Source: Chiloscyllium plagiosum
Taxonomy: Eukaryota
Assembly: GCF_004010195.1 (NCBI RefSeq)
Contig: NC_057753.1
Span: 11,834,815-11,898,814 of the forward strand
Length of the DNA stretch: 64,000 nucleotides
Reading direction: 5' to 3'
The number at the start of each line of letters is the position of its first letter. The first letter of the stretch is position 1. The position numbers were made by a program, and so were the translations under genes. This document shows positions 1 through 64,000 of the stretch, in pieces. The notes below the pieces were generated by a model. It had not been told where the DNA came from, did not search any database, and saw nothing but the letters and a program-made list of their open reading frames with translations.

Positions 1-3000
1 CAATGTAAACTACTCTACTTTTGAGTATATAAAATGGTTAGAAAAGAAACGAAGGTTTTGTCTTTTATTATAGATCAGTCTCACAAATTGTCAGCATTCT
101 GCACAATGTAAACTACTCTACTTTTGAGTATATAAAATGGTTAGAAAAGAAACGAAGGTTTTGTCTTTTATTATAGATCAGTCTCACAAATTGTCAGCAT
201 TCTGCACAATTTAAACTACTCTACTTTTGAGTATATAAAATGGTTGTTAGAAAAGAAACAAAGGTTTTGTCTTTTATTATAGATCAGTCTCACAAATTGT
301 CAGCATTCTGCACAATGTAAACTACTCTACTTTTGAGTATATAAAATGGTTAGAAAAGAAACGAAGGTTTTGTCTTTTATTATAGATCAGTCTCACAAAT
401 TGTCAGCATTCTGCACAATGTAAACTACTCTACTTTTGAGTATATAAAATGGTTAGAAAAGAAACGAAGGTTTTGTCTTTTATTATAGATCAGTCTCACA
501 AATTGTCAGCATTCTGCACAATTTAAACTACTCTACTTTTGAGTATATAAAATGGTTGTTAGAAAAGAAACAAAGGTTTTGTCTTTTATTATAGATCAGT
601 CTCACAAATTGTCAGCATTCTGCACAATGTAAACTACTCTACTTTTGAGTATATAAAATGGTTAGAAAAGAAACGAAGGTTTTGTCTTTTATTATAGATC
701 AGTCTCACAAATTGTCAGCATTCTGCACAATGTAAACTACTCTACTTTTGAGTATATAAAATGGTTAGAAAAGAAACGAAGGTTTTGTCTTTTATTATAG
801 ATCAGTCTCACAAATTGTCAGCATTCTGCACAATTTAAACTACTCTACTTTTGAGTATATAAAATGGTTGTTAGAAAAGAAACAAAGGTTTTGTCTTTTA
901 TTATAGATCAGTCTCACAAATTGTCAGCATTCTGCACAATGTAAACTACTCTACTTTTGAGTATATAAAATGGTTAGAAAAGAAACGAAGGTTTTGTCTT
1001 TTATTATAGATCAGTCTCACAAATTGTCAGCATTCTGCACAATGTAAACTACTCTACTTTTGAGTATATAAAATGGTTAGAAAAGAAACGAAGGTTTTGT
1101 CTTTTATTATAGATCAGTCTCACAAATTGTCAGCATTCTGCACAATTTAAACTACTCTACTTTTGAGTATATAAAATGGTTGTTAGAAAAGAAACAAAGG
1201 TTTTGTCTTTTATTATAGATCAGTCTCACAAATTGTCAGCATTCTGCACAATGTAAACTACTCTACTTTTGAGTATATAAAATGGTTAGAAAAGAAACGA
1301 AGGTTTTGTCTTTTATTATAGATCAGTCTCACAAATTGTCAGCATTCTGCACAATGTAAACTACTCTACTTTTGAGTATATAAAATGGTTAGAAAAGAAA
1401 CGAAGGTTTTGTCTTTTATTATAGATCAGTCTCACAAATTGTCAGCATTCTGCACAATTTAAACTACTCTACTTTTGAGTATATAAAATGGTTGTTAGAA
1501 AAGAAACAAAGGTTTTGTCTTTTATTATAGATCAGTCTCACAAATTGTCAGCATTCTGCACAATGTAAACTACTCTACTTTTGAGTATATAAAATGGTTA
1601 GAAAAGAAACGAAGGTTTTGTCTTTTATTATAGATCAGTCTCACAAATTGTCAGCATTCTGCACAATGTAAACTACTCTACTTTTGAGTATATAAAATGG
1701 TTAGAAAAGAAACGAAGGTTTTGTCTTTTATTATAGATCAGTCTCACAAATTGTCAGCATTCTGCACAATTTAAACTACTCTACTTTTGAGTATATAAAA
1801 TGGTTGTTAGAAAAGAAACAAAGGTTTTGTCTTTTATTATAGATCAGTCTCACAAATTGTCAGCATTCTGCACAATGTAAACTACTCTACTTTTGAGTAT
1901 ATAAAATGGTTAGAAAAGAAACGAAGGTTTTGTCTTTTATTATAGATCAGTCTCACAAATTGTCAGCATTCTGCACAATGTAAACTACTCTACTTTTGAG
2001 TATATAAAATGGTTAGAAAAGAAACGAAGGTTTTGTCTTTTATTATAGATCAGTCTCACAAATTGTCAGCATTCTGCACAATTTAAACTACTCTACTTTT
2101 GAGTATATAAAATGGTTGTTAGAAAAGAAACAAAGGTTTTGTCTTTTATTATAGATCAGTCTCACAAATTGTCAGCATTCTGCACAATGTAAACTACTCT
2201 ACTTTTGAGTATATAAAATGGTTAGAAAAGAAACGAAGGTTTTGTCTTTTATTATAGATCAGTCTCACAAATTGTCAGCATTCTGCACAATGTAAACTAC
2301 TCTACTTTTGAGTATATAAAATGGTTAGAAAAGAAACGAAGGTTTTGTCTTTTATTATAGATCAGTCTCACAAATTGTCAGCATTCTGCACAATTTAAAC
2401 TACTCTACTTTTGAGTATATAAAATGGTTGTTAGAAAAGAAACAAAGGTTTTGTCTTTTATTATAGATCAGTCTCACAAATTGTCAGCATTCTGCACAAT
2501 GTAAACTACTCTACTTTTGAGTATATAAAATGGTTAGAAAAGAAACGAAGGTTTTGTCTTTTATTATAGATCAGTCTCACAAATTGTCAGCATTCTGCAC
2601 AATGTAAACTACTCTACTTTTGAGTATATAAAATGGTTAGAAAAGAAACGAAGGTTTTGTCTTTTATTATAGATCAGTCTCACAAATTGTCAGCATTCTG
2701 CACAATTTAAACTACTCTACTTTTGAGTATATAAAATGGTTGTTAGAAAAGAAACAAAGGTTTTGTCTTTTATTATAGATCAGTCTCACAAATTGTCAGC
2801 ATTCTGCACAATGTAAACTACTCTACTTTTGAGTATATAAAATGGTTAGAAAAGAAACGAAGGTTTTGTCTTTTATTATAGATCAGTCTCACAAATTGTC
2901 AGCATTCTGCACAATGTAAACTACTCTACTTTTGAGTATATAAAATGGTTAGAAAAGAAACGAAGGTTTTGTCTTTTATTATAGATCAGTCTCACAAATT

Positions 3001-3072
3001 GTCAGCATTCTGCACAATTTAAACTACTCTACTTTTGAGTATATAAAATGGTTGTTAGAAAAGAAACAAAGG
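1..3072. repeat. Higher-order tandem array (312-bp unit = 103+103+106-bp monomers), derived from ERV LTR U3
   Basis: Monomers start at 1, 104, 207, 313 and so on. Every third monomer carries the variants caattt, ggttgttag and acaaagg. The sequence at position 1 recurs exactly at 1561 (5x312). There are 29 full monomers plus a partial one ending at the gag junction. The monomer matches LTR positions 4660-4763. Confidence 0.97.
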
Positions 3073-3702
3073 GGGTACGTTCACATATCCCGTCCTTCCT
3101 TCCTCGCCCCCCATGGGCACTTCCCGGAGTGGATTCATTCTTGCAATCGAGACAGGGTTTTGTCTGTGACCCTTTTCAGCTTGAGATCTGGTCTGTACCC
3201 CTGAGGTAGTTTGTGGTTCCTCCCCATTTTCTTCCCCTTCCCCTGAATCGTCGTCACCCGAAGGAACATTTTGTGGGGCAGACGGGGTCACGTAGGGCGG
3301 CGGTAAGTGATCTAAAGGGTCCCATTCTTTCTGCCCTTTCGAGTCTTTATTAGTTACCTGCATTTGACAAGATATCGTAACCGGCAGCCAACAAAGGGCA
3401 TAATCACTTTCTTCCAGATTAACATCAGGTTTTGAATTGACATATAAAATGAGGGCTTGCCGGACCCAGTCTTCGTCAGTACCGAATCTAGGCCACCACA
3501 CTGAGTTGCCCTGAATAGGTTTCTGGGACCACTTTTGACAGTATTTTACCATCTTCCTTTTAGATTTTCCCTTTCTTCCACCCTGATCCCAATTATTTAG
3601 CATTCTCCCTAACGGAGTATCGTCAGGTACCCCGGGGTATGTGTCATTGTCCCTGTTTAAGCCTACCTTTCCCTTAATCGCCTTAGATCCCTTATTTCAC
3701 AT
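3055..3702 (-). pseudogene. gag: Truncated class I (gamma-like, HERV-I-resembling) ERV gag
   Basis: ATG at 3702 reads M-*-NKGSK (GGA>TGA in a myristoylation motif), then DTPLGRMLNNW, the late-domain motifs PPPY and PSAP, and PLREVPMGG..GYVNVP at the capsid start. The ORF is then cut and ends in a stop supplied by the tandem array. Confidence 0.88.
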
Positions 3703-3789
3703 TTCTGAGGACTTCGTATTTTTCCCGTGATAATCTATCACAATGTAGCCAATTCCCGGACCTTCAGTCCCGTGATCGCCCAGGTTCCT

Positions 3790-4006
3790 TTGCAGGCACC
3801 CCCGGTCTTTGGATTCCTGTGTCCTACGTCTCTGTGACACAAATCACAGGCACCCCGTAGGTACACGTTCCTCCTCAAACACGGTCTCTGCAAAATCCCT
3901 CACAGGCGAGCCCCGGTCTCTAGATTCCTGAGTCCCACGTCTCTGTAGAAAAAATCCACAGGCACCCCGTAGGTCCCCAGTCCTCCGGAAACATGGTCCC
4001 CGCAAG
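3790..4006 (-). repeat. Imperfect ~112-bp direct repeat in the ERV leader
   Basis: caggcacccc..ggattcctg..cgtctctgt..cacaggcaccccgtaggt occurs twice (about 3792-3900 and 3903-4006). Confidence 0.75.
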
Positions 4007-4010
4007 TTTT

Positions 4011-4020
4011 TTCTTACCTG
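4011..4020 (-). promoter_or_regulatory. Candidate retroviral major splice donor
   Basis: Minus strand reads CAG|GTAAGAA between the PBS and gag. Confidence 0.55.
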
Positions 4021-4219
4021 GGTTCGGTGCACCGAAATTACTCGATCGTTAACCGTCCCCACTGCCTCGGGTATACCCCTCCTTTGTTTTCCTGAGCCTC
4101 CCGGATATCACTCGCTCAAGCCGCGCGGGGTGACAAGCAAGGAATCAGGGACTGCTGAACTTAGCAGGGTGCACCTTCTCCGATATCCTTCCTCAACTCC
4201 CCTTGCGGCCGGAGTGTTG

Positions 4220-4240
4220 ATCCCGGATGAAGAGCCCCCA
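4220..4240 (-). promoter_or_regulatory. Primer binding site, tRNA-Pro-like
   Basis: Minus strand TGGGGGCTCTTCATCCGGGAT versus canonical PBS-Pro TGGGGGCTCGTCCGGGAT (3-nt insertion, 1 mismatch), 4 nt after the LTR terminal CA. Confidence 0.8.
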
Positions 4241-4244
4241 AGTT

Positions 4245-4811
4245 TGTTAGAAACGAAAATCGCTTCTCAATAATCGCTCTAGACAAATTCAGGAAAACAA
4301 AGTTTTATTAACAAGTCAAGTCTGCAGAGTCGGGCACCCTTGAAGAAAAGGCGCGCTGAGGCTTACAAAGTCTCCCATTATATACAGCACAAGTCCCTCC
4401 TCTCCTTGGCTCCAACAAGCCATGAGGTTCACATTCTTAAAAACATCATTATTCTTATCACAAAGTCTGCAACAAAAGGCTCCAGAGTCTCCAAAGTTGT
4501 TGTTTTTCTCACCCTGTAGTCTTATCAGTCAAAGGCTTTAATCTGTTAAAGATGTCTCTCGAGTCGTTCCCCCATCCTGGAGTCTTATCAGTCAAGGACC
4601 CATCCTTCCCGCCTGTGTCAATGGTTTCATCAATCAAGGGCCTGCTTGTTTTTACTCTGCTCACAAATTGTCAGCATTCTGCACAATTTAAACTATTCTA
4701 CTTTTGAGTATATAAAATGTTCTAGAAAAGAAACAAAAGTTTTGTCTTTTATTATAGACCAGTCTGTGGTCCAGGCACATCTTAAAGTTTAAACCGAAAT
4801 TACCTCTCACA
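4245..4811 (-). mobile_element. ERV 5' LTR (~567 bp)
   Basis: Minus strand runs TGTGAGA...TCTAACA (near-inverted termini), with TATATAA at about 4378-4384 and AATAAA at about 4304-4309. The PBS is adjacent and CR1 3' sequence forms the outer flank. Confidence 0.88.
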
Positions 4812-5239
4812 GACGGGTACATAAATAGGCAGGGTTTTAAGGCAAATGGGACTAGTTCAGTTTAGGGCAATTTAGCCCCATCCTTCTCCCTTACCCTGAA
4901 CAAGTAACACATTCCCACTTGAGATGTCCAACTCATTTTTGGGAGTTGGATCTACTCCCACCAGGAATTCAGACAATATCGTCGAGATCATCAGAGTAAA
5001 ATAATCTATTCCTGGCCTCTGTTCTGGATTCCTTTCTTCTGTCCATTATTTCGGAGCTGCGTGCTGTGGTCACCAAACACCCTTGCAGTGTCAGTCATTT
5101 CCTCCTGCTGTCCGTCTAATTGTGTTTCGACCCCCTCTGGTCTGAGGAACGTCTCCAGTCTCTCTCTCTCTGTGTGCTCAGAAACACATCAGGTGCCCGA
5201 AAATCATGGACCCAAGCCCCAGACAGATCCCAGGGAGCG

Positions 5240-5480
5240 GGACAGACTCGAGGGTCTTCCCAAAACTCAACTGGAAGTAAGCACGGGCAGTTTCCTTCCC
5301 CCAAGGACATGGGTAAACCAGATGGATGTTCTCCCCCCCCAAGTAATCGACAGTGGATTTACGGTCGCCATTAGAATCTTAATTCCAGATTCCGTTTCTT
5401 TTCACTGAGTTCAAAATCCACCGTGGTGCAGACTCGAAGCTGGTTCCCAGAACATTGCTGGGTCTCTGGATTAACAGTCC
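5240..5480 (-). mobile_element. tRNA-derived SINE, second family (related copies at about 9430-9745, 19740-19870, 39955-40300)
   Basis: Shared text gtctggagtcaca..ggcagtttccttccc..ccagatggg..aattccagat..gaattcaaattccacc..ttcgaacc across copies, with a B-box-like GGTTCGAA on the minus strand. Confidence 0.65.
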
Positions 5481-5489
5481 AGCGCTAGC

Positions 5490-5955
5490 TTTAGGGAACA
5501 TCTCCGAGACACCCGCACCAATCAACCACTCCGCCCCGTGGCCCAACATTTCAACTCCCCCTCCCACTCTGCCGAGGACATGGAGGTCCTGGGCCTCCTT
5601 CACCGCCGCTCCCTCACTCATCCTAGTTTCAAACTTCCAGCTCAGCACTGTCCCCATGACTTGTCCTACCTGCCTATCTCCTTTTCCACCTATCCACTCC
5701 ACCCTCTCCTCCCTGACCTATCACCTTCATCCCCTCCCCCACTCACCCATTGTACTCTATGCTACTCTCTCCCCACACCCACCCTCCCCTAGCTTATCTC
5801 TCCACGCTTCAGGCTCACTGCCTTTATTCCTGATGAAGGGCTTTTGCCCGAAACGTCGATTTCGCTGCTCCTCGGATGCTGCCTGAACTGCTGTGCTCTT
5901 CCAGCACCACTGATCCAGAATCTGGTTTCCAGCATCTGCAGTCATTGTTTTTACC
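5490..5955 (+). mobile_element. Penelope-like element 3' fragment (GIY-YIG C-terminus plus pseudo-LTR)
   Basis: Translates EHLRDTRTNQP..VAQHFNSPSHSAEDMEVLGLL, followed by a pyrimidine-rich UTR and a pLTR with a hammerhead motif. Confidence 0.8.
5826..5862 (+). ncRNA. Minimal type I hammerhead ribozyme motif in a Penelope pLTR
   Basis: CTGATGA (5830-5836), A, stem II GGGC-TTTT-GCCC, GAAA, palindromic ACGT, GTC cleavage triplet. Stem I is short and imperfect (attc/gatt). Confidence 0.7.
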
Positions 5956-6942
5956 CCGCTAGGACATTGCCAGGTCACTGAAAGGCAGGTAGAGAGAGAA
6001 TGGTAACCTGGTCAGTGGGGCACAGTGGAGCCGGGCTCGATTCCAACCTCGGACGACCGTCCCTGCAGAGTCTGCACATTCACCCCCCCTCACCCCCCCA
6101 CCCCCCAACCCCTCCACCCCTTCCCCCAAGCCCGTGGCACACTCCAAACATGCACAGGTTCAGATGGTTTGGCCATGGTGTCCAGGGAGGTACAGGTTAA
6201 GGTGGGGAAACGCAGGGTGACAGGGATGGGGGTTCCGGGGGCTGGGGTTTCTGCAGAATGGGAACAGGGTGGAGGGCGCGCTGACAAACAGGGTGAAGGG
6301 CTTTCGCCCTGAACTCCCAGTCTTGCCCCTGCGCTCCTCGCACGCTGCCTGACCTGCTAGGGGCTTCTCCAGCCCCAGTTCTGAGCTTGACTCCGACCTG
6401 CAGCACCCAGTTCTGCCCTCCCAAACAAAAGAATCCCGGAGAATGATGGCAGGGCGGGAGGTGCAGAGGGATCACGGCTGGCTGGACAGGGCGGCTCCCT
6501 AAGATCAACTGTGGCTGCAAGGGAGACCACCCAGGCCTTGGAAAAATAATAACGACCTTGCATCGGATTGAAACTACCTCCACGCCTGTGCTTTTCTACC
6601 ACAAAGCCGACTTCTAGGGGTTTAAAACATCTGCGCTGTCCTGAACGCGATCAATAGCAAAATGGAACCCCAAACACTTGACTCCCTGGTGTTAGCACAG
6701 GGGACGAGTTGAGTGAATCCCATTCTCCCCCCCACCTCCACACACACACACACATATACAGTCTCACCAACCCCTGGGGCGCTAACTCTTCTTCTCGCCC
6801 AGAGCGGGTGGGGGGAGAGATCCGGTCGTCAAACCAAAAGGGAAACACGAGAGAGTGAGATAGGTGAACGTGGGGGTGGGGGGGGAGGGGAGAGAAAGGG
6901 AAGGCAGTAGCTGGAGGAGAGGGAGGTTAGACACCTACTTTC

Positions 6943-7068
6943 TAAAGGTAAAACCAAGGGCTGCAGATGCTGGAAACCAGAGTCTAGATTAGAGTGTGGG
7001 GCTGGAAAAGCACAGCAGGTCAGGCAGCATCCCAGGAGCAGGACAATCAACGTTTAGGGCAAAAGCCC
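6943..7068 (-). mobile_element. Short Penelope pLTR insertion with 11-bp TSD
   Basis: Flanked by cacctactttc at 6932-6942 and 7069-7079. Confidence 0.75.
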
Positions 7069-7747
7069 CACCTACTTTCCATAGAGAATCCCTACAGTAT
7101 CGCAGTTAGACAGTAGTGTTGGCGGGGGGGGGGAAAGAAATAAACAGAAAAACCATTACATAGAAGTGTCCACTCTGAGAGGTGGTTCTGAGGGAGCTGG
7201 CCCAGCGTTCAAGGAATCTCCTCTAGATTGCTTCAGGAGGAGGGGGAACTGATTCTGGGGCTAGCTGGCCCACAGCCAGTGCCAGAGAAGGAAGAAGGGA
7301 GAAAAAGCAAAATCCCTACAGTGGGGCCAACAGGCCCTTCAGCCCAACAGGTCCACACCGACCCATTCCCCACCCCTATGACTCGACATTTAACCCCCCC
7401 CCCCGACGCTAACCTGTTGGAGGATTCGGAGAGGTGAGGAATGGTTAGGGATAGTCAGCACGGTCTCTTTGTGGGAGGGAACCGCGTCCCGCTGGGGAGC
7501 AGCGCGGGGTGGGGGGGGGGGAGGTTTAGCGAGCGGGTGTGGGCACCGCCACCTCAGCGCTCCCCTTCCCTGGTCACAGACCTGTCGGCCGTCCCAGTCC
7601 AGGAGGGGCCGGCTCCAGTGAAACCAGGGCACAAAGCTGACGCCCGTCGTCCTCGGGTCTCTGAAAGCCGTCTCCGCTGCCTCACCAATGGACTGCCTGG
7701 CAACCGTCTCAGGCTGAATCAAACAGGCCATAGCCATGGTGGAAGAG

Positions 7748-9240
7748 AGTCATAGAGGTGGGCAGCACGGAAACAGACCCTTCGGCCCAACCCATCCATG
7801 CCGACCAGATATCCCAACCCAATCTAGTCCCACCTGCCAGCACCCGGCCCATATCCCTCCAAACCCTTCCTATTCATATACCCATCCAAATGCCTCTTAA
7901 ATGTCGCAATTGTACCAGCCTCCACCACATCCTCTGGCAGCTCATTCCATACACGTACCACCCTCTGCGTGAAAAAGTTGCCCCTTAGTGCTCTTTTATA
8001 TTTTTCCCCTCTCACCCTAAACCTATGCCCCTCTAGTTCTGGTCTCCCCAACCCCAGGGAAAAGACTTTGTCTATTTATCCTATCCATGCCCCTCATAAT
8101 TTTGTAAACCTCTATAAGGTCACCCCTCAGCCTCCGACACTCCAGGGAAAACAGCCCCAGCCTGTTCAGCCTCTCCNNNNNNNNNNNNNNNNNNNNNNNN
8201 NNNNNNNNNNNNNNNNNNNNNNNNNNNNNNNNNNNNNNNNNNNNNNNNNNNNNNNNNNNNNNNNNNNNNNNNNNNNNNNNNNNNNNNNNNNNNNNNNNNN
8301 NNNNNNNNNNNGCTAAGATTTGCTTTCCCAAAATGCAGCACCTCGCATTTATCTGAATTAATCTCCATCTGCCACTTCTCAGCCCATTGGCCCATCTGGT
8401 CAATATCCTGTTGTAATCTGAGGTAACCCTCTTCGCTGTTCACTACACCTCCAATTTTGGTGTCATCTGCAAACTTACTAACTGTACCTCTTATGCTTGC
8501 ATCCAAATCATTTATGTAGATGAAAAAAAGTAGAGGACCCAGCACTGATCCTTGTGGCACTCCACTGGTCACAGGCCTCCAGTCTGAAAAACAACCCTCC
8601 ACCACCATCCTGTGTCTTTTACCTTTGAGCCAGTTCTGTATCCAAATGGCTAGTTCTCCCTGTGTTCCATGAGATCTAACCTTGCTAATCAGTCTCCCAT
8701 GGGGAACCTTGTCGAACGCTTTACTGAAGTCCATAAAGATCACATCTACAGCTCTGCCCTCATCAATCTTCTTTGTTACTTCTTCAAAAAACTCAACCAA
8801 GTTTGTGAGACATGATTTCCCAACTACAAAGCCATGTTGACTACCCCTAATCAGTCCTTGCCTTTCCAAATACATGGACATCCTGTCCCTCCGGATTCCC
8901 TCCAACAACTTGCCCACCACCGAGGTCAGGCTCACCGGTCTATAGTTCCCTGGCTTGTCCTTACCACCCTTCTTAAACAGTGGCACCACGTTTGCCAACC
9001 TCCAGTCTTCCGGCACCTCACCTGTGACTATCGATGATACAACTATCGCAGCAGGAGGCCCAGCAATCACTTCTCTAGCTTCCCACAGAGTTCTCGGGTA
9101 CACCTGATCAGGTCCTGGGGATTTATCCACCTTTAACCGTTTCAAGACATCCAGCACTTCCTCCTCTGTATATCGGGACATTTTGCAAGACGTCACCATC
9201 TATTTCCCTACAGTCTATATATCTTCCATGTCCTTTATCT
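7748..9240 (-). mobile_element. CR1-clade LINE, 5'-truncated ORF2 reverse transcriptase plus 3' UTR (N gap 8177-8311)
   Basis: ORF 8120..9199 contains KSPGPD, GNYRPVSLTS, QHGF, DFSKAFD, SGVPQGSVLGP, KFADD and RRLRGDLIEVYK; ctatga tail. Confidence 0.95.
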
Positions 9241-10119
9241 AGCCTTGGTAACCAGCCTCCCATGGGGAACCTTGTCGAACGCCTAACTTGAAGTCCATAT
9301 AGGTAGTCCATCCTGGGATGAAGAATCTGTCCCCATCATCACCCCGACTGCCCACTTCCCCACACCGTTCTGCCAGGGTTTTCAGCTGCGGCTGCAACTC
9401 TCGCCCATTCCCTTTGTCTTTTCGGTTTCAATTCATTCACCGGACGAGGGCCATCATCTACTGCCCATCCCTTATTACCCAGGGGGGCGACGGGTAAGAG
9501 TCAACCACATCGCTGCGGGTCTGGAGTCACACATTGGCCAGACCAGGTGAGGATGGCAGCTTCCTTCCCTCAAGGACCTCAGTGGAGCAGACGGGGCTCC
9601 AGCCACGGGTTCACGGGCATCGCTAAAATTCCAGACATTCACCAAATTCACCTGCCGTGGCGGGATTCGGAACCAGCTCCCCAGGACCTGACCTGGGCCT
9701 TTGAATGAACAGTCCCGCGATAATGCCGCTAAGCCATCGCCTCCCCTTGAGATCTCTCGAGTTAACCCCCCCCTTGGGGTCTCCGGTATTAACTGCCCTC
9801 ACACACTCACCTCACTGTTCTCACAGTCCTCGCCATGTTCTTAGCCGACTTCCTTGAATTGAGCTCAGTTTCCTGTTCCATTGCCACATCTATTGACTGT
9901 ATCTAAATGAGACTACTGGCACTGTCCATTCCCCCGACCATGCGTAGCTCCCTTGGAAATGTCATATTGCGCCCTCCCCCCACCCCCACCCCCACTGGCT
10001 CCCACAGTGCTGCAAGGGAAGGAGTTACAGGTTGCTCACCCACTGATGTAATCCTGAGGTCCCTCAAATCTCTTGGTGCATAATCGCACCAAGTCTTGGA
10101 ATCGTAGAATTTGTCTTGG

Positions 10120-11155
10120 AAGGTCTACGAGATCGTTTTGTGGCGGAGCCCACGAGGGAACAGGCAATACTGGATTTCGTGTTGTGCAATGAGATAGGGA
10201 GCTCAAAGTGAAGGAACCCTTCCTGATCACAATATGATTGAATGCACTCTGCAATTTGAGAGAGAGAGAGAGAGAGACAGAAGATAGAATCAGAAGGCAG
10301 TGTTGCAGCTGAATAAAGACAGCGTCAGAGGCATGAGGGAGGAGCTGGGAGAGGGGAATTGACTGGGAGAGGGGTCTAGCAGGAAGGACAGTGGGACAGC
10401 AATGGCAGGAGTTTCTGGGAGTAATTCAGGAGACCCAGCAGAGATTCACCCTGAGGAAAAAGCAGCAAGGTACAGGGAGGGTGAGGCAAGCATGGCTGAT
10501 GAGGGAAGTCAGAGACAACATAAAAGCAAAAGAGAGAGCATACATTGTGGGAAGGGCAGCAGGAAGCCAGAGGATTGGGAAGCTTACAAAGACCAACAGA
10601 GGACAATAAAAGAAGAAATAAGGAGGGAGAAGATTAAATATGAGGGTAAGCTAGCTAGTAATGTGAAGGAAGACTGTAAGAGTTTCTATAGATTTATTAA
10701 GGGCAAAAGAGAGGCAAAAGTGGACATTGGGCTGCTGGAAAATGTCGCTGGAAGGATAGCAGTGGGGAACAAGGAAATAGCTGAGGACCTGAATATTTAC
10801 TTCATGTCAGTCTTCATGGTGGAAGACATGTGTAATATCCCAAAAATTCAAGAGAGTGAGGGGGCAGGAGTGAGCATTGTGGCCATCAGCAAGGAGAATG
10901 GGCTAGAAAAACTGAATGGCTTAAAGATGGATAAATCCCCTGGACCAGATGGACTACAGCCCAGAGTTCTAAGGGAGATAGCTGAAGAAATAGTGGAGGT
11001 ATTAGTGATAATCTTTCAGGAATCGCTAGAATCGGGGGAGGGTCCCAGAGGACTTAAAAAATCGCTAACGTGACACCTCTGTTTAAAAAGAGAGTAAGGC
11101 AAAAGATTACAGACCGAGTAGCCTAACCTCAGTTGTGGGTAAGATCCTGGAATTT
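10120..11155 (+). mobile_element. CR1 LINE internal fragment (endonuclease C-terminus, linker, RT start), frameshifted
   Basis: PTREQAILD, DHNMIE, KYEGKLASNVKEDCKSFYRFIKGKR, KSPGPDGLQPRVLRE. Confidence 0.9.
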
Positions 11156-11158
11156 ATG

Positions 11159-11476
11159 GGTGGCACGGTGGCACAGTGGTTAGCACTGCTGCCTCACAGC
11201 GCCAGAGACCCGGGTTCAGTTCCCGCCTCAGGCGACTGACTGTGTGGAGTTTGCATGTTCTCCCCGTGTCGGCGTGGGTTTCCTCCGGGTGCTCCGGTTT
11301 CCTCCCACAGTCCAAAGATGTGCAGGGTCAGGTGAATTGGCCATGCTAAATTGCCCGTAGTCTTAGGTAAGGGGTAAATGTAGGGGCATGGGTGGGTTGC
11401 GCTTCGGCGGGTCGGTGTGGACTTGTTGGGCCGAAGGGCCTGTTTCCACACTGTAAATAATCTAATCTAATCTAAT
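11159..11476 (+). mobile_element. Full-length HE1-type V-SINE
   Basis: tRNA head with A box TGGCACAGTGG and B box GGTTCAGTTCC, V-domain tgtgtggagtttgca..gggtttcctccgggtgctccggtttcctcccaca, CR1-derived tail and (taatc)n. Confidence 0.92.
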
Positions 11477-12097
11477 CCCTGGGCACTATGGATAATTTAG
11501 CATGGCCAATCCACCCTAACCTGCACATCCCTGGGCACTAAGGGTAATTTAGCACGGCCAATCCACACTAACCAGCACATCCCTGGGCACTATGGGTAAT
11601 TTAACACGGCCAATCCACCCTAGCTTGCACATCCCTGGGCACTATGGGTAATTTAGCCCGGCCAATCCACCCTAACCTGCACATCCCTGGGCACTATGGG
11701 TAATTTAGCATGGCTAACCCACCTCAAAATGCACATCTCTGGGCACTATGGGTAAGTTAGCACGGCCAATCCACCCTAACCTGCACATCCCTGGTCACTA
11801 TGGGTAATCTAGCATGGCCAATCCACCCTAACCTGCACATCCCAGGGCACTATGGGTAATCTAGCATGGCCAATCCACCCTAACCTGCACATCCCTGGGC
11901 ACTATGGGTAATTTAGCACGGCCAATCCATCCTAATCAGCACATCTTTGGCCTGTGGGAGCAAACCAGTGTACCCGGAGGAAACCCACGCGGTTGGCGGT
12001 CGGGAGAACATGCAAACGCCACCCATTCGCCCGAGGGTGGAAGTGAACCTGGCTCCCGGGTGCTGTGAGGCAGCAGTGTGAACCACTGAGTCACCGT
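11477..12097 (-). mobile_element. HE1-like SINE with internal 52-bp VNTR (~9 units)
   Basis: Head at about 12040-12097, then repeats of gatgtgcaggttagggtggattggccgtgctaaattacccatagtgcccagg on the minus strand. Confidence 0.88.
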
Positions 12098-12404
12098 CTC
12101 GTTCCCTCCCCTCCCCACCTGCTCTCACCCCAGCCACATCTTTCAACTTCATATTCTTCCGTTCGAATCTTTCCATTGCGTCGCGTCACTCTATATCTCG
12201 AATCGCCTCCAGCAGCCCACATCTGATTGGTGAGTGAAAAAGAAACCTTCAGACATAGCTGCAATTCTTCCAACTCTTGCCCATTCCCAACTTTAACCAC
12301 CCGACGTTTGACAGCTGGGCCCGGGAGTGGGTCAGTTAGCTCAGTCAGCTGGCTTGCAGTGCAGAATGATTCAATTCCCACCCTGCCTGAGATCACAAAT
12401 GTGT

Positions 12405-12890
12405 CACAGAGATGTACAGCACGGAAACAGACCCTTCGGTCCAACCCGTCCTTGCCCACTCCTAACATAGTCCCGTTTGCCAGCGCTTGGCCCCTATCCC
12501 TCCAACCCCTTCCTCTCCATGTCCCCATGCACCTTTTAAATGTTGTCATCGTACCAGCCTCCACCACTTCCTCTGGCAGCTCGTTCCACACACAGGCACC
12601 ACCCTCCGCGTGAAAACGTTGCCCCTCAGGTCCCCTCTCACCCTAAACCTGCGCCCCTCTAGTTCTGGACTCCCCCACCCCCAGGGGGAAAAGACCTTGC
12701 CTATTCACCCTACCCATGGGCCTCATGGTTTAATAAACCTCTGTAAGGTCACCCCTCAGCCTCCGACGCTCCGGGGAAAACAGCCTTGGCCTATTCAGCC
12801 TCTTCCTGTAGCTCCAATCCTGGCAACATCCTCGGAAGTGTCCTCTGAACCCGCCCACGTTTCACAACATCCTTCCTCTCCGAAGGATGT
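12405..12890 (-). mobile_element. CR1 LINE 3' fragment
   Basis: WNELPEEVVEAGT and RRLRGDLTEVY motifs plus a typical 3' UTR. Confidence 0.88.
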
Positions 12891-13162
12891 TACCTACTAG
12901 CTTACCTGACAAAGGAGCAGCGCTCCAATAGCTCACGTATCCAAATAAGCTGTTGGGGCTATAATCTGGTGTTGTGTGTATTTTTAACTTTTCCAGTCGG
13001 AGAGAGACCTGGGCACAGTAATGCTGACGGTGAGCAACACTCCTTCCCAACCTCGCTGCTCAGCTGACCCTCAGGTAATAACCACCACCAGTTCACACGC
13101 TCTCTCTCTCTCTCTCTCACTCGGTGGTTAAGATGGCAGCCCTAGGACTGTGGCAATTTCAC

Positions 13163-13300
13163 CCTTGTCCGGTGTTGAATGGAGAACGGACAGAGGTGAC
13201 GCCGTCAGGTCTCAATGGGGTGTGCGCGGGTTGACCTTCCCATCTGCAGCTCCCCTTCCGCTACCCTGTAAAAGTTTTCCCGAAAAGTCATCGCCTCGGG
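13163..13300 (-). pseudogene. Relic ZNF-type splice acceptor and 5'UTR exon without fingers
   Basis: Minus strand gaggcgatgacttttcgggaaaacttttacag|ggtagcggaaggggag aligns by eye with the gene F acceptor gaaagtgataactttgtgtaaattccttttacag|gctgattgaaggggag. Confidence 0.5.
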
Positions 13301-13374
13301 CAGCTCGCTGCATGTGAGCAGTCTCCCCCCCCCCCCGCCGCTGCCTCACCACTTTTGAAGACAGAACTTTTTTT

Positions 13375-13760
13375 TTAAAAATCACACCACACCAGGGGTT
13401 GTAGCCCAACAGGTTTATTTGGAAGCACTAGCTATCTCAGGTAGTTCAGGGTGGAGGGTTATAGGCCACAGTAAAAGATCAAAGTGTCATACAAATGATG
13501 TGACATATTGAAGAAACCTAGATTGCTATTAAGTCTTTAATCGCTTAGAATGGGGGTTGCAGGTTTCGATTGATTAATATGCACATCCCAGAACTGCTTG
13601 GGATTCCTGAGATATTTTTTTAAAAAGTGACATCCCAGCTTAGACAATGCATTAAAGGTGAGGTTCAAGTCTGTCCGTATCCCAATCTTGAGTCAGACTG
13701 GTTCTATTTCCAAAGTTGGACAGATATATTTTTTTTTTAAAAATCACACAACACCCAGTT
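13375..13760 (-). mobile_element. Second Penelope-like family 3'/pLTR fragment (also 12895-12992, 55135-55295, 63440-63765)
   Basis: Shared aaaaatcacacaacaccaggttatagtccaacaggtttatttggaagcactagct text. The copy at 63533-63568 keeps a hammerhead core. Confidence 0.6.
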
Positions 13761-13769
13761 ACAGTCTGG

Positions 13770-14710
13770 AGAAAGTGGGGACTGCAGATGCTGGAGATCA
13801 GAGGCGAGAGTGTGGTGCTGGAAAAGCACAGCAGGTCAGGCAAGGTCAGTGGGGAGTGTGCAGGGGATAGGTGGGAAGGAAGATGGACAGGTCATGAGGG
13901 CGATGCCGAGTTGGAAGGTTGGGGAAATGAGGAAACTGGCGAAATCCACATTGATGCCCTGGGGTTGAAGTGTTCCGAGGCAGAAGATGAGGTGTTCTTC
14001 CTCCAGGCGTCGGGTGGTTAGGGAGTGGCGATGAACAAGGCCCAGGACCTGCATGTCCTTGGCAGAGTGGGAGGGGGAGTTGAAGTGTTCGGCCACGGGG
14101 CGGTGGGGTTGGTTGGTGCGGGTATCCTGGAGATGTTCTCTGAAGCGCTCTGTGAGGAGACGTCCCCTCTCCCCGATGTAGAGGAGACTGCATCGGGTGC
14201 AACGGATACAATAAATGACGTGTGCAAGTGCAGGTAAAACTCTGATGGACGTGGGGGGGTCTGTCCTTTCACCTGGTCCTCGCCTTCCACCCCACCAACC
14301 TCTCGATACATCACATCATCCTCCACCATTTCCGCCACCTACAAACGGACCCCACCACCAGAGATATATTTCCCTCCCCATCCCTATCTGTATTCCATAA
14401 AGACCATTCCCTCCATTACTCTCTTGTCAGGTCACCAACTCACCCTCCTCTCCTGGCACCTTCCCCTGCAGCAATTGTAAAACCTGCGCCCACACCTCCA
14501 TCCAAGGCCCCCAAAGGAGCCTTCCACTTCCATCAGAGTTTTACCTACGCTTCCACACATGTCATTTTCTGCATCTGTTGCTCCCAACGCAGTCTCCTCT
14601 ACATCGGGGAGAGGGGGCGCGTACTTGCAGAATGCTTCAGAGAACATCTCCGGGACACCCGCACCAACCAACCCCACCGTCCTGTGGCTAAACACTTTAA
14701 CTCCCAATCC
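13770..14710. mobile_element. Two Penelope GIY-YIG fragments in inverted orientation
   Basis: Minus strand 13770-14260 reads YCIRCTRCSLLYIGE..FREHLQDTRTNQPHRPVAEHFNSPSH..RRLEEEHLIFCLGTLQPQGINVDF. The plus-strand 14265-14710 carries the same region (LYIGE..EHLRDTRTNQP). Confidence 0.85.
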
Positions 14711-14711
14711 C

Positions 14712-15060
14712 AATGAGGAGGTGAGTTATTCGCTGTAGTATTCTGACCTGCTGTTGCAGCCACTGTGTTGGTTATGTGTTGAGTCCAGTTGAGCTCCTGG
14801 TCAATGGTTAACCCCCTAGGATGTTGATACTGGGGATTCCATGACGGTAACACCGTCGAATGCTAAGAGGAGGTGGTGAGATTGTCTCATATTTGTGGTG
14901 GTGATAGCCTGGCGTCTGTGCGGCGTGACTGTTCCATGTTACTGGTCGGCCCAAGCCTGGGTACTGTCCAGATTTTGTTGCATTTGGGACGCGAGCTGCT
15001 TCAGTATCTGAAGGAGCAGCAAATAGTGCGGTGAACATCCCACTCCTGACCCGCACTTGC
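14712..15060 (-). mobile_element. Degenerate CR1/L2-group LINE RT C-terminal fragment
   Basis: Frameshifted pieces read QQNLDSTQAWADQ, ESPSINILG and TIDQELNWTQHI..VAATAGQ. Confidence 0.65.
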
Positions 15061-15529
15061 GGTGAATGAACGGCCTCTCCCCGGTGCAACGGCGCCGGTG
15101 AATCGCTAGCTCAGACGGGGGAACCGGAATCCCTTTCCGCACTTTTTCTGCTTAGAGAAGGGGTGAAAAAAAAAATCAACATCGACTTGGACAGCAAACC
15201 TGCACAGGAAGACACAAGGAAAAGATTCGGCAGCTGGCTGGTTTTGCAAGTTGAATTTTTCGGTAAATCTTAATCTGGGGCTTTATCGGACCGCTATTGT
15301 GCAGGGGAAAGTAAAAGATAGGTTAGAGGAAGGAGTTGTACATAGTTGTTAGTTAATGATTCTCTGGTAAAAATAAAAGTTGTTAATTTTTACTTTAAAT
15401 GGTGACTTTTAGGACAGTTATTTGCTTCTGGAATTTTCACAGATTACAGCACGGGGTGAATCGTTACTGTGTTGCGGGGCGGAGGGGTTAATCCATGTCA
15501 TGACATTCCGGGGGCTCATCCGGGATTTT

Positions 15530-15885
15530 CGATTAGGTTCCCTACAGTGTGGAAACAGGCCCTTCGGCCCAACCAGTCCACACCGACCCGTCGAAGAGTA
15601 ACCCACCCAGACCCATTTCCCACTGACTGATGCACCGAACATTACGGGCAATTTGAAGAGTAACCCACCCAGACCCATTTCCCACTGACTGATGCACCGA
15701 ACATTACGGGCAATTTAGCATGGCCAATTCACCTGGTCTGCACCGTGGGAGGAAACCGGAGCACCCGGAGGAAACCCACGCAGGCATGGGGGAGAATGTG
15801 CAAACTCCACACAGACAGTCACCCGAGGCTGGAATCGAACCAGGGACCATGGTGCTGTGAGGCAGCAGTGCTAACCACTGTGACA
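15530..15885 (-). mobile_element. HE1-type SINE with an internal ~62-bp tandem duplication
   Basis: Reverse complement of the HE1 consensus; gaagagtaacccacccagacccatttcccactgactgatgcaccgaacattacgggcaattt is repeated. Confidence 0.88.
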
Positions 15886-16302
15886 CCCGAGAGCTGTTTC
15901 TCTCACTTTTAACTTAATTTCGGCGACTTGCGGATGATTAAACAAACGGTCTCACCTCCATCTCATTTAAAGGTGTCGGACCCTGAACTGCGAGTGTTTA
16001 AATTTACTGGACTTTTCTCGTACCCCCAAACCTCTCGAAACCTGTTCAAATCACCGGACGACAGCCCCCCCCCCCCCAAATCTCAAACACGGTCTTCTCT
16101 GCCGCGCCAGTGCGCCGACAGACGGGTCTGTCTGAAGCCTTGGCCACGGGCATGTGTGGAGTCCCTCCGCGGCGGACAGTGCTTACGTCCTGCGTGCAAA
16201 ATCCGACGACATCTGGGTCGCGAGGAACCAAGCGACGCTGTCAAATCCCCACGAGATGTTTCGTTTCTCGAGCGAGCAGCCCACCCGTAATATTCCGTCA
16301 AA

Positions 16303-16600
16303 TTGATTAGATTAGGTTCCCTACAGTGTGGAAACAGGCCCTTCGGCTCAACCAGTCCACACCGACCCTCCGAAGTGTAACCCACCCAGACCCATTCCCC
16401 TCTGACTAAAGCACCTGGCAATTGAACAGGGCCAATTCACCTGACCCTGCACATCTTTGGACTGTGGGAGGAAACCGGAGCACCTGGAGGAAACCCACGC
16501 AGACACGGGGGGGGGGAGAACGTGCAAACCCCACACAGTCAGTCGCCCCGAGGCTGGAATCAAACCTGGCACCCTGGTGCTGTGAGGCTAACCACCGCGC
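16303..16600 (-). mobile_element. HE1-type SINE
   Basis: gattag tail, V-domain and tRNA head on the minus strand. Confidence 0.88.
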
Positions 16601-17009
16601 TCGCCCAAAACATTGATTTAAAGCATAGGAAAGCTGGTGAGAGAGAGAACCCACAAAAGATACACACGAATGCAGGTTGAGAGACTGAGGAGAAAGAGTC
16701 TGAGCTGGCAACCATAGGGAAACAGAAAAATTTAATCTGCTGGATTGTCACAGAACAACCTCCAACAACCAATACGAAGCCTTTGTCGCAAAGACCGAGA
16801 GAATACCTCGTGTTTTATTTTTGTTCCCCATTCCACAACTCGTACTGCACAAGTCCTCCTTACCTGAGGGCTGAAAATGTGTTGCTGGAAAAGCGCAGCA
16901 GGTCAGGCACAATACGAAGCCTTTGTCGCAAAGGCTGAGAGAATACCTCGTGTTTTATTTTTGTTCCCCATTCCACAACTCATACTGCACAAGTCCTCCT
17001 TACTTGAGG

Positions 17010-17146
17010 GCTGAAAATGTGTTGCTGGAAAAGCGCAGCAGGTCAGGCAGCATCCAGGGAACAGGAGAGATGCTGCCTGACCTGCTGCGCTTTTCCAGCA
17101 ACACATTTTCAGCTCTGATCTCCAGCATCTGCAGACCTCACTTTCT
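17010..17146. mobile_element. Fold-back Penelope pLTR mini-insertion
   Basis: Perfect 45-bp inverted arms at 17010-17054 and 17069-17113. Flanks ctccttacttgagg and ctccttatctgagg resemble a TSD. Confidence 0.75.
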
Positions 17147-17299
17147 CCTCCTTATCTGAGGCCCTAACCCACATCTTTCTGCTCCCATCCTGCCTCACAC
17201 CTTGACAACACTCACCTTATCCATGAGACTCCTGCACCAATGCGAATGGTTGTTGGTTTGGTTGTGATAAGGATTTTGGGGAACTGCAATTGGGGGAGT

Positions 17300-18062
17300 G
17301 AGAGGTAAATATGGGGCTTGCTGAATAGTTGCCCAAGAATTGGACTATGTATTTCATAGGTAATACATTTTAGTAAAACAAATAAGGGCAGGACTTATGC
17401 AATATGAAAGTAGGGCCTTGGGTAGTGTTGGAGGACAGAGAGTCATTGGGGTCCAGGTACATAATTCTTTGAAGTTTGCATCATATGTGGGTAGCGTGGT
17501 CAAGAAGGCATTTACCACGCTTACTTTCACTGCTCAGACCTTTGAGTATAGTAGAGTTGGGATGTTATGTTGAGGTTGAACAGGATGTTGGTGAAGCCTC
17601 TTTGGGAGTGCTGTGTCCAGTTCTGATGGCCCTGTTATAGGAAGGATTAAGCTGAAGAGGGTTCAGAAAAGATTTACCAGGACGTTGCCAGGAATGGAGG
17701 GCTGGAGTTGTAAGGACAGGCTGGAATTTTGTTCACCGGAGTGCAGGGCGTGGGGGGTGGATCTTACAGAGGTTTATAAAATTATGAGGAGCATGGATAA
17801 AGTGAATGATAGGTTTCTTTTCCCTCGCATGCGAGATTTCAATGCTCTCGGGCACATTTTTAATGTGAGAGGAGGAAGATTTTAAAAAGACACGAGGGGC
17901 AACTGTTTCACAGAGAGTTGTTCGTGTATGGAACAAACCTCTAGAGGAAGAGGTGGATGTGGGCACAGTTACAATGTTTAAAAGACATTTGGATGAGTAA
18001 ACGATGAAAGGTTTGGAGGCATGTGGGTCTGGAGCGGTCAGGTGGGACTAGTTTTGTTTGGG
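17300..18062 (+). mobile_element. CR1 LINE 3' fragment, decayed
   Basis: IKLKRVQKRFTRTLPGMEG and DLTEVYKIMR. Confidence 0.85.
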
Positions 18063-18599
18063 ACCATGCAGAAGTGGGTACGGCGGATGCTGAAGATTAG
18101 AGTGGTGCTGGAAAAGCACATCAGGTCAGGCAGCATCCGAGGAGCAGGAAAATCGACGTTTCGGGCAAAAGCCCTTCACCCTGATGTGACCTGCTTTGCT
18201 TTTCCAGCACCACTCTGATTTTTGGGATTATGTTTCGGCGCAGACTGGTTGGACCGAGGAGTGTGTTTCCTTGTTGTATGAGTCTGCGAATCATACAGGA
18301 AGGAGTGGGAATGAAAACTGTTGGGAGTGTCATAAAAATCCAACAGGATGGATGTTGGTTCGAGTCTGGTGGTGCTAAGGGGAGGTGCAATGGTGCCATT
18401 GTTTTGTTTCCAGCACAATTACAGCATCTGCAGTAATTTGCTCCTGGGGGGGGAGCGAGAGGTAAAAATTGAGTCTGCTGCATAGTCACTCAGGAGTTAG
18501 GCAATGCAATTCATAGTCTAAAATTTCCTGATGAACTGTTTGGACTTGGGAGTGAGTTGCTGAGGTCCTCCAGGGTCTCGAGGGATTTTTCTTCCGCAA

Positions 18600-19140
18600 G
18601 CAAACCCGGCCCACTTACCTCACAATGGGGAGGCCGCATGATTGACAGGGTCCGAACCAATACGGGGTGACGGGGATGGCTGGAGACTCCGCCGAAATCC
18701 CAGCGCCTCCAACCAATGGGAATGCACAGAGGCGGGGCTGGAGTACTTGTCCGGCCGCTGGTCCTCCAACCAATAGGGGGGGGGGAAGCAGGCGGCGGTC
18801 ACGTGACCCCCCACGGGGAACGCGCAGCCTCATTGCCGCTGGGATTATCGGGGGTTCCGGCTGGCGGAGGGTGAGTCGGAGCGAAAGGGATGGAGGGAAA
18901 CAATAAAGTCCGGGATCGCTGTGGAGTCTGAGTTTTTCGCAAGTACTCAGCAGAGGCCTCCGGACCCGAACTGCTTGCTCCGGACCCCGCATTGGCGGCG
19001 GGCCTGGCTGCGGTTGCGAGGTATACCTCTCCGCCTGAGGCCGGTTTGGCCGCCGCCATCTTTGTAGGGGGCGACTTTGTAGCGATGCGCATGTGCGCGC
19101 AGCCTCTGTTCGCCTTGTCTGTGCCCATCATGATCCTTCC
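18600..19140. promoter_or_regulatory. CpG-rich promoter of ZNF gene A, probably bidirectional
   Basis: Three CCAAT boxes with GC boxes, E-box GTCACGTGAC, plus-strand donor G|GTGAGT at 18871, minus-strand donor AG|GTAAGT at 18618, YY1-like GCCGCCATCTT at 19052-19062 and NRF1-like TGCGCATGTGCG at 19086-19097. Confidence 0.75.
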
Positions 19141-19249
19141 AGCCTCCTACACTCCAAGGGGGGGGGGGGGGGGGTAAATTGTCCCAGAACTGCTAGTCTA
19201 ATAACATCTACCTATAGCAGGGTGACCAGGACTTTTTTTTTTAAATGTT

Positions 19250-19640
19250 AGAATCCTGACAATGAGGAAACAGGCCCTTCGACCCAACAAGCCCCCCACC
19301 GACCCTCCAAAGAGTAACCCATTTCCCCCCCCCCCTACCCTATGCTTACCCTTGTTTCCTGTAGAACAGGGGTAAATATAGGGTAGGGGGAATGGGTTAC
19401 TCTTTGGGAATACTGTAGGGAATCTAATCTAATGCGCCTAACTTGACCACACTATGAGCAACGTGGCATGGCCAATTCACCTAACCTGCACATCCTTGGA
19501 CTGTGGGAGGAAACTGGAGCACCCACACAGACAGGGGGGGGGGGCAAGAGAATGTGCACAGACAGTCGCCCAAGGCTGAAATTGAACTCGAGTCCCTGGC
19601 GCCATGAGGCAGCAGTGCTAACCACTGAGCCACCGTGCCA
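19250..19640 (-). mobile_element. HE1-type SINE with a rearranged, inverted tail
   Basis: Head at about 19580-19640 and V-domain; tail pieces occur in both orientations at 19250-19430. Confidence 0.75.
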
Positions 19641-20033
19641 CCTATACACAGTACTCTCTCAAACCCTTTTTCACAGAGTCAAAAACGACCACACCTTTTG
19701 ATTCTGATCTGCAGTCCTCACTTATTTTCCCATAGAGGCCAGATTCTTGTTATTGGTCCAGAATGGGAAGCGGATTCTCTTCCCTGATGGTCATTGGTAA
19801 ACCAGATGACGTTTTACAACAATCCAATAGATTTTACGGTCACTTTTTCCCCAGTGGTAACCCCACGGTGACCAGATTGATTCATTTCTCACACTATTTC
19901 TCCTTTTTGACATCGATTTCTCAGGCAATGAGAAGGGAGGATCGGCCGATTGGAAACCGGAGTTAAACTTCGCATCAGGATCTGGAGGAGTTGCCCAGTC
20001 TGTTGCGACCTGACTGCCAGCGGGCTTTGGGAC

Positions 20034-21062
20034 ATGGAAGGCGCAAGCGCCATTGAGGGCGGAGAGAAACCGTACGCATGCAGGCTGAACTTCGGCCAGC
20101 CGCCCGAGCTCAGGAGCCACCGGTGCAGTCGGCCCGGGGAGAAACCGTGGAAATGCGGGGACTGCGGGGCAGGGTTCCGCTGCTCGTCGGAACGGGAGGC
20201 ACACCGGCGGGGTCACACCGGCGAGAGGCCGTTCACCTGCCCTGAGTGCGGGAAGGGATTCACCCGCACGTCCACCCTGCTGAGGCACCGGCGGGTTCAC
20301 ACAGCGGAGCGGCCTTTTGAATGCCCGCTCTGTGGCAAGCACTTCAAGAGCCCCAGCGAGCTGATCTTCCACCAGCGCGCTCACACCGACGAGAGGCCCT
20401 TTAAGTGCCCGGACTGCGGCAAGTGCTACAAAAGCTCCAGCAACCTGATGTCCCACCGACGCCTGCATGGAGAGGAGCGACCTTTCACCTGCCCCGACTG
20501 CGGGAAGAGTTTCAAAAGTTCCAGCACTCTGGTGTCCCACAAACGCGTTCACACCGACGAGAGGCCCTTTGAATGCCTGGATTGTGTGAAGAGCTTCAAA
20601 AGCTCCAGGGAACTGACGCGCCACCGACTCGTCCACACCGAGGAGAGACCCTTCAAGTGCCCGGACTGTGGCAAGTGCTACAAAAGCACCAGCAACCTCC
20701 TGTCCCACCAGCGCGTTCACTCGGAGGACAGACCCTTCAAGTGCCCGGAGTGCGGGAAGTGCTTTAAGAGCTCCAGGGATTTGACGTCCCACCGGCGGGT
20801 GCACTCGGACGAGAGACCCTACCGATGCTCGGACTGTGGGAAACGCTTCAAGAGCCCGGGGGAGCTGATCCTCCACCAGCGCGCCCACACCAGCGAGAGG
20901 CCGTTCCGGTGCTCTCACTGCGGCACTGGGTTCAGGCGCTCGTCCCAGCTCACGACGCACCGGCGGGTTCACACCGGGGAGAGGCCGTTCCTCTGCTCTG
21001 AGTGCGGGATGGGATTCACGCGCACGGCTTACCTGCTGAGACATCAGCAGGTTCACAAGTGA
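20034..21062 (+). CDS. C2H2 zinc-finger protein A (11 fingers, no effector domain seen)
   Basis: Open ORF with 11 CX2CX12HX3H units. Acceptor ttctcag at 19924, first in-frame ATG at 20034 (gacATGg), AATAAA at about 21182. Confidence 0.88.
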   Translation: MEGASAIEGGEKPYACRLNFGQPPELRSHRCSRPGEKPWKCGDCGAGFRCSSEREAHRRGHTGERPFTCPECGKGFTRTSTLLRHRRVHTAERPFECPLCGKHFKSPSELIFHQRAHTDERPFKCPDCGKCYKSSSNLMSHRRLHGEERPFTCPDCGKSFKSSSTLVSHKRVHTDERPFECLDCVKSFKSSRELTRHRLVHTEERPFKCPDCGKCYKSTSNLLSHQRVHSEDRPFKCPECGKCFKSSRDLTSHRRVHSDERPYRCSDCGKRFKSPGELILHQRAHTSERPFRCSHCGTGFRRSSQLTTHRRVHTGERPFLCSECGMGFTRTAYLLRHQQVHK

Positions 21063-21319
21063 CCACACCCGTCTAGATTTGCTGTTAAACCCGTCCAGAA
21101 GGGCCACTGTGACGGTCGGGTTCCTTTCTCCTAATGAATGCCAGACCGGTTTTGAGGTGTTAATATTCTGAATGACACTGAAATAAATCAGCGTTGTGAT
21201 ATAATCCAACGTTGCGTTGAATCTTTTTAATATCTTGAACGTGAGTCGGTGTGAACGAAATAGAAAAGAAATTTTCCTCATCCCACCATCGGTTCATCAG
21301 GTGTTCCTTCCTAGAAACT

Positions 21320-21668
21320 GAGTGGTGACCTTATAGAGTTTTATAAAATCACAAGGGGTACGAATAGGGTGAATAACCAATGTCTTTCTCCCCAAGGTAG
21401 GGGGGAGTCTAAGATGAGAGGGCATAGGTTTAAGGTGAGAACAGAGAGGTTTAAAAGGGACCTGAGCGTGTATGCAATGAGCTGTCAGTGGAAGTGGTGG
21501 AGGCTGGTACAATTACAACATTTAAAAGGCATCTGGATGGCTATATGATTTGGAAGGGATCGGGGCTAAATGCTGGTGATGGGATTAGCTGGATTTAGGA
21601 TATCTGGTCAGCATGGACGAGTTGGTCCAAAGGATCTGTTTCCGTGCTGTAGAATTCTATGACTCTCT
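21320..21668 (+). mobile_element. CR1 LINE 3' end
   Basis: ggtgaccttatagag..ggaggctggtacaatt..ctatgactct. Confidence 0.85.
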
Positions 21669-22285
21669 GCTGTCTCCTCCAGCCTCACCTCCTGGAACTT
21701 CTGTGTCACAGATATTTGAGACAATCCAAGCTGATCTGCTGGCAGTGCTGATTTCGTCTTCTCCGCTAGCTCACTGGGACAAACCGCCTCTGAAGTTCCT
21801 CCCTGCCTGAGACTTGAACTCACTTCTTCCTCCTGGGTTTCTGTCCACCTCCGTTCCACTGATGACAGCCCTCGATGAACTGCACTGTTGAGCTTCCCCA
21901 CGTTTGCTGATTGCTCTCTCTCTCTCCTCATACCATCCCTCTCGCCTCTAAATCTGCTGAGCTTCAAACTAAACAACCCCAATCCCACAAACTAATCCTC
22001 CAAATCCAACTTCCCTCTCCTCTCCAAACTCCTTGAATCGGAAATGCCCCATGATCTACTTTTTAAAGCAGAGCACCGTCACAGGATGTTTCTGGGAGAC
22101 TCCAGATGGGGTCACAGGCAATTGGGAGTAGGATAGTGTGTGGATGGGCTCTCAGTCCATTGCCAGGGTTACAGATTGTGAACTGTTTCACGGGCTGTTG
22201 CTAGGGAAACAGAGTAAGGATGCGTTCACAGTCAGTTGCGTGGGGAACAGACTGTGGATTGGTTCACAGGCTGATGCCTCGGGAA

Positions 22286-22550
22286 CAAAGAGTAACCCAC
22301 CCAGACCCATTCCCCCGCCCTACATATACCCCTGACTAATGCACCTAACACTATGGGCAATTTAGCATGGCCAATTCACCTGACCTGCACATCTTTGGAC
22401 TGTGGGAGGAAACCGGAGCACCCGGAGGAAACCCACGCTGACACAAGGAGATTGTGCAAATTCCACACAGACAGTTGCCAGAGGCAGGAATCGAACCCAG
22501 TCCCCTGGCGCTGTGAGGCAGCAGTGCTAACTACTGAGCCACCGTGCCAC
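22286..22550 (-). mobile_element. HE1-type SINE
   Basis: Reverse complement of the HE1 head and V-domain. Confidence 0.88.
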
Positions 22551-22889
22551 CCCAGATTATTCATTATAGTTAATATATGTCTGTCTCCCTGGGGCTGTCT
22601 TTTTCTCTCTCTGTCTCTGTGTGTTTCTCTGTCTCTCTCTCTCTCTCTCTGTCTTTCTCCTGCAGGCAGCCAGGAGGTGAACAGGATGCTGTATTGGCCT
22701 GTGTAGAGAGACATCAGCTTCTGTCAGAGCAAGGACAGGACTTTGTAACAAGTGTCCTGCTGCTTTACTACAGTCAGAGGCCACGCAGGCTTGTCTATGT
22801 TTACTCTATTATCTTTTGGACAAAGGAGAGCCCCAGCTTTAAATCTGCCGACTGCCTGGCCAGTCAACATTGAGTTGCAATCAACTAGG

Positions 22890-23018
22890 CAAAAGTGAGG
22901 ACTGCAGTTGCTGGAGATCAGAGTCAAGAGTGTGGTGCTGGAAAAGCACAGCAGGTCAGGCAGCATCCGAGGAGCAGGAGAGTCGACGTTTCGGGCAAAA
23001 GCCCTTAATCAGGAATGG
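22890..23018 (-). mobile_element. Penelope pLTR fragment with a mutated hammerhead core
   Basis: Minus strand cattcCTGATTAagggcttttgcccGAAAcgtcgact. Confidence 0.7.
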
Positions 23019-23384
23019 GGTCAACACTGAATTGCAGGCCGGTGCCAACTCTCTGGTGTTCCCTGTCCATGTCTCGTAGGGAAAATCCCAATCGATATTT
23101 GACACACTGACTGCATCAGCTCTAGGAGCTGTGTTGGAAAGGGATGGAAGAGGGCCCTGTTAATCCTATTTAAACAACGGGAGCAGCAAACGACAGACAC
23201 AAAACTGGGATCATATCTGTAAGTAATTCTCTCTTCTCACCAATTTATTTGGGGGGGGGGGGGGGCGATAAGGACATCACTTGCCCTCTCTCTTCGCTAA
23301 TTCTCTGCTCTCTCTTTTACCCTCTCTCTCTGTCACTCACACGCTGGCTTTTTCTCTCACTCTGTGGGCTGCCACTCAGCACAT

Positions 23385-25080
23385 CCACGCTTTGAGGACA
23401 GTGCTAAATGATGGGAGAGTGTTATTTTGTCAACTGGTGACTTTTCTTCAGCTGGTTTTAATTGGCTTGAAGGCAGGAGACAAAAGGGTGGTGGTGGAAG
23501 GTTGATTTTCAGACATTGCTCTACGACCCAACGGTGCGCCACAAGGATCGCTGCTTGGGGCCATTGCTTTTTTTTGTCATTTACATAAATGAATTCAATG
23601 TGAACGGAGTTAGTAAGATTACTAAGGGGCCTTGATAATGAGAAAGAGTTAAGTTTTGGATTGCGTGACTTTGACCAAATAAGAACTTGCAGTAAACAAT
23701 GAGGTGCCGGAGGCAAGCTTAGTGGGTTAACAAGGTGAAAAACATCCATTGTATAATGCCAGATGGCTTACTCTTTACTGTTGATGCTGGCTGGATTGCA
23801 ACGGTCACCCAGTCAATACAGATGTTACCTCATTTGGATGCTGCTCCCTGTACGTGACTATATAATTCCTGGAGAATTTGCTGTTCTAGAGAAGATCGAG
23901 AACTCATGTCTCTGTGCACATGGGCGATCGTTCTTTCTCTCTCTCTCCCTCTTCCAGGGCCTGAAATAAAGATGAAGGAGGTAAAGCCATACTGTGTCTC
24001 TGAGTGTTTGCTTCGACTGATACGGGGATAAGGAAACGGGATGACAATCAAATTGGCCAATGGGCTGAATAATGGCGGACGGAGTTCAATCTGGATAAAT
24101 GCGAGGTATTTCATTTTGGTACAACAAACAAGTGTAGGGCTTATGCAATTAATGGTAGGACCTTTGATAATGCTGTTGGTTACAAGGACCGAGGGGTGCA
24201 GTTACATAATTCTTTAAAGTTTGTATCACATATAGACAGGGTGGTTAAAAAGGTGTTTGGCACTCTTGCCTTCATTGCTCAGTCCTTTGAGTATAGGAGT
24301 TGGGATGTTATGTTGAGATTGTACAAGTCACCCTGTTATAGGGAGGATATTATTAAGGTGGAGAGGGTTCAGAAGAGATTTACCAGGATGTTGCTGAGTA
24401 TAGAAGGTTTGAATTAGAAAGGCTGGGACTTTTTTCACTGGAGCCTAGGAAGTTGAGAGGTGACTTGATAGAAATTTATAAAGTAATGAGAGGTATAGAT
24501 AGAGTTGATGGTAGTTGTCTTTCTCAGAAGATGAGGAATTTGAAGACGATAGGGTACGTTTTTGAAGGTGAGGGAGATATTTTAAAAAAAAACACGGGCA
24601 AATGTTTCTCCACAAGGTGGTTAGAGTCCTGAGGAAGTGGTGAATGTGGGTACAATTACAATGTTTAAAAGACATTTGGATGGATATAGAACATTACAGT
24701 GCACTACAGGCCCTTTGGCCCTCGATGTTGCGCTGACCTGTGGAACCAATCTGAAGCCCATCTAACCTACACGATTCCACTCTTGTCCACATGCCTCTCC
24801 AATGACCATTTAAATGCCCTTAAAGTTGGCGAGTCTACTACTGTTGCAGGCAGTGCGTTCCACACCCCTACTACTCTGAGTAAAGAAACTACACCTGACA
24901 TCTGACCTATATCTGTCACCCCTCAATTTAAAGCTATGTCCCCTGGATACATGAATAAGAAATGTTTGGAGGGATATGGGCCAGGAGCAGGCAGGTGGGA
25001 CTAGTTTAGCTTGGGATTATGGTCAGCATAGACTGGTTGGACTGAAAGGTCTGTTTCCATGTTGTATGACTCTATGACTA
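23385..25080 (+). mobile_element. Fragmented CR1 LINE(s) with nested insertions
   Basis: Contains RVVVEG, GAPQGSLLGP and IDRVVKKVFGTLAFIAQSFEYRSWDVMLRLYK, plus a 3' UTR. A minus-strand CR1 tail is nested at about 24685-24945. Confidence 0.8.
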
Positions 25081-25127
25081 TACAACAAAAAAAAGGCATT
25101 GGAAGAACTCAACTCCATTGGAAAACT

Positions 25128-25410
25128 CAGATTAGATTCCCTACAGTGTGGAAACAGGCCCTTTGGCCCAACAAGTCCTCAACGACCCATTCCCCACATT
25201 TACCCCTGACTAATGCACCTAACACTATGGGCAATTTAGTATGGCCAATTCCCCTAACCTGCACATTGGAGGAGAAAACCCGAGCACCCTGAGGAAACCC
25301 AGGCAGACACGGGGAGAATGTGTAAACTCCACACAGACAGTCGCCTGAGACGAGAATCAAACCCAGGTCCCTGCCACTGTGAGGCAGCAGTGCTAGCCAC
25401 TGTGCTGCCC
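25128..25410 (-). mobile_element. HE1-type SINE
   Basis: gattag tail, V-domain, head. Confidence 0.85.
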
Positions 25411-26094
25411 CAAGTATGGAAGATGGGGAGCTTGAAGACGATAGGGTACATTTTTTAAGGTGAGGGAGATATTTTAAAACAAACACGCGCTGTAATGTTC
25501 TGTAACTTAACAGAATGATAAAGTAACTATTACTAATTGACTGTTCCAATATGGTAACCTCCCATAGACAAAATTCAGAATACAGGTAGTCTTACATGCA
25601 ACCCCAGTAGCCCAGGAGGGAAAAGAAAATTCTGAGAGAGTGGCAGTCAGGAAAGATTTACTGCAGCTTCCAACCCCGCTGAGACCCCAGCAAGTAAAAA
25701 TAACTAAACCGAAAATCTCTGTTCTGTGAGAGATGAACCACATCCAGCCAGGCTGCTTCTATTGTTCCAACCTTAAAAAATAAACCCAAGGCCTTGCAAG
25801 CTGTTTACTCTAGTGGCTCTGGTAGGCTGCTTGGCGTCTCTTTAAAACCTCTCTTGAAAAAGAAAACCCAGGATAAAGTACACCTCTTAAACACCATCTT
25901 AATTCTGATCCGTTTGTTTCCACTAACAGTCATCACTGCGTGCTTAGCTCCAGTGCCCCACCATCTCTCTCAGTTGCTAAATTATCAGCCTGTTTATCCC
26001 ACGTCCAGAACTGATTGGCTGCGGCACTTCCCACCTTTGTTTGTTCAGTCGCCAGAACAAATTCTGTTCTCTAATGGCCGAGGCATTTAGGGTG

Positions 26095-26900
26095 AAACGG
26101 CAGGGAAACAGACCCTTGGGTCCAACTCGCCCACACCAAATGGATATACTAAAGTGATCCCGTTCCAGTTTGGCCCGTATCCTTTCTCGTTCATGTATCC
26201 ACCCAGATGCCTTTTAAATGCTCTATCTGTACCAGCCTCCATCAAAGAGATGTACAGCACGGAAACAGACCCTTCGGTCCAACCCGTCCATGCCGACCAG
26301 ATTTCCCAACCCAATCAAGTCCCACCTTCCAGCACCTGGCCCATATCCCTCCAAACCCTTCCTATTCATATACCCATCCAAATGCCTCTTCAATGTTGCA
26401 ATTGTACCAGCCTCCACCCCATCCTCTGGCAGCTCATTCCATACATGTACCACCCTCTGCGTGATAAAGTTGCCCCTTAGGTCTCTTTGATATCTTTTCC
26501 CCTCTCACCCTAAATCTGTGCCCTCTAGTTCTGGACTCCCCGACCCCAGGGAAAAGACTTTGCCTATTTATCCTATCCGTGCCCCTCAATATTGTAAACC
26601 TCTATAAGGTCACCCCTCAGCCTCCGATGCTCCAGGGAAAACAGCCCCAGCCTGTTCAGCCTCTCCCTGTACACCACTTCCTCTGGCTGCTCGTTCCACA
26701 CACGCACCACCCTCTGCGTGAAAAAGTCGCCCCTCAGAAATCTTTTGCCTCTCTCATCTTAAATGTATACCCTCTGGTTTTAGACTACCCTGCTCTGAGG
26801 GACAAAAAAATCCTAGTGTATTCACCCCATCCGTGCCCCTCGTGATTTTATAAACCTCTATCAGGTCAAACGCCCAGCCTCCGATGCTCCAGGGGTAAGA
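26095..26900 (-). mobile_element. Nested CR1 3' ends
   Basis: One CR1 tail (about 26245-26670) sits inside another; WNELPEDGVEAGTIATLKRHLDGYM. Confidence 0.85.
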
Positions 26901-27634
26901 AAAGCACTGATGAACTAATGGGGTGATGAGGGAAAGGATTTTTGCACGGCCCGTGGTAAGGATCTGCAATCTGCTGCCAGAGACGGTGACAGGGGCATAT
27001 TAGGAAGGTGCTGCCACACTGTTCTTTAGTTGTGTTTGTACCCTGGATTCAGTCGTTGTCAAATGATTTACCCACAGACTGCAAGCATCAGTTGCATTGT
27101 CATTTTATTGATCACACAATATCTAGTACCACTCAGGAAGCGTGACACAGGTTACATTGGTAAATTCAGGACGTCATCGAGAACCAAGAACTGAAACACT
27201 TTACTGGTTGAAACACTTTACGATCATATTCTTAAAAGCGAGAGAGAGGATTATTCCCCAACACCGGTGCCTTCCAGGCGAGGGATAGCATTTGTACTCT
27301 CACCACCACCTGCAGGACTGAGAGATAGATGTTCGGAAGTCAGTGGTTCCCAGGGAGCAGCTCGGACAGACGTGTGACAGCCGTCGGGCCCATTTAAATC
27401 CTCCTGATTGTTTTGTTGACGGGTGAGGCCTGCATGCTCTCTGAGGCCGCATTGCTGATGCCAAAACAAAGCCTGGGGAAAGGAAGGCCTTTGTTTTTTC
27501 TTGTAGAAATTCCACTTCTTCAATAATCAGGGTCACCTTGTAATGTATTCAGCGTCAGGACGCAGTTTCGTTCAATCATAATCAGTATTGTCTCAGAACT
27601 GTATTAATAATAATAATAATAATAATAATAAATA

Positions 27635-28285
27635 TCCTGTTACACCAGTGGAGAACCTCAAGTTCCTAAGAGTGATGATAACCCTCAACATGTCCAGGAC
27701 GTCCCAGGTAGATGCGACAGTCAAGAAGGTACAACAATGCCTCGTCTTCCACAGGCGGCTCAGGAGATTTGGCACAGCCGTAAGGACCCTCGCCAACTTT
27801 TACAGATGCACCACTGAGAGCATGCTGTCCGGGTGTGCGACGGCCTGGTACGGCAACTGCTCTGCCCAGGACCGTAAGAAAGGTGGTGTGTGCACAGCCC
27901 AGACTATCACGGAGGCCAACCTCCCATCCGTGGACTCCATTTATACGTCTGTGGACTCCATTTATACGTCTGTGGAAAGGTTGCCAACAGCATCAAAGAC
28001 CCCTCTCACCCCGTCAGGAGGTGATACAGAAGCTTGAACGCACGCACCAGCAGGTTCAGGAACAGCTTCTTCCCGGCTGGTACTAGAGCGGTGAATGGAC
28101 TTTCTAACGTCGAATAATGCTGACCTTGCCTAGTGCACGTCCTGTGCAGTGTACCGTGTACGCCTCTGCCTAAGTTTTTTTCTCCTTACGGTCTGTATCT
28201 CCTCACTTACTCCAAATTGCCTATACTGCTCGTAAACAAAGCTTTTCACTGTATTTATGTACACGTGACAACAAATCACATCAAA
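27635..28285 (+). mobile_element. Rex1/Babar-type LINE 3' fragment
   Basis: VENLKFLRV..VKKVQQCLVFHRRLRRFG..TLANFYRCTTESMLSGCATAWYGNCSAQDRK..RFRNSFFP. Confidence 0.8.
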
Positions 28286-28694
28286 CAATGCTCAGAGTCT
28301 GATGACATTAATATAGCTTCCGATTATGTTCATCCTCAGAGTCCGAATACTTAACATTCAGGAGATTATCGCATTATTAAAACCCTGATTAGTCTGGTGT
28401 CAACTGCAGCAATAATCAGTATGTTATTATCTAAATAAAGGGCCCTATTAATAATCAAGACTCTGTAACATTAATGAAAGGATCTAATGATTTAGACAGC
28501 TTCAATTGCAATTATCAGTCGCCCCCTCCTTTACTAAGCAAGAAGCAAATGGTCAAGATGAACTATTTATCTTTATATTCAGAGTCCTATTACATAGATT
28601 CTGGATTAGAGTGGTGCTGGAAAAGCACAGCAGTTCAGGCAGCATCCGAGGAGCAGGAGAATCGACGTTTCGTTTTCCTGCTCCTTTTTACATC

Positions 28695-29790
28695 GAGTCC
28701 AACAGACCCTTCAGCCCAACCAGTCCATGCGGACCATAATCCCAAACTGAACTCGCCCCACCTGCCTGCGCTTGGCCCGTATTCCTCTAAACATCTCTTA
28801 TTTATGGACTTATCTAAGCGTCTTTTAAAATGTTGTAACGGTCCCCGCACATGCCACTTCCTCATCCCACACACAAACCACCCTCTGTGTAAAACATTTG
28901 CCCCTCGGGTCTTTTTTAAAATCTTTCTCCTGTCACCTTAAAAAAATGTGCCCTTTCGTCCTGAAATCCACCATCCTCGGGAAAAGACAACTACCGGTAA
29001 CTCTATCGATAGCCCTCATCATTTTATAAACCTCTATAAGATCACTCCCCAACCTCCTACCCTCCAGTAGAAAATCATCCCAGCCTTTCTCTAGAGCTCA
29101 AATCCTCCATTCCCAGCAACATCCTGGTAAATCTCTTCTGAACCTTTTCCAGCTAATAATATCCTACCTGCAACAGGGAGACCAGAACTGGAAACAGCAT
29201 TCCAGAACAGGCCTGACCAACATCCTGTACAACCTCATCTCCACCCCTACACTCAAAGGTCTGATCAATGAAGGCTAGCGTGCTAAACGTCTTCTTAACA
29301 GCCCTGGCTGTACGTGACGTAAACTTTAAATCAATAATCAGGAGCCAGTTAAAGTCATTTGCTGATTGTTGATAATTCTGGTGGTAAAACATGAATAATC
29401 TAAATGCTTAATCTTAAATATCTTGGCCTCCACAGCCCGCTGCAGCAATGAGTTCAGCAGAGATTCACCACCCTCTGGCTGTAGAAATTCTTCCTCGTCT
29501 CAGATCTAAAGGGTGAGCCCTTCACTCCGTGGCTGTGCCCTGGGCTCCTAGTCTCTCCTACTCCCTGTCCACTCTATCCAAGTCTCACAGCGTTCTGCAA
29601 GTCTCAAAGGGATTCCTGCCCCGCCTTCCCCCAAACTCTGTAGAGTACAGACCTAGAGTCCTCAACCGCTCCTCACATGACAAGCCCTTCATCCCCGGAA
29701 TCGTTCTTGTGAACCTCCCCTGCAGCCCCTCCAGCACATCCTTCCTTAGATACGGGGCCCAAAACGGTTCAAAATGTTCCAAATCTTGGG
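28695..29790 (-). mobile_element. Two CR1 LINE 3' fragments
   Basis: FKRRLDKSINKRCLEEYG; FWAPYLRKDVLEGLQGRFTRTIPGMKGLSCEERLRTLGLYSTEF. Confidence 0.82.
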
Positions 29791-30003
29791 TGAGGTTAAT
29801 AGCAGCGAAGAGAGAAGGACCCTACTGTGAAGTCAACTTGGGTTGCATCTCAGGAGTGAATCCCTTCCCAAACTCTGAACACGTGAACGGCCTCCCTCCA
29901 GTGGGACATCGCTGGTGTGTCAGCGAGTCGGGTGACTGAGGAAATCCCTTCCGTTTCTCAGAGCGGGTGAGCGGCCTCTGCCCACTGTGGACTCACCGGT
30001 GTG

Positions 30004-30900
30004 TCAACAGGCAGGGTAAAGGAGTGATTCCATTTCCTCACTGGTGAACGGCCTCTCCCTGGCGTGAATCCGCTGGTGTGTCAGCAGGCTGGATAACTGA
30101 GTGAACCTCTGCTCACACGCGGAGCAGGGGAACGGCCTCTCCCCGGTGTGAACCCGCTGGTGCACACGGAGGTTGGACGCAGAGCGGAACCTCTTGCCAC
30201 AGGACGTGCAGCTGAACGGCCTCTCCTCGGTGTGAATGCGCTGGTGTGACCAAAGTCCGGAAGACTGACTGAATCCTTTGCCGCACACGTTGCAAGTGAA
30301 CGGTCTCTCCCCGGCGTGGACCCGCAGGTGGGCGATGAGATCGGGGGGCTGCCGGAACCTCTTCCCGCAGGAACCGCAGCCGAACGGTCTCTCCTCCGAG
30401 TGGACCCTCTGGTGGGACGTGAGGCCGCCCGATTGAGTGAAGCCCTTCCCACATACTGAGCAGGTGAAGGGCCTCTCCCCTGTGTGAAGCCGCTGGTGTG
30501 CCGTCAGGTTGGTGGACTGAGCGAACCCCTTCCCGCACGTGGAGCAGGCGAACGGCCTCTCCCTGGTGTGAAGCCGGCGGTGCGCGGTGAGGTTGCTCGC
30601 GAACCTGAACCGCTTCCCGCAGGAGGCGCAGCCGAACGGCCGCTCCTCGGTGTGAAGCCGGCGGTGCGCGGCGAGGTGGCTCGAGTACCTGAACCGCTGC
30701 CCGCAGGCCCTGCAGCTAAACGGCCGCTCCTCGGTGTGAGTCCGCTGGTGCAACATCAGGCTGGAAGACTGAGCGAATCCCTTCCCGCACTCTGAGCAGG
30801 AGAACGGCCTCTCCCCGGTGTGATTGCGTTGATGGTTTTCCAGCACGGACGGATACTTGAATCCCTTCCCACAGTCATCACATTTCCAAGGTTTCTCCAT
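30004..30900 (-). CDS. C2H2 zinc-finger protein B (10 fingers)
   Basis: Starts MEKPWKC (ATG at 30900) and has 10 intact fingers with TGERP/TEERP linkers. Acceptor ttttcttcag at 31182; degenerate fingers continue in the 3'UTR to about 29850. Confidence 0.88.
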   Translation of the reverse strand: MEKPWKCDDCGKGFKYPSVLENHQRNHTGERPFSCSECGKGFAQSSSLMLHQRTHTEERPFSCRACGQRFRYSSHLAAHRRLHTEERPFGCASCGKRFRFASNLTAHRRLHTRERPFACSTCGKGFAQSTNLTAHQRLHTGERPFTCSVCGKGFTQSGGLTSHQRVHSEERPFGCGSCGKRFRQPPDLIAHLRVHAGERPFTCNVCGKGFSQSSGLWSHQRIHTEERPFSCTSCGKRFRSASNLRVHQRVHTGERPFPCSACEQRFTQLSSLLTHQRIHARERPFTSEEMESLLYPAC

Positions 30901-31544
30901 GTTGTGGGTATCCCTTCTCTTCAGTTTAGATGACAAGTCGAAGCCTCGTCCACTCGGAGCACGCGTGTCTGGCTCTCTGACTGTTTAAAGTTCATTGCAC
31001 AGTAGGTTCACTGGAACACTCTCACTTAGATGGTGCTATCCCTGTCATATTGATGATCTCGATATTTTCCCACGGGCAGATCGGACAAACATTTCTCCTT
31101 TCACATTCACCGAGTGACTGTCAGATCTTGACATGAAGTTTGGTTCAAGCTCCTCCACTGTAAATTTGCTCCGCGTCCTACCTGAAGAAAATGACAAAAC
31201 TCTTCACTGCAAATTCAGTGTAATTCAGAACAGGCAATTCGAGTTGCTTTTCTGCCTACAAAGGTTTAAATCCTCACGCCACACGCACTCCCTCTTGCAC
31301 TGCCTGAATTCAAAACCCACCTATTCAAACCTCCTAAACGTGAATGAAAAGCCTTGGAGGTCACCAACGGGCCAACTTGTAAAGATTGCTACATCCCCAT
31401 TTGAAACAGCAATGAGCGATGTTTTTGTTCTCCAGAGGTTTGGGGCTCCCCGGGAAAGTGGTGGAAGAACATTACTCCTGAAAAGCGCGGCAGCGGGAGG
31501 ATATGGGCTGAGTATGTGGAGTGATTAGCTCAGACCCTGATCTG

Positions 31545-33100
31545 ATTGCACGGCAGCTCGGTGGTTAGCACCGCTGCCTCACAGCGCCTGCGACATAAGT
31601 TCAATTCCACCCTCGGGGTGACTATCTGTGCGGAGTTTGCGCATTCTACCACCACCACCCCCCAAAATTGTGTCTACATGGGTTACCTCCAGGGACTCTG
31701 GCTTCCTCCCACAGTCCAAAAGATATGCAGGTTAGGGAGCATTGGCCGTGCTAAATTACCCATAGTGCCCAGGGATGTGCAGGTTAGGGTGTGTTGGTCA
31801 TGCTAAATTACCCATAGAGCCCATGGATTTGTAGGTGAGAGTGGATTGGCCATGCTAAATTACCCATAGTGCCCAGGGAAGTGCAGGTTAGGGTGTGTTG
31901 GTCATGCTAAATTACCCATAGAGCCCATGGATTTGTAGGTGAGAGTGGATTGCCATGCTAAAATTACCCATAGTGCCCAGGGATGTGCAGGTNNNNNNNN
32001 NNNNNNNNNNNNNNNNNNNNNNNNNNNNNNNNNNNNNNNNNNNNNNNNNNNNNNNNNNNNNNNNNNNNNNNNNNNNNNNNNNNNNNNNNNNNNNNNNNNN
32101 NNNNNNNNNNNNNNNNNNNNNNNNNNNNNNNNNNNNNNNNNNNNNNNNNNNNNNNNNNNNNNNNNNNNNNNNNNNNNNNNNNNNNNNNNNNNNNNNNNNN
32201 NNNNNNNNNNNNNNNNNNNNNNNNNNNNNNNNNNNNNNNNNNNNNNNNNNNNNNNNNNNNNNNNNNNNNNNNNNNNNNNNNNNNNNNNNNNNNNNNNNNN
32301 NNNNNNNNNNNNNNNNNNNNNNNNNNNNNNNNNNNNNNNNNNNNNNNNNNNNNNNNNNNNNNNNNNNNNNNNNNNNNNNNNNNNNNNNNNNNNNNNNNNN
32401 NNNNNNNNNNNNNNNNNNNNNNNNNNNNNNNNNNNNNNNNNNNNNNNNNNNNNNNNNNNNNNNNNNNNNNNNNNNNNNNNNNNNNNNNNNNNNNNNNNNN
32501 NNNNNNNNNNNNNNNNNNNNNNNNNNNNNNNNNNNNNNNNNNNNNNNNNNNNNNNNNNNNNNNNNNNNNNNNNNNNNNNNNNNNNNNNNNNNNNNNNNNN
32601 NNNNNNNNNNNNNNNNNNNNNNNNNNNNNNNNNNNNNNNNNNNNNNNNNNNNNNNNNNNNNNNNNNNNNNNNNNNNNNNNNNNNNNNNNNNNNNNNNNNN
32701 NNNNNNNNNNNNNNNNNNNNNNNNNNNNNNNNNNNNNNNNNNNNNNNNNNNNNNNNNNNNNNNNNNNNNNNNNNNNNNNNNNNNNNNNNNNNNNNNNNNN
32801 NNNNNNNNNNNNNNTTGGCCGTGCTAAATTACCCATAGTGCCCAGGGATGTGCAGGTTAGGGTGGATTGGCCGTGCTAAATTACCCATAGTGCCCAGGGA
32901 TGTGCAGGTTAGGGTGGATTGGCCCTGCTAAATTACCCATAGTGCCCAGGGATGTGCAGGTTGGGGTGGATTGGCCGTGCTAAATTACCCATAGTGCCCA
33001 GGGATGTGCAGGTTGGCTATGCTAAATTACCCATAGTGTCCAGGGATGTGCATTTTGAGGTGGGTTAGCCATTGGGAAATGGAAGGTTACGAGGATAGGT
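31545..33100 (+). mobile_element. HE1-like SINE with a long 52-bp VNTR spanning the N gap 31993-32814
   Basis: Head at 31548-31620, V-domain, then 52-bp units on both sides of the gap (gtgctaaa at 32821 and 32873). Confidence 0.85.
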
Positions 33101-33129
33101 TTGACGGGGGCGTTGGGTCATCTGGGCTG

Positions 33130-33950
33130 GGCCAGTGTGGTCGCGATGGGCTTGAATGGCTTCGAAGGGGCGGGACAGGAGGCGGGGACTTTTGGGCGCG
33201 AAGCGACGGGATTGGTGACAGGGAAAGGGCACGGGACCCAATAGGGAAAGGGAGGGGCGGGGCCGGGGGGGAGACAGAAAGGCCATACAGCCAATCAGAG
33301 GACGAGCCGAGCGGGGAACCCAGTCCTGATTGGCTCAGCGGCGCGAAGCACGCGCCCGGCCGTTAACTGGCGCCCCGTATTCGAAAAAACAAACAAACAA
33401 CCAACCGCCCGTTCGAAATGCCGGGCCGTTACCTTCTGCTTCGGATGTCAAGACCGCACGGAGGTCGTTTACAATCGACCCCCTGCCCGCGGACACCTGT
33501 GGTCTCTCACCCGCTGCCGGTCGCTCCAGCCCATCCATCGGCGGCTGCCGCACTAAAGGGAGGTAGGGGGGCGTGCCTGGAGGACCGCCGGTCCTCCAAC
33601 CAATCGGAGCGAATGTTGGGGGGGGCGGGGCTGGTCCGTCAGCCAATCGGATTGAACGGGAGGGGCGGGGCTCGTTGGCTGCGTGACCACGCGCGTGTGT
33701 TTGGGTGGGGGAGCGTGGAGAAAACCAGCCAATCGGAGTGAATGCAGGGCGGGGCTTGTGCTCACTGAGCGAGGCGGCTGTTTCTCCATCCACTCGGAAG
33801 CGAATGAGGGGGCGCGACCGGAGGGCCGAGGGCGGGGCCGGAGGACCGGAAGGAGGGTGTGCTGCAACCAATTGGTGTCAATGAGGGGCGGGGCTCGAGG
33901 AGGACTCGAGTGCCCTCCCCAATGCCCCGCCGCCATGTTGTAGAGGGGTC
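33130..33950. promoter_or_regulatory. CpG-rich bidirectional promoter between head-to-head ZNF genes B and C
   Basis: Many CCAAT/ATTGG and GGGCGGGG boxes. Minus-strand donor AG|GTAACG at 33432, plus-strand donor AG|GTAGGG at about 33563, YY1-like GCCGCCATGTT at 33929-33939. Confidence 0.78.
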
Positions 33951-34309
33951 AGACCAACTGGGACAATACAGCCTTAGTGGAGGTTGAGGTTGCACAGAAA
34001 GTAGAATGATCTATTTTCCTTTCTATCCTATCCTGAGAGTAAGGATTTCTTTTTAAAAAATGTGCATCTCTTTCCACAAGGTTATCAGGAACAAGAATAT
34101 GTACAGATAGGAAAATCCAGTGACAGAGTGGGAAAAGGTTTCCAACATCAATGACACTGGGAAAGCCCCAAGACACCCCCTACATACTCAACCGGTGAAA
34201 GGTTGACCTGATTTATTATTGTCACATTCACCTGGGTACAGCGAAGGATTTTGGTTATGCACGTTCGCCTGCTCCTTCAGTTGAAAGAGATTGATGCAGG
34301 GGGGTAAAG

Positions 34310-35728
34310 ATGTTTACCCGCCAACAAGCCCGCAACAGTGAGAGGCAACTCTGCACCAGCCCTGTGTGCGGGAAGGGATTCAGCGGGTCCGTGCACCTGG
34401 CAGAGCGCCCACAGGCACACCACAGCGACAGAGCCTTCGGGGGCTCTCAGTATGGGAAGAGATTCACTCGGCCTTCCCGAGACGCCGAGCGCCAGCTGGT
34501 CCGGTCGGAGAAGAGGCTTTTCAAGTGTTCCGAATGCGAGAAGACTTTCGGGAAAAGCAGCGGCCTGCTGGCCCACCGCCGCGCTCACGTGGGAGAGAGG
34601 CCGTTCGCTTGCTCCGAATGCGGGAAGAGATTCGCGCGTTTGTTCCACCTTCAGATACACAACCACGTTCACACCGGGGAGAGGCCGTTCACTTGCCCGG
34701 TGTGCGGGAAGGGATTCGTCCAGTCCTCGGACCTTCAGAAACACAAGCGAGTTCACACCGGGGAGAGGCCGTTCGCCTGCTCCGAGTGTGGGAAGAGGTT
34801 CTCTGACTCGTCCCACCTCTTGACACACCAGCGGGTCCACACCGGGGAGAAGCCATTCACCTGCTCAGAGTGTGGGAAGAGTTTCCCTCGTCTTTCCCAT
34901 CTTGTGATACACAAGCGTGTTCACACTGGGGAGAGGCCGTACGTTTGTGCAGTGTGTGAGAGAGGATTTACTTGTTCTCACCACCTGCAGAAACACCAGT
35001 CTGTTCACACTGGGAGTAGGGCCTTCAGCTGCTCCCTGTGTGGAAAGTGTTTCACTCAGTCATCCAGCCTCCAGAGACATCAACGCACTCACACTGGGGA
35101 AAAGCCATTCACCTGCTCCGTGTGCGGAAAGAAATTTGCTCAGTCATCTGAATACACTGAACACCAAAGAGTTCACTCTGACAACAGACCTTTTAAATGC
35201 TCTGAATGCGAGAAGACCTTTAAGAGAAAGCACGATTTGCTCAAGCATCAGTATGTTCATAGCGGGGAGAAGCCTTTCCCCTGCTCCGAATGCGGCAAGA
35301 GATTCATCAATTCATCCGATCTGGTGCGACACCAGGGCACCCACACGGGGGAGCGGCCGCTCACCTGCTTCATGTGCGGGAATGGATTCAGTGACTCCTC
35401 CCACTTGCTGAGACACCAGCGAAGTCACACCGGGGAGAGGCCATTCGCTTGCTCTGTGTGTCAGAAGGGATTCACGCACTCGTCCAGCCTGCTGCGACAC
35501 CAACGCGTGCACACTGGGGAGAGGCCGTTCACCTGCTCGGTGTGCGAGAAGCGATTCACTCACTCGTTCAACCTGCTGAGACACCAGCGTGTTCACACTG
35601 GGGAGAGACCGTTCACCTGCCCTGTGTGTGAGAAGAAATTTAGACACTCCTCCCACCTGCTGAGACACCAGCGCGTTCACATATTGCCGGCAAATGTTGT
35701 CACGGCTGAGAATGAAATCCAGGACTGA
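34310..35728 (+). CDS. C2H2 zinc-finger protein C (14 intact plus 2 degenerate N-terminal fingers)
   Basis: 472-aa open ORF, acceptor ctccttcag at 34280, canonical HTGERPF linkers. Confidence 0.9.
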   Translation: MFTRQQARNSERQLCTSPVCGKGFSGSVHLAERPQAHHSDRAFGGSQYGKRFTRPSRDAERQLVRSEKRLFKCSECEKTFGKSSGLLAHRRAHVGERPFACSECGKRFARLFHLQIHNHVHTGERPFTCPVCGKGFVQSSDLQKHKRVHTGERPFACSECGKRFSDSSHLLTHQRVHTGEKPFTCSECGKSFPRLSHLVIHKRVHTGERPYVCAVCERGFTCSHHLQKHQSVHTGSRAFSCSLCGKCFTQSSSLQRHQRTHTGEKPFTCSVCGKKFAQSSEYTEHQRVHSDNRPFKCSECEKTFKRKHDLLKHQYVHSGEKPFPCSECGKRFINSSDLVRHQGTHTGERPLTCFMCGNGFSDSSHLLRHQRSHTGERPFACSVCQKGFTHSSSLLRHQRVHTGERPFTCSVCEKRFTHSFNLLRHQRVHTGERPFTCPVCEKKFRHSSHLLRHQRVHILPANVVTAENEIQD

Positions 35729-36340
35729 ATTTTTTTTTTTCCCCCCCTCTCCTTTATGACTAGATCATTTTCAGTGCTTATGCCTTTGGTAAACACAAAA
35801 CCCAGTCGTTTTACAGGGACTGAACGTAAGTGTGTGTCCCACAGCACCTCTGTCACCCACAAGGTGCGAATCAAGGCTGCAAACCACCTAAATTAAAATC
35901 CCCTCAGGAAGTGTAATTAACAGGAGCCTGGTGAGGTTCCTGTGAAGCTGACAGTTAGGCCTGTGCTGGTTTTGTTATTGTGCCTGTAATGGAAAATGTC
36001 TGAACCACTGCCTCGGTGGAATTTTGCCTGTCGTGAGAGTGGATTAATGAGTCTCGTGTCCTTGCTCATGTTGGCTGCGATGGTGTAGAACGGGTGACGT
36101 TCAAAGAGCTGGTCTTTGTGTGGAGATGTGAGATGTGTATGAAAGTGACACAGCCTTGTGCTCATAGTCAGAACAATGTGCAGGTCTCCTTGTGGTTTGA
36201 GCGGGGTCAGATGACCAATGTGAAAAAGTTAACTGTAAAATCCCCTGCGTACTTGCAGCCTGGAGAGAGAGAGCGGAACTCTGAATCTACTGTATTTTCT
36301 GTCTTGTCTGGATTGGGTAACAATACTCTCTTGTTACAGA

Positions 36341-36560
36341 GCTGAGAGCACTGAATTCAGTGTACTATCGCACTTCTCTAGATCAGGTAACTGTAGTCTA
36401 TTATCACAGCGCTGAGAGCTCTGAATTCAGTGTACTATCGCACTTCTCTAGATCAGGTAACTGTAGTATTTTATCACAGCGCTGAGAGCTCTGAATTCAC
36501 TGTACTATCCCAGTTCTCTGGTTCAGATAACCACACTTCATCTGTATCATCACAGAGCTG
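36341..36560 (+). repeat. 70-bp tandem repeat (about 3 copies) in the putative 3'UTR of gene C
   Basis: gctgagagc(a/t)ctgaattca at 36341, 36411 and 36481; AATAAA at about 36563. Confidence 0.85.
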
Positions 36561-36699
36561 CAAATAAAGTCAGTTAGAGACAATCTGTTGTTGGGAACTT
36601 GAGTATCTGGTGTCTGAAAGCACAAAGGTTTGACATTTAGAGTCCAAGAGACATATACTGAAACACATCTCGACCCAATCCTCCAGCTTAATTTTCACG

Positions 36700-37820
36700 A
36701 GACAGCGTCTCTTACCAAGCCTACTGAGTGGACAGAACATGGAAACGATCCCGACTGGAAGAAACTGTCCAGTCATTTGTTAATATTTCTCAACTGCAGC
36801 CAGGTTCCAATTGTCACTTTCTGTTACATTAAAGCCAATAGCGGAGGGAGAGTGATTATTCGAATGTTGAAAGGTTGAGTTATAAAGATAGGCTGGGACT
36901 TTTTTTCTCTGGAGCAGTGGAGGTTGAGAAGTGATCTTCTGGAGGTATATAAAATCATGATGGGGAGAGGTAAGGTGAACCGGTAGGTATCTTTTCAATA
37001 AACCCTGAGGCAGCGGTTTAAAGTAAAGAGCTGAAAGGACTGGAGGAAGGTGAAGGTGGAGTATTTCAGACAGCGTCTCTTACCAAGCCTACTGAGTGGA
37101 CAGAACATGGAAACGATCCCGACTGGAAGAAACTGTCCAGTCATTTGTTAATATTTCTCAACTGCAACCAGGTTCCAATTGTCACTTTCTGTTACATTAA
37201 AGCCAATAGCGGAGGGAGAGTGATTATTCGAATGTTGAAAGGTTGAGTTATAAAGATAGGCTGGGACTTTTTTTCTCTGGAGCAGTGGAGGTTGAGAAGT
37301 GATCTTCTGGAGGTATATAAAATCATGATGGGGAGAGGTAAGGTGAACCGGTAGGTATCTTTTCCCTAGAATGGGGGATTTCAAGACTGGAGGGGGGGGG
37401 GGGCATATTTTTAAGGTGAGAAGAGAAAGATTTAAAAAAAAGACGTTGGGGGGAAGAATTTGTCTTACGCAGAGGGTGGTTTGTGTGTGGACTGAACTTC
37501 CAGAGGAAGCAGTGGATGCGGGCACAGATACAACATTGAAAAGACGGGATAGGAAACGTTTGGAGGGATATGGGCCAGGAGCAGGGAGGTGGGACTAGTT
37601 CCAGTTTGGGATCATGAACCAGTTGGCCGAAAAGGTCTGATTTTGTTCTGTATGACTCCACGGCTCCTGGAGAAGGCTGAGGAGTTTTTTTTAATGATTA
37701 TAAAATTATGGGCCCAGATAGCTTGGAAAGACGTCTGATTGGCAAGGTCAATAAACCCTGAGGCAGCGGTTTAAAGTAAAGAGCTGAAAGGACTGGAGGA
37801 AGGTGAAGGTGGAGTATTTC
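36700..37820 (+). repeat. Near-identical local duplication A-B-A'-C-B' including a CR1 3' fragment
   Basis: 36700-36995 matches 37069-37364; 36996-37068 matches 37749-37820. Confidence 0.85.
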
Positions 37821-38207
37821 TCACTGCGATGCTGGTGGGGGCGCTGGAATTCACTGGAAGCGTGCTGGAGGTCCGCATTCCTACAGGATGATGGGCTAAG
37901 AGTTGGAAAGTGGGAATCAGACTGCAAATATCATGTCCCGGCCAGCGAACGGAGGCTGAAAGGCCTTCTCCACGCTGCAAATTCTGTGACGAAAGGCAGT
38001 TCTTGTGTTGATATCCTGAGTCAGGCCTCGGCCCTGTTCGTTTGCTCCCAAGGTTGACGCGACGGTGTGGGGGTCAAGGTACCGGGAGCAGTGAATGAAA
38101 CGTAATTGCCCGGAAATGCTGGTCTTGTTTATCTGGTTCTGTTTCAATCGCTTCTGCCGAACGTGGCCCTCCCCCAGTGCTTTTCTGCAACAAGTTCTGA
38201 GTCCGCT

Positions 38208-38770
38208 TAGAGTCATAGAGATGGACAGCACTGAAACAGACCCTTCGGTCCAACTCATCCATGCCGACCAGTTATTCCCAATCCAATCTAGTCCCACCTG
38301 CCAGCACCCGGCCCATATCACTCCAAACCCTTCCTATTCATATACCCATCCAAATGCCGCAATCGTACCAGCCTCCACCACTTCCTCTGGCAGCTCAATC
38401 CATACACGTACCACCCTCTGCGTGAAACAGTTGTCCCTTAGGTCTCTTTTACATCATTCCCCTATCACCCTAAACCTATGCCCCTCTAGTTCTGGACTCC
38501 CCGACCCCAGGGAAAACACCTTGTCTATTTACCCTATCCATGTCCTCATGGCCAACAGTGGCCTAACCAATGTCCTGTACAGCCGCAACATGACGTCCCA
38601 ACTCCTGTACTCCATACTATGACTAATAAAGGAAAGTACTGTATACCAAACACCTTTTTCACTCTCCTATCCACCTGCGACTCCACTTTCAAGGAACTAT
38701 AAACCTGCACTCCAAGGTCTCTTTGTTCAGCAACACTCCCCAGGACCTTACCATTAAGTGTATAAGTCAG
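38208..38770 (-). mobile_element. CR1 LINE 3' fragment with an internal deletion
   Basis: Same 3' UTR and C-terminal motifs as the 7748-9240 copy. Confidence 0.85.
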
Positions 38771-39117
38771 CTCTCAATGCTGTTCAAAATGGATGCTTTA
38801 TTTTTGGAGTTAACACAAAGCTGATTTATTTGACTTTTATCAGAAATATCAATCCCTTCCCATCAAGAGTTTACTAACAGCAACAGATTGTGGTTCAGTC
38901 CCAGATGTGATTAACTGCGAAATCTTGTAGTCAATCACAAACTCACTGGTGACTCGGGAGGTGGGAAGAGTGAATGAATCCCTTCTTACACACAGAGCAG
39001 GTGAATCATCTCTCCCCCAGTGTAAGTTCACTGGTGTTTGGTGCAGTCAGGTGATCGCCTGAAGTTGGTTCCCACAGCCAGTGCACCTGAATGGTTTCCG
39101 ATCAGCGTTAACACCTG

Positions 39118-39824
39118 TGAGAAACAAAGCTCACTCACTTCAATAATTTCAGTCCGAGACAAGATCTGAAGCAATCAGTATGTTTATTATACACTTGCAA
39201 GCGTGGTGCCTGGAATAGGGCACACAGAGTTTAGCAAGTACAGATCTTATATAGGATTCACCACTCCAAACCCGGTGCCCATTACTATTGTTTATCTCCT
39301 GCCTTGTGCATAACAAGGTATAAGTTTTACTCAGCCATTTCACCACATCCTGCTGTGATCCATTGTTAGGTATATCCTCCTTCACTATTATCTACTTCCC
39401 CCACTTATGCCACTTCCTCCCTTTCCCAAACCATATTGATCCTTACGACCTTTTAATTGGGGTTTGTTTTTGTGTTTTTGCAAAAGTGGGAAACAGATGC
39501 TTATAACTACTGCTTGCACAAGCACATCGGCTTAACCTACATCCTCACAGCACCTTATCTGTTTGTCTACCATTGTTAGCAGGCACGTTTCATTCTTGCA
39601 TTCACATTTTAGCGAATACAAAAACAATTATATATTTCCTCCACATAGTTTTCATTCTTGTTGACTCAGCTCTTGGTTGAAACAATTATACACTGGTGTG
39701 AGTGCATTTACCTTGCATCAGTAATTGTAATTGCAGAAGTAACACTACTTTACCTATATCCCACACACCTTAATGGCACATTCATTTCCTTGCCTCATCT
39801 GGGTATTGGAAAAAAAACCTCTCA
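39118..39824 (-). mobile_element. Solo LTR (707 bp) with 4-bp TSD
   Basis: Perfect TGAGA...TCTCA termini, cctg at 39114-39117 and 39825-39828, minus-strand TATATAA at about 39247-39253 and AATAAA at 39183-39188. Confidence 0.8.
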
Positions 39825-40399
39825 CCTGAGTAAGCTTACTATCATCTCATTAGTGAGCAGATCTCTACCTCCGCCTGACGTGGACAGAGAACGTGAAAGA
39901 CGTCCCACCAGTGTGTACTCGCTGGCATTTCAACATGTCAGGTAAGGTCGGCTTTTTTTTAAATTCATTAGAGATGAGTGTGTTGTTGGCTGGGCCCATC
40001 CCTAATTGCCCAGAGGGCAGTTAAGAGTCAACCGCGTTACTATGGGTCTGAAGTCACATGTCGGCCAGATGGGGATAAGAATGGCACAGTTTCCTTCGCG
40101 AAAGAATGTTCGTGGACCAGGTGGGTTCTTCCCCATGGATAACAATGGATTCACCGTCATAGTTAGATGCTTAATTCCAGATATTTACTGAATTCAAATT
40201 CCACCATCTGCCTTGGCAGGATCCAAACCCAGGTCCCTGGAACATTAGGTAGGTCCCTAGTGTAATAGCCCAGTGATAATTTTACTTGGCCGTTGCCTCC
40301 CCCCCCCTCCCCGGTAGTGAATCAATTCCCACGTATGGTACTAGAAGACAGACTCAAGCACTGATGTCTCAGCAAGTTGGAAAAGGTAGCGAATCACAG

Positions 40400-40910
40400 A
40401 GTCATATAGCACAGAAATTCACCCATGCCCACCAGCTTTCCCAGACTAGACTAGTCCCGTTTGCCTGCTTTTGGCTCATACCTCTCGACACCTTTCCTAT
40501 TCATGTACCGAGGCAGGTGTCTTCTCAGTGTTGTAACTGCACCGACATCTACCACTTCCTCTGGCAGCTCATTCAATGTGTGCACCGTCCTCTGTGTGAA
40601 AAAGTTGCCCCTCGGGTCCCTTTTAAATCTTTCCCCTCTCACCCGAAACCTACGCCCGTTAGATTTGGACTACCCTACCCTGGAGAGAAGACCTTGACTC
40701 TTCACCTTATCCACACCCCGTCATGCTTTTAATAAGGTTCCTCCTCAATCTCCGATGCTCCAGAGATGACAGCCTCAAACCCTCCAGTCCTGGGCAACAT
40801 CCTTGTCAATCTTATCTGCACCTTCTCAAGTCTAACATCTTTCCTATAGCAGGGAGACCAGAATTGAACGCTGTATTCCAAAAGTGGCCTCACCAATGTC
40901 CTGTACAGCT
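40400..40910 (-). mobile_element. CR1 LINE 3' fragment
   Basis: LYRTLVRPLLEYSVQFWSPCYRKD and RGNFFTQR. Confidence 0.85.
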
Positions 40911-41459
40911 GCACTTCCTGCAGCCTGGGCACTTAATTGGTCTCTCCGTCGAACGAACACCCTGGTGAGCCGGCAAGTGCGATTACCAACTCAGAGCAGG
41001 AGGATAGCCCGTCCCCAGTGTGACTCCTCTAACAGTTCAGACAGCGATCCGAAAGTCATAATCCCTACATTTCTCTTTCTCTCTCGCTCTCTTTTTTCCC
41101 CCTTGCCCCTCCTCCACTTGTGCCTCAACAGGTCAGATGATTGACTGAAACATCACCCACCCAAACAGCACACCTAGTTTCTCTCCGCTGTGAATGGTCC
41201 TTTTTCCGTTCCACTCTTGAAATCCAAAGCTGTTGAGGCTGCGAAGAAATTAAATCACTCTGTCAGATGGCTGGTATTTGTTTTCAGTTTTCCCGCGAGT
41301 AAAGCCTCCGTTTCTGACACCCTGTGGCCTGAATGTGGGACAGACAAAATGGGTGAGAGAGAACCCGCCGAAAACAGGTTGTGAAAGTGAGCGGAGTAAA
41401 CCTGGAGCCTAGAAATTAGTGACCGCGGCAGGAGCTGGGGTTGTCATGGGAAACGACAA

Positions 41460-41700
41460 GTCGAGGTCATGTTGAGGTTGAGCAGGACATTGGTGAGGCT
41501 TCGTCTGGAGCACTGCGTCTAGTTCTGGTCGCCTAGTTATTGGATATTATTTAGCTGGAATGGGTTCTAGAAGAGGTTTACCAGGAAGGTGCCACGTACG
41601 GAACGATTGAGTTATAAAGAAAGGCTGGATAGGCTGGGTCTGTTTTCACTGGAGTGTAGGAGGTTGAGAAGTGACCTTATAGAAGTTTATAAAATAATGA
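41460..41700 (+). mobile_element. CR1 LINE fragment
   Basis: aggttgagaagtgaccttatagaagtttataaaataatg (RLRSDLIEVYKIM). Confidence 0.75.
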
Positions 41701-42198
41701 GGCTTCCTCCCACAGTCCAAAGATGTGCAAGTTAAGGTGGATTGGCCGTGTTAAATTACCCATAGTGCCTAGGGATGTGCAGGTTAGGGTGGGTTGGCCG
41801 TGCTAAATTACCCATAGTGCCTAGGGATGTGCAGGTTAGGGTGGATCGGCCATGCTAAATTACCCATAGTGCCCAGGGATGTGCAGGTTAGAGTGGATTG
41901 GCCGTGCTCAATTCCCATAGTGCCCAGGGATGTGTAGGTTAGGGTGGATTGGCTACGCTAAATTACCCATAGTGCCCAGGGATGTGCAGGTTAGGGTGGA
42001 TTGGCCATGCTAAATTACCCATAGTGCCCAGGGATGTGCTAAATTGCCCATAGTGTCCCCTTTAGGTGCATTAGTCAGGGGTAAATATAGGATAGTAGAG
42101 TAGGGTAGGGTAATGGGTCTGGATGGGTTACTCTTCAGAGGGTAGGTGTGGACTTGTTGTGCCATAGGGCCTGCTTCCACACTGGAGGGATTCTATCC
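41701..42198 (+). mobile_element. 5'-truncated HE1-like SINE with 52-bp VNTR (~6 units) and HE1 tail
   Basis: V-domain end, tandem 52-bp units at 41722-42060, then ttagtcaggggtaaat..gggcctgcttccacactg. Confidence 0.85.
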
Positions 42199-42289
42199 TC
42201 TGGGCAGTTGGGGATGGGTGACAAATTAGCCAGCGGTGCCCTCATCCTGTGAATGAATAAAAAAATTGTTGAGACCTGGATGTGACGAA

Positions 42290-43450
42290 CAGCAAAACCC
42301 AATCTTTGCAACTACTAGTGAACTCGCTGGTGACTCGGCAGGTTGGAAGACCAAGTGAATCCCTTCCCACGATCGCAGCAGGTGAATTTTCTCTCTCCGG
42401 TGGACGACGAGTTGAGATTACCGACAGAAGTGGGCCCGGCAACTTGGAGCTGAATGGTCTCTTGTCTGTGCGAACACGTTGGTGACGGGTCAGATCCCCG
42501 GAACCTTTACTGCACTTCCCACAACCGGGACATCTGAAAGATCTCTCATTGGTGTGAAGGCGCTGGTGATATTTAAGCTCCCCAAAACGTTTGTGGCCCT
42601 TCCCACAGTCTGGGCATTTAAAAGGGCGCTCTTCACCGTGGACATTTCGGGGGTACTTCAGCTCCCTGCAACTTTTAAAGCCCTTCCTGCAGTCCGAGAA
42701 ATGTCTCTCATTGGCGTGAACACGTTGGTGGTAGATTCGGTCACTGGAACTCTTAAAGCACTTGCCATGCTCTGAACACGTGAAACATCTCTCGTCCGTG
42801 TGAACGCGTCGATGGGAACGTGAGGTTGTTGGGGCTTTGAAAACATTTCAGATTAGATTAGATTAGATTAGATTAGATTACATTACAGTGTGGAAACAGG
42901 CCCTTCGGCCCAACAAGTCCACACCGCCCCGCCGAAGCGCCACCCACCCATACCCCTACATTTACCCCTTACCTAAAACTACAGGCAATTTATCATGGCC
43001 AATTCACCTGACCTGCACATCTTTGGACTGTGGGAAGAAACCGGAGCAAACCCACACGCTGAACATCTAAAGGGTCGCTTGAGAGTGTGAACGCGCTGGT
43101 GGGACATTAGGTTGCCTGGGCTTTTCAAGCACTTCGCACAGACCGAACATTTGAAAGGTCGCTCTCCTCAGTGTGAACCCACTGGTGTGTCTGCAGGCGA
43201 GATGGCTGAAGAAATGCCTTCCAGCACGTGGTGCAGGTCAATGGCTTCTCCCCAGTGTGACCGCAGCAATGGACTTCCAGCTGAGATGGGTAACTGAACC
43301 CTTCCCCGCAGGCCTCCAGGCCCTGTTGCACAGCTTGAAGCCTCACCTGCACGCAGAACACGTGTAGGGTTTCTCCCCCGTCCGAACGGTCCTTTCTCCC
43401 TCTGTGCATTAAATCCGATGACCTTCGGGCTGATCCGTCAGGTCCTTGCC
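42290..43450 (-). pseudogene. C2H2 ZNF pseudogene P2 of the gene-A (FKS) subfamily, interrupted by an HE1 SINE
   Basis: Frameshifted fingers ACGEGFSYPSQLEVHCCGHTGEKP, HRRVHTDERCFTCSEHGKCFKSSSDRIYHQRVH and FKCPDCGKG. Confidence 0.8.
42849..43050 (-). mobile_element. 5'-truncated HE1 SINE inside a zinc finger
   Basis: (gatta)n tail and V-domain, placed between TGTGGG and AAATGTTTT of a finger. Confidence 0.88.
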
Positions 43451-43950
43451 CGGTGAAATTGATTTCGAAACGGAGAGAAAGGGAGTAAGTAAGAACTCCG
43501 AAGAAAACACAACAGTAAGGTTGCAAAATTGAGACGAACGAATCCGTGGGTCTCCCGTGAAGCAAAAGTGACCACTAAAGCTGCTGCATTGTCGTTAAAA
43601 AAAAAACTCAACATGTTCACTCACATTCCTTGGGGAAGGGAACCTAAGCAAGATTCTGGAGGAGCGAGAGAGACACAAACAGGGTTAGAGAGTGGCGAGA
43701 GAGCTCGATGCAAAAGGGAGGGATTTTATTTATGAATAGTCATTTGGTAGACTTGAGTGTTGCTGAAAACTGACGGATTTTTGTCTTGCACTCATCAGGA
43801 CAATGCAAAAATTCCAATGAGGAGGAAAACCGACCTGTTTGAGAAGCAAGTGTTGATTGACTGACAGGGGGGTCGGATTGATTCATGCTGAATGCCGCAG
43901 TTAGTGATGATCGGCAGTAAACTCCCAGGCTACGTTTAGATTTTAAACTA

Positions 43951-44212
43951 GGCGGCACAGTGGCTCAGTGGTTAGCACTGCTGCCTTACAGAACCAAGGA
44001 CCTCGGGCGACTATCTGTGTCTGCGTGGGTTTCCTCCAACAGTCTAAAGACATGTACGTTCAGTGGAATGGCCGTGCTAAATTGCCGCATAGTGTACAGG
44101 CTAGGTGCATTAGCCATGGGGAAATGCAAGATTACAGGGATTGGGTGGGGTGTTTTTCAGAGGGTCTGTGCGGACCCGATGGGCTGAATGGCCTCTTTCC
44201 ATACTGTAAGGT
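43951..44212 (+). mobile_element. HE1-related SINE, decayed
   Basis: ggcggcacagtggctcagtggttagcactgctgcc head and CR1-type tail. Confidence 0.8.
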
Positions 44213-45949
44213 TTCCAGTGAATTCTGATGGGTCAGGGCATTGCCCCGAGGGAATGAGCCAGGGAATGGCTGACATCTATCTATCTGACTCTATTATCTC
44301 ATCCGGGAAACTCACTAGCTGCTCTATGCAAAGTGAAATTAATGAGACGGTAAAGTTCTGTCGTGGTCACAGGACCCTAAAGCTCCATTTGTTTTCGATA
44401 TGGGCGCACATGCACACTGCTCCCTGCCTAACCAAGATGGCGGCTGTTAACCATGGCCTATTCTGCAAACTGGAGATCTTCGGCTTCTTAACTGGGGTTT
44501 CTGGTCTCTCCTCCATCCACTTTCTATATCTTCCCCTCCCCCTGATCAGGCAAAATGAAAATCATGTGACACAGGAGCAGAATTACACCATCTGGCCCAT
44601 CAATACTGCTCTGCCATTCTTTTGTAACTGATGTGTTTCTCAACCCCAATCTCGTGCTTTCCCCCCCATAACCGTTGAACCTCTTCCTACTTGAGAACCA
44701 ATCTCTATCCATCTTAAACACACACAATGACTTGGACTCCACAGCCGACTGTGGCAATAGTGCTGGAAAAATGCAGCACCATTGTACAGAAAGAAACAGA
44801 GTTAAAGTGAAATGCTTCAAGTCCAACAGAACGGTTGTTTGCAGCAGATCGAGAGCCTTTTCCTGCTTCATTCTCCTGTTAACACTTACTGAAGACAAAT
44901 GATTTGTTTCCTTGCTGCAATCAAATCATAGCCTTTGCCTTTTGTTCCCTTACGTTTTTGTTACTTAATCTGTTTGGTCCTCTAATCTAACGCTGACTGG
45001 ACTAAAAATGGTTGTAATCTGCCAGAATGATTTATGTCATTGAAGGTACAGTGGAATATGCATAAAAACTTTATTTAGGCAGTGAATTATCATAATCTGG
45101 GACTCTCTCCCTACAATGATGATTATCAATGATCAATAATTCCAAAAGGAAATTGTGATGAACACTTGAAGTAAATAAACTTGCAGGAATTGGAGGATAT
45201 CGAAGGAACTCTTATGGTGCAGTGTTGTGTCCTTATCTCTGACCCGGAGACCTGGTTCAAGTCTCATCTCTCGAGGTGTATAATAATTTCAACAGGTTCA
45301 CTCAAAAATAAACTAGAACATAGCGGGGTATTGGGACTGAGAGGATTGCCTGATAGGGAGTCAAGTGCCTGAACTATTTCCCTGTGCACCATTCTCTGCA
45401 TAGCATCTCCTTTTTTAGTAAATGCAGATTCAAAGTGTTAATTTAATACCTCACCTACACATTTTCAAATCTCTCCAGTCTGTTTTTACCCCATTAAAGT
45501 CAGCTTTGCCCAGTTAGTTGTTTGAACCCCGGCCTGTTCAATATACTCTCCATAATCGCCGGCCTAAACCTTATGATACAATGATCACAATCCCTAAATG
45601 CTCACCGGCTGACGCTTGGGGCCCACCTCATTTCCAAGAACCAGTATCAGTCGGGCCTCCTTTCCTGTTTGACTGAAAACGTACACTTTTGAATCGAAAT
45701 ACTGGACCCCCTTCCCGAATTGTAAGTGTCCCTACACCAAGTGGACTGCGTCAATTCAACAAAGCAACTCAACTGACACCTCCTCTTGGATGAGTAGGGA
45801 TGTGCGATTAAGTGCTGCCCAGCCGGCAAAGCCCAAATCCCCTTGATGAAGAAAATATGTTGCAGAATATTCTCGTGGAAACACTTCAGGAACTCCTGCC
45901 CGTGACGTTGCAGGTACTCTGGTAAAATTACGCGCCTAATTTCACTGAC

Positions 45950-46470
45950 TGCCACCTCCGTCTCCGCTTCACGCATCACGGCACAAACATAAAGGCACTA
46001 ATGGCGGGGCATTTACCCACCATCCCCCGCGGTGGTGAATATCGCCTATGCAGGCGACAGGAGGGACGTGCGCAGGCGCAGTCCCACCCAGCGTGCGCAG
46101 CGACGGCGATCACACCGAGCGGACGCGCCGATCCTTCGCTCTTCCGCAGGCGGTGAGGATCCGGGACCGCGCGGGGAGCGCTGGAGGCGGCGGGCGGGGC
46201 CGGCAGGGATTGTGAACGCTTGCTCAACACCCCTGGCCTCGATTGGCGACCTGAGGCTCCCGCGTTGTGGGGGGAGGGGGTGGGGAGAAATCCCGGGGCC
46301 TTTATCCGGGGGAGAATCGGCTCTCACGCTGAGCGGCCGCCATCTTGGATCCGCGGGGAGATGCGGTGCGCATGTGCGATCGCCTTGAGTGACGTAACAG
46401 AGGGGGGCGGGGCGGGGCGGGGATGGGATTTCAAGCCGCCCAACGGGGTCCTAGCGCCGGCGTCATGTCA
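45950..46470. promoter_or_regulatory. CpG-rich promoter, likely of ZNF gene E
   Basis: NRF1-like TGCGCAGGCGCA at about 46069, donor-like CG|GTGAGG at about 46153, YY1-like motif at 46336-46346, TGCGCATGTGCG at 46367-46378, CRE-like TGACGTAA and GC boxes. Confidence 0.7.
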
Positions 46471-46861
46471 GTGGTCCCAGCAGCAATTTTCATCAACTCT
46501 CCCAGGTTTGCAGCTAATGGAGGAGTCCAGGGGCCAATGTGTTTAATCAGGGCGAGAGGTTGCTGCCCCTTGTGTCGTTATTGGAAGGAGTTGCACCGTT
46601 ACATCACAACACATAGAGCGTAAGGAGAAAGTGAGGTCTGCAGATGCTGGAGATCAGAGCTGGAAATGTGTTGCTGGAAAAGCGCAGCAGGTCAGGCAGC
46701 ATCCAGGGAACAGGAGATTCGACGTTTCGGGCACAGGCCCTTTTGAGTCAACTCCACCATCCGATAAGAACACGGCTGATCTTTTCATGGCCTCAGCTCC
46801 AGTTACCCGCCCTCTCTCTCCGCAGCCCCGGATTCCTTTACTGTTCAAGAACGTATCTGTC

Positions 46862-48170
46862 TTAGAGTCACCGAGTACAGCAGGGAGACAGACCCTTTGG
46901 TCCAACCCGTCCGTGCCGACCCAGATATCCCAACCCCAATCTAGTGCCACCTGCCAGCACCCGGCCCATGTCCCTCCAAACCCTTCCTATTCATGTACCC
47001 ATCCAGATGCCTTTTGAATGTTTCAATTCTACTTGACTCCACCACTTCCTCTGGCAGCTCATTCCATACACGTACCACCCTCAGCGTGAAACAGTTGTCC
47101 CTTAGGTCTCTTTTACATCATTCCCCTATCACCCTAAACCTAAGCCCCTCTAGTTCTGGACTCCCCGACCCCAGGGAAAACACCTTGTCTATTTACCCTA
47201 TCCATGTCCCTCATGATTTTATAAACCTCTATCAGATCACCCCTCAGCCTCCAACGTTCCAGGGAAAACAGCCCCAGCCTGTTCAGCCCCTCCCTGTAGC
47301 TCAAGGGAATTTCGAAACCCTTCGGATTTGGGGCGACACATCCTGAAAAGCGCGTGGGTCTGAGGGGATTCACAGTGACCGCGACGCAGCATCACAATGC
47401 CTCTTAAATGTTGCAATTGTACCAGCCTCCACCACATCCTCTGGCAGCTCATTCCATACACGTACCACCCTCTGCGTGGAACAAGTTGCCCCTTAGGTCT
47501 CTTTTATATTTTTCCCCTCTCACCATAAACCTATGCCCCTCTAGTTTCTGGACTCCCCCACCCCAGGGGGAAAAGACCTTGTCTATTTATCCAATCCATG
47601 CCCCTCATGATTTTATAAATCTCTGAGGTCACCCCTCAGCCTCTGACCCTCCAGTGAAAACAGCCCCAGCCTGTTCAGCCGCTCCCTGTACGTCAAATCC
47701 TCCAACCCTGGCAACATCCTTGTAAACCTTTTCTGGGCCCTTTCAAATTTCACAACAGCTTTCCGAAAGTGGCCTAACCAAAGACCTGCATAGCTGCAAC
47801 ATGACCTCCCAACTCCTGTACTCAATACTCTGACCAATAAAGGAAAGCATACCAAACGCTGCCTTCACTATCCTATCGACCTGCGACTCCACTTTCAAGG
47901 AGCTATGAACCTGCTCTCCTAGGTCTCTTTGTTCAGCAATATTCCCCAGGACCTTACCATTAAGTTCTGCTAAGATTTGCTTTCCCAAAATGCAGCACCT
48001 CACATTTATCTAGATTAAACTCCATATGCCACTTGTCAGCCCATTGGCCCATCTGATCAAGATCCCGTTGTAATCTGAGATTACCTTCTTCACTGTCCAC
48101 TACACCTCCCAATTTTGGTGTCATCAGCAAACTTACTTACTTTACCTCTTATGTTCACATCCAAATCAGT
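46862..48170 (-). mobile_element. Tandem or nested CR1 LINE 3' fragments
   Basis: EQRDLGEQVHSSLKVESQVDRIVKAAFGMLSFIGQSIEYRSWEVM; RFTRMLPGLEDLTYRERLNRLGLFSLE. Confidence 0.9.
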
Positions 48171-48248
48171 TAGCTTTAACAACATTCACTGAGGGAGCCT
48201 CAACCACTTCACTGAGAAGGGAACGCCATTGATTCACAACCCTTTGGT

Positions 48249-48543
48249 TTAGATGACTTACAGTGTGGAAACAGGCCCTTCGGCCCAACATGTCCACACC
48301 GACCCTCCCACCCAGACCCATTCCCCTACATTTACCCCTTCACCTTACACTGCGGGCAATTTAGCACGGCCAATTCACCTGACCCGCACATCTTTGGACT
48401 GTGGGAGGAAACCGGAGCACCCGGAGGAAACCCACGCAGACACGGGGAGAACGTGCAAACTCCACACGGACAGTCGCCTGAGGCGGGAACTGAACCCGGG
48501 TCTCCGGCGCTGTGAGGCAGCAGTGCTGACCACCGTGCCGCCC
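48249..48543 (-). mobile_element. HE1-type SINE
   Basis: Full head, V-domain and tail on the minus strand. Confidence 0.9.
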
Positions 48544-49199
48544 AGAAGTTCCTTCTCAGTTTTGTTGTAAATCTGCTGCCCCTAATTTTGCACCAAGTTT
48601 GAACTGGAGCAGTTCACCGACTTCGCCCACACCTTCCTCCCCGCCCTCGAATTCACTTGGGTCCATCTCGGACACTTGCCTCCCTGTTCTTGACCTCTCC
48701 ATTTCCGTTTCCGGCGACAGTCTCCGGCCGGACGTTAACTACTAGCTAAGAAAATTACATTGCTGGTTGTAATTGTGTTGCTAGTTGAGAAAATTACATC
48801 GGGTGGTTAGTCGTCCTCTCTCCTTTAACCAAGCAAGACTTTTTTTTTAAATTCTGAATTGGCGCCCAAACAGCTCAGCGCCAAAGTAATGAGTCCCAAA
48901 ACAGTTTAGAACCAAAATGGTGGGGCTAAATGATCGGCGCCACATAGTCCCATTCTGTCTCTTGAACTGTCCAACCTGTCAATCGTCCTTCCCACCTATC
49001 CGTTCCACCCTCCCTACCGACCTATCACAATTACTCCCCACCTGCATCCACCTATCGCCTTCCCAGCCCCACCCCCCCGCCCCTACTTATCTCACCCTTC
49101 CCCCCTCCACATTCCTTAAGAAGGGCTTCTGTCTGAAACGTTGACTCCCCTGCTCCTCGGATGCTGCCCGACCTGCTGTGCTTTTCCAGAGCCACACTT

Positions 49200-50490
49200 T
49201 TCAACTCGTCCATGCTGACCAGATAGCCGAAATCTGCCAGCACTTGGCCCAGATCCCCCTCAACCCCGACCTATTCGTGTACCTGTCCAGATGCCTTTTA
49301 AATGTTGCAATTGTACCAGCCTCCAGCACTTCCTCTGGCAGCTTGAGTACAGGAGTTGGGAGGCCAAGTTGTGGCTGTACCGGGCGTTAGTGAGGTCACT
49401 TTTGGAATATTGCGTGCAATTCTGGTCTCCTTCCTATCGGAAGGATGTTATGAAACGTGAAAGGATTCAGAGAAGATTTACAAGGATGTTGCCAGGGTTG
49501 GAGGGTTTGTGCTATAGGGAGAAGCTGAACAAGCTGGGGCTGTTTTCCTCGGAGCGTCGGAGGCTGAGGGGTGACCTTACAGAGGTTTATAAAATCATGA
49601 GGGGACACGGTTAGGATAAATAGACAAAGTCTTTTCCCCAGAGTAGGGGGAGTCCAGAACTAGAGGGCCTAGGTTTGGGGTGAGAGGGGAGAGATATCAA
49701 AGGGACCTAAGGGGCACTTTTTCACACAGAGGATGGTGCGTGTGTGGAATGAGCTGCCAGAGGAAGTAGTGGAGGCTGGTACAATGACAGCATTGAAAAG
49801 GCATCTGGATGTGGACATGAATAGGAAGGGTTTCAGAGGGATATGGGCCAAGTGCTAGCAAAAGGGACAAGATTAATTTCGGGATATCTGGTCGGCATGG
49901 ATGAGTTGGATCGAAGGGTCTGTTTCCATGCTGTACATCTCCATGACTGTATGACAGGATGGTGCGTGTGTGGAATGAGCTGCCAGAGGAAGTAGTGGAG
50001 GCTGGTACAATGACAGCATTTAAAAGGCATCTGGATGTGGACATGAATAGGAAGGGTTTGGAGGGATATGGGCCAAGTGCTGGCAAAAGGGACAAGATTA
50101 ATTTCGGATATCTGGTCGGCATGGATGAGTTGGACCAAAGGGTCTGTTTCCATGCTGTACATCTCCATGACTGTATGACACGCACCACCCTTTGCATCAA
50201 AACGTTGCTCCTCGGGGACCCTTTTAAATCTTTCCCCTCTCATCATCAAAACTAGAGCCTGTGTCCTCTCAGTTTTGAAATCCTCTACCCTTCTCGCTGT
50301 TCACCCTGGCCATGCCACTTACGATTCCATTAGGTCACCCCTCAGCCTCCGACGCTCCGGGGAAAACAGCCCCAGCCTGCCCAACCTCTTTCTGTAACCT
50401 CCAACCCTGGCAACATCCTTGTAGATCTTCTCTGCACCTTCTCGAGTTGCCCGGCATCTTTTCTGAAGCAGGGAGACCAGAATTGAATTT
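49200..50490. mobile_element. Plus-strand CR1 (49340-50178, tandemly duplicated ~222-bp 3' end) inserted in a minus-strand CR1
   Basis: LYRALVRSLLEYCVQFWSPSYRKD..RRLRGDLTEVYKIMRG; aggatggtgcgtgtgtggaatg..ctgtatga occurs twice. Confidence 0.85.
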
Positions 50491-51019
50491 AGTTTGAGAG
50501 GCTGCCTTCGCTTATCTCGGGACTCCGTTACTGAATTCAGCTTGCTTCGACCGAACGGCGGTTCAGAAGTGCAGAGGGAGGAAAGAGTGTTTTGTAGAAG
50601 CTAGAATTTCCTGTTGTGAGTTTCTGTCCTGCAACGATCATGATCCTGACACTCGACTCTTTTTACAGAGGAAATCGTGGGAGACGGAAACCAAGCATCT
50701 GACTGATTCACTCAATCTGTCGGGAGCTGAAGATCATTGGGGCCTTCGAATGTGGAAGGAGAAATGTTTGTTGTGTCTACGGGAGAAGGTTTAAGATATC
50801 TGTGTTTGGAAAGGCACTAATGCGCACACAGCCTCTGAGGAGCAGGAGAATCGACGTTTCAGGCATTTGGCCTTCACACCCAAAGTGAGCATGTTTCGGC
50901 ACACCGACTGTGGAAAAGACTTTGGCGCAGCCTGAGAAACGTCACATCGTTCACAGAGGAGGAAGGAAACCGCAAAAAAAAAAAAAACATGTTCTGAGTG
51001 TGGAGGTGGCTTCGACTGA

Positions 51020-51646
51020 CCGTCCAACCTGGAGCGACACGAGGGCACCCCCGCCACAGAGAAACCCTGGGAATGCGGGTTCTGTGGGAAAAAGTTCAAT
51101 TATCCGTCTGAGCTGGGGATCCACCAGCGGGCGCACACCGGGGAGAGGCCGTTCACCTGCACCGAGTGCGGCACGGGGTTCTCCCGTCTGTCCAACCTGC
51201 TGAGGCACCAGCTGGTCCACTCTGACGTGAGGACGTTCAAGTGCGCCGACTGCGGCAAGGCCTTCAAAAGCAGCAGCGACTTGCAGAAGCACCGGCGGGT
51301 CCACACCGGGGAGCGGCCGTTCGTCTGCGCCGCGTGCGGCAAGGGCTTCACCTGCTCGTCCAACCTGCTGAAGCACCAGCGCACCCACACCGGGGAGCGG
51401 CCGTTCGTCTGCTCGGTGTGCGGCAAGGGCTTCACGGGCTCCTTCACCCTGCTGCAGCACCAGCAGGTGCACACGCCGGAGAAGCCCTTCGCCTGCTCCG
51501 AGTGCGGCAAGGGCTTCACTCGGGCGTTCACGCTGCAGGCCCACCAGCGGGTGCACACCGGGGAGAGGCCGTTCACCTGCCCCGTGTGCGGGAAGGGGTA
51601 CACCCGCTCCTCCCACCTTCTGAGACACCAGGTGGATCACGACTGA
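51020..51646 (+). CDS. C2H2 zinc-finger array E (7 intact fingers) lacking an in-frame ATG; gene or young pseudogene
   Basis: Frame is open from the TGA at 51017 to the stop at 51644: EKPWECGFCGKKFNYPSELGIHQRAH..RSSHLLRHQVDH. Acceptor tttttacag at 50668; AATAAG at about 51833. Confidence 0.6.
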   Translation, partial: PSNLERHEGTPATEKPWECGFCGKKFNYPSELGIHQRAHTGERPFTCTECGTGFSRLSNLLRHQLVHSDVRTFKCADCGKAFKSSSDLQKHRRVHTGERPFVCAACGKGFTCSSNLLKHQRTHTGERPFVCSVCGKGFTGSFTLLQHQQVHTPEKPFACSECGKGFTRAFTLQAHQRVHTGERPFTCPVCGKGYTRSSHLLRHQVDHD

Positions 51647-51837
51647 CCGTGGGGAGGGGTTTCGACTCGGCCCTTGTGGGTCACGTCCACTTGGAGGTGT
51701 GTAAGAAATGTGTCTCCGTCACTCGCTTTCTCATCGGCTCAGAGCTCCGAGGCAGAGAACGGAAGAATTATCCCAACTGTGTTTAGCGTCAGGGAGATGA
51801 CAGTGAATGTGTCAAAATTGCTTCGGATCAGAAATAA

Positions 51838-52335
51838 GGTAATTTAGTACGACCGATCCACCCTAACCTGCACATCCCTGGGCACTATGGGTAATTTAGC
51901 ACGGCCAATCCACCCTAACCTGCACATCCCTGGGCACTATGGGTAATTTAGTACAACCGACCTGCACATTCCTGGGCACTATGGGTAATTTAGTACGACC
52001 GATCCACCCTAACCTGCACATTCCTGGGCACTATGGGTAATTTAGCACGGCCAATCCACCCTAACCTGCACATCCCTGGGCACGATGGGTAATTTAGCAC
52101 GGCCAACCCACCCTAACGTGCACATCCCTGGGCACTATGGGTAATTTAGCACGGCCAATCCACCCTAACCTGTACATCTTTGGATTGTGGGGGGAAACCG
52201 GAGCACCCGGAGGAAACCCACGCAGGCACGATGGGAGAACGTGCAAACTCCACGCAGACGGTCGCCCGAGGCTGGCATCGAACCTGGGTGCCTGGCGCTG
52301 TGAGGCAGCAGTGCTCACCACTGAGCCACCGTGCT
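51838..52335 (-). mobile_element. HE1-like SINE with 52-bp VNTR (~6 units)
   Basis: Head at 52270-52335, V-domain, tandem units at 51838-52170. Confidence 0.88.
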
Positions 52336-52499
52336 GGCCCCAAATAAAGTAGGGGAAGTAGGCCATTCAGCCCTTGGAGTTGGCTCTGCCATTCAATATA
52401 ATCATGGCCGATCGTCCAACTCAGTCCCCTGTTCCCGCTTTCTCTTCCATACCTTTTGGATTCCATTAACCCTAAGAACTAAAAAGGCACAGACTACTG

Positions 52500-53220
52500 A
52501 CTCAGTTAAAAGTAGGGGCTTGGGTAATGCTGTAGGACAAATGGACCAAAGGGTTCAGGTACATAATTCTTTTGAAGTTTGCTTCACATATAGTCAGGGT
52601 GGCTAAGAAGGCGTTTCGCACGCTTGCCTCAGACTGTTGATGATGGGAATCGGGACTTCATGTTGAGGTTGTACGGGACGTTGGTGAGGCCTTTTCTGAG
52701 TACCGTACCCAGTTCCGGTCGCCCTGTTACCGGAGGGATATTATTAAGCTGCCGAGGGTGCAGAAGAGACTTACCTGGGATGTTGCCGGGATCGGAGGGT
52801 TTGGGTTATCAGGAGAGGCTGGATAGGCTGGGGCTGTTTACACTGGAGAGTAGGAGGTTGAGAGGCGACCATATAGAGGTCAGTAAAATGATGAGGGGTG
52901 TAGATAAGGTGAATGACGGGTGTCTTCACCCTGGGATGGGGGATTTCAAGGCTAAGGGGGTACATTTTTACGATGTGACGAGAAAGATTTGAAAAAAGAC
53001 ACGAGGGGTAATTTTGTTTTTATACTCGAGTGGTTCGCGTGTGGAATGAACTTCCTGAGGAAGTGGGTACACGTACAGCGTTGAAAAAACATTTGGATAA
53101 GTACGTGAACTAAAAAGGCTCTGAGGGGCATGGGCCAGGAGCAGGCAGGTGGGACTGGTTGAGTTTAGGCTGACGGACGGCACGGACTGGTTGGACTGAA
53201 GGGTCTGTTTCCGTGCTCGA
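52500..53220 (+). mobile_element. CR1 LINE 3' fragment
   Basis: MLRLYGTLVRP..ERLDRLGLFTLESRRLRGDHIEV. Confidence 0.85.
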
Positions 53221-53877
53221 TAGCTGGATCTAACGCCCTCTTGAAAACATGTCAGCTTTCCGTGGGAGAGAATTCCACAGGCCAGTTCACTCTCTGGGGT
53301 GAAGAGATTTCTCCTCGTGTCAGACCCGAATGCCTACCTTGTATACCCAAACTATCTCAACTCGCCAGTGATGGTGGTGGGGGGGTGGTGTTCTTACTGC
53401 ATTTCCCCTGTTGAGCCCAGATAGAATTCTGTGGGTGTTAAGTCCCAACCGATCGGTCTTCCAACCCACCCCCCCCACACGTTATTCTGAACCTTATTCC
53501 CCGGATGTAGTCTCATGGGAATCACCCCATGCAGGAGCCTCCCTGCTCCTGTGCTCAAACCCTCCTCCTCAGGCGACGATCACACACCAATTGCCTCCTT
53601 TCGGGCTCAAACTGTGACCGGTTCCTCGCTGAACGGAAACCGGCAGGTCCGTACGTGCAAACCCAGCAATTAGGAACAGGTTCGAACCACCCAGACCCAC
53701 AAACCTCCTCAATCGCAGCTGATCTGATTCCGCCAGATTCCCACCTCACCCTGTTAACCCTTCACCCCCTCCCCACCTTTCCAAACGTTTCAACCACAGT
53801 CAGGAGACTTTATTCCCACTTTTTTCTCCTCGTCTCTGGCTTCAGTGCCTTTTGTTAACAGTGACCGCCTTCCTAGT

Positions 53878-54350
53878 TTAGATTAGATTCCCTGCAATCT
53901 GGAAACGGGCCCTTCGGCCCAGCCCAGACCCATTTCCCTCTGACTAATGCACTTTAACACTACGGGCAATTTTTAACGTGGCCAATTCACCTGGCCGGCA
54001 CATCTTTGGACTGTGGAGGAAACCCACGCAGACACAGGGGGGAGAACGTGCAAACTCCACGCAGACAGTCGCCCCGAGGCTGACATCGAACCTGGGACCC
54101 TGGCGCTGTGAGGCAGCAGTGCTCACCACTGAGCCACCAGGCTGCCCTTTCCTTTAACACTACGGGCAATTTTTAACGTGGCCAATTCACCTGGCCGGCA
54201 CATCTTTGGACTGTGGAGGAAACCCACGCAGACACAGGGGGGAGAACGTGCAAACTCCACGCAGACAGTCGCCCCAAGGCTGACATCGAACCTGGGACCC
54301 TGGCGCTGTGAGGCAGCAGTGCTAACCACTGAGCCACCAGGCTGCCCTTT
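53878..54350 (-). mobile_element. HE1-type SINE, tandemly duplicated (~200-bp unit)
   Basis: ctttaacactacgggcaatt..gagccaccaggctgcccttt at about 53952-54150 and 54152-54350. Confidence 0.88.
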
Positions 54351-55851
54351 CTAGGATTTCTCACAAGGGGAAACATCCTCTCCCAACGTGCTCTGGCAAG
54401 ACCTCCCCATCCCAGTTGGGCCAGCTCTTGACCTTCAGCAGACATAAGCCTGACCTGTTCAGGGCTCTCTTTGTCAGAGCCACCTGCCCATTCTCGGTGT
54501 TCATCTGGTAAATCACGTCTGAACGATTTCCAACCATGGACCACCTTGCAGTGTGCGGTCATTCTGGGATTGCAAATATTTGTGTGACCTTTTCTGTTGG
54601 GGAGTGCCAACAGTTGCATTTCTATGGAACCTGTCACCTCCCGAGGGTGCTTCATGGATGATCAAAGCTTGGCCCAAGAGCTTAATTTTGTTTTGTTTTG
54701 CTTTTAATTCATTTCTGGGGGGGGGGCAGTGAAGGAATGGCCGATACATTTGCAAGTCAGGATGGTGAGCATCTCAGAGGGGAACTTGCAGGGGGGGTGG
54801 TGTTCCAATGTATCTGCTGCCCCTTGTCCTCCTAGGTGGAAGTGGCCGTGGGTTTGGAAGGCGCTATCTGAGGATCTTTGGCGAATTTCTGCAGCGCATC
54901 CTTGTACAGTGCATCTTAAGACCTATCTTGAAGGAGGATGTTAAGGGAGCCCCCCCCCCCCCCTCTCCCAGAGCTTGGCAGTTGGTCAAACGATGCAGTT
55001 GAGGTTCAGAAAATAAGACGCTTGGAGGGTCCTGAGGCCGGAGGAGACTCCAGAGGCCGTCGTGGGAGGGAGTGGCTGCCTGGCTGGAGCTTGCAGCCTG
55101 GCCCAATAGTGATGTGGAGGCATTGAACTGAGGCGGACAAAGTTAGAAGGCACACAACACCAGGTTTATTCGAAATCACAGGCTTTCGGGGCGAGGTGAG
55201 GCATTTCGCCTGACAAAGGAGCTACCCTCAGAGCTCATGACTTCAAATAAACCTATCGGACTATAACCTGATGCCATGTGACTTCTGACTTTGTCCATCC
55301 TGGGTTTGTGTCATTATTAAACTGGGGCCCCGAGTGTAATGGGCGCTCCCACATTATAAAACAATTCGCACCATTCTGAGTTTTTAAGTCACGGTTTGCG
55401 ACGCGATTTCATTCGTCTGACCCCCCCCCTGCTGTTGTACTCTGTATCGAAACACTTCTGCCGGGTATGTCTGAGTCAGTGTTAAGCATGAACTGACCGC
55501 TCCAGATCACACTGAGGACTCGTCTGTCAAGAATTTTTCATTCGAAGTTCTGCAGGTAGTTTTCCAGCCTCTATGCTGTCCCTTACCGCAGTAGATACAG
55601 CAGCATTTCTACATAATCAGACCTGTACTCAATTTGCTTATAAAGAGACAAGGGAATTTGGTTCATGGGGATGACTTCAGAACTGTGGCACATCAGTCTA
55701 GGGAAACACCAGAAATTAAAGGCCGTATCATTTTTGTTTTGCGATATTTTGGACAGGAATGGGGAAAAATGATAACTGTTTTAAACACCCAGGCTTTGCT
55801 GCTCTTTGCAAAACCAAGTTTCCCCACCAAGTACTGTTTACACAGCTGCTT

Positions 55852-57310
55852 GGTCGTGTTGCGACTGTACAGGACGTTGGTTAGGCCACTTTTGGAGTAC
55901 TGCGTTCAGTTCTGGTCTCCCTGCTATGGGAAAGATGTTGTGAAACTTTCAGAGGGTTCAGAAAAGATTTTGCCGGGGTTGATGAGTTTGGGCTACAGGG
56001 AGAGGGCTGAACAGGCTGGGGCTGTTTTCCCTGGAGCGTCGGAGGCTGAGGGGTGACCTTATAGAGATTTATGAGGAGTGTGGATAAAGGTATCTTTGCC
56101 CAGGAGTCATATCTTTAAGGTGAATAGAGAGAAGATTTAAAAAAGACACGAGAAGTGATTTTATTTTAACGCAGAGAGTAGTTCATGTGTGTGGAATAAA
56201 CTTCCAGAGGAAGTGGTGGATGTGAGTACAGTTACAACATTAAAAAGATATTTGGATAAGTACATAAATAAGAAATGTTTGGAGGGATATGAGCCAACTG
56301 CAGGCAGATGGGACTGGTTTGGTTTGGGATTATGAACTTGTTTGACTGAACTGTCCGTTTCTCTGCTGTGGGACTCTATAATTGCTGTGAGCTGTGGCTG
56401 TTAATCAACGAGTCAACTGCTTCATAAGAGTAAATCAGCAACCCTGTATCTTCCACAAGCAAGCAAAGATTATCTCCCAAGTACAGGACCTTGATCAAAT
56501 GGGCCAAGGGGTGGCAAATGTAGTTTACCTTAGATAAATGTAAGGTGTTGCATTTTGGAAAGGCAAACCAGGGCAGGGCTTATACACTTAACGGTAAGAT
56601 CCTGGGCAGTGTTACCAAACAAAGAGACCTTGGAGTGCAGGTTCAAAGCTCCTTGAAAGTGGAATAGCTGGTAGACAGAATGGTGATGAAGGCGTTTCGT
56701 GTGCTTGCCTACATTGGTCAGCACTTTGAGTAAAGGAGGTGAGATGTCACAATGCACCTGTACAGAGCATTGGTGACGCCACTTTTGGAATACTGCGTCC
56801 AATTCCAATTGCCTTTCTTTCGGAAGGAAGTTGTAAACTTGAAAGGGGTCAGAAAGGATTGACAAGGATGTTGCCAGGACTGGAGGGTTTGAGTTAAAGG
56901 GAGAGGTTGAATAAGCTGTGGCTTTTCCCCCCTGGAGTATCAGAGGCTGAGAGGTGACCTTTTATAAAGGTTTATAAAATCATGCGGGGCATGGAGAGGG
57001 TGAATAACCAAGATCTTTTTCTTAATCCAGAACTAGAGGGCACAGGTTTAACATGAGAGGGGAAAGATATAAAAGAGACCTATGGGGCAACTTTTTTCAC
57101 ACAGGGTGGTGCAGTGTACGGAATGAGCTGCCAGAGGAAGTGGTGGAGGCTGGTACAATTGCAACATTTTAGAAGGCATCTGGATGAGTACATGACAAGG
57201 ATGGGTTTAGAAGGACATGGGCCAAGTGCTGGCAAATGGCGCCAGACACGATCTCTGGTCTGCACGGATGGTTTGGACCGAAGGGTCTGTTTCTGTGCCG
57301 TATGATTCTA
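55852..57310 (+). mobile_element. Two CR1 LINE 3' fragments
   Basis: LRLYRTLVRPLLEYCVQFWSPCY. The second copy at 56480-57310 has KCKVLHFGKAN, RDLGVQVQSSLKV and a 3' UTR. Confidence 0.88.
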
Positions 57311-58139
57311 TAAGTATCTGGAGGGGAATTAAAGAACAGCACATCCTGGCAAGGCTAAAAAGGACCATTTGGTGTTAAGTTGAGAAAACAAGTCTGTGCT
57401 TTCTGTCAATCTGGTTCTGAGAGATGGGCAGATTGGGAAATTCTGCACGCTTTTGAAAATCTTTTAATGTTTGTAATGTCTCTGGGAAATGGATTCTCTG
57501 ACTGCCAGTGTGCTGCACTAGTGAGGTGCAACAATATTGCTCACCATATCATATCATAGGTATAAATGCATACTATTAATCAGAGAATCCCCTGTGTGGA
57601 AGCAGGCCATTCACCCCATCTAGTCCATACCCACCCCTCTGAAAAGCATCCCACCCTTCTCCCCCCCCCCCCCCCCCCCCCCCCCGTATCCCTACACTTC
57701 CCATGGCTAATCCCTGGGCAATTTTGCATGGGCAATTCATCTAATCTGCACGTTTGAAATTTAATGGAGAATTTGGTGGGGGGGGGGGAAAGAAACACTA
57801 GCAATTGCGAATACCCCTTTACCTGAGCAGAACTTCAATTCCTTTTGAATTCAACAGGTTTGGCAGCATCTGTGGGGTGAAAGCAGAGTTACCAGATCTG
57901 CTGAGTTTCTCCAGCAATCTCTGCTTTCGTGTTAGAACTTCAGCCTTGGCAGTTCTCTGTATTTATTATTCCAGACTCTGAGTCAAAAATGAATGTATTT
58001 CCCTTCAAATATAAATGCATCACCTCTCTATATTCCACCCCGTGGTAATTAGATTAGAGAGGTGTGACCTCGGACAGGATTATTTGCCTGAGAAACGTTT
58101 TATGCAGGAAAGTCACGATTGCAGAAGATGCCCAAGTAT

Positions 58140-58500
58140 TTCACCCCCTGAGCGAACAGCGCAGGCGCACTGTGGCTGAGGGGAGGGGGGGGCGTGCCCG
58201 GGGCGGTGACAGTCCGGAGCAGGCGCAGTGCAGCCGGAGCCCGCCGTCGCGTGGGAGGAGGTGACGGTCGCCTCGAGCCGGTTGCCCTGGACACCATTCG
58301 TTGCTGGACCCGATGAGGGAACAATGGGAGGGAGGGAGGGGCGTGGAAGCTGACGACGTTGGTGGCTTGAGGCGGGCCTCCGCGTTCCATTGCGGACGTC
58401 ACAACGCGGAAGTCGCCAGGTCAATTTCAGAGTGAATGTCTTTTTTGTCCCCCCTCCTCCTTTTTCAGATTGGGTTCTCACCCTGGGAGTGAGTGAGAGA
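58140..58500 (+). promoter_or_regulatory. CpG-rich promoter and first exon of ZNF gene F
   Basis: Two GCAGGCGCA NRF1-like sites, GC boxes, GACGTCA, ETS-like GCGGAAGT at about 58406, donor-like GTGAGT at about 58489. Confidence 0.68.
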
Positions 58501-59471
58501 GAGAGAGGGGGGAAAGACTGTTCACTTGCAGCAGCTGAAGTGAATCCAGGGAGCGGTCAGGCTCAGCTTTGATGCATGAACTTGTCTGGCTAAAGTAAGT
58601 TGTCCTCCCTCCCTCCCTCCAGCGAGTCTCTCTTCCCCCCCATTGCACCCCACAGGTTTTCCTCTGGCTAAAAGAATGGCCTGTTTCCTAAAGTTCACAA
58701 CTTTAATGGGGTAGTTTCTCATTTAAGTAATCTGTCAATTAATAAGACAATTGAGACTGGTGTATATTTGACACGTCATTTGTGATTTGCAGAGCTTCAT
58801 TTATAATGATTTCTAGTCTTTTGACAGTCGTAACTCTACACAACAATAGGATGCATATTTCTTTCAAATGCTTATCCAATTTTATTTCCTAACAATTTAT
58901 CGCCCCCAATTCCAACAACTGTGTAGTCAGATTCTAAATCCCTGCTGAAATAATGATCTCCTCACATCCCGTATGCATCTTTAATCAAAAACAGTGTGTA
59001 ATGATCACTTTTTAAAATTAAATAACACACACACAATATGAACTCCAATAACACTTACATACATATATGAATTTCTAATGCTCAATTTTTACATATACAT
59101 GTAATATGAATTTCTATCCTGTACTGAAAGTGATAACTTTGTGTAAATTCCTTTTACAGGCTGATTGAAGGGGAGGATTCACACTCGGTACAAATATTAC
59201 ATCGATATCTTATGGAGGCACTCAATTCATTGGAGTGGAGTACCATCAGCATTTAAATCATGAAAAATAAAAATTTTTCTGTGTCTGCTTCAACAGGATT
59301 TAAACATCAGTGAGACTGAAAGGGTCACAGTGTTCCAGTGCACTGACTGATCGTTACACTCTGAGAACAGCATTACATCATTCACACCGGGGAAAGACTT
59401 ACCGTGGTTCGGAGTGTTGGCAAAACTTCAACTGATCATCCAAGCTGGAGAGACGCAAGGCCACCCACGCC

Positions 59472-60401
59472 ATGAACAAACCGTGGAAATGTGGGGACTG
59501 TGGGAAGGGATTTTTGTCACCCTCTGCCCTGGCGATTCACCGACGCACTCACACCGGGGAGAGGACGTTCACCTGCTGCGTGTGCGGCAACGGATTCACT
59601 CACCGGTCCCACTTGGAGATCCACCAGCGGGTCCACACCAGGGAGAGGCCGTTCCGCTGCTCCGTGTGCGGCAAGGGCTACACTCAGTCGTCCCACCTGA
59701 TCACCCACCAGCAGGTCCACACCGGGGAGAGGCCGTTCCGCTGCTCTGAGTGCGGGAAGGGCTTCACTCAATCGTCCCACCTGATCACGCACCAGCGGGT
59801 GCACACTGGGGAGAGGCCGTTCTGCTGCTCCGAGTGCGGGAAGGGCTTCACTCAATCGTCCCACCTGATCACGCACCAGCGGGTGCACACCGGCGAGAGG
59901 CCGTTCTGCTGCTCGGAGTGCGGGAAGGCCTTCGCTCAGCCCTCTCAACTGCGGCTGCACCGGCGGGTGCACAGCAGGGAGAGGGCGTTCAACTGCTCCG
60001 AGTGCGGCAAGGGCTTCCGCGAGCTGGCCAGCCTGGAGAAGCACCGCCCGGTCCACTCCGGCGACCAGCGTTTCACCTGCCCCGCCTGCGGGTTTAAGTT
60101 CACCCGGCTCACCGACCTGGAGCAGCACCGGATGGCGCACACCGGGGAGAGGCCGTTTGCCTGCTCCTCCTGCGGCAAGGCCTTCACCCGCTCGACCAGC
60201 CTCCTGGCCCACCGCCGGGTCCACACCGGCGAGCGGCCCTTCGCCTGCCCGGTCTGCGGGAAGGGCTTTGCCGACCCGTCCACCCTCTGGAAGCACCGGC
60301 GCATCCACACGGGGGAGAGGCCGTTCACCTGCTCAGTGTGCGGGAAGGCCTTCACTCGCTCGTCTCACCTACGGCGACACCAGCAGCTTCACTCTGAGTA
60401 G
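59472..60401 (+). CDS. C2H2 zinc-finger protein F (11 fingers)
   Basis: gccATG start MNKPWKCGDCGKGF, 11 intact fingers, acceptor ccttttacag at 59159. Confidence 0.9.
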   Translation: MNKPWKCGDCGKGFLSPSALAIHRRTHTGERTFTCCVCGNGFTHRSHLEIHQRVHTRERPFRCSVCGKGYTQSSHLITHQQVHTGERPFRCSECGKGFTQSSHLITHQRVHTGERPFCCSECGKGFTQSSHLITHQRVHTGERPFCCSECGKAFAQPSQLRLHRRVHSRERAFNCSECGKGFRELASLEKHRPVHSGDQRFTCPACGFKFTRLTDLEQHRMAHTGERPFACSSCGKAFTRSTSLLAHRRVHTGERPFACPVCGKGFADPSTLWKHRRIHTGERPFTCSVCGKAFTRSSHLRRHQQLHSE

Positions 60402-60599
60402 AGGCCACTGAGCACGGAAACGGAATTTGTTGCTTTATCCAGCCTGAAGAAAGACCGTCAAGTCCCTACCTGGGAGAGCGACCGATTGTTCTACTCAGCA
60501 CAAGATGGGTTCAACTGAGTCATTCAACTTGCAATGATTTAGCTGCTCTGACAATGGTGTTTCTTGCAGTTATTTTTCTCAGCCGGTTCAGACATGTTA

Positions 60600-61340
60600 T
60601 GATTTGATATGTTTTAAGGTTGTCACGTGTACCGAGATACAGCGAAAAGTGTTGTTTTGTGTGCTATGCAGGCATATCGTGCCATACAAAGTGCATCAGG
60701 GTAGCAGGGCAGAATATACAATGTTACAGCTGCAGAGAAGTTGCGGGGGGAGAGAGAGAGAGAGAGAGGTTTGTTCAAAAGTCTGAAAACAATGAGGAAG
60801 AAACTGTCCCTGAGTATGTTAGTATGGAGAAAAAGCTGTCCCTGAGTATGTTAGTATGGAGAAGAAGCTGTTCCTGAATCTGTTAGTATGGGGAAGAAGC
60901 TGTTCCTGAATCTGTTTAGTACGGGGAAGGAGCTGTTCCTGAATCTGTTTAGTACGGGGAAGTTGTTGTTCCTGAATCTCTTAGTATGGAGAAGGAGTTG
61001 TTCCTGAATCTGTTAGCACGAGGAAGAAGCTGTTCCTGAGTATGTTGGTACAGGGAAGAGGCTGTTCTTGAATCTGTTGGTACTTGAATTTGTTAACACT
61101 GGGAACAAGCTGTTCCAGAATCTGTTTGTATATGTTTTCAAAGTTTTTCCAACTTCTGCCCGATGGAAGAGAGTATGAATGGGAATGGGAAGTATCTTTG
61201 ATTAGATTGGTTGCTTTCCCAAGGCAAAGGGAAGTATAGATGCAGTCAGTGGATGGAAGTCTGGTTTGTGTGACAGGCTGGACTGTGTTCACAACTCTCT
61301 GGAGTTTTTTGCAAGCTTGAGTAAAGCAGTTGCCATATGA
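60600..61340 (-). mobile_element. Rex1/Babar-type LINE 3' fragment with a ~30-bp minisatellite (about 60795-61135)
   Basis: Tandem ttagtatggggaagaagctgttcctgaatctg units, the reverse complement of the RFRNSFFP-coding motif also seen at 28047-28075. Confidence 0.72.
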
Positions 61341-61974
61341 CGCACCTCCGGACCTGGACCCAGATATCCTGGCCCAGAGGGAGGAACTTTACTGCTGTGT
61401 CACAAGAGCTCCCCAGGCGTTAATTGTAGATATTTTCCAACTAGCTTGTTGAGAGAAGTTAGTTCACACCTCCCTGTCTTAGAGATAGGAACGTACCACT
61501 GCTCCACTAGTGCCCTCTGGGAATTAATTGCATTGACTGAGATTAATAGTATTTCCCATTGGTTACTTGATCACATTGTGTGGAATGCAGTCAGGAGGTG
61601 CAGGTGGGAATTCCTTGCATTGGGATAACAAATGTTTTCAGAAAGGTTTATTGCAACAATGAAGTGTCGACAGTATTAGTCAGACCTATCAGTAATAGCA
61701 TAGTTTATGAATAGCTGTAAGCTTTATTCATAGTTGTAGGGTCAGACAGAACTCTGGTTTTGCTGAACATTAAAGGCACTTTTTGTCAAAGTTGTTCTAT
61801 CTCGTCACTTATCTTTTTATCTCATCATCTTGACAATTCACAAGCAATCCCAAAATAAAGGGAAAGCAGCATTTACACTAATATGAGAGGAGATTCAGGT
61901 GAGAATTGGCAAATAAAATGAAGCTACGACATTTAAACTCAAGGAAAATCAAATTCATGTAAGTGAAATAATCC

Positions 61975-62965
61975 TATAGAGTCATACAGCACGGAAACAG
62001 ATCCTTTAGCCCAACTAGCCCATGCCGACTGTAATCCCAAATGAAACTAGTCCCACCTGCCTGCGCTAGACTTCTATTCCTCCAAACATAAATTGCCCAT
62101 CGTGACTTTATAAAATCTGTCTCCTCTCACCTTAAAAATATCCCCCATGCTGGGAAAAGACACCTGCCATTCACCTTATCGATAATTCTAATGATTTTAT
62201 GAATTGCTATAAGGTTGGCCGCTCAGCCTCCCGCACTCTAGTGAAACACGTCCTAGCCTACACAGCCTCCCCTTATAACTCAAACCCTCCATTCATAGCA
62301 ACACCCTGGTAAATCTCTTCTGAATCCTCTCCAGCTTAATCATTTCTTTCCTGTCATAGGGAGACCAGATCTGGACACAGCAGCCCAGAAGAGGCCTCAC
62401 CAACATCCTGCATAACCTCAACATAACGTCCCAGCCGACACTCAAAAGGTCCGAGCAATGAAGGCAAGCGTGGTAAATGCCTTTGTAACCAACTTGTCTA
62501 AGTGACGCAAACTTCAGAGAATTATGTACCCGAATCCCTAGGTCTTTCTGTTCTACATTACCCAAAGTCAAGAGTGTGGTGCTGGAAAAGCACAGCATGT
62601 CAGGCAGCATCCAAGGAGCAGGAGAATTGACGTTTCGGGCATAAGCCCTTCATCAGGAATTATGTCAGAAACGTCGATGCTGCCTGACCTGCTGTGCTTT
62701 TCCAGCACCACACTCTCGACTCTGCTGTCCAGCATCTGCAGTTCTCACTTTCTCCTACATTACCCAAAGCCCTACTTTTAATTGTATAAGTCCTGCCCTC
62801 GTTTGCTTTACCAAAAAGCAATACCTTGCACTATTTATTAAACCCCACCTGCCACCCTTCCCCCCCCCCCCCCCCCCCCCCCCCCGAATTGATCAAGACT
62901 TCTTTGCAACCTTTGATAACCTTCACTGTCCACTGTACCAACAGTCTTGGTGTTACCTATGAATT
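61975..62965 (-). mobile_element. CR1 LINE 3' fragment containing a fold-back Penelope insertion
   Basis: QKDLGIRVHNSLKF..MLRLCRMLVRPLL..IKLERIQKRFTR. Confidence 0.85.
62568..62754. mobile_element. 187-bp fold-back Penelope pLTR element with hammerhead motif and 15-bp TSD
   Basis: ctacattacccaaag at 62553-62567 and 62755-62769; inverted arms; minus strand CTGATGA-A-GGGCTTATGCCC-GAAA-CGTC at 62625-62661. Confidence 0.82.
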
Positions 62966-63532
62966 TCCTAACCATGCCTTCTATATTAAGTTAAGGCATG
63001 GCAGGACAGCTTTATCACATGGAACACATGGATGAGAAGTTGTAGGTGTGTACTAGTGACCTCACTGTCTGTGGGAAATGTCACCCACATACAGAATCTC
63101 TGAGGTTCAGAGCCTGGACTGGAGGCTGGAGTCGCTGCGACACATCCGTTTTTGTTTTGGATCTTCAGCCTCTGCAGTTCTTGGTTTTATTATTATTCCT
63201 GACTGATTCTTGGTCATAAATGGAGTGATTCCCCTTCAAGTATATATGCTTCACCTCTCTGTTTTCACCCCCTGGTAAATCGATTAGAAAGATTTGACCT
63301 TAGACAGGATGAATTGCATTAGGAATACTTCATGAAGCAAGGTCAGATTGCCCAGCATTTCACCCCTGCGCAGGTCTGGCACTAATTCCAAGACGCACGG
63401 TCCACAACTCTCTCAATCCTGGGAAGACGCGGGGAAGGGGCTGGATTGATTTGGAGATGCTGATGTTGGACTAGGGTGTACAAAGTTTAAAAACCACACA
63501 ACAGGTTATAGTCCAAGAGGTTTATTTGGAAG

Positions 63533-63568
63533 CACTAGCTTTCAGAACGCTGCTCCTTCATCAGCTGG
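63533..63568 (-). ncRNA. Minimal hammerhead motif of the second Penelope-like family
   Basis: Minus strand CTGATGA-A-GGAGCAGCGTTCT-GAAA-GCTA-GTG. Stem II has wobble pairs and stem I is mismatched. Confidence 0.5.
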
Positions 63569-63767
63569 TCGTGGAGTGTAAGATCGTAAGACACAGAATT
63601 TATAGCAAAAGTTTACAGTGTGATGTAATTGTAATTATATACTGAAAAAGACCTGGATTGCTTGTTAAGTCTCTCATCCTTTAGAATGAACATGTTTGTT
63701 TCAGTTCTTTAATATGTAAATCGCAGAACCTTTTTAAAGTTACATTCTCAAGTGAACTTTTACAATT

Positions 63768-64000
63768 GGTGGTTCAGTGGTTAGCACTGCTGCCTCACAG
63801 CACCAGGGACCCAGGTTCAATTCCAGCCTTGGGTGAATGTCTGCGTGGAGTTTGCACGTTCTCCCCGTGTCGGCGTGGGTTTCCTCCAGGTGCTCTGGTT
63901 TCCTCCCAAAATCCAAAAGATGTGCAGGTCAGATAAATTGGCCATGGTGTTAGGTGCATTAGTTAGGGGTAAATGTGGGGAATGGGTCTGGGTGGGGTTA
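63768..64000 (+). mobile_element. HE1-type SINE (runs off the window)
   Basis: A/B boxes and V-domain. Confidence 0.88.

Follow-up and report, generated by a model that had tools for sequence, protein, structure and literature searches.

Tandem arrays derived from LTRs are known from rodents, an owl, a wallaby, maize and humans, and retrovirus-derived satellites have mostly been seen after their source was lost or obscured. In humans, the part of one survey that deals with repeats counts 1597 ERV-associated tandem repeats and describes ERV-derived minisatellites (PMC3389668), and MaLR-derived arrays are described in the corresponding part of a mouse study (PMC3218096). Several described systems share features with the locus reported here, as their accounts present them in the relevant parts. 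The RPCS satellite of Ctenomys rodents likewise has a U3-resembling monomer with TATA and polyadenylation-like motifs (PMC3648361), and the snowy owl ERV1 family-0 centromeric satellite is likewise a repeat of roughly 300 bp (305 bp, against 312 bp here) that is related to a class I ERV and has a higher-order organization (10.1101/2024.07.05.602039). The walbRep repeat of the red-necked wallaby is also a young ERV tandem array with a source that can still be recognized (PMC10815390). Similarly, maize CRM1TR/CRM4TR are locus-bound, derive wholly from an LTR element and involve an internal deletion that reaches into its downstream LTR without direct repeats (PMC3648361), and the Ogre elements of Lathyrus carry short arrays that sometimes expand (PMC7004042). 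The present locus joins this known kind, and is of note for the single-copy source lying 1.6 kb from the array.

The window (64,000 nucleotides of Chiloscyllium plagiosum contig NC_057753.1) begins within a tandem array of U3-derived units (1-3072), which runs past the left edge. Two kinds of unit, A (103 bp) and B (106 bp), stand head to tail; the anchors at 80 and 2991 enclose 28 full units (19 A and 9 B) in strict A-A-B order, with a partial unit at each end. At a period of 312 there were no mismatches in 2760 comparisons, the first break falling at 3073, and TRF reported 9.8 copies with 100% matches, in line with the roughly ten identical A-A-B copies of the initial annotation. Trimers are thus identical, whereas two substitutions and a 3-bp indel separate A from B, which makes this a higher-order repeat in the sequence as assembled. 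The array is at least 3072 bases long as assembled and open at the window edge, and its copy number is doubtful. Satellite DNA typically forms arrays of tens of kilobases or more, is abundant or spread over several loci in the genome and lies in heterochromatin; the name nascent satellite, used in the initial annotation, calls for evidence on length and distribution of a kind that this window does not supply. BLASTN found no other unit copy in the remaining 61 kb of the window. Phased A-tracts, which are common in satellite DNA and do not define it, were sought near 10.4 bp in the array and none was found (284-916 of 1000 shuffles reached the observed power in all nine tests). The array is without evident function and the element is dead.

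The source of the unit is a segment of the neighbouring U3 at 4660-4763 (minus strand). When 3060-5500 was searched against the whole window with BLASTN, this segment was found only there and in the array, at about 93.4-93.5% identity, and alignment agreed that the array is an LTR-derived tandem repeat with units homologous to the LTR segment. Against the earlier estimate of about five differences there are five or six mutational events, and in a global alignment seven columns differ in A (six substitutions and one gap) and six in B (four substitutions and two gaps). CT occurs at both ends of the segment (4660-4661 and 4764-4765), and this 2-bp microhomology forms the unit-unit junction, as had been proposed. 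Relative to the LTR copy, A and B have three clean transitions in common, together with a single complex change that is short; the differences at shared sites, being transitions, are as natural divergence would give. A and B are separated from each other by three events, against five or six from either to the LTR copy.

Each unit had also been credited with AATAAA on the viral strand and a TATA-like motif on the plus strand. Both motifs are indeed present in A, in B and in the LTR copy; as the single LTR copy already has them, they were inherited and not created by the array, and they are common by chance. AATAAA on the viral strand arose in 204-321 of 2000 unit shuffles, the TATA-like motif on either strand in 234-264 of 2000, and the two together in 33-55 of 2000. 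A reading of the unit as a miniature LTR, with a polyadenylation signal followed by a U5-like end, was rejected, as local alignment to R-U5 gave non-significant p values of 0.06-0.19 and all 30 comparisons stayed at 0.03 or above.

The single-copy segment belongs to a whole 5' LTR of 567 bp (4245-4811, minus strand) with TG at 4811-4810, CA at 4246-4245, terminal inverted repeats matching at 6 of 7 positions, a TATA box at 4384 and AATAAA at 4309. It is followed by an imperfect tRNA-Pro-like primer-binding site (4220-4240, minus strand), the tRNA-Pro assignment being our assumption; the window contains no tRNA genes, and a search of 2700-6000 against Rfam returned two matches, both with E above 0.5 and far below the gathering score. 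An ordinary short direct repeat of 23 bp (91%; 4510-4532 and 4573-4595) lies within U3 at 4510-4595. The leader (3703-4219) contains an older 110-bp duplication (3793-3893 and 3903-4005, 80.6%), and beyond it lies the 5' part of gag (3073-3702), all on the minus strand. These 210 codons include matrix-like and proline-rich regions, are cut just before the capsid domain, and have an in-frame stop right after the likely start codon and no frameshift. The host flank beside the LTR start (4812-4817) may be half of a target-site duplication, and there is no polypurine tract here; neither R-U5 nor a second target-site copy for the array's LTR is visible within the window. No further tblastn match was obtained in the window, from which capsid, reverse transcriptase and, apparently, later parts such as env are absent. 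The statement of the initial annotation that pol and env are gone goes further than this, as both may sit on the far side of the array, to the left of base 1. CpG retention was tried as a clock and set aside: the provirus has 0.67 against 0.52 for the flank, yet values as high as the proviral one occur in 20 of 106 flank windows.

The provirus is a class I endogenous retrovirus. Its surviving Gag is 80-82% identical to that of Chiloscyllium relatives P0001, P0005 and P0006, with P0001 (bamboo shark) at 82%, and 45-51% identical to ray relatives P0002, P0003 and P0007. Pfam found no family in the window's Gag fragment itself. P0001 has Gag_p30 and zf-CCHC domains and matches six solved Gag/capsid sequences, which we take to be MLV, and by way of this relative the fragment is of Gag_p30 type. 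The provirus is probably epsilon-like (Mu clade): the gamma clade is confined to amniotes in the part of the account that treats its hosts (PMC6001957), which favours this placement by host range only.

All six named relatives run on into the capsid region, whereas the window copy stops before it. Homology to every one of them ends at 3073, which agrees with the earlier placement of the truncation of gag, and its entry into the array, at about 3072. These comparisons took in the six named relatives, and left out one unnamed match of the four among 358 longer candidates as well as the unnamed ones in a wider set of 162 matches. The unit adjoining gag is a partial B (2991-3072), which matches B completely, has all three B-diagnostic sites and ends at LTR-equivalent 4738-4739; the junction (3071-3073) appears to be blunt or to overlap by at most one base. 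Because it lies inside a B unit, the repeats are older than the junction and a deletion did not come first. The initial annotation had the array as the 3' LTR after an internal deletion, yet an LTR deleted first would lack 4740-4763, which is present in every full unit. The longest word common to the array and the gag/leader region is 10 bases, so merging in an assembly graph cannot create the junction. Protein searches found no record that carries it (four matches among 358 longer candidates, three among 92 of similar length, and 162 in the wider search, 150 of them listed): among the matches listed, none exceeded 82% identity and none passed query residue 208. As the array contributes only five residues to the query, we do not count the missing record against the junction. 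The units, their order and the junction look real.

We propose a history of U3 duplication after integration, formation of the A-A-B array and later fusion with gag, leaving an array on the kilobase scale, and we give this account an even chance of being correct. The host of this class I, probably epsilon-like, retrovirus would have been a cartilaginous fish, and its integration site a cluster of zinc-finger genes. A 104-bp U3 piece of a second LTR of the family, most likely the 3' LTR of the provirus itself, would then have duplicated in chromosomal DNA, head to tail across the 2 bp of microhomology seen in the sequence, perhaps by slippage or end joining. The two copies would have diverged into A and B, and a second duplication of A would have given the A-A-B order observed, the 312-bp trimer then serving as the unit of further expansion through unequal exchange or gene conversion. 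Last, as the position of the junction within B indicates, a near-blunt break and rejoining would have fused gag into a B unit, presumably by deletion, with loss of the LTR start, the polypurine tract and the viral genes in between. Two single duplications suffice for A-A-B, and the long monomer phase implied by the earlier suggestion that U3 was amplified first as a monomer is not needed. Had U3 already been repeated or deleted when it underwent ordinary reverse transcription, the 5' LTR would not be whole with a single copy of the segment, as it is here. Furthermore, of six duplications inspected in the window, four (62, 140, 200 and 226 bp) are head to tail with overlaps of 0, 0, 0 and 1 base and two have spacers, so the first step would be an ordinary one here.

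The most serious rival to this history, unlikely but deserving attention, is a short natural repeat of about four to eight units, inflated by a gap-filler or contig extender looping the 312-bp cycle. The array is perfect and reaches the window edge, while five other multi-copy arrays in the window show 2-29% mismatch between adjacent copies; a two-copy 62-bp duplication in the window is also perfect. In an assembly graph with over 159 bases of context, A-A-B forms a simple cycle, for which four units, B-A-A-B, are the minimum needed. Two sized N gaps in the window (135 and 822 bases) suggest short-range data, and the larger interrupts a 52-bp minisatellite of about 1.3 kb that is 98% homogeneous. 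Since the assembly breaks there, the data were probably unable to span a 3-kb perfect repeat, and the warning already raised that perfect identity might be an assembly loop is well founded. Against inflation, at least three duplications have already happened at this locus, and in a scaffolded assembly paired reads would be expected to span an array of 0.4-0.8 kb and fix its length, with gap-fillers usually filling to the estimated size. PMC6009670, in its relevant part, documents neither this behaviour nor loops made by gap-fillers. We conclude that the assembler is likely to have shaped both the precise number of copies and their 100% identity, and that the array is probably on the kilobase scale.

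It is rather improbable that the array originated in another LTR of the family, or is itself a more widespread satellite, and reached gag through insertion or ectopic rearrangement, with the rest of gag, pol and env perhaps following it. In favour, three to five differences set the units jointly apart from the neighbouring LTR, relatives carry several members of the family, and a blunt junction suits insertion as well as deletion. However, the orientation of the array is that of a 3' LTR directly downstream of gag, the remaining 61 kb adds no unit, and the divergence fits the same provirus. LTR-to-unit divergence is 2.9-4.8%, which predicts 0.5-0.8 stops in gag where one is observed; three to five shared differences per 104 bases therefore fit the decay in gag, and an array within the same provirus's 3' LTR would be compatible with the sequence. 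LTR pairs of complete elephant shark ERVs differ by 2.4% and 3.3% (PMC4422223). The interval on our divergence is wide (0.6-10.9%), and on sequence comparison a sister LTR and another family member cannot be told apart.

A chimeric read or mis-join, with the array belonging elsewhere, is very unlikely: the junction is without an independent record and hairpin loops can promote template switching in libraries, but no shared word would seed the join, chance joining would seldom place a gag next to a correctly oriented derivative of its own U3, and five long zinc-finger exons are open in the window, so base accuracy is good. Least credible of all is a virus-borne U3 multimer resembling gammaretroviral enhancer repeats (U3 repeat number varies in PERV, MLV, FeLV and KoRV, in the part of a report on these viruses that covers it; PMC4036542), whose 5' LTR lost copies in reverse transcription, since such a multimer should have one repeat number in both LTRs and the 5' LTR has a single copy, a collapsed 5' copy should closely match A or B although these are closer to each other, and the U3 motifs that are repeated (4510-4595) lie far downstream of the segment.

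Returning to post-integration duplication, a bolder version would have this as a young satellite in a cartilaginous fish that is real, many kilobases long and still expanding, its passage from a single U3 copy through an A/B dimer and an A-A-B trimer to a homogenized, dinucleosome-sized 312-bp repeat being readable against the nearby template. U3 hairpin loops would have set the breakpoints, the array would have destabilized and deleted the provirus, 5' LTR transcripts would end at the array's polyadenylation signals, and possible antisense promoters would feed silencing of the family. We consider this whole picture doubtful. The hairpin signal at the breakpoints is modest: of the three breakpoints on the LTR side, two lie in hairpin loops (post hoc, with a chance of 0.026), namely the tail breakpoint of the source segment, in the loop of a hairpin at 4757-4771, and the gag junction, in the loop of a 5-bp stem that forms in B and not in A, and equally strong folding is seen in 3 of 42 windows from the flank. 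If long reads confirm the array, it would be a dated single-locus record of the step from monomer to higher-order repeat, with the template adjacent, in a slowly evolving vertebrate lineage, and both length variation among individuals and the reason why a unit of some 310 bp prevails over one of 103 or 209 bp would become directly testable. If there are only a handful of units, this is an ordinary decayed provirus with an assembly loop, of value as a caution only.

How, then, does the locus differ from the systems to which it is closest? The RPCS repeat is a 348-bp major satellite, and the part of its account dealing with the satellite describes no adjacent source provirus (PMC3648361), whereas here a trimer of a 104-bp unit lies beside its source. 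The owl satellite occupies 255 Mb, is centromeric, has no detected ERV genes and is of uncertain origin according to its authors, in the part of their report that describes it (10.1101/2024.07.05.602039), compared with at least 3 kb assembled at one locus with gag attached. In the available description of walbRep, the unit is an LTR plus internal region (0.4 + 2.4 kb; PMC10815390), against a sub-U3 fragment here. Ogre arrays, in the passages that treat them, sit in the 3' UTR and move together with the element (PMC7004042), whereas the array here appears to have arisen after integration and to be immobile. Finally, in maize, as that section of the account has it, the deletion itself makes an LTR-UTR monomer (PMC3648361), whereas in this shark the U3-only monomer predates the presumed deletion and gag is unrepeated.

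In the window, bases 1-3072 form a tandem array of a 103-bp unit (A) and a 106-bp unit (B), delimited by self-comparison at period 312 and recovered by a second repeat analysis. The stretch between anchors at 80 and 2991 comprises 19 complete A units and 9 complete B units, 28 in all, which follow A-A-B without exception, and at the 312-bp trimer period there are no mismatches in 2760 comparisons, the first failure coming at 3073. Two substitutions and one 3-bp indel separate A from B, and each unit is about 93.5% identical to 4660-4763 in the neighbouring LTR; BLASTN of 3060-5500 against the window placed this source segment at that site and in the array, and nowhere else. Seven alignment columns differ from the LTR copy in A and six in B; the two units have in common three transitions as well as a short complex change, and CT stands at each end of 4660-4763, as the unit junction requires. 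Thus the initial annotation was right in what it observed, namely a U3-derived monomer, CT microhomology at the joins, identical trimers (in the assembled sequence) and a switch from gag to array near 3072; its interpretation holds only in part. The array ends at 3 x 1024, probably by coincidence.

The neighbouring provirus is a class I ERV on the minus strand. Its LTR begins with TG at 4811 and ends with CA at 4245 (terminal inverted repeat 6/7); the TATA box lies at 4384 and the AATAAA signal at 4309. An imperfect primer-binding site (4240-4220), which we take to be tRNA-Pro-like, a leader and gag follow it, so this is the 5' LTR, and the segment that was amplified belongs to the early part of U3. 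The leader carries a 110-bp duplication (3793-4005, 80.6% identical) that predates the U3 array. The 5' part of gag (3702 to 3073) is free of frameshifts and has a single in-frame stop, immediately following the likely start codon. This fragment had no Pfam match. A 508-residue protein of Chiloscyllium punctatum, which has Gag_p30 and zinc-knuckle domains, matches it at 82% identity across 208 residues, and other named relatives occur in Chiloscyllium (80%) and rays (45-51%). Judged by these viral relatives, a shark is the probable host. In 6/6 named relatives the capsid region is present past the point where the window copy stops, and tblastn of Gag relatives, one with RT, against the window found no match beyond the surviving gag. 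LTR landmarks were compared with PMC2664473, and clade host ranges follow PMC6001957.

The array may be short in the genome, its A-A-B cycle having been unrolled or made uniform by the assembler. Once the context exceeds 159 bases, A-A-B forms a simple cycle, for which B-A-A-B is the minimum genomic content, and a gap-filler can unroll such a cycle or polish it to uniformity; the literature listed on this behaviour offered no documented example. Two N gaps, 135 and 822 bases long, interrupt the window, the longer inside about 1.3 kb of a 52-bp minisatellite, whose right edge has 3/148 mismatches. This family, probably from a dispersed host repeat, has four arrays (11475-11945, 31722-33014, 41722-42039 and 51838-52178); the one with the 822-N gap has a 104-bp dimer structure, and two more diverged arrays (mismatches 45/419 and 53/266) were assembled through. 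As assembly failed there, read-through of a 3-kb perfect repeat is unlikely, and the earlier caution that perfect identity might be an assembly loop was well placed. However, paired reads should span and size an array of 0.4-0.8 kb, and repeated duplication has already taken place at the locus. We regard a real kilobase-scale array as slightly the better bet. If the identity is real, trimers diverge by less than about 0.1% and expansion was very recent (the probability of zero differences is 0.06 at 0.1% divergence and 0.004 at 0.2%).

The array's orientation and position are consistent with a 3' LTR, and on sequence grounds placement in the 3' LTR of the same provirus fits. Three to five differences from the LTR copy are common to A and B in 104 bases (2.9-4.8%, interval 0.6-10.9%), a divergence that predicts 0.5-0.8 stops in the surviving gag, where one is seen; two complete elephant shark ERVs show 2.4% and 3.3% divergence between their paired LTRs (PMC4422223). 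The units could instead come from another LTR copy, or be an insertion in gag, beyond which pol and env would continue, the far end of the array being outside the window.

At the junction (3072/3073), gag enters the array at LTR-equivalent 4738-4739, in a partial unit that is B at 3/3 diagnostic sites. The longest word common to gag/leader and array is at most 10 bases. The residue following the junction point is identical in 6/6 Gag relatives, and its codon options suggest an overlap of at most one base; end-joining therefore fits, and a graph merge is argued against. No protein record among the matches listed carries the junction, a weak test. Shuffled sequence seldom folds as well as the source segment (z -2.4 and -2.8; 3 and 2 of 200 shuffles equal it), which ranks first among 27 distinct provirus windows, with 3/42 flank windows equal. 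Hairpin loops hold 2/3 LTR-side breakpoints (chance 0.026, post hoc), and the gag-junction loop is present in B and absent from A. We treat these folding observations together as a lead, not a result. Across the 4650-4775 region the LTR copy beats shuffles, whereas A units lack this advantage (z about -0.3 to -0.6) and B units fall in between (z -1.6 to -1.9); stems of the LTR fold are disrupted by some of the substitutions in the units.

The initial annotation placed an internal deletion first and amplification, initially as a monomer, afterwards. Had the LTR first been deleted at 4738-4739, it would have lost 4740-4763, yet this stretch is present in all full units; the repeat therefore predates the junction. 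Two duplications suffice for A-A-B, with no sign of a long monomer stage. A first duplication would have turned one unit into A plus B, and a second would have made A-A, after which the trimer would expand. Reverse transcription copies a single U3 into both LTRs and requires a polypurine tract; as the 5' LTR is whole and has one copy of the segment, the changes arose in chromosomal DNA. Four head-to-tail duplications elsewhere in the window (62-226 bp, overlap 0-1 base; 4/6 inspected) make the first step ordinary for the region. Six local duplications (15593-15716, 16770-17049, 36700-37364, 47007-47696, 49730-50180 and 53952-54351; period 62-390 bp, 87-100% identity) in 61 kb is a high density, either a real regional property or partly assembly overlap.

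No function is evident for the array. The LTR copy already has the array's polyadenylation and TATA-like motifs, which were inherited from it; shuffles contain them at 10-16% and 12-13%, and both together at 2-3%. There was no A-tract phasing and, over 2700-6000, no significant Rfam match, and a likeness to R-U5 was rejected as not significant. The trimer is close to two nucleosome repeats long, possibly a reason for its success; dinucleosome-like lengths of young satellites are pointed out in an owl preprint (10.1101/2024.07.05.602039).

Five long open C2H2 exons of 7-14 fingers each (19932-21059, 30007-30984, 34295-35725, 51020-51643 and 59436-60398) place the provirus inside a zinc-finger gene cluster. 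The segment 5288-5422 weakly resembles 40087-40205, 9555-9577 and 19779-19808 and could represent a repeated portion of these genes. The flank also holds a 32-bp minisatellite (60796-61083, 8.9 copies, 85%), a 70-bp repeat (36336-36531, 2.8 copies, 92%), poly-C runs of 25 (57661-57685) and 26 bases (62860-62885) and several shorter C/G runs.

That this is a satellite caught at birth, long, young and still expanding, we consider rather unlikely; the worth of the locus is its adjacent template and legible history, and hinges on long reads. Among the literature matches listed, with subscription journals largely outside coverage, there was no shark case. LTR-derived arrays are already a known class, to which this array adds another case. 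The class includes the U3-derived satellite RPCS (PMC3648361; tabulated too in PMC9659126 and PMC6947457), maize CRM1TR/CRM4TR (PMC3648361), walbRep (PMC10815390), the owl ERV1 satellite (10.1101/2024.07.05.602039), Ogre arrays (PMC7004042), human ERV minisatellites (PMC3389668) and mouse MaLR arrays (PMC3218096), and replicating gammaretroviruses carry U3 multimers (PMC4036542).
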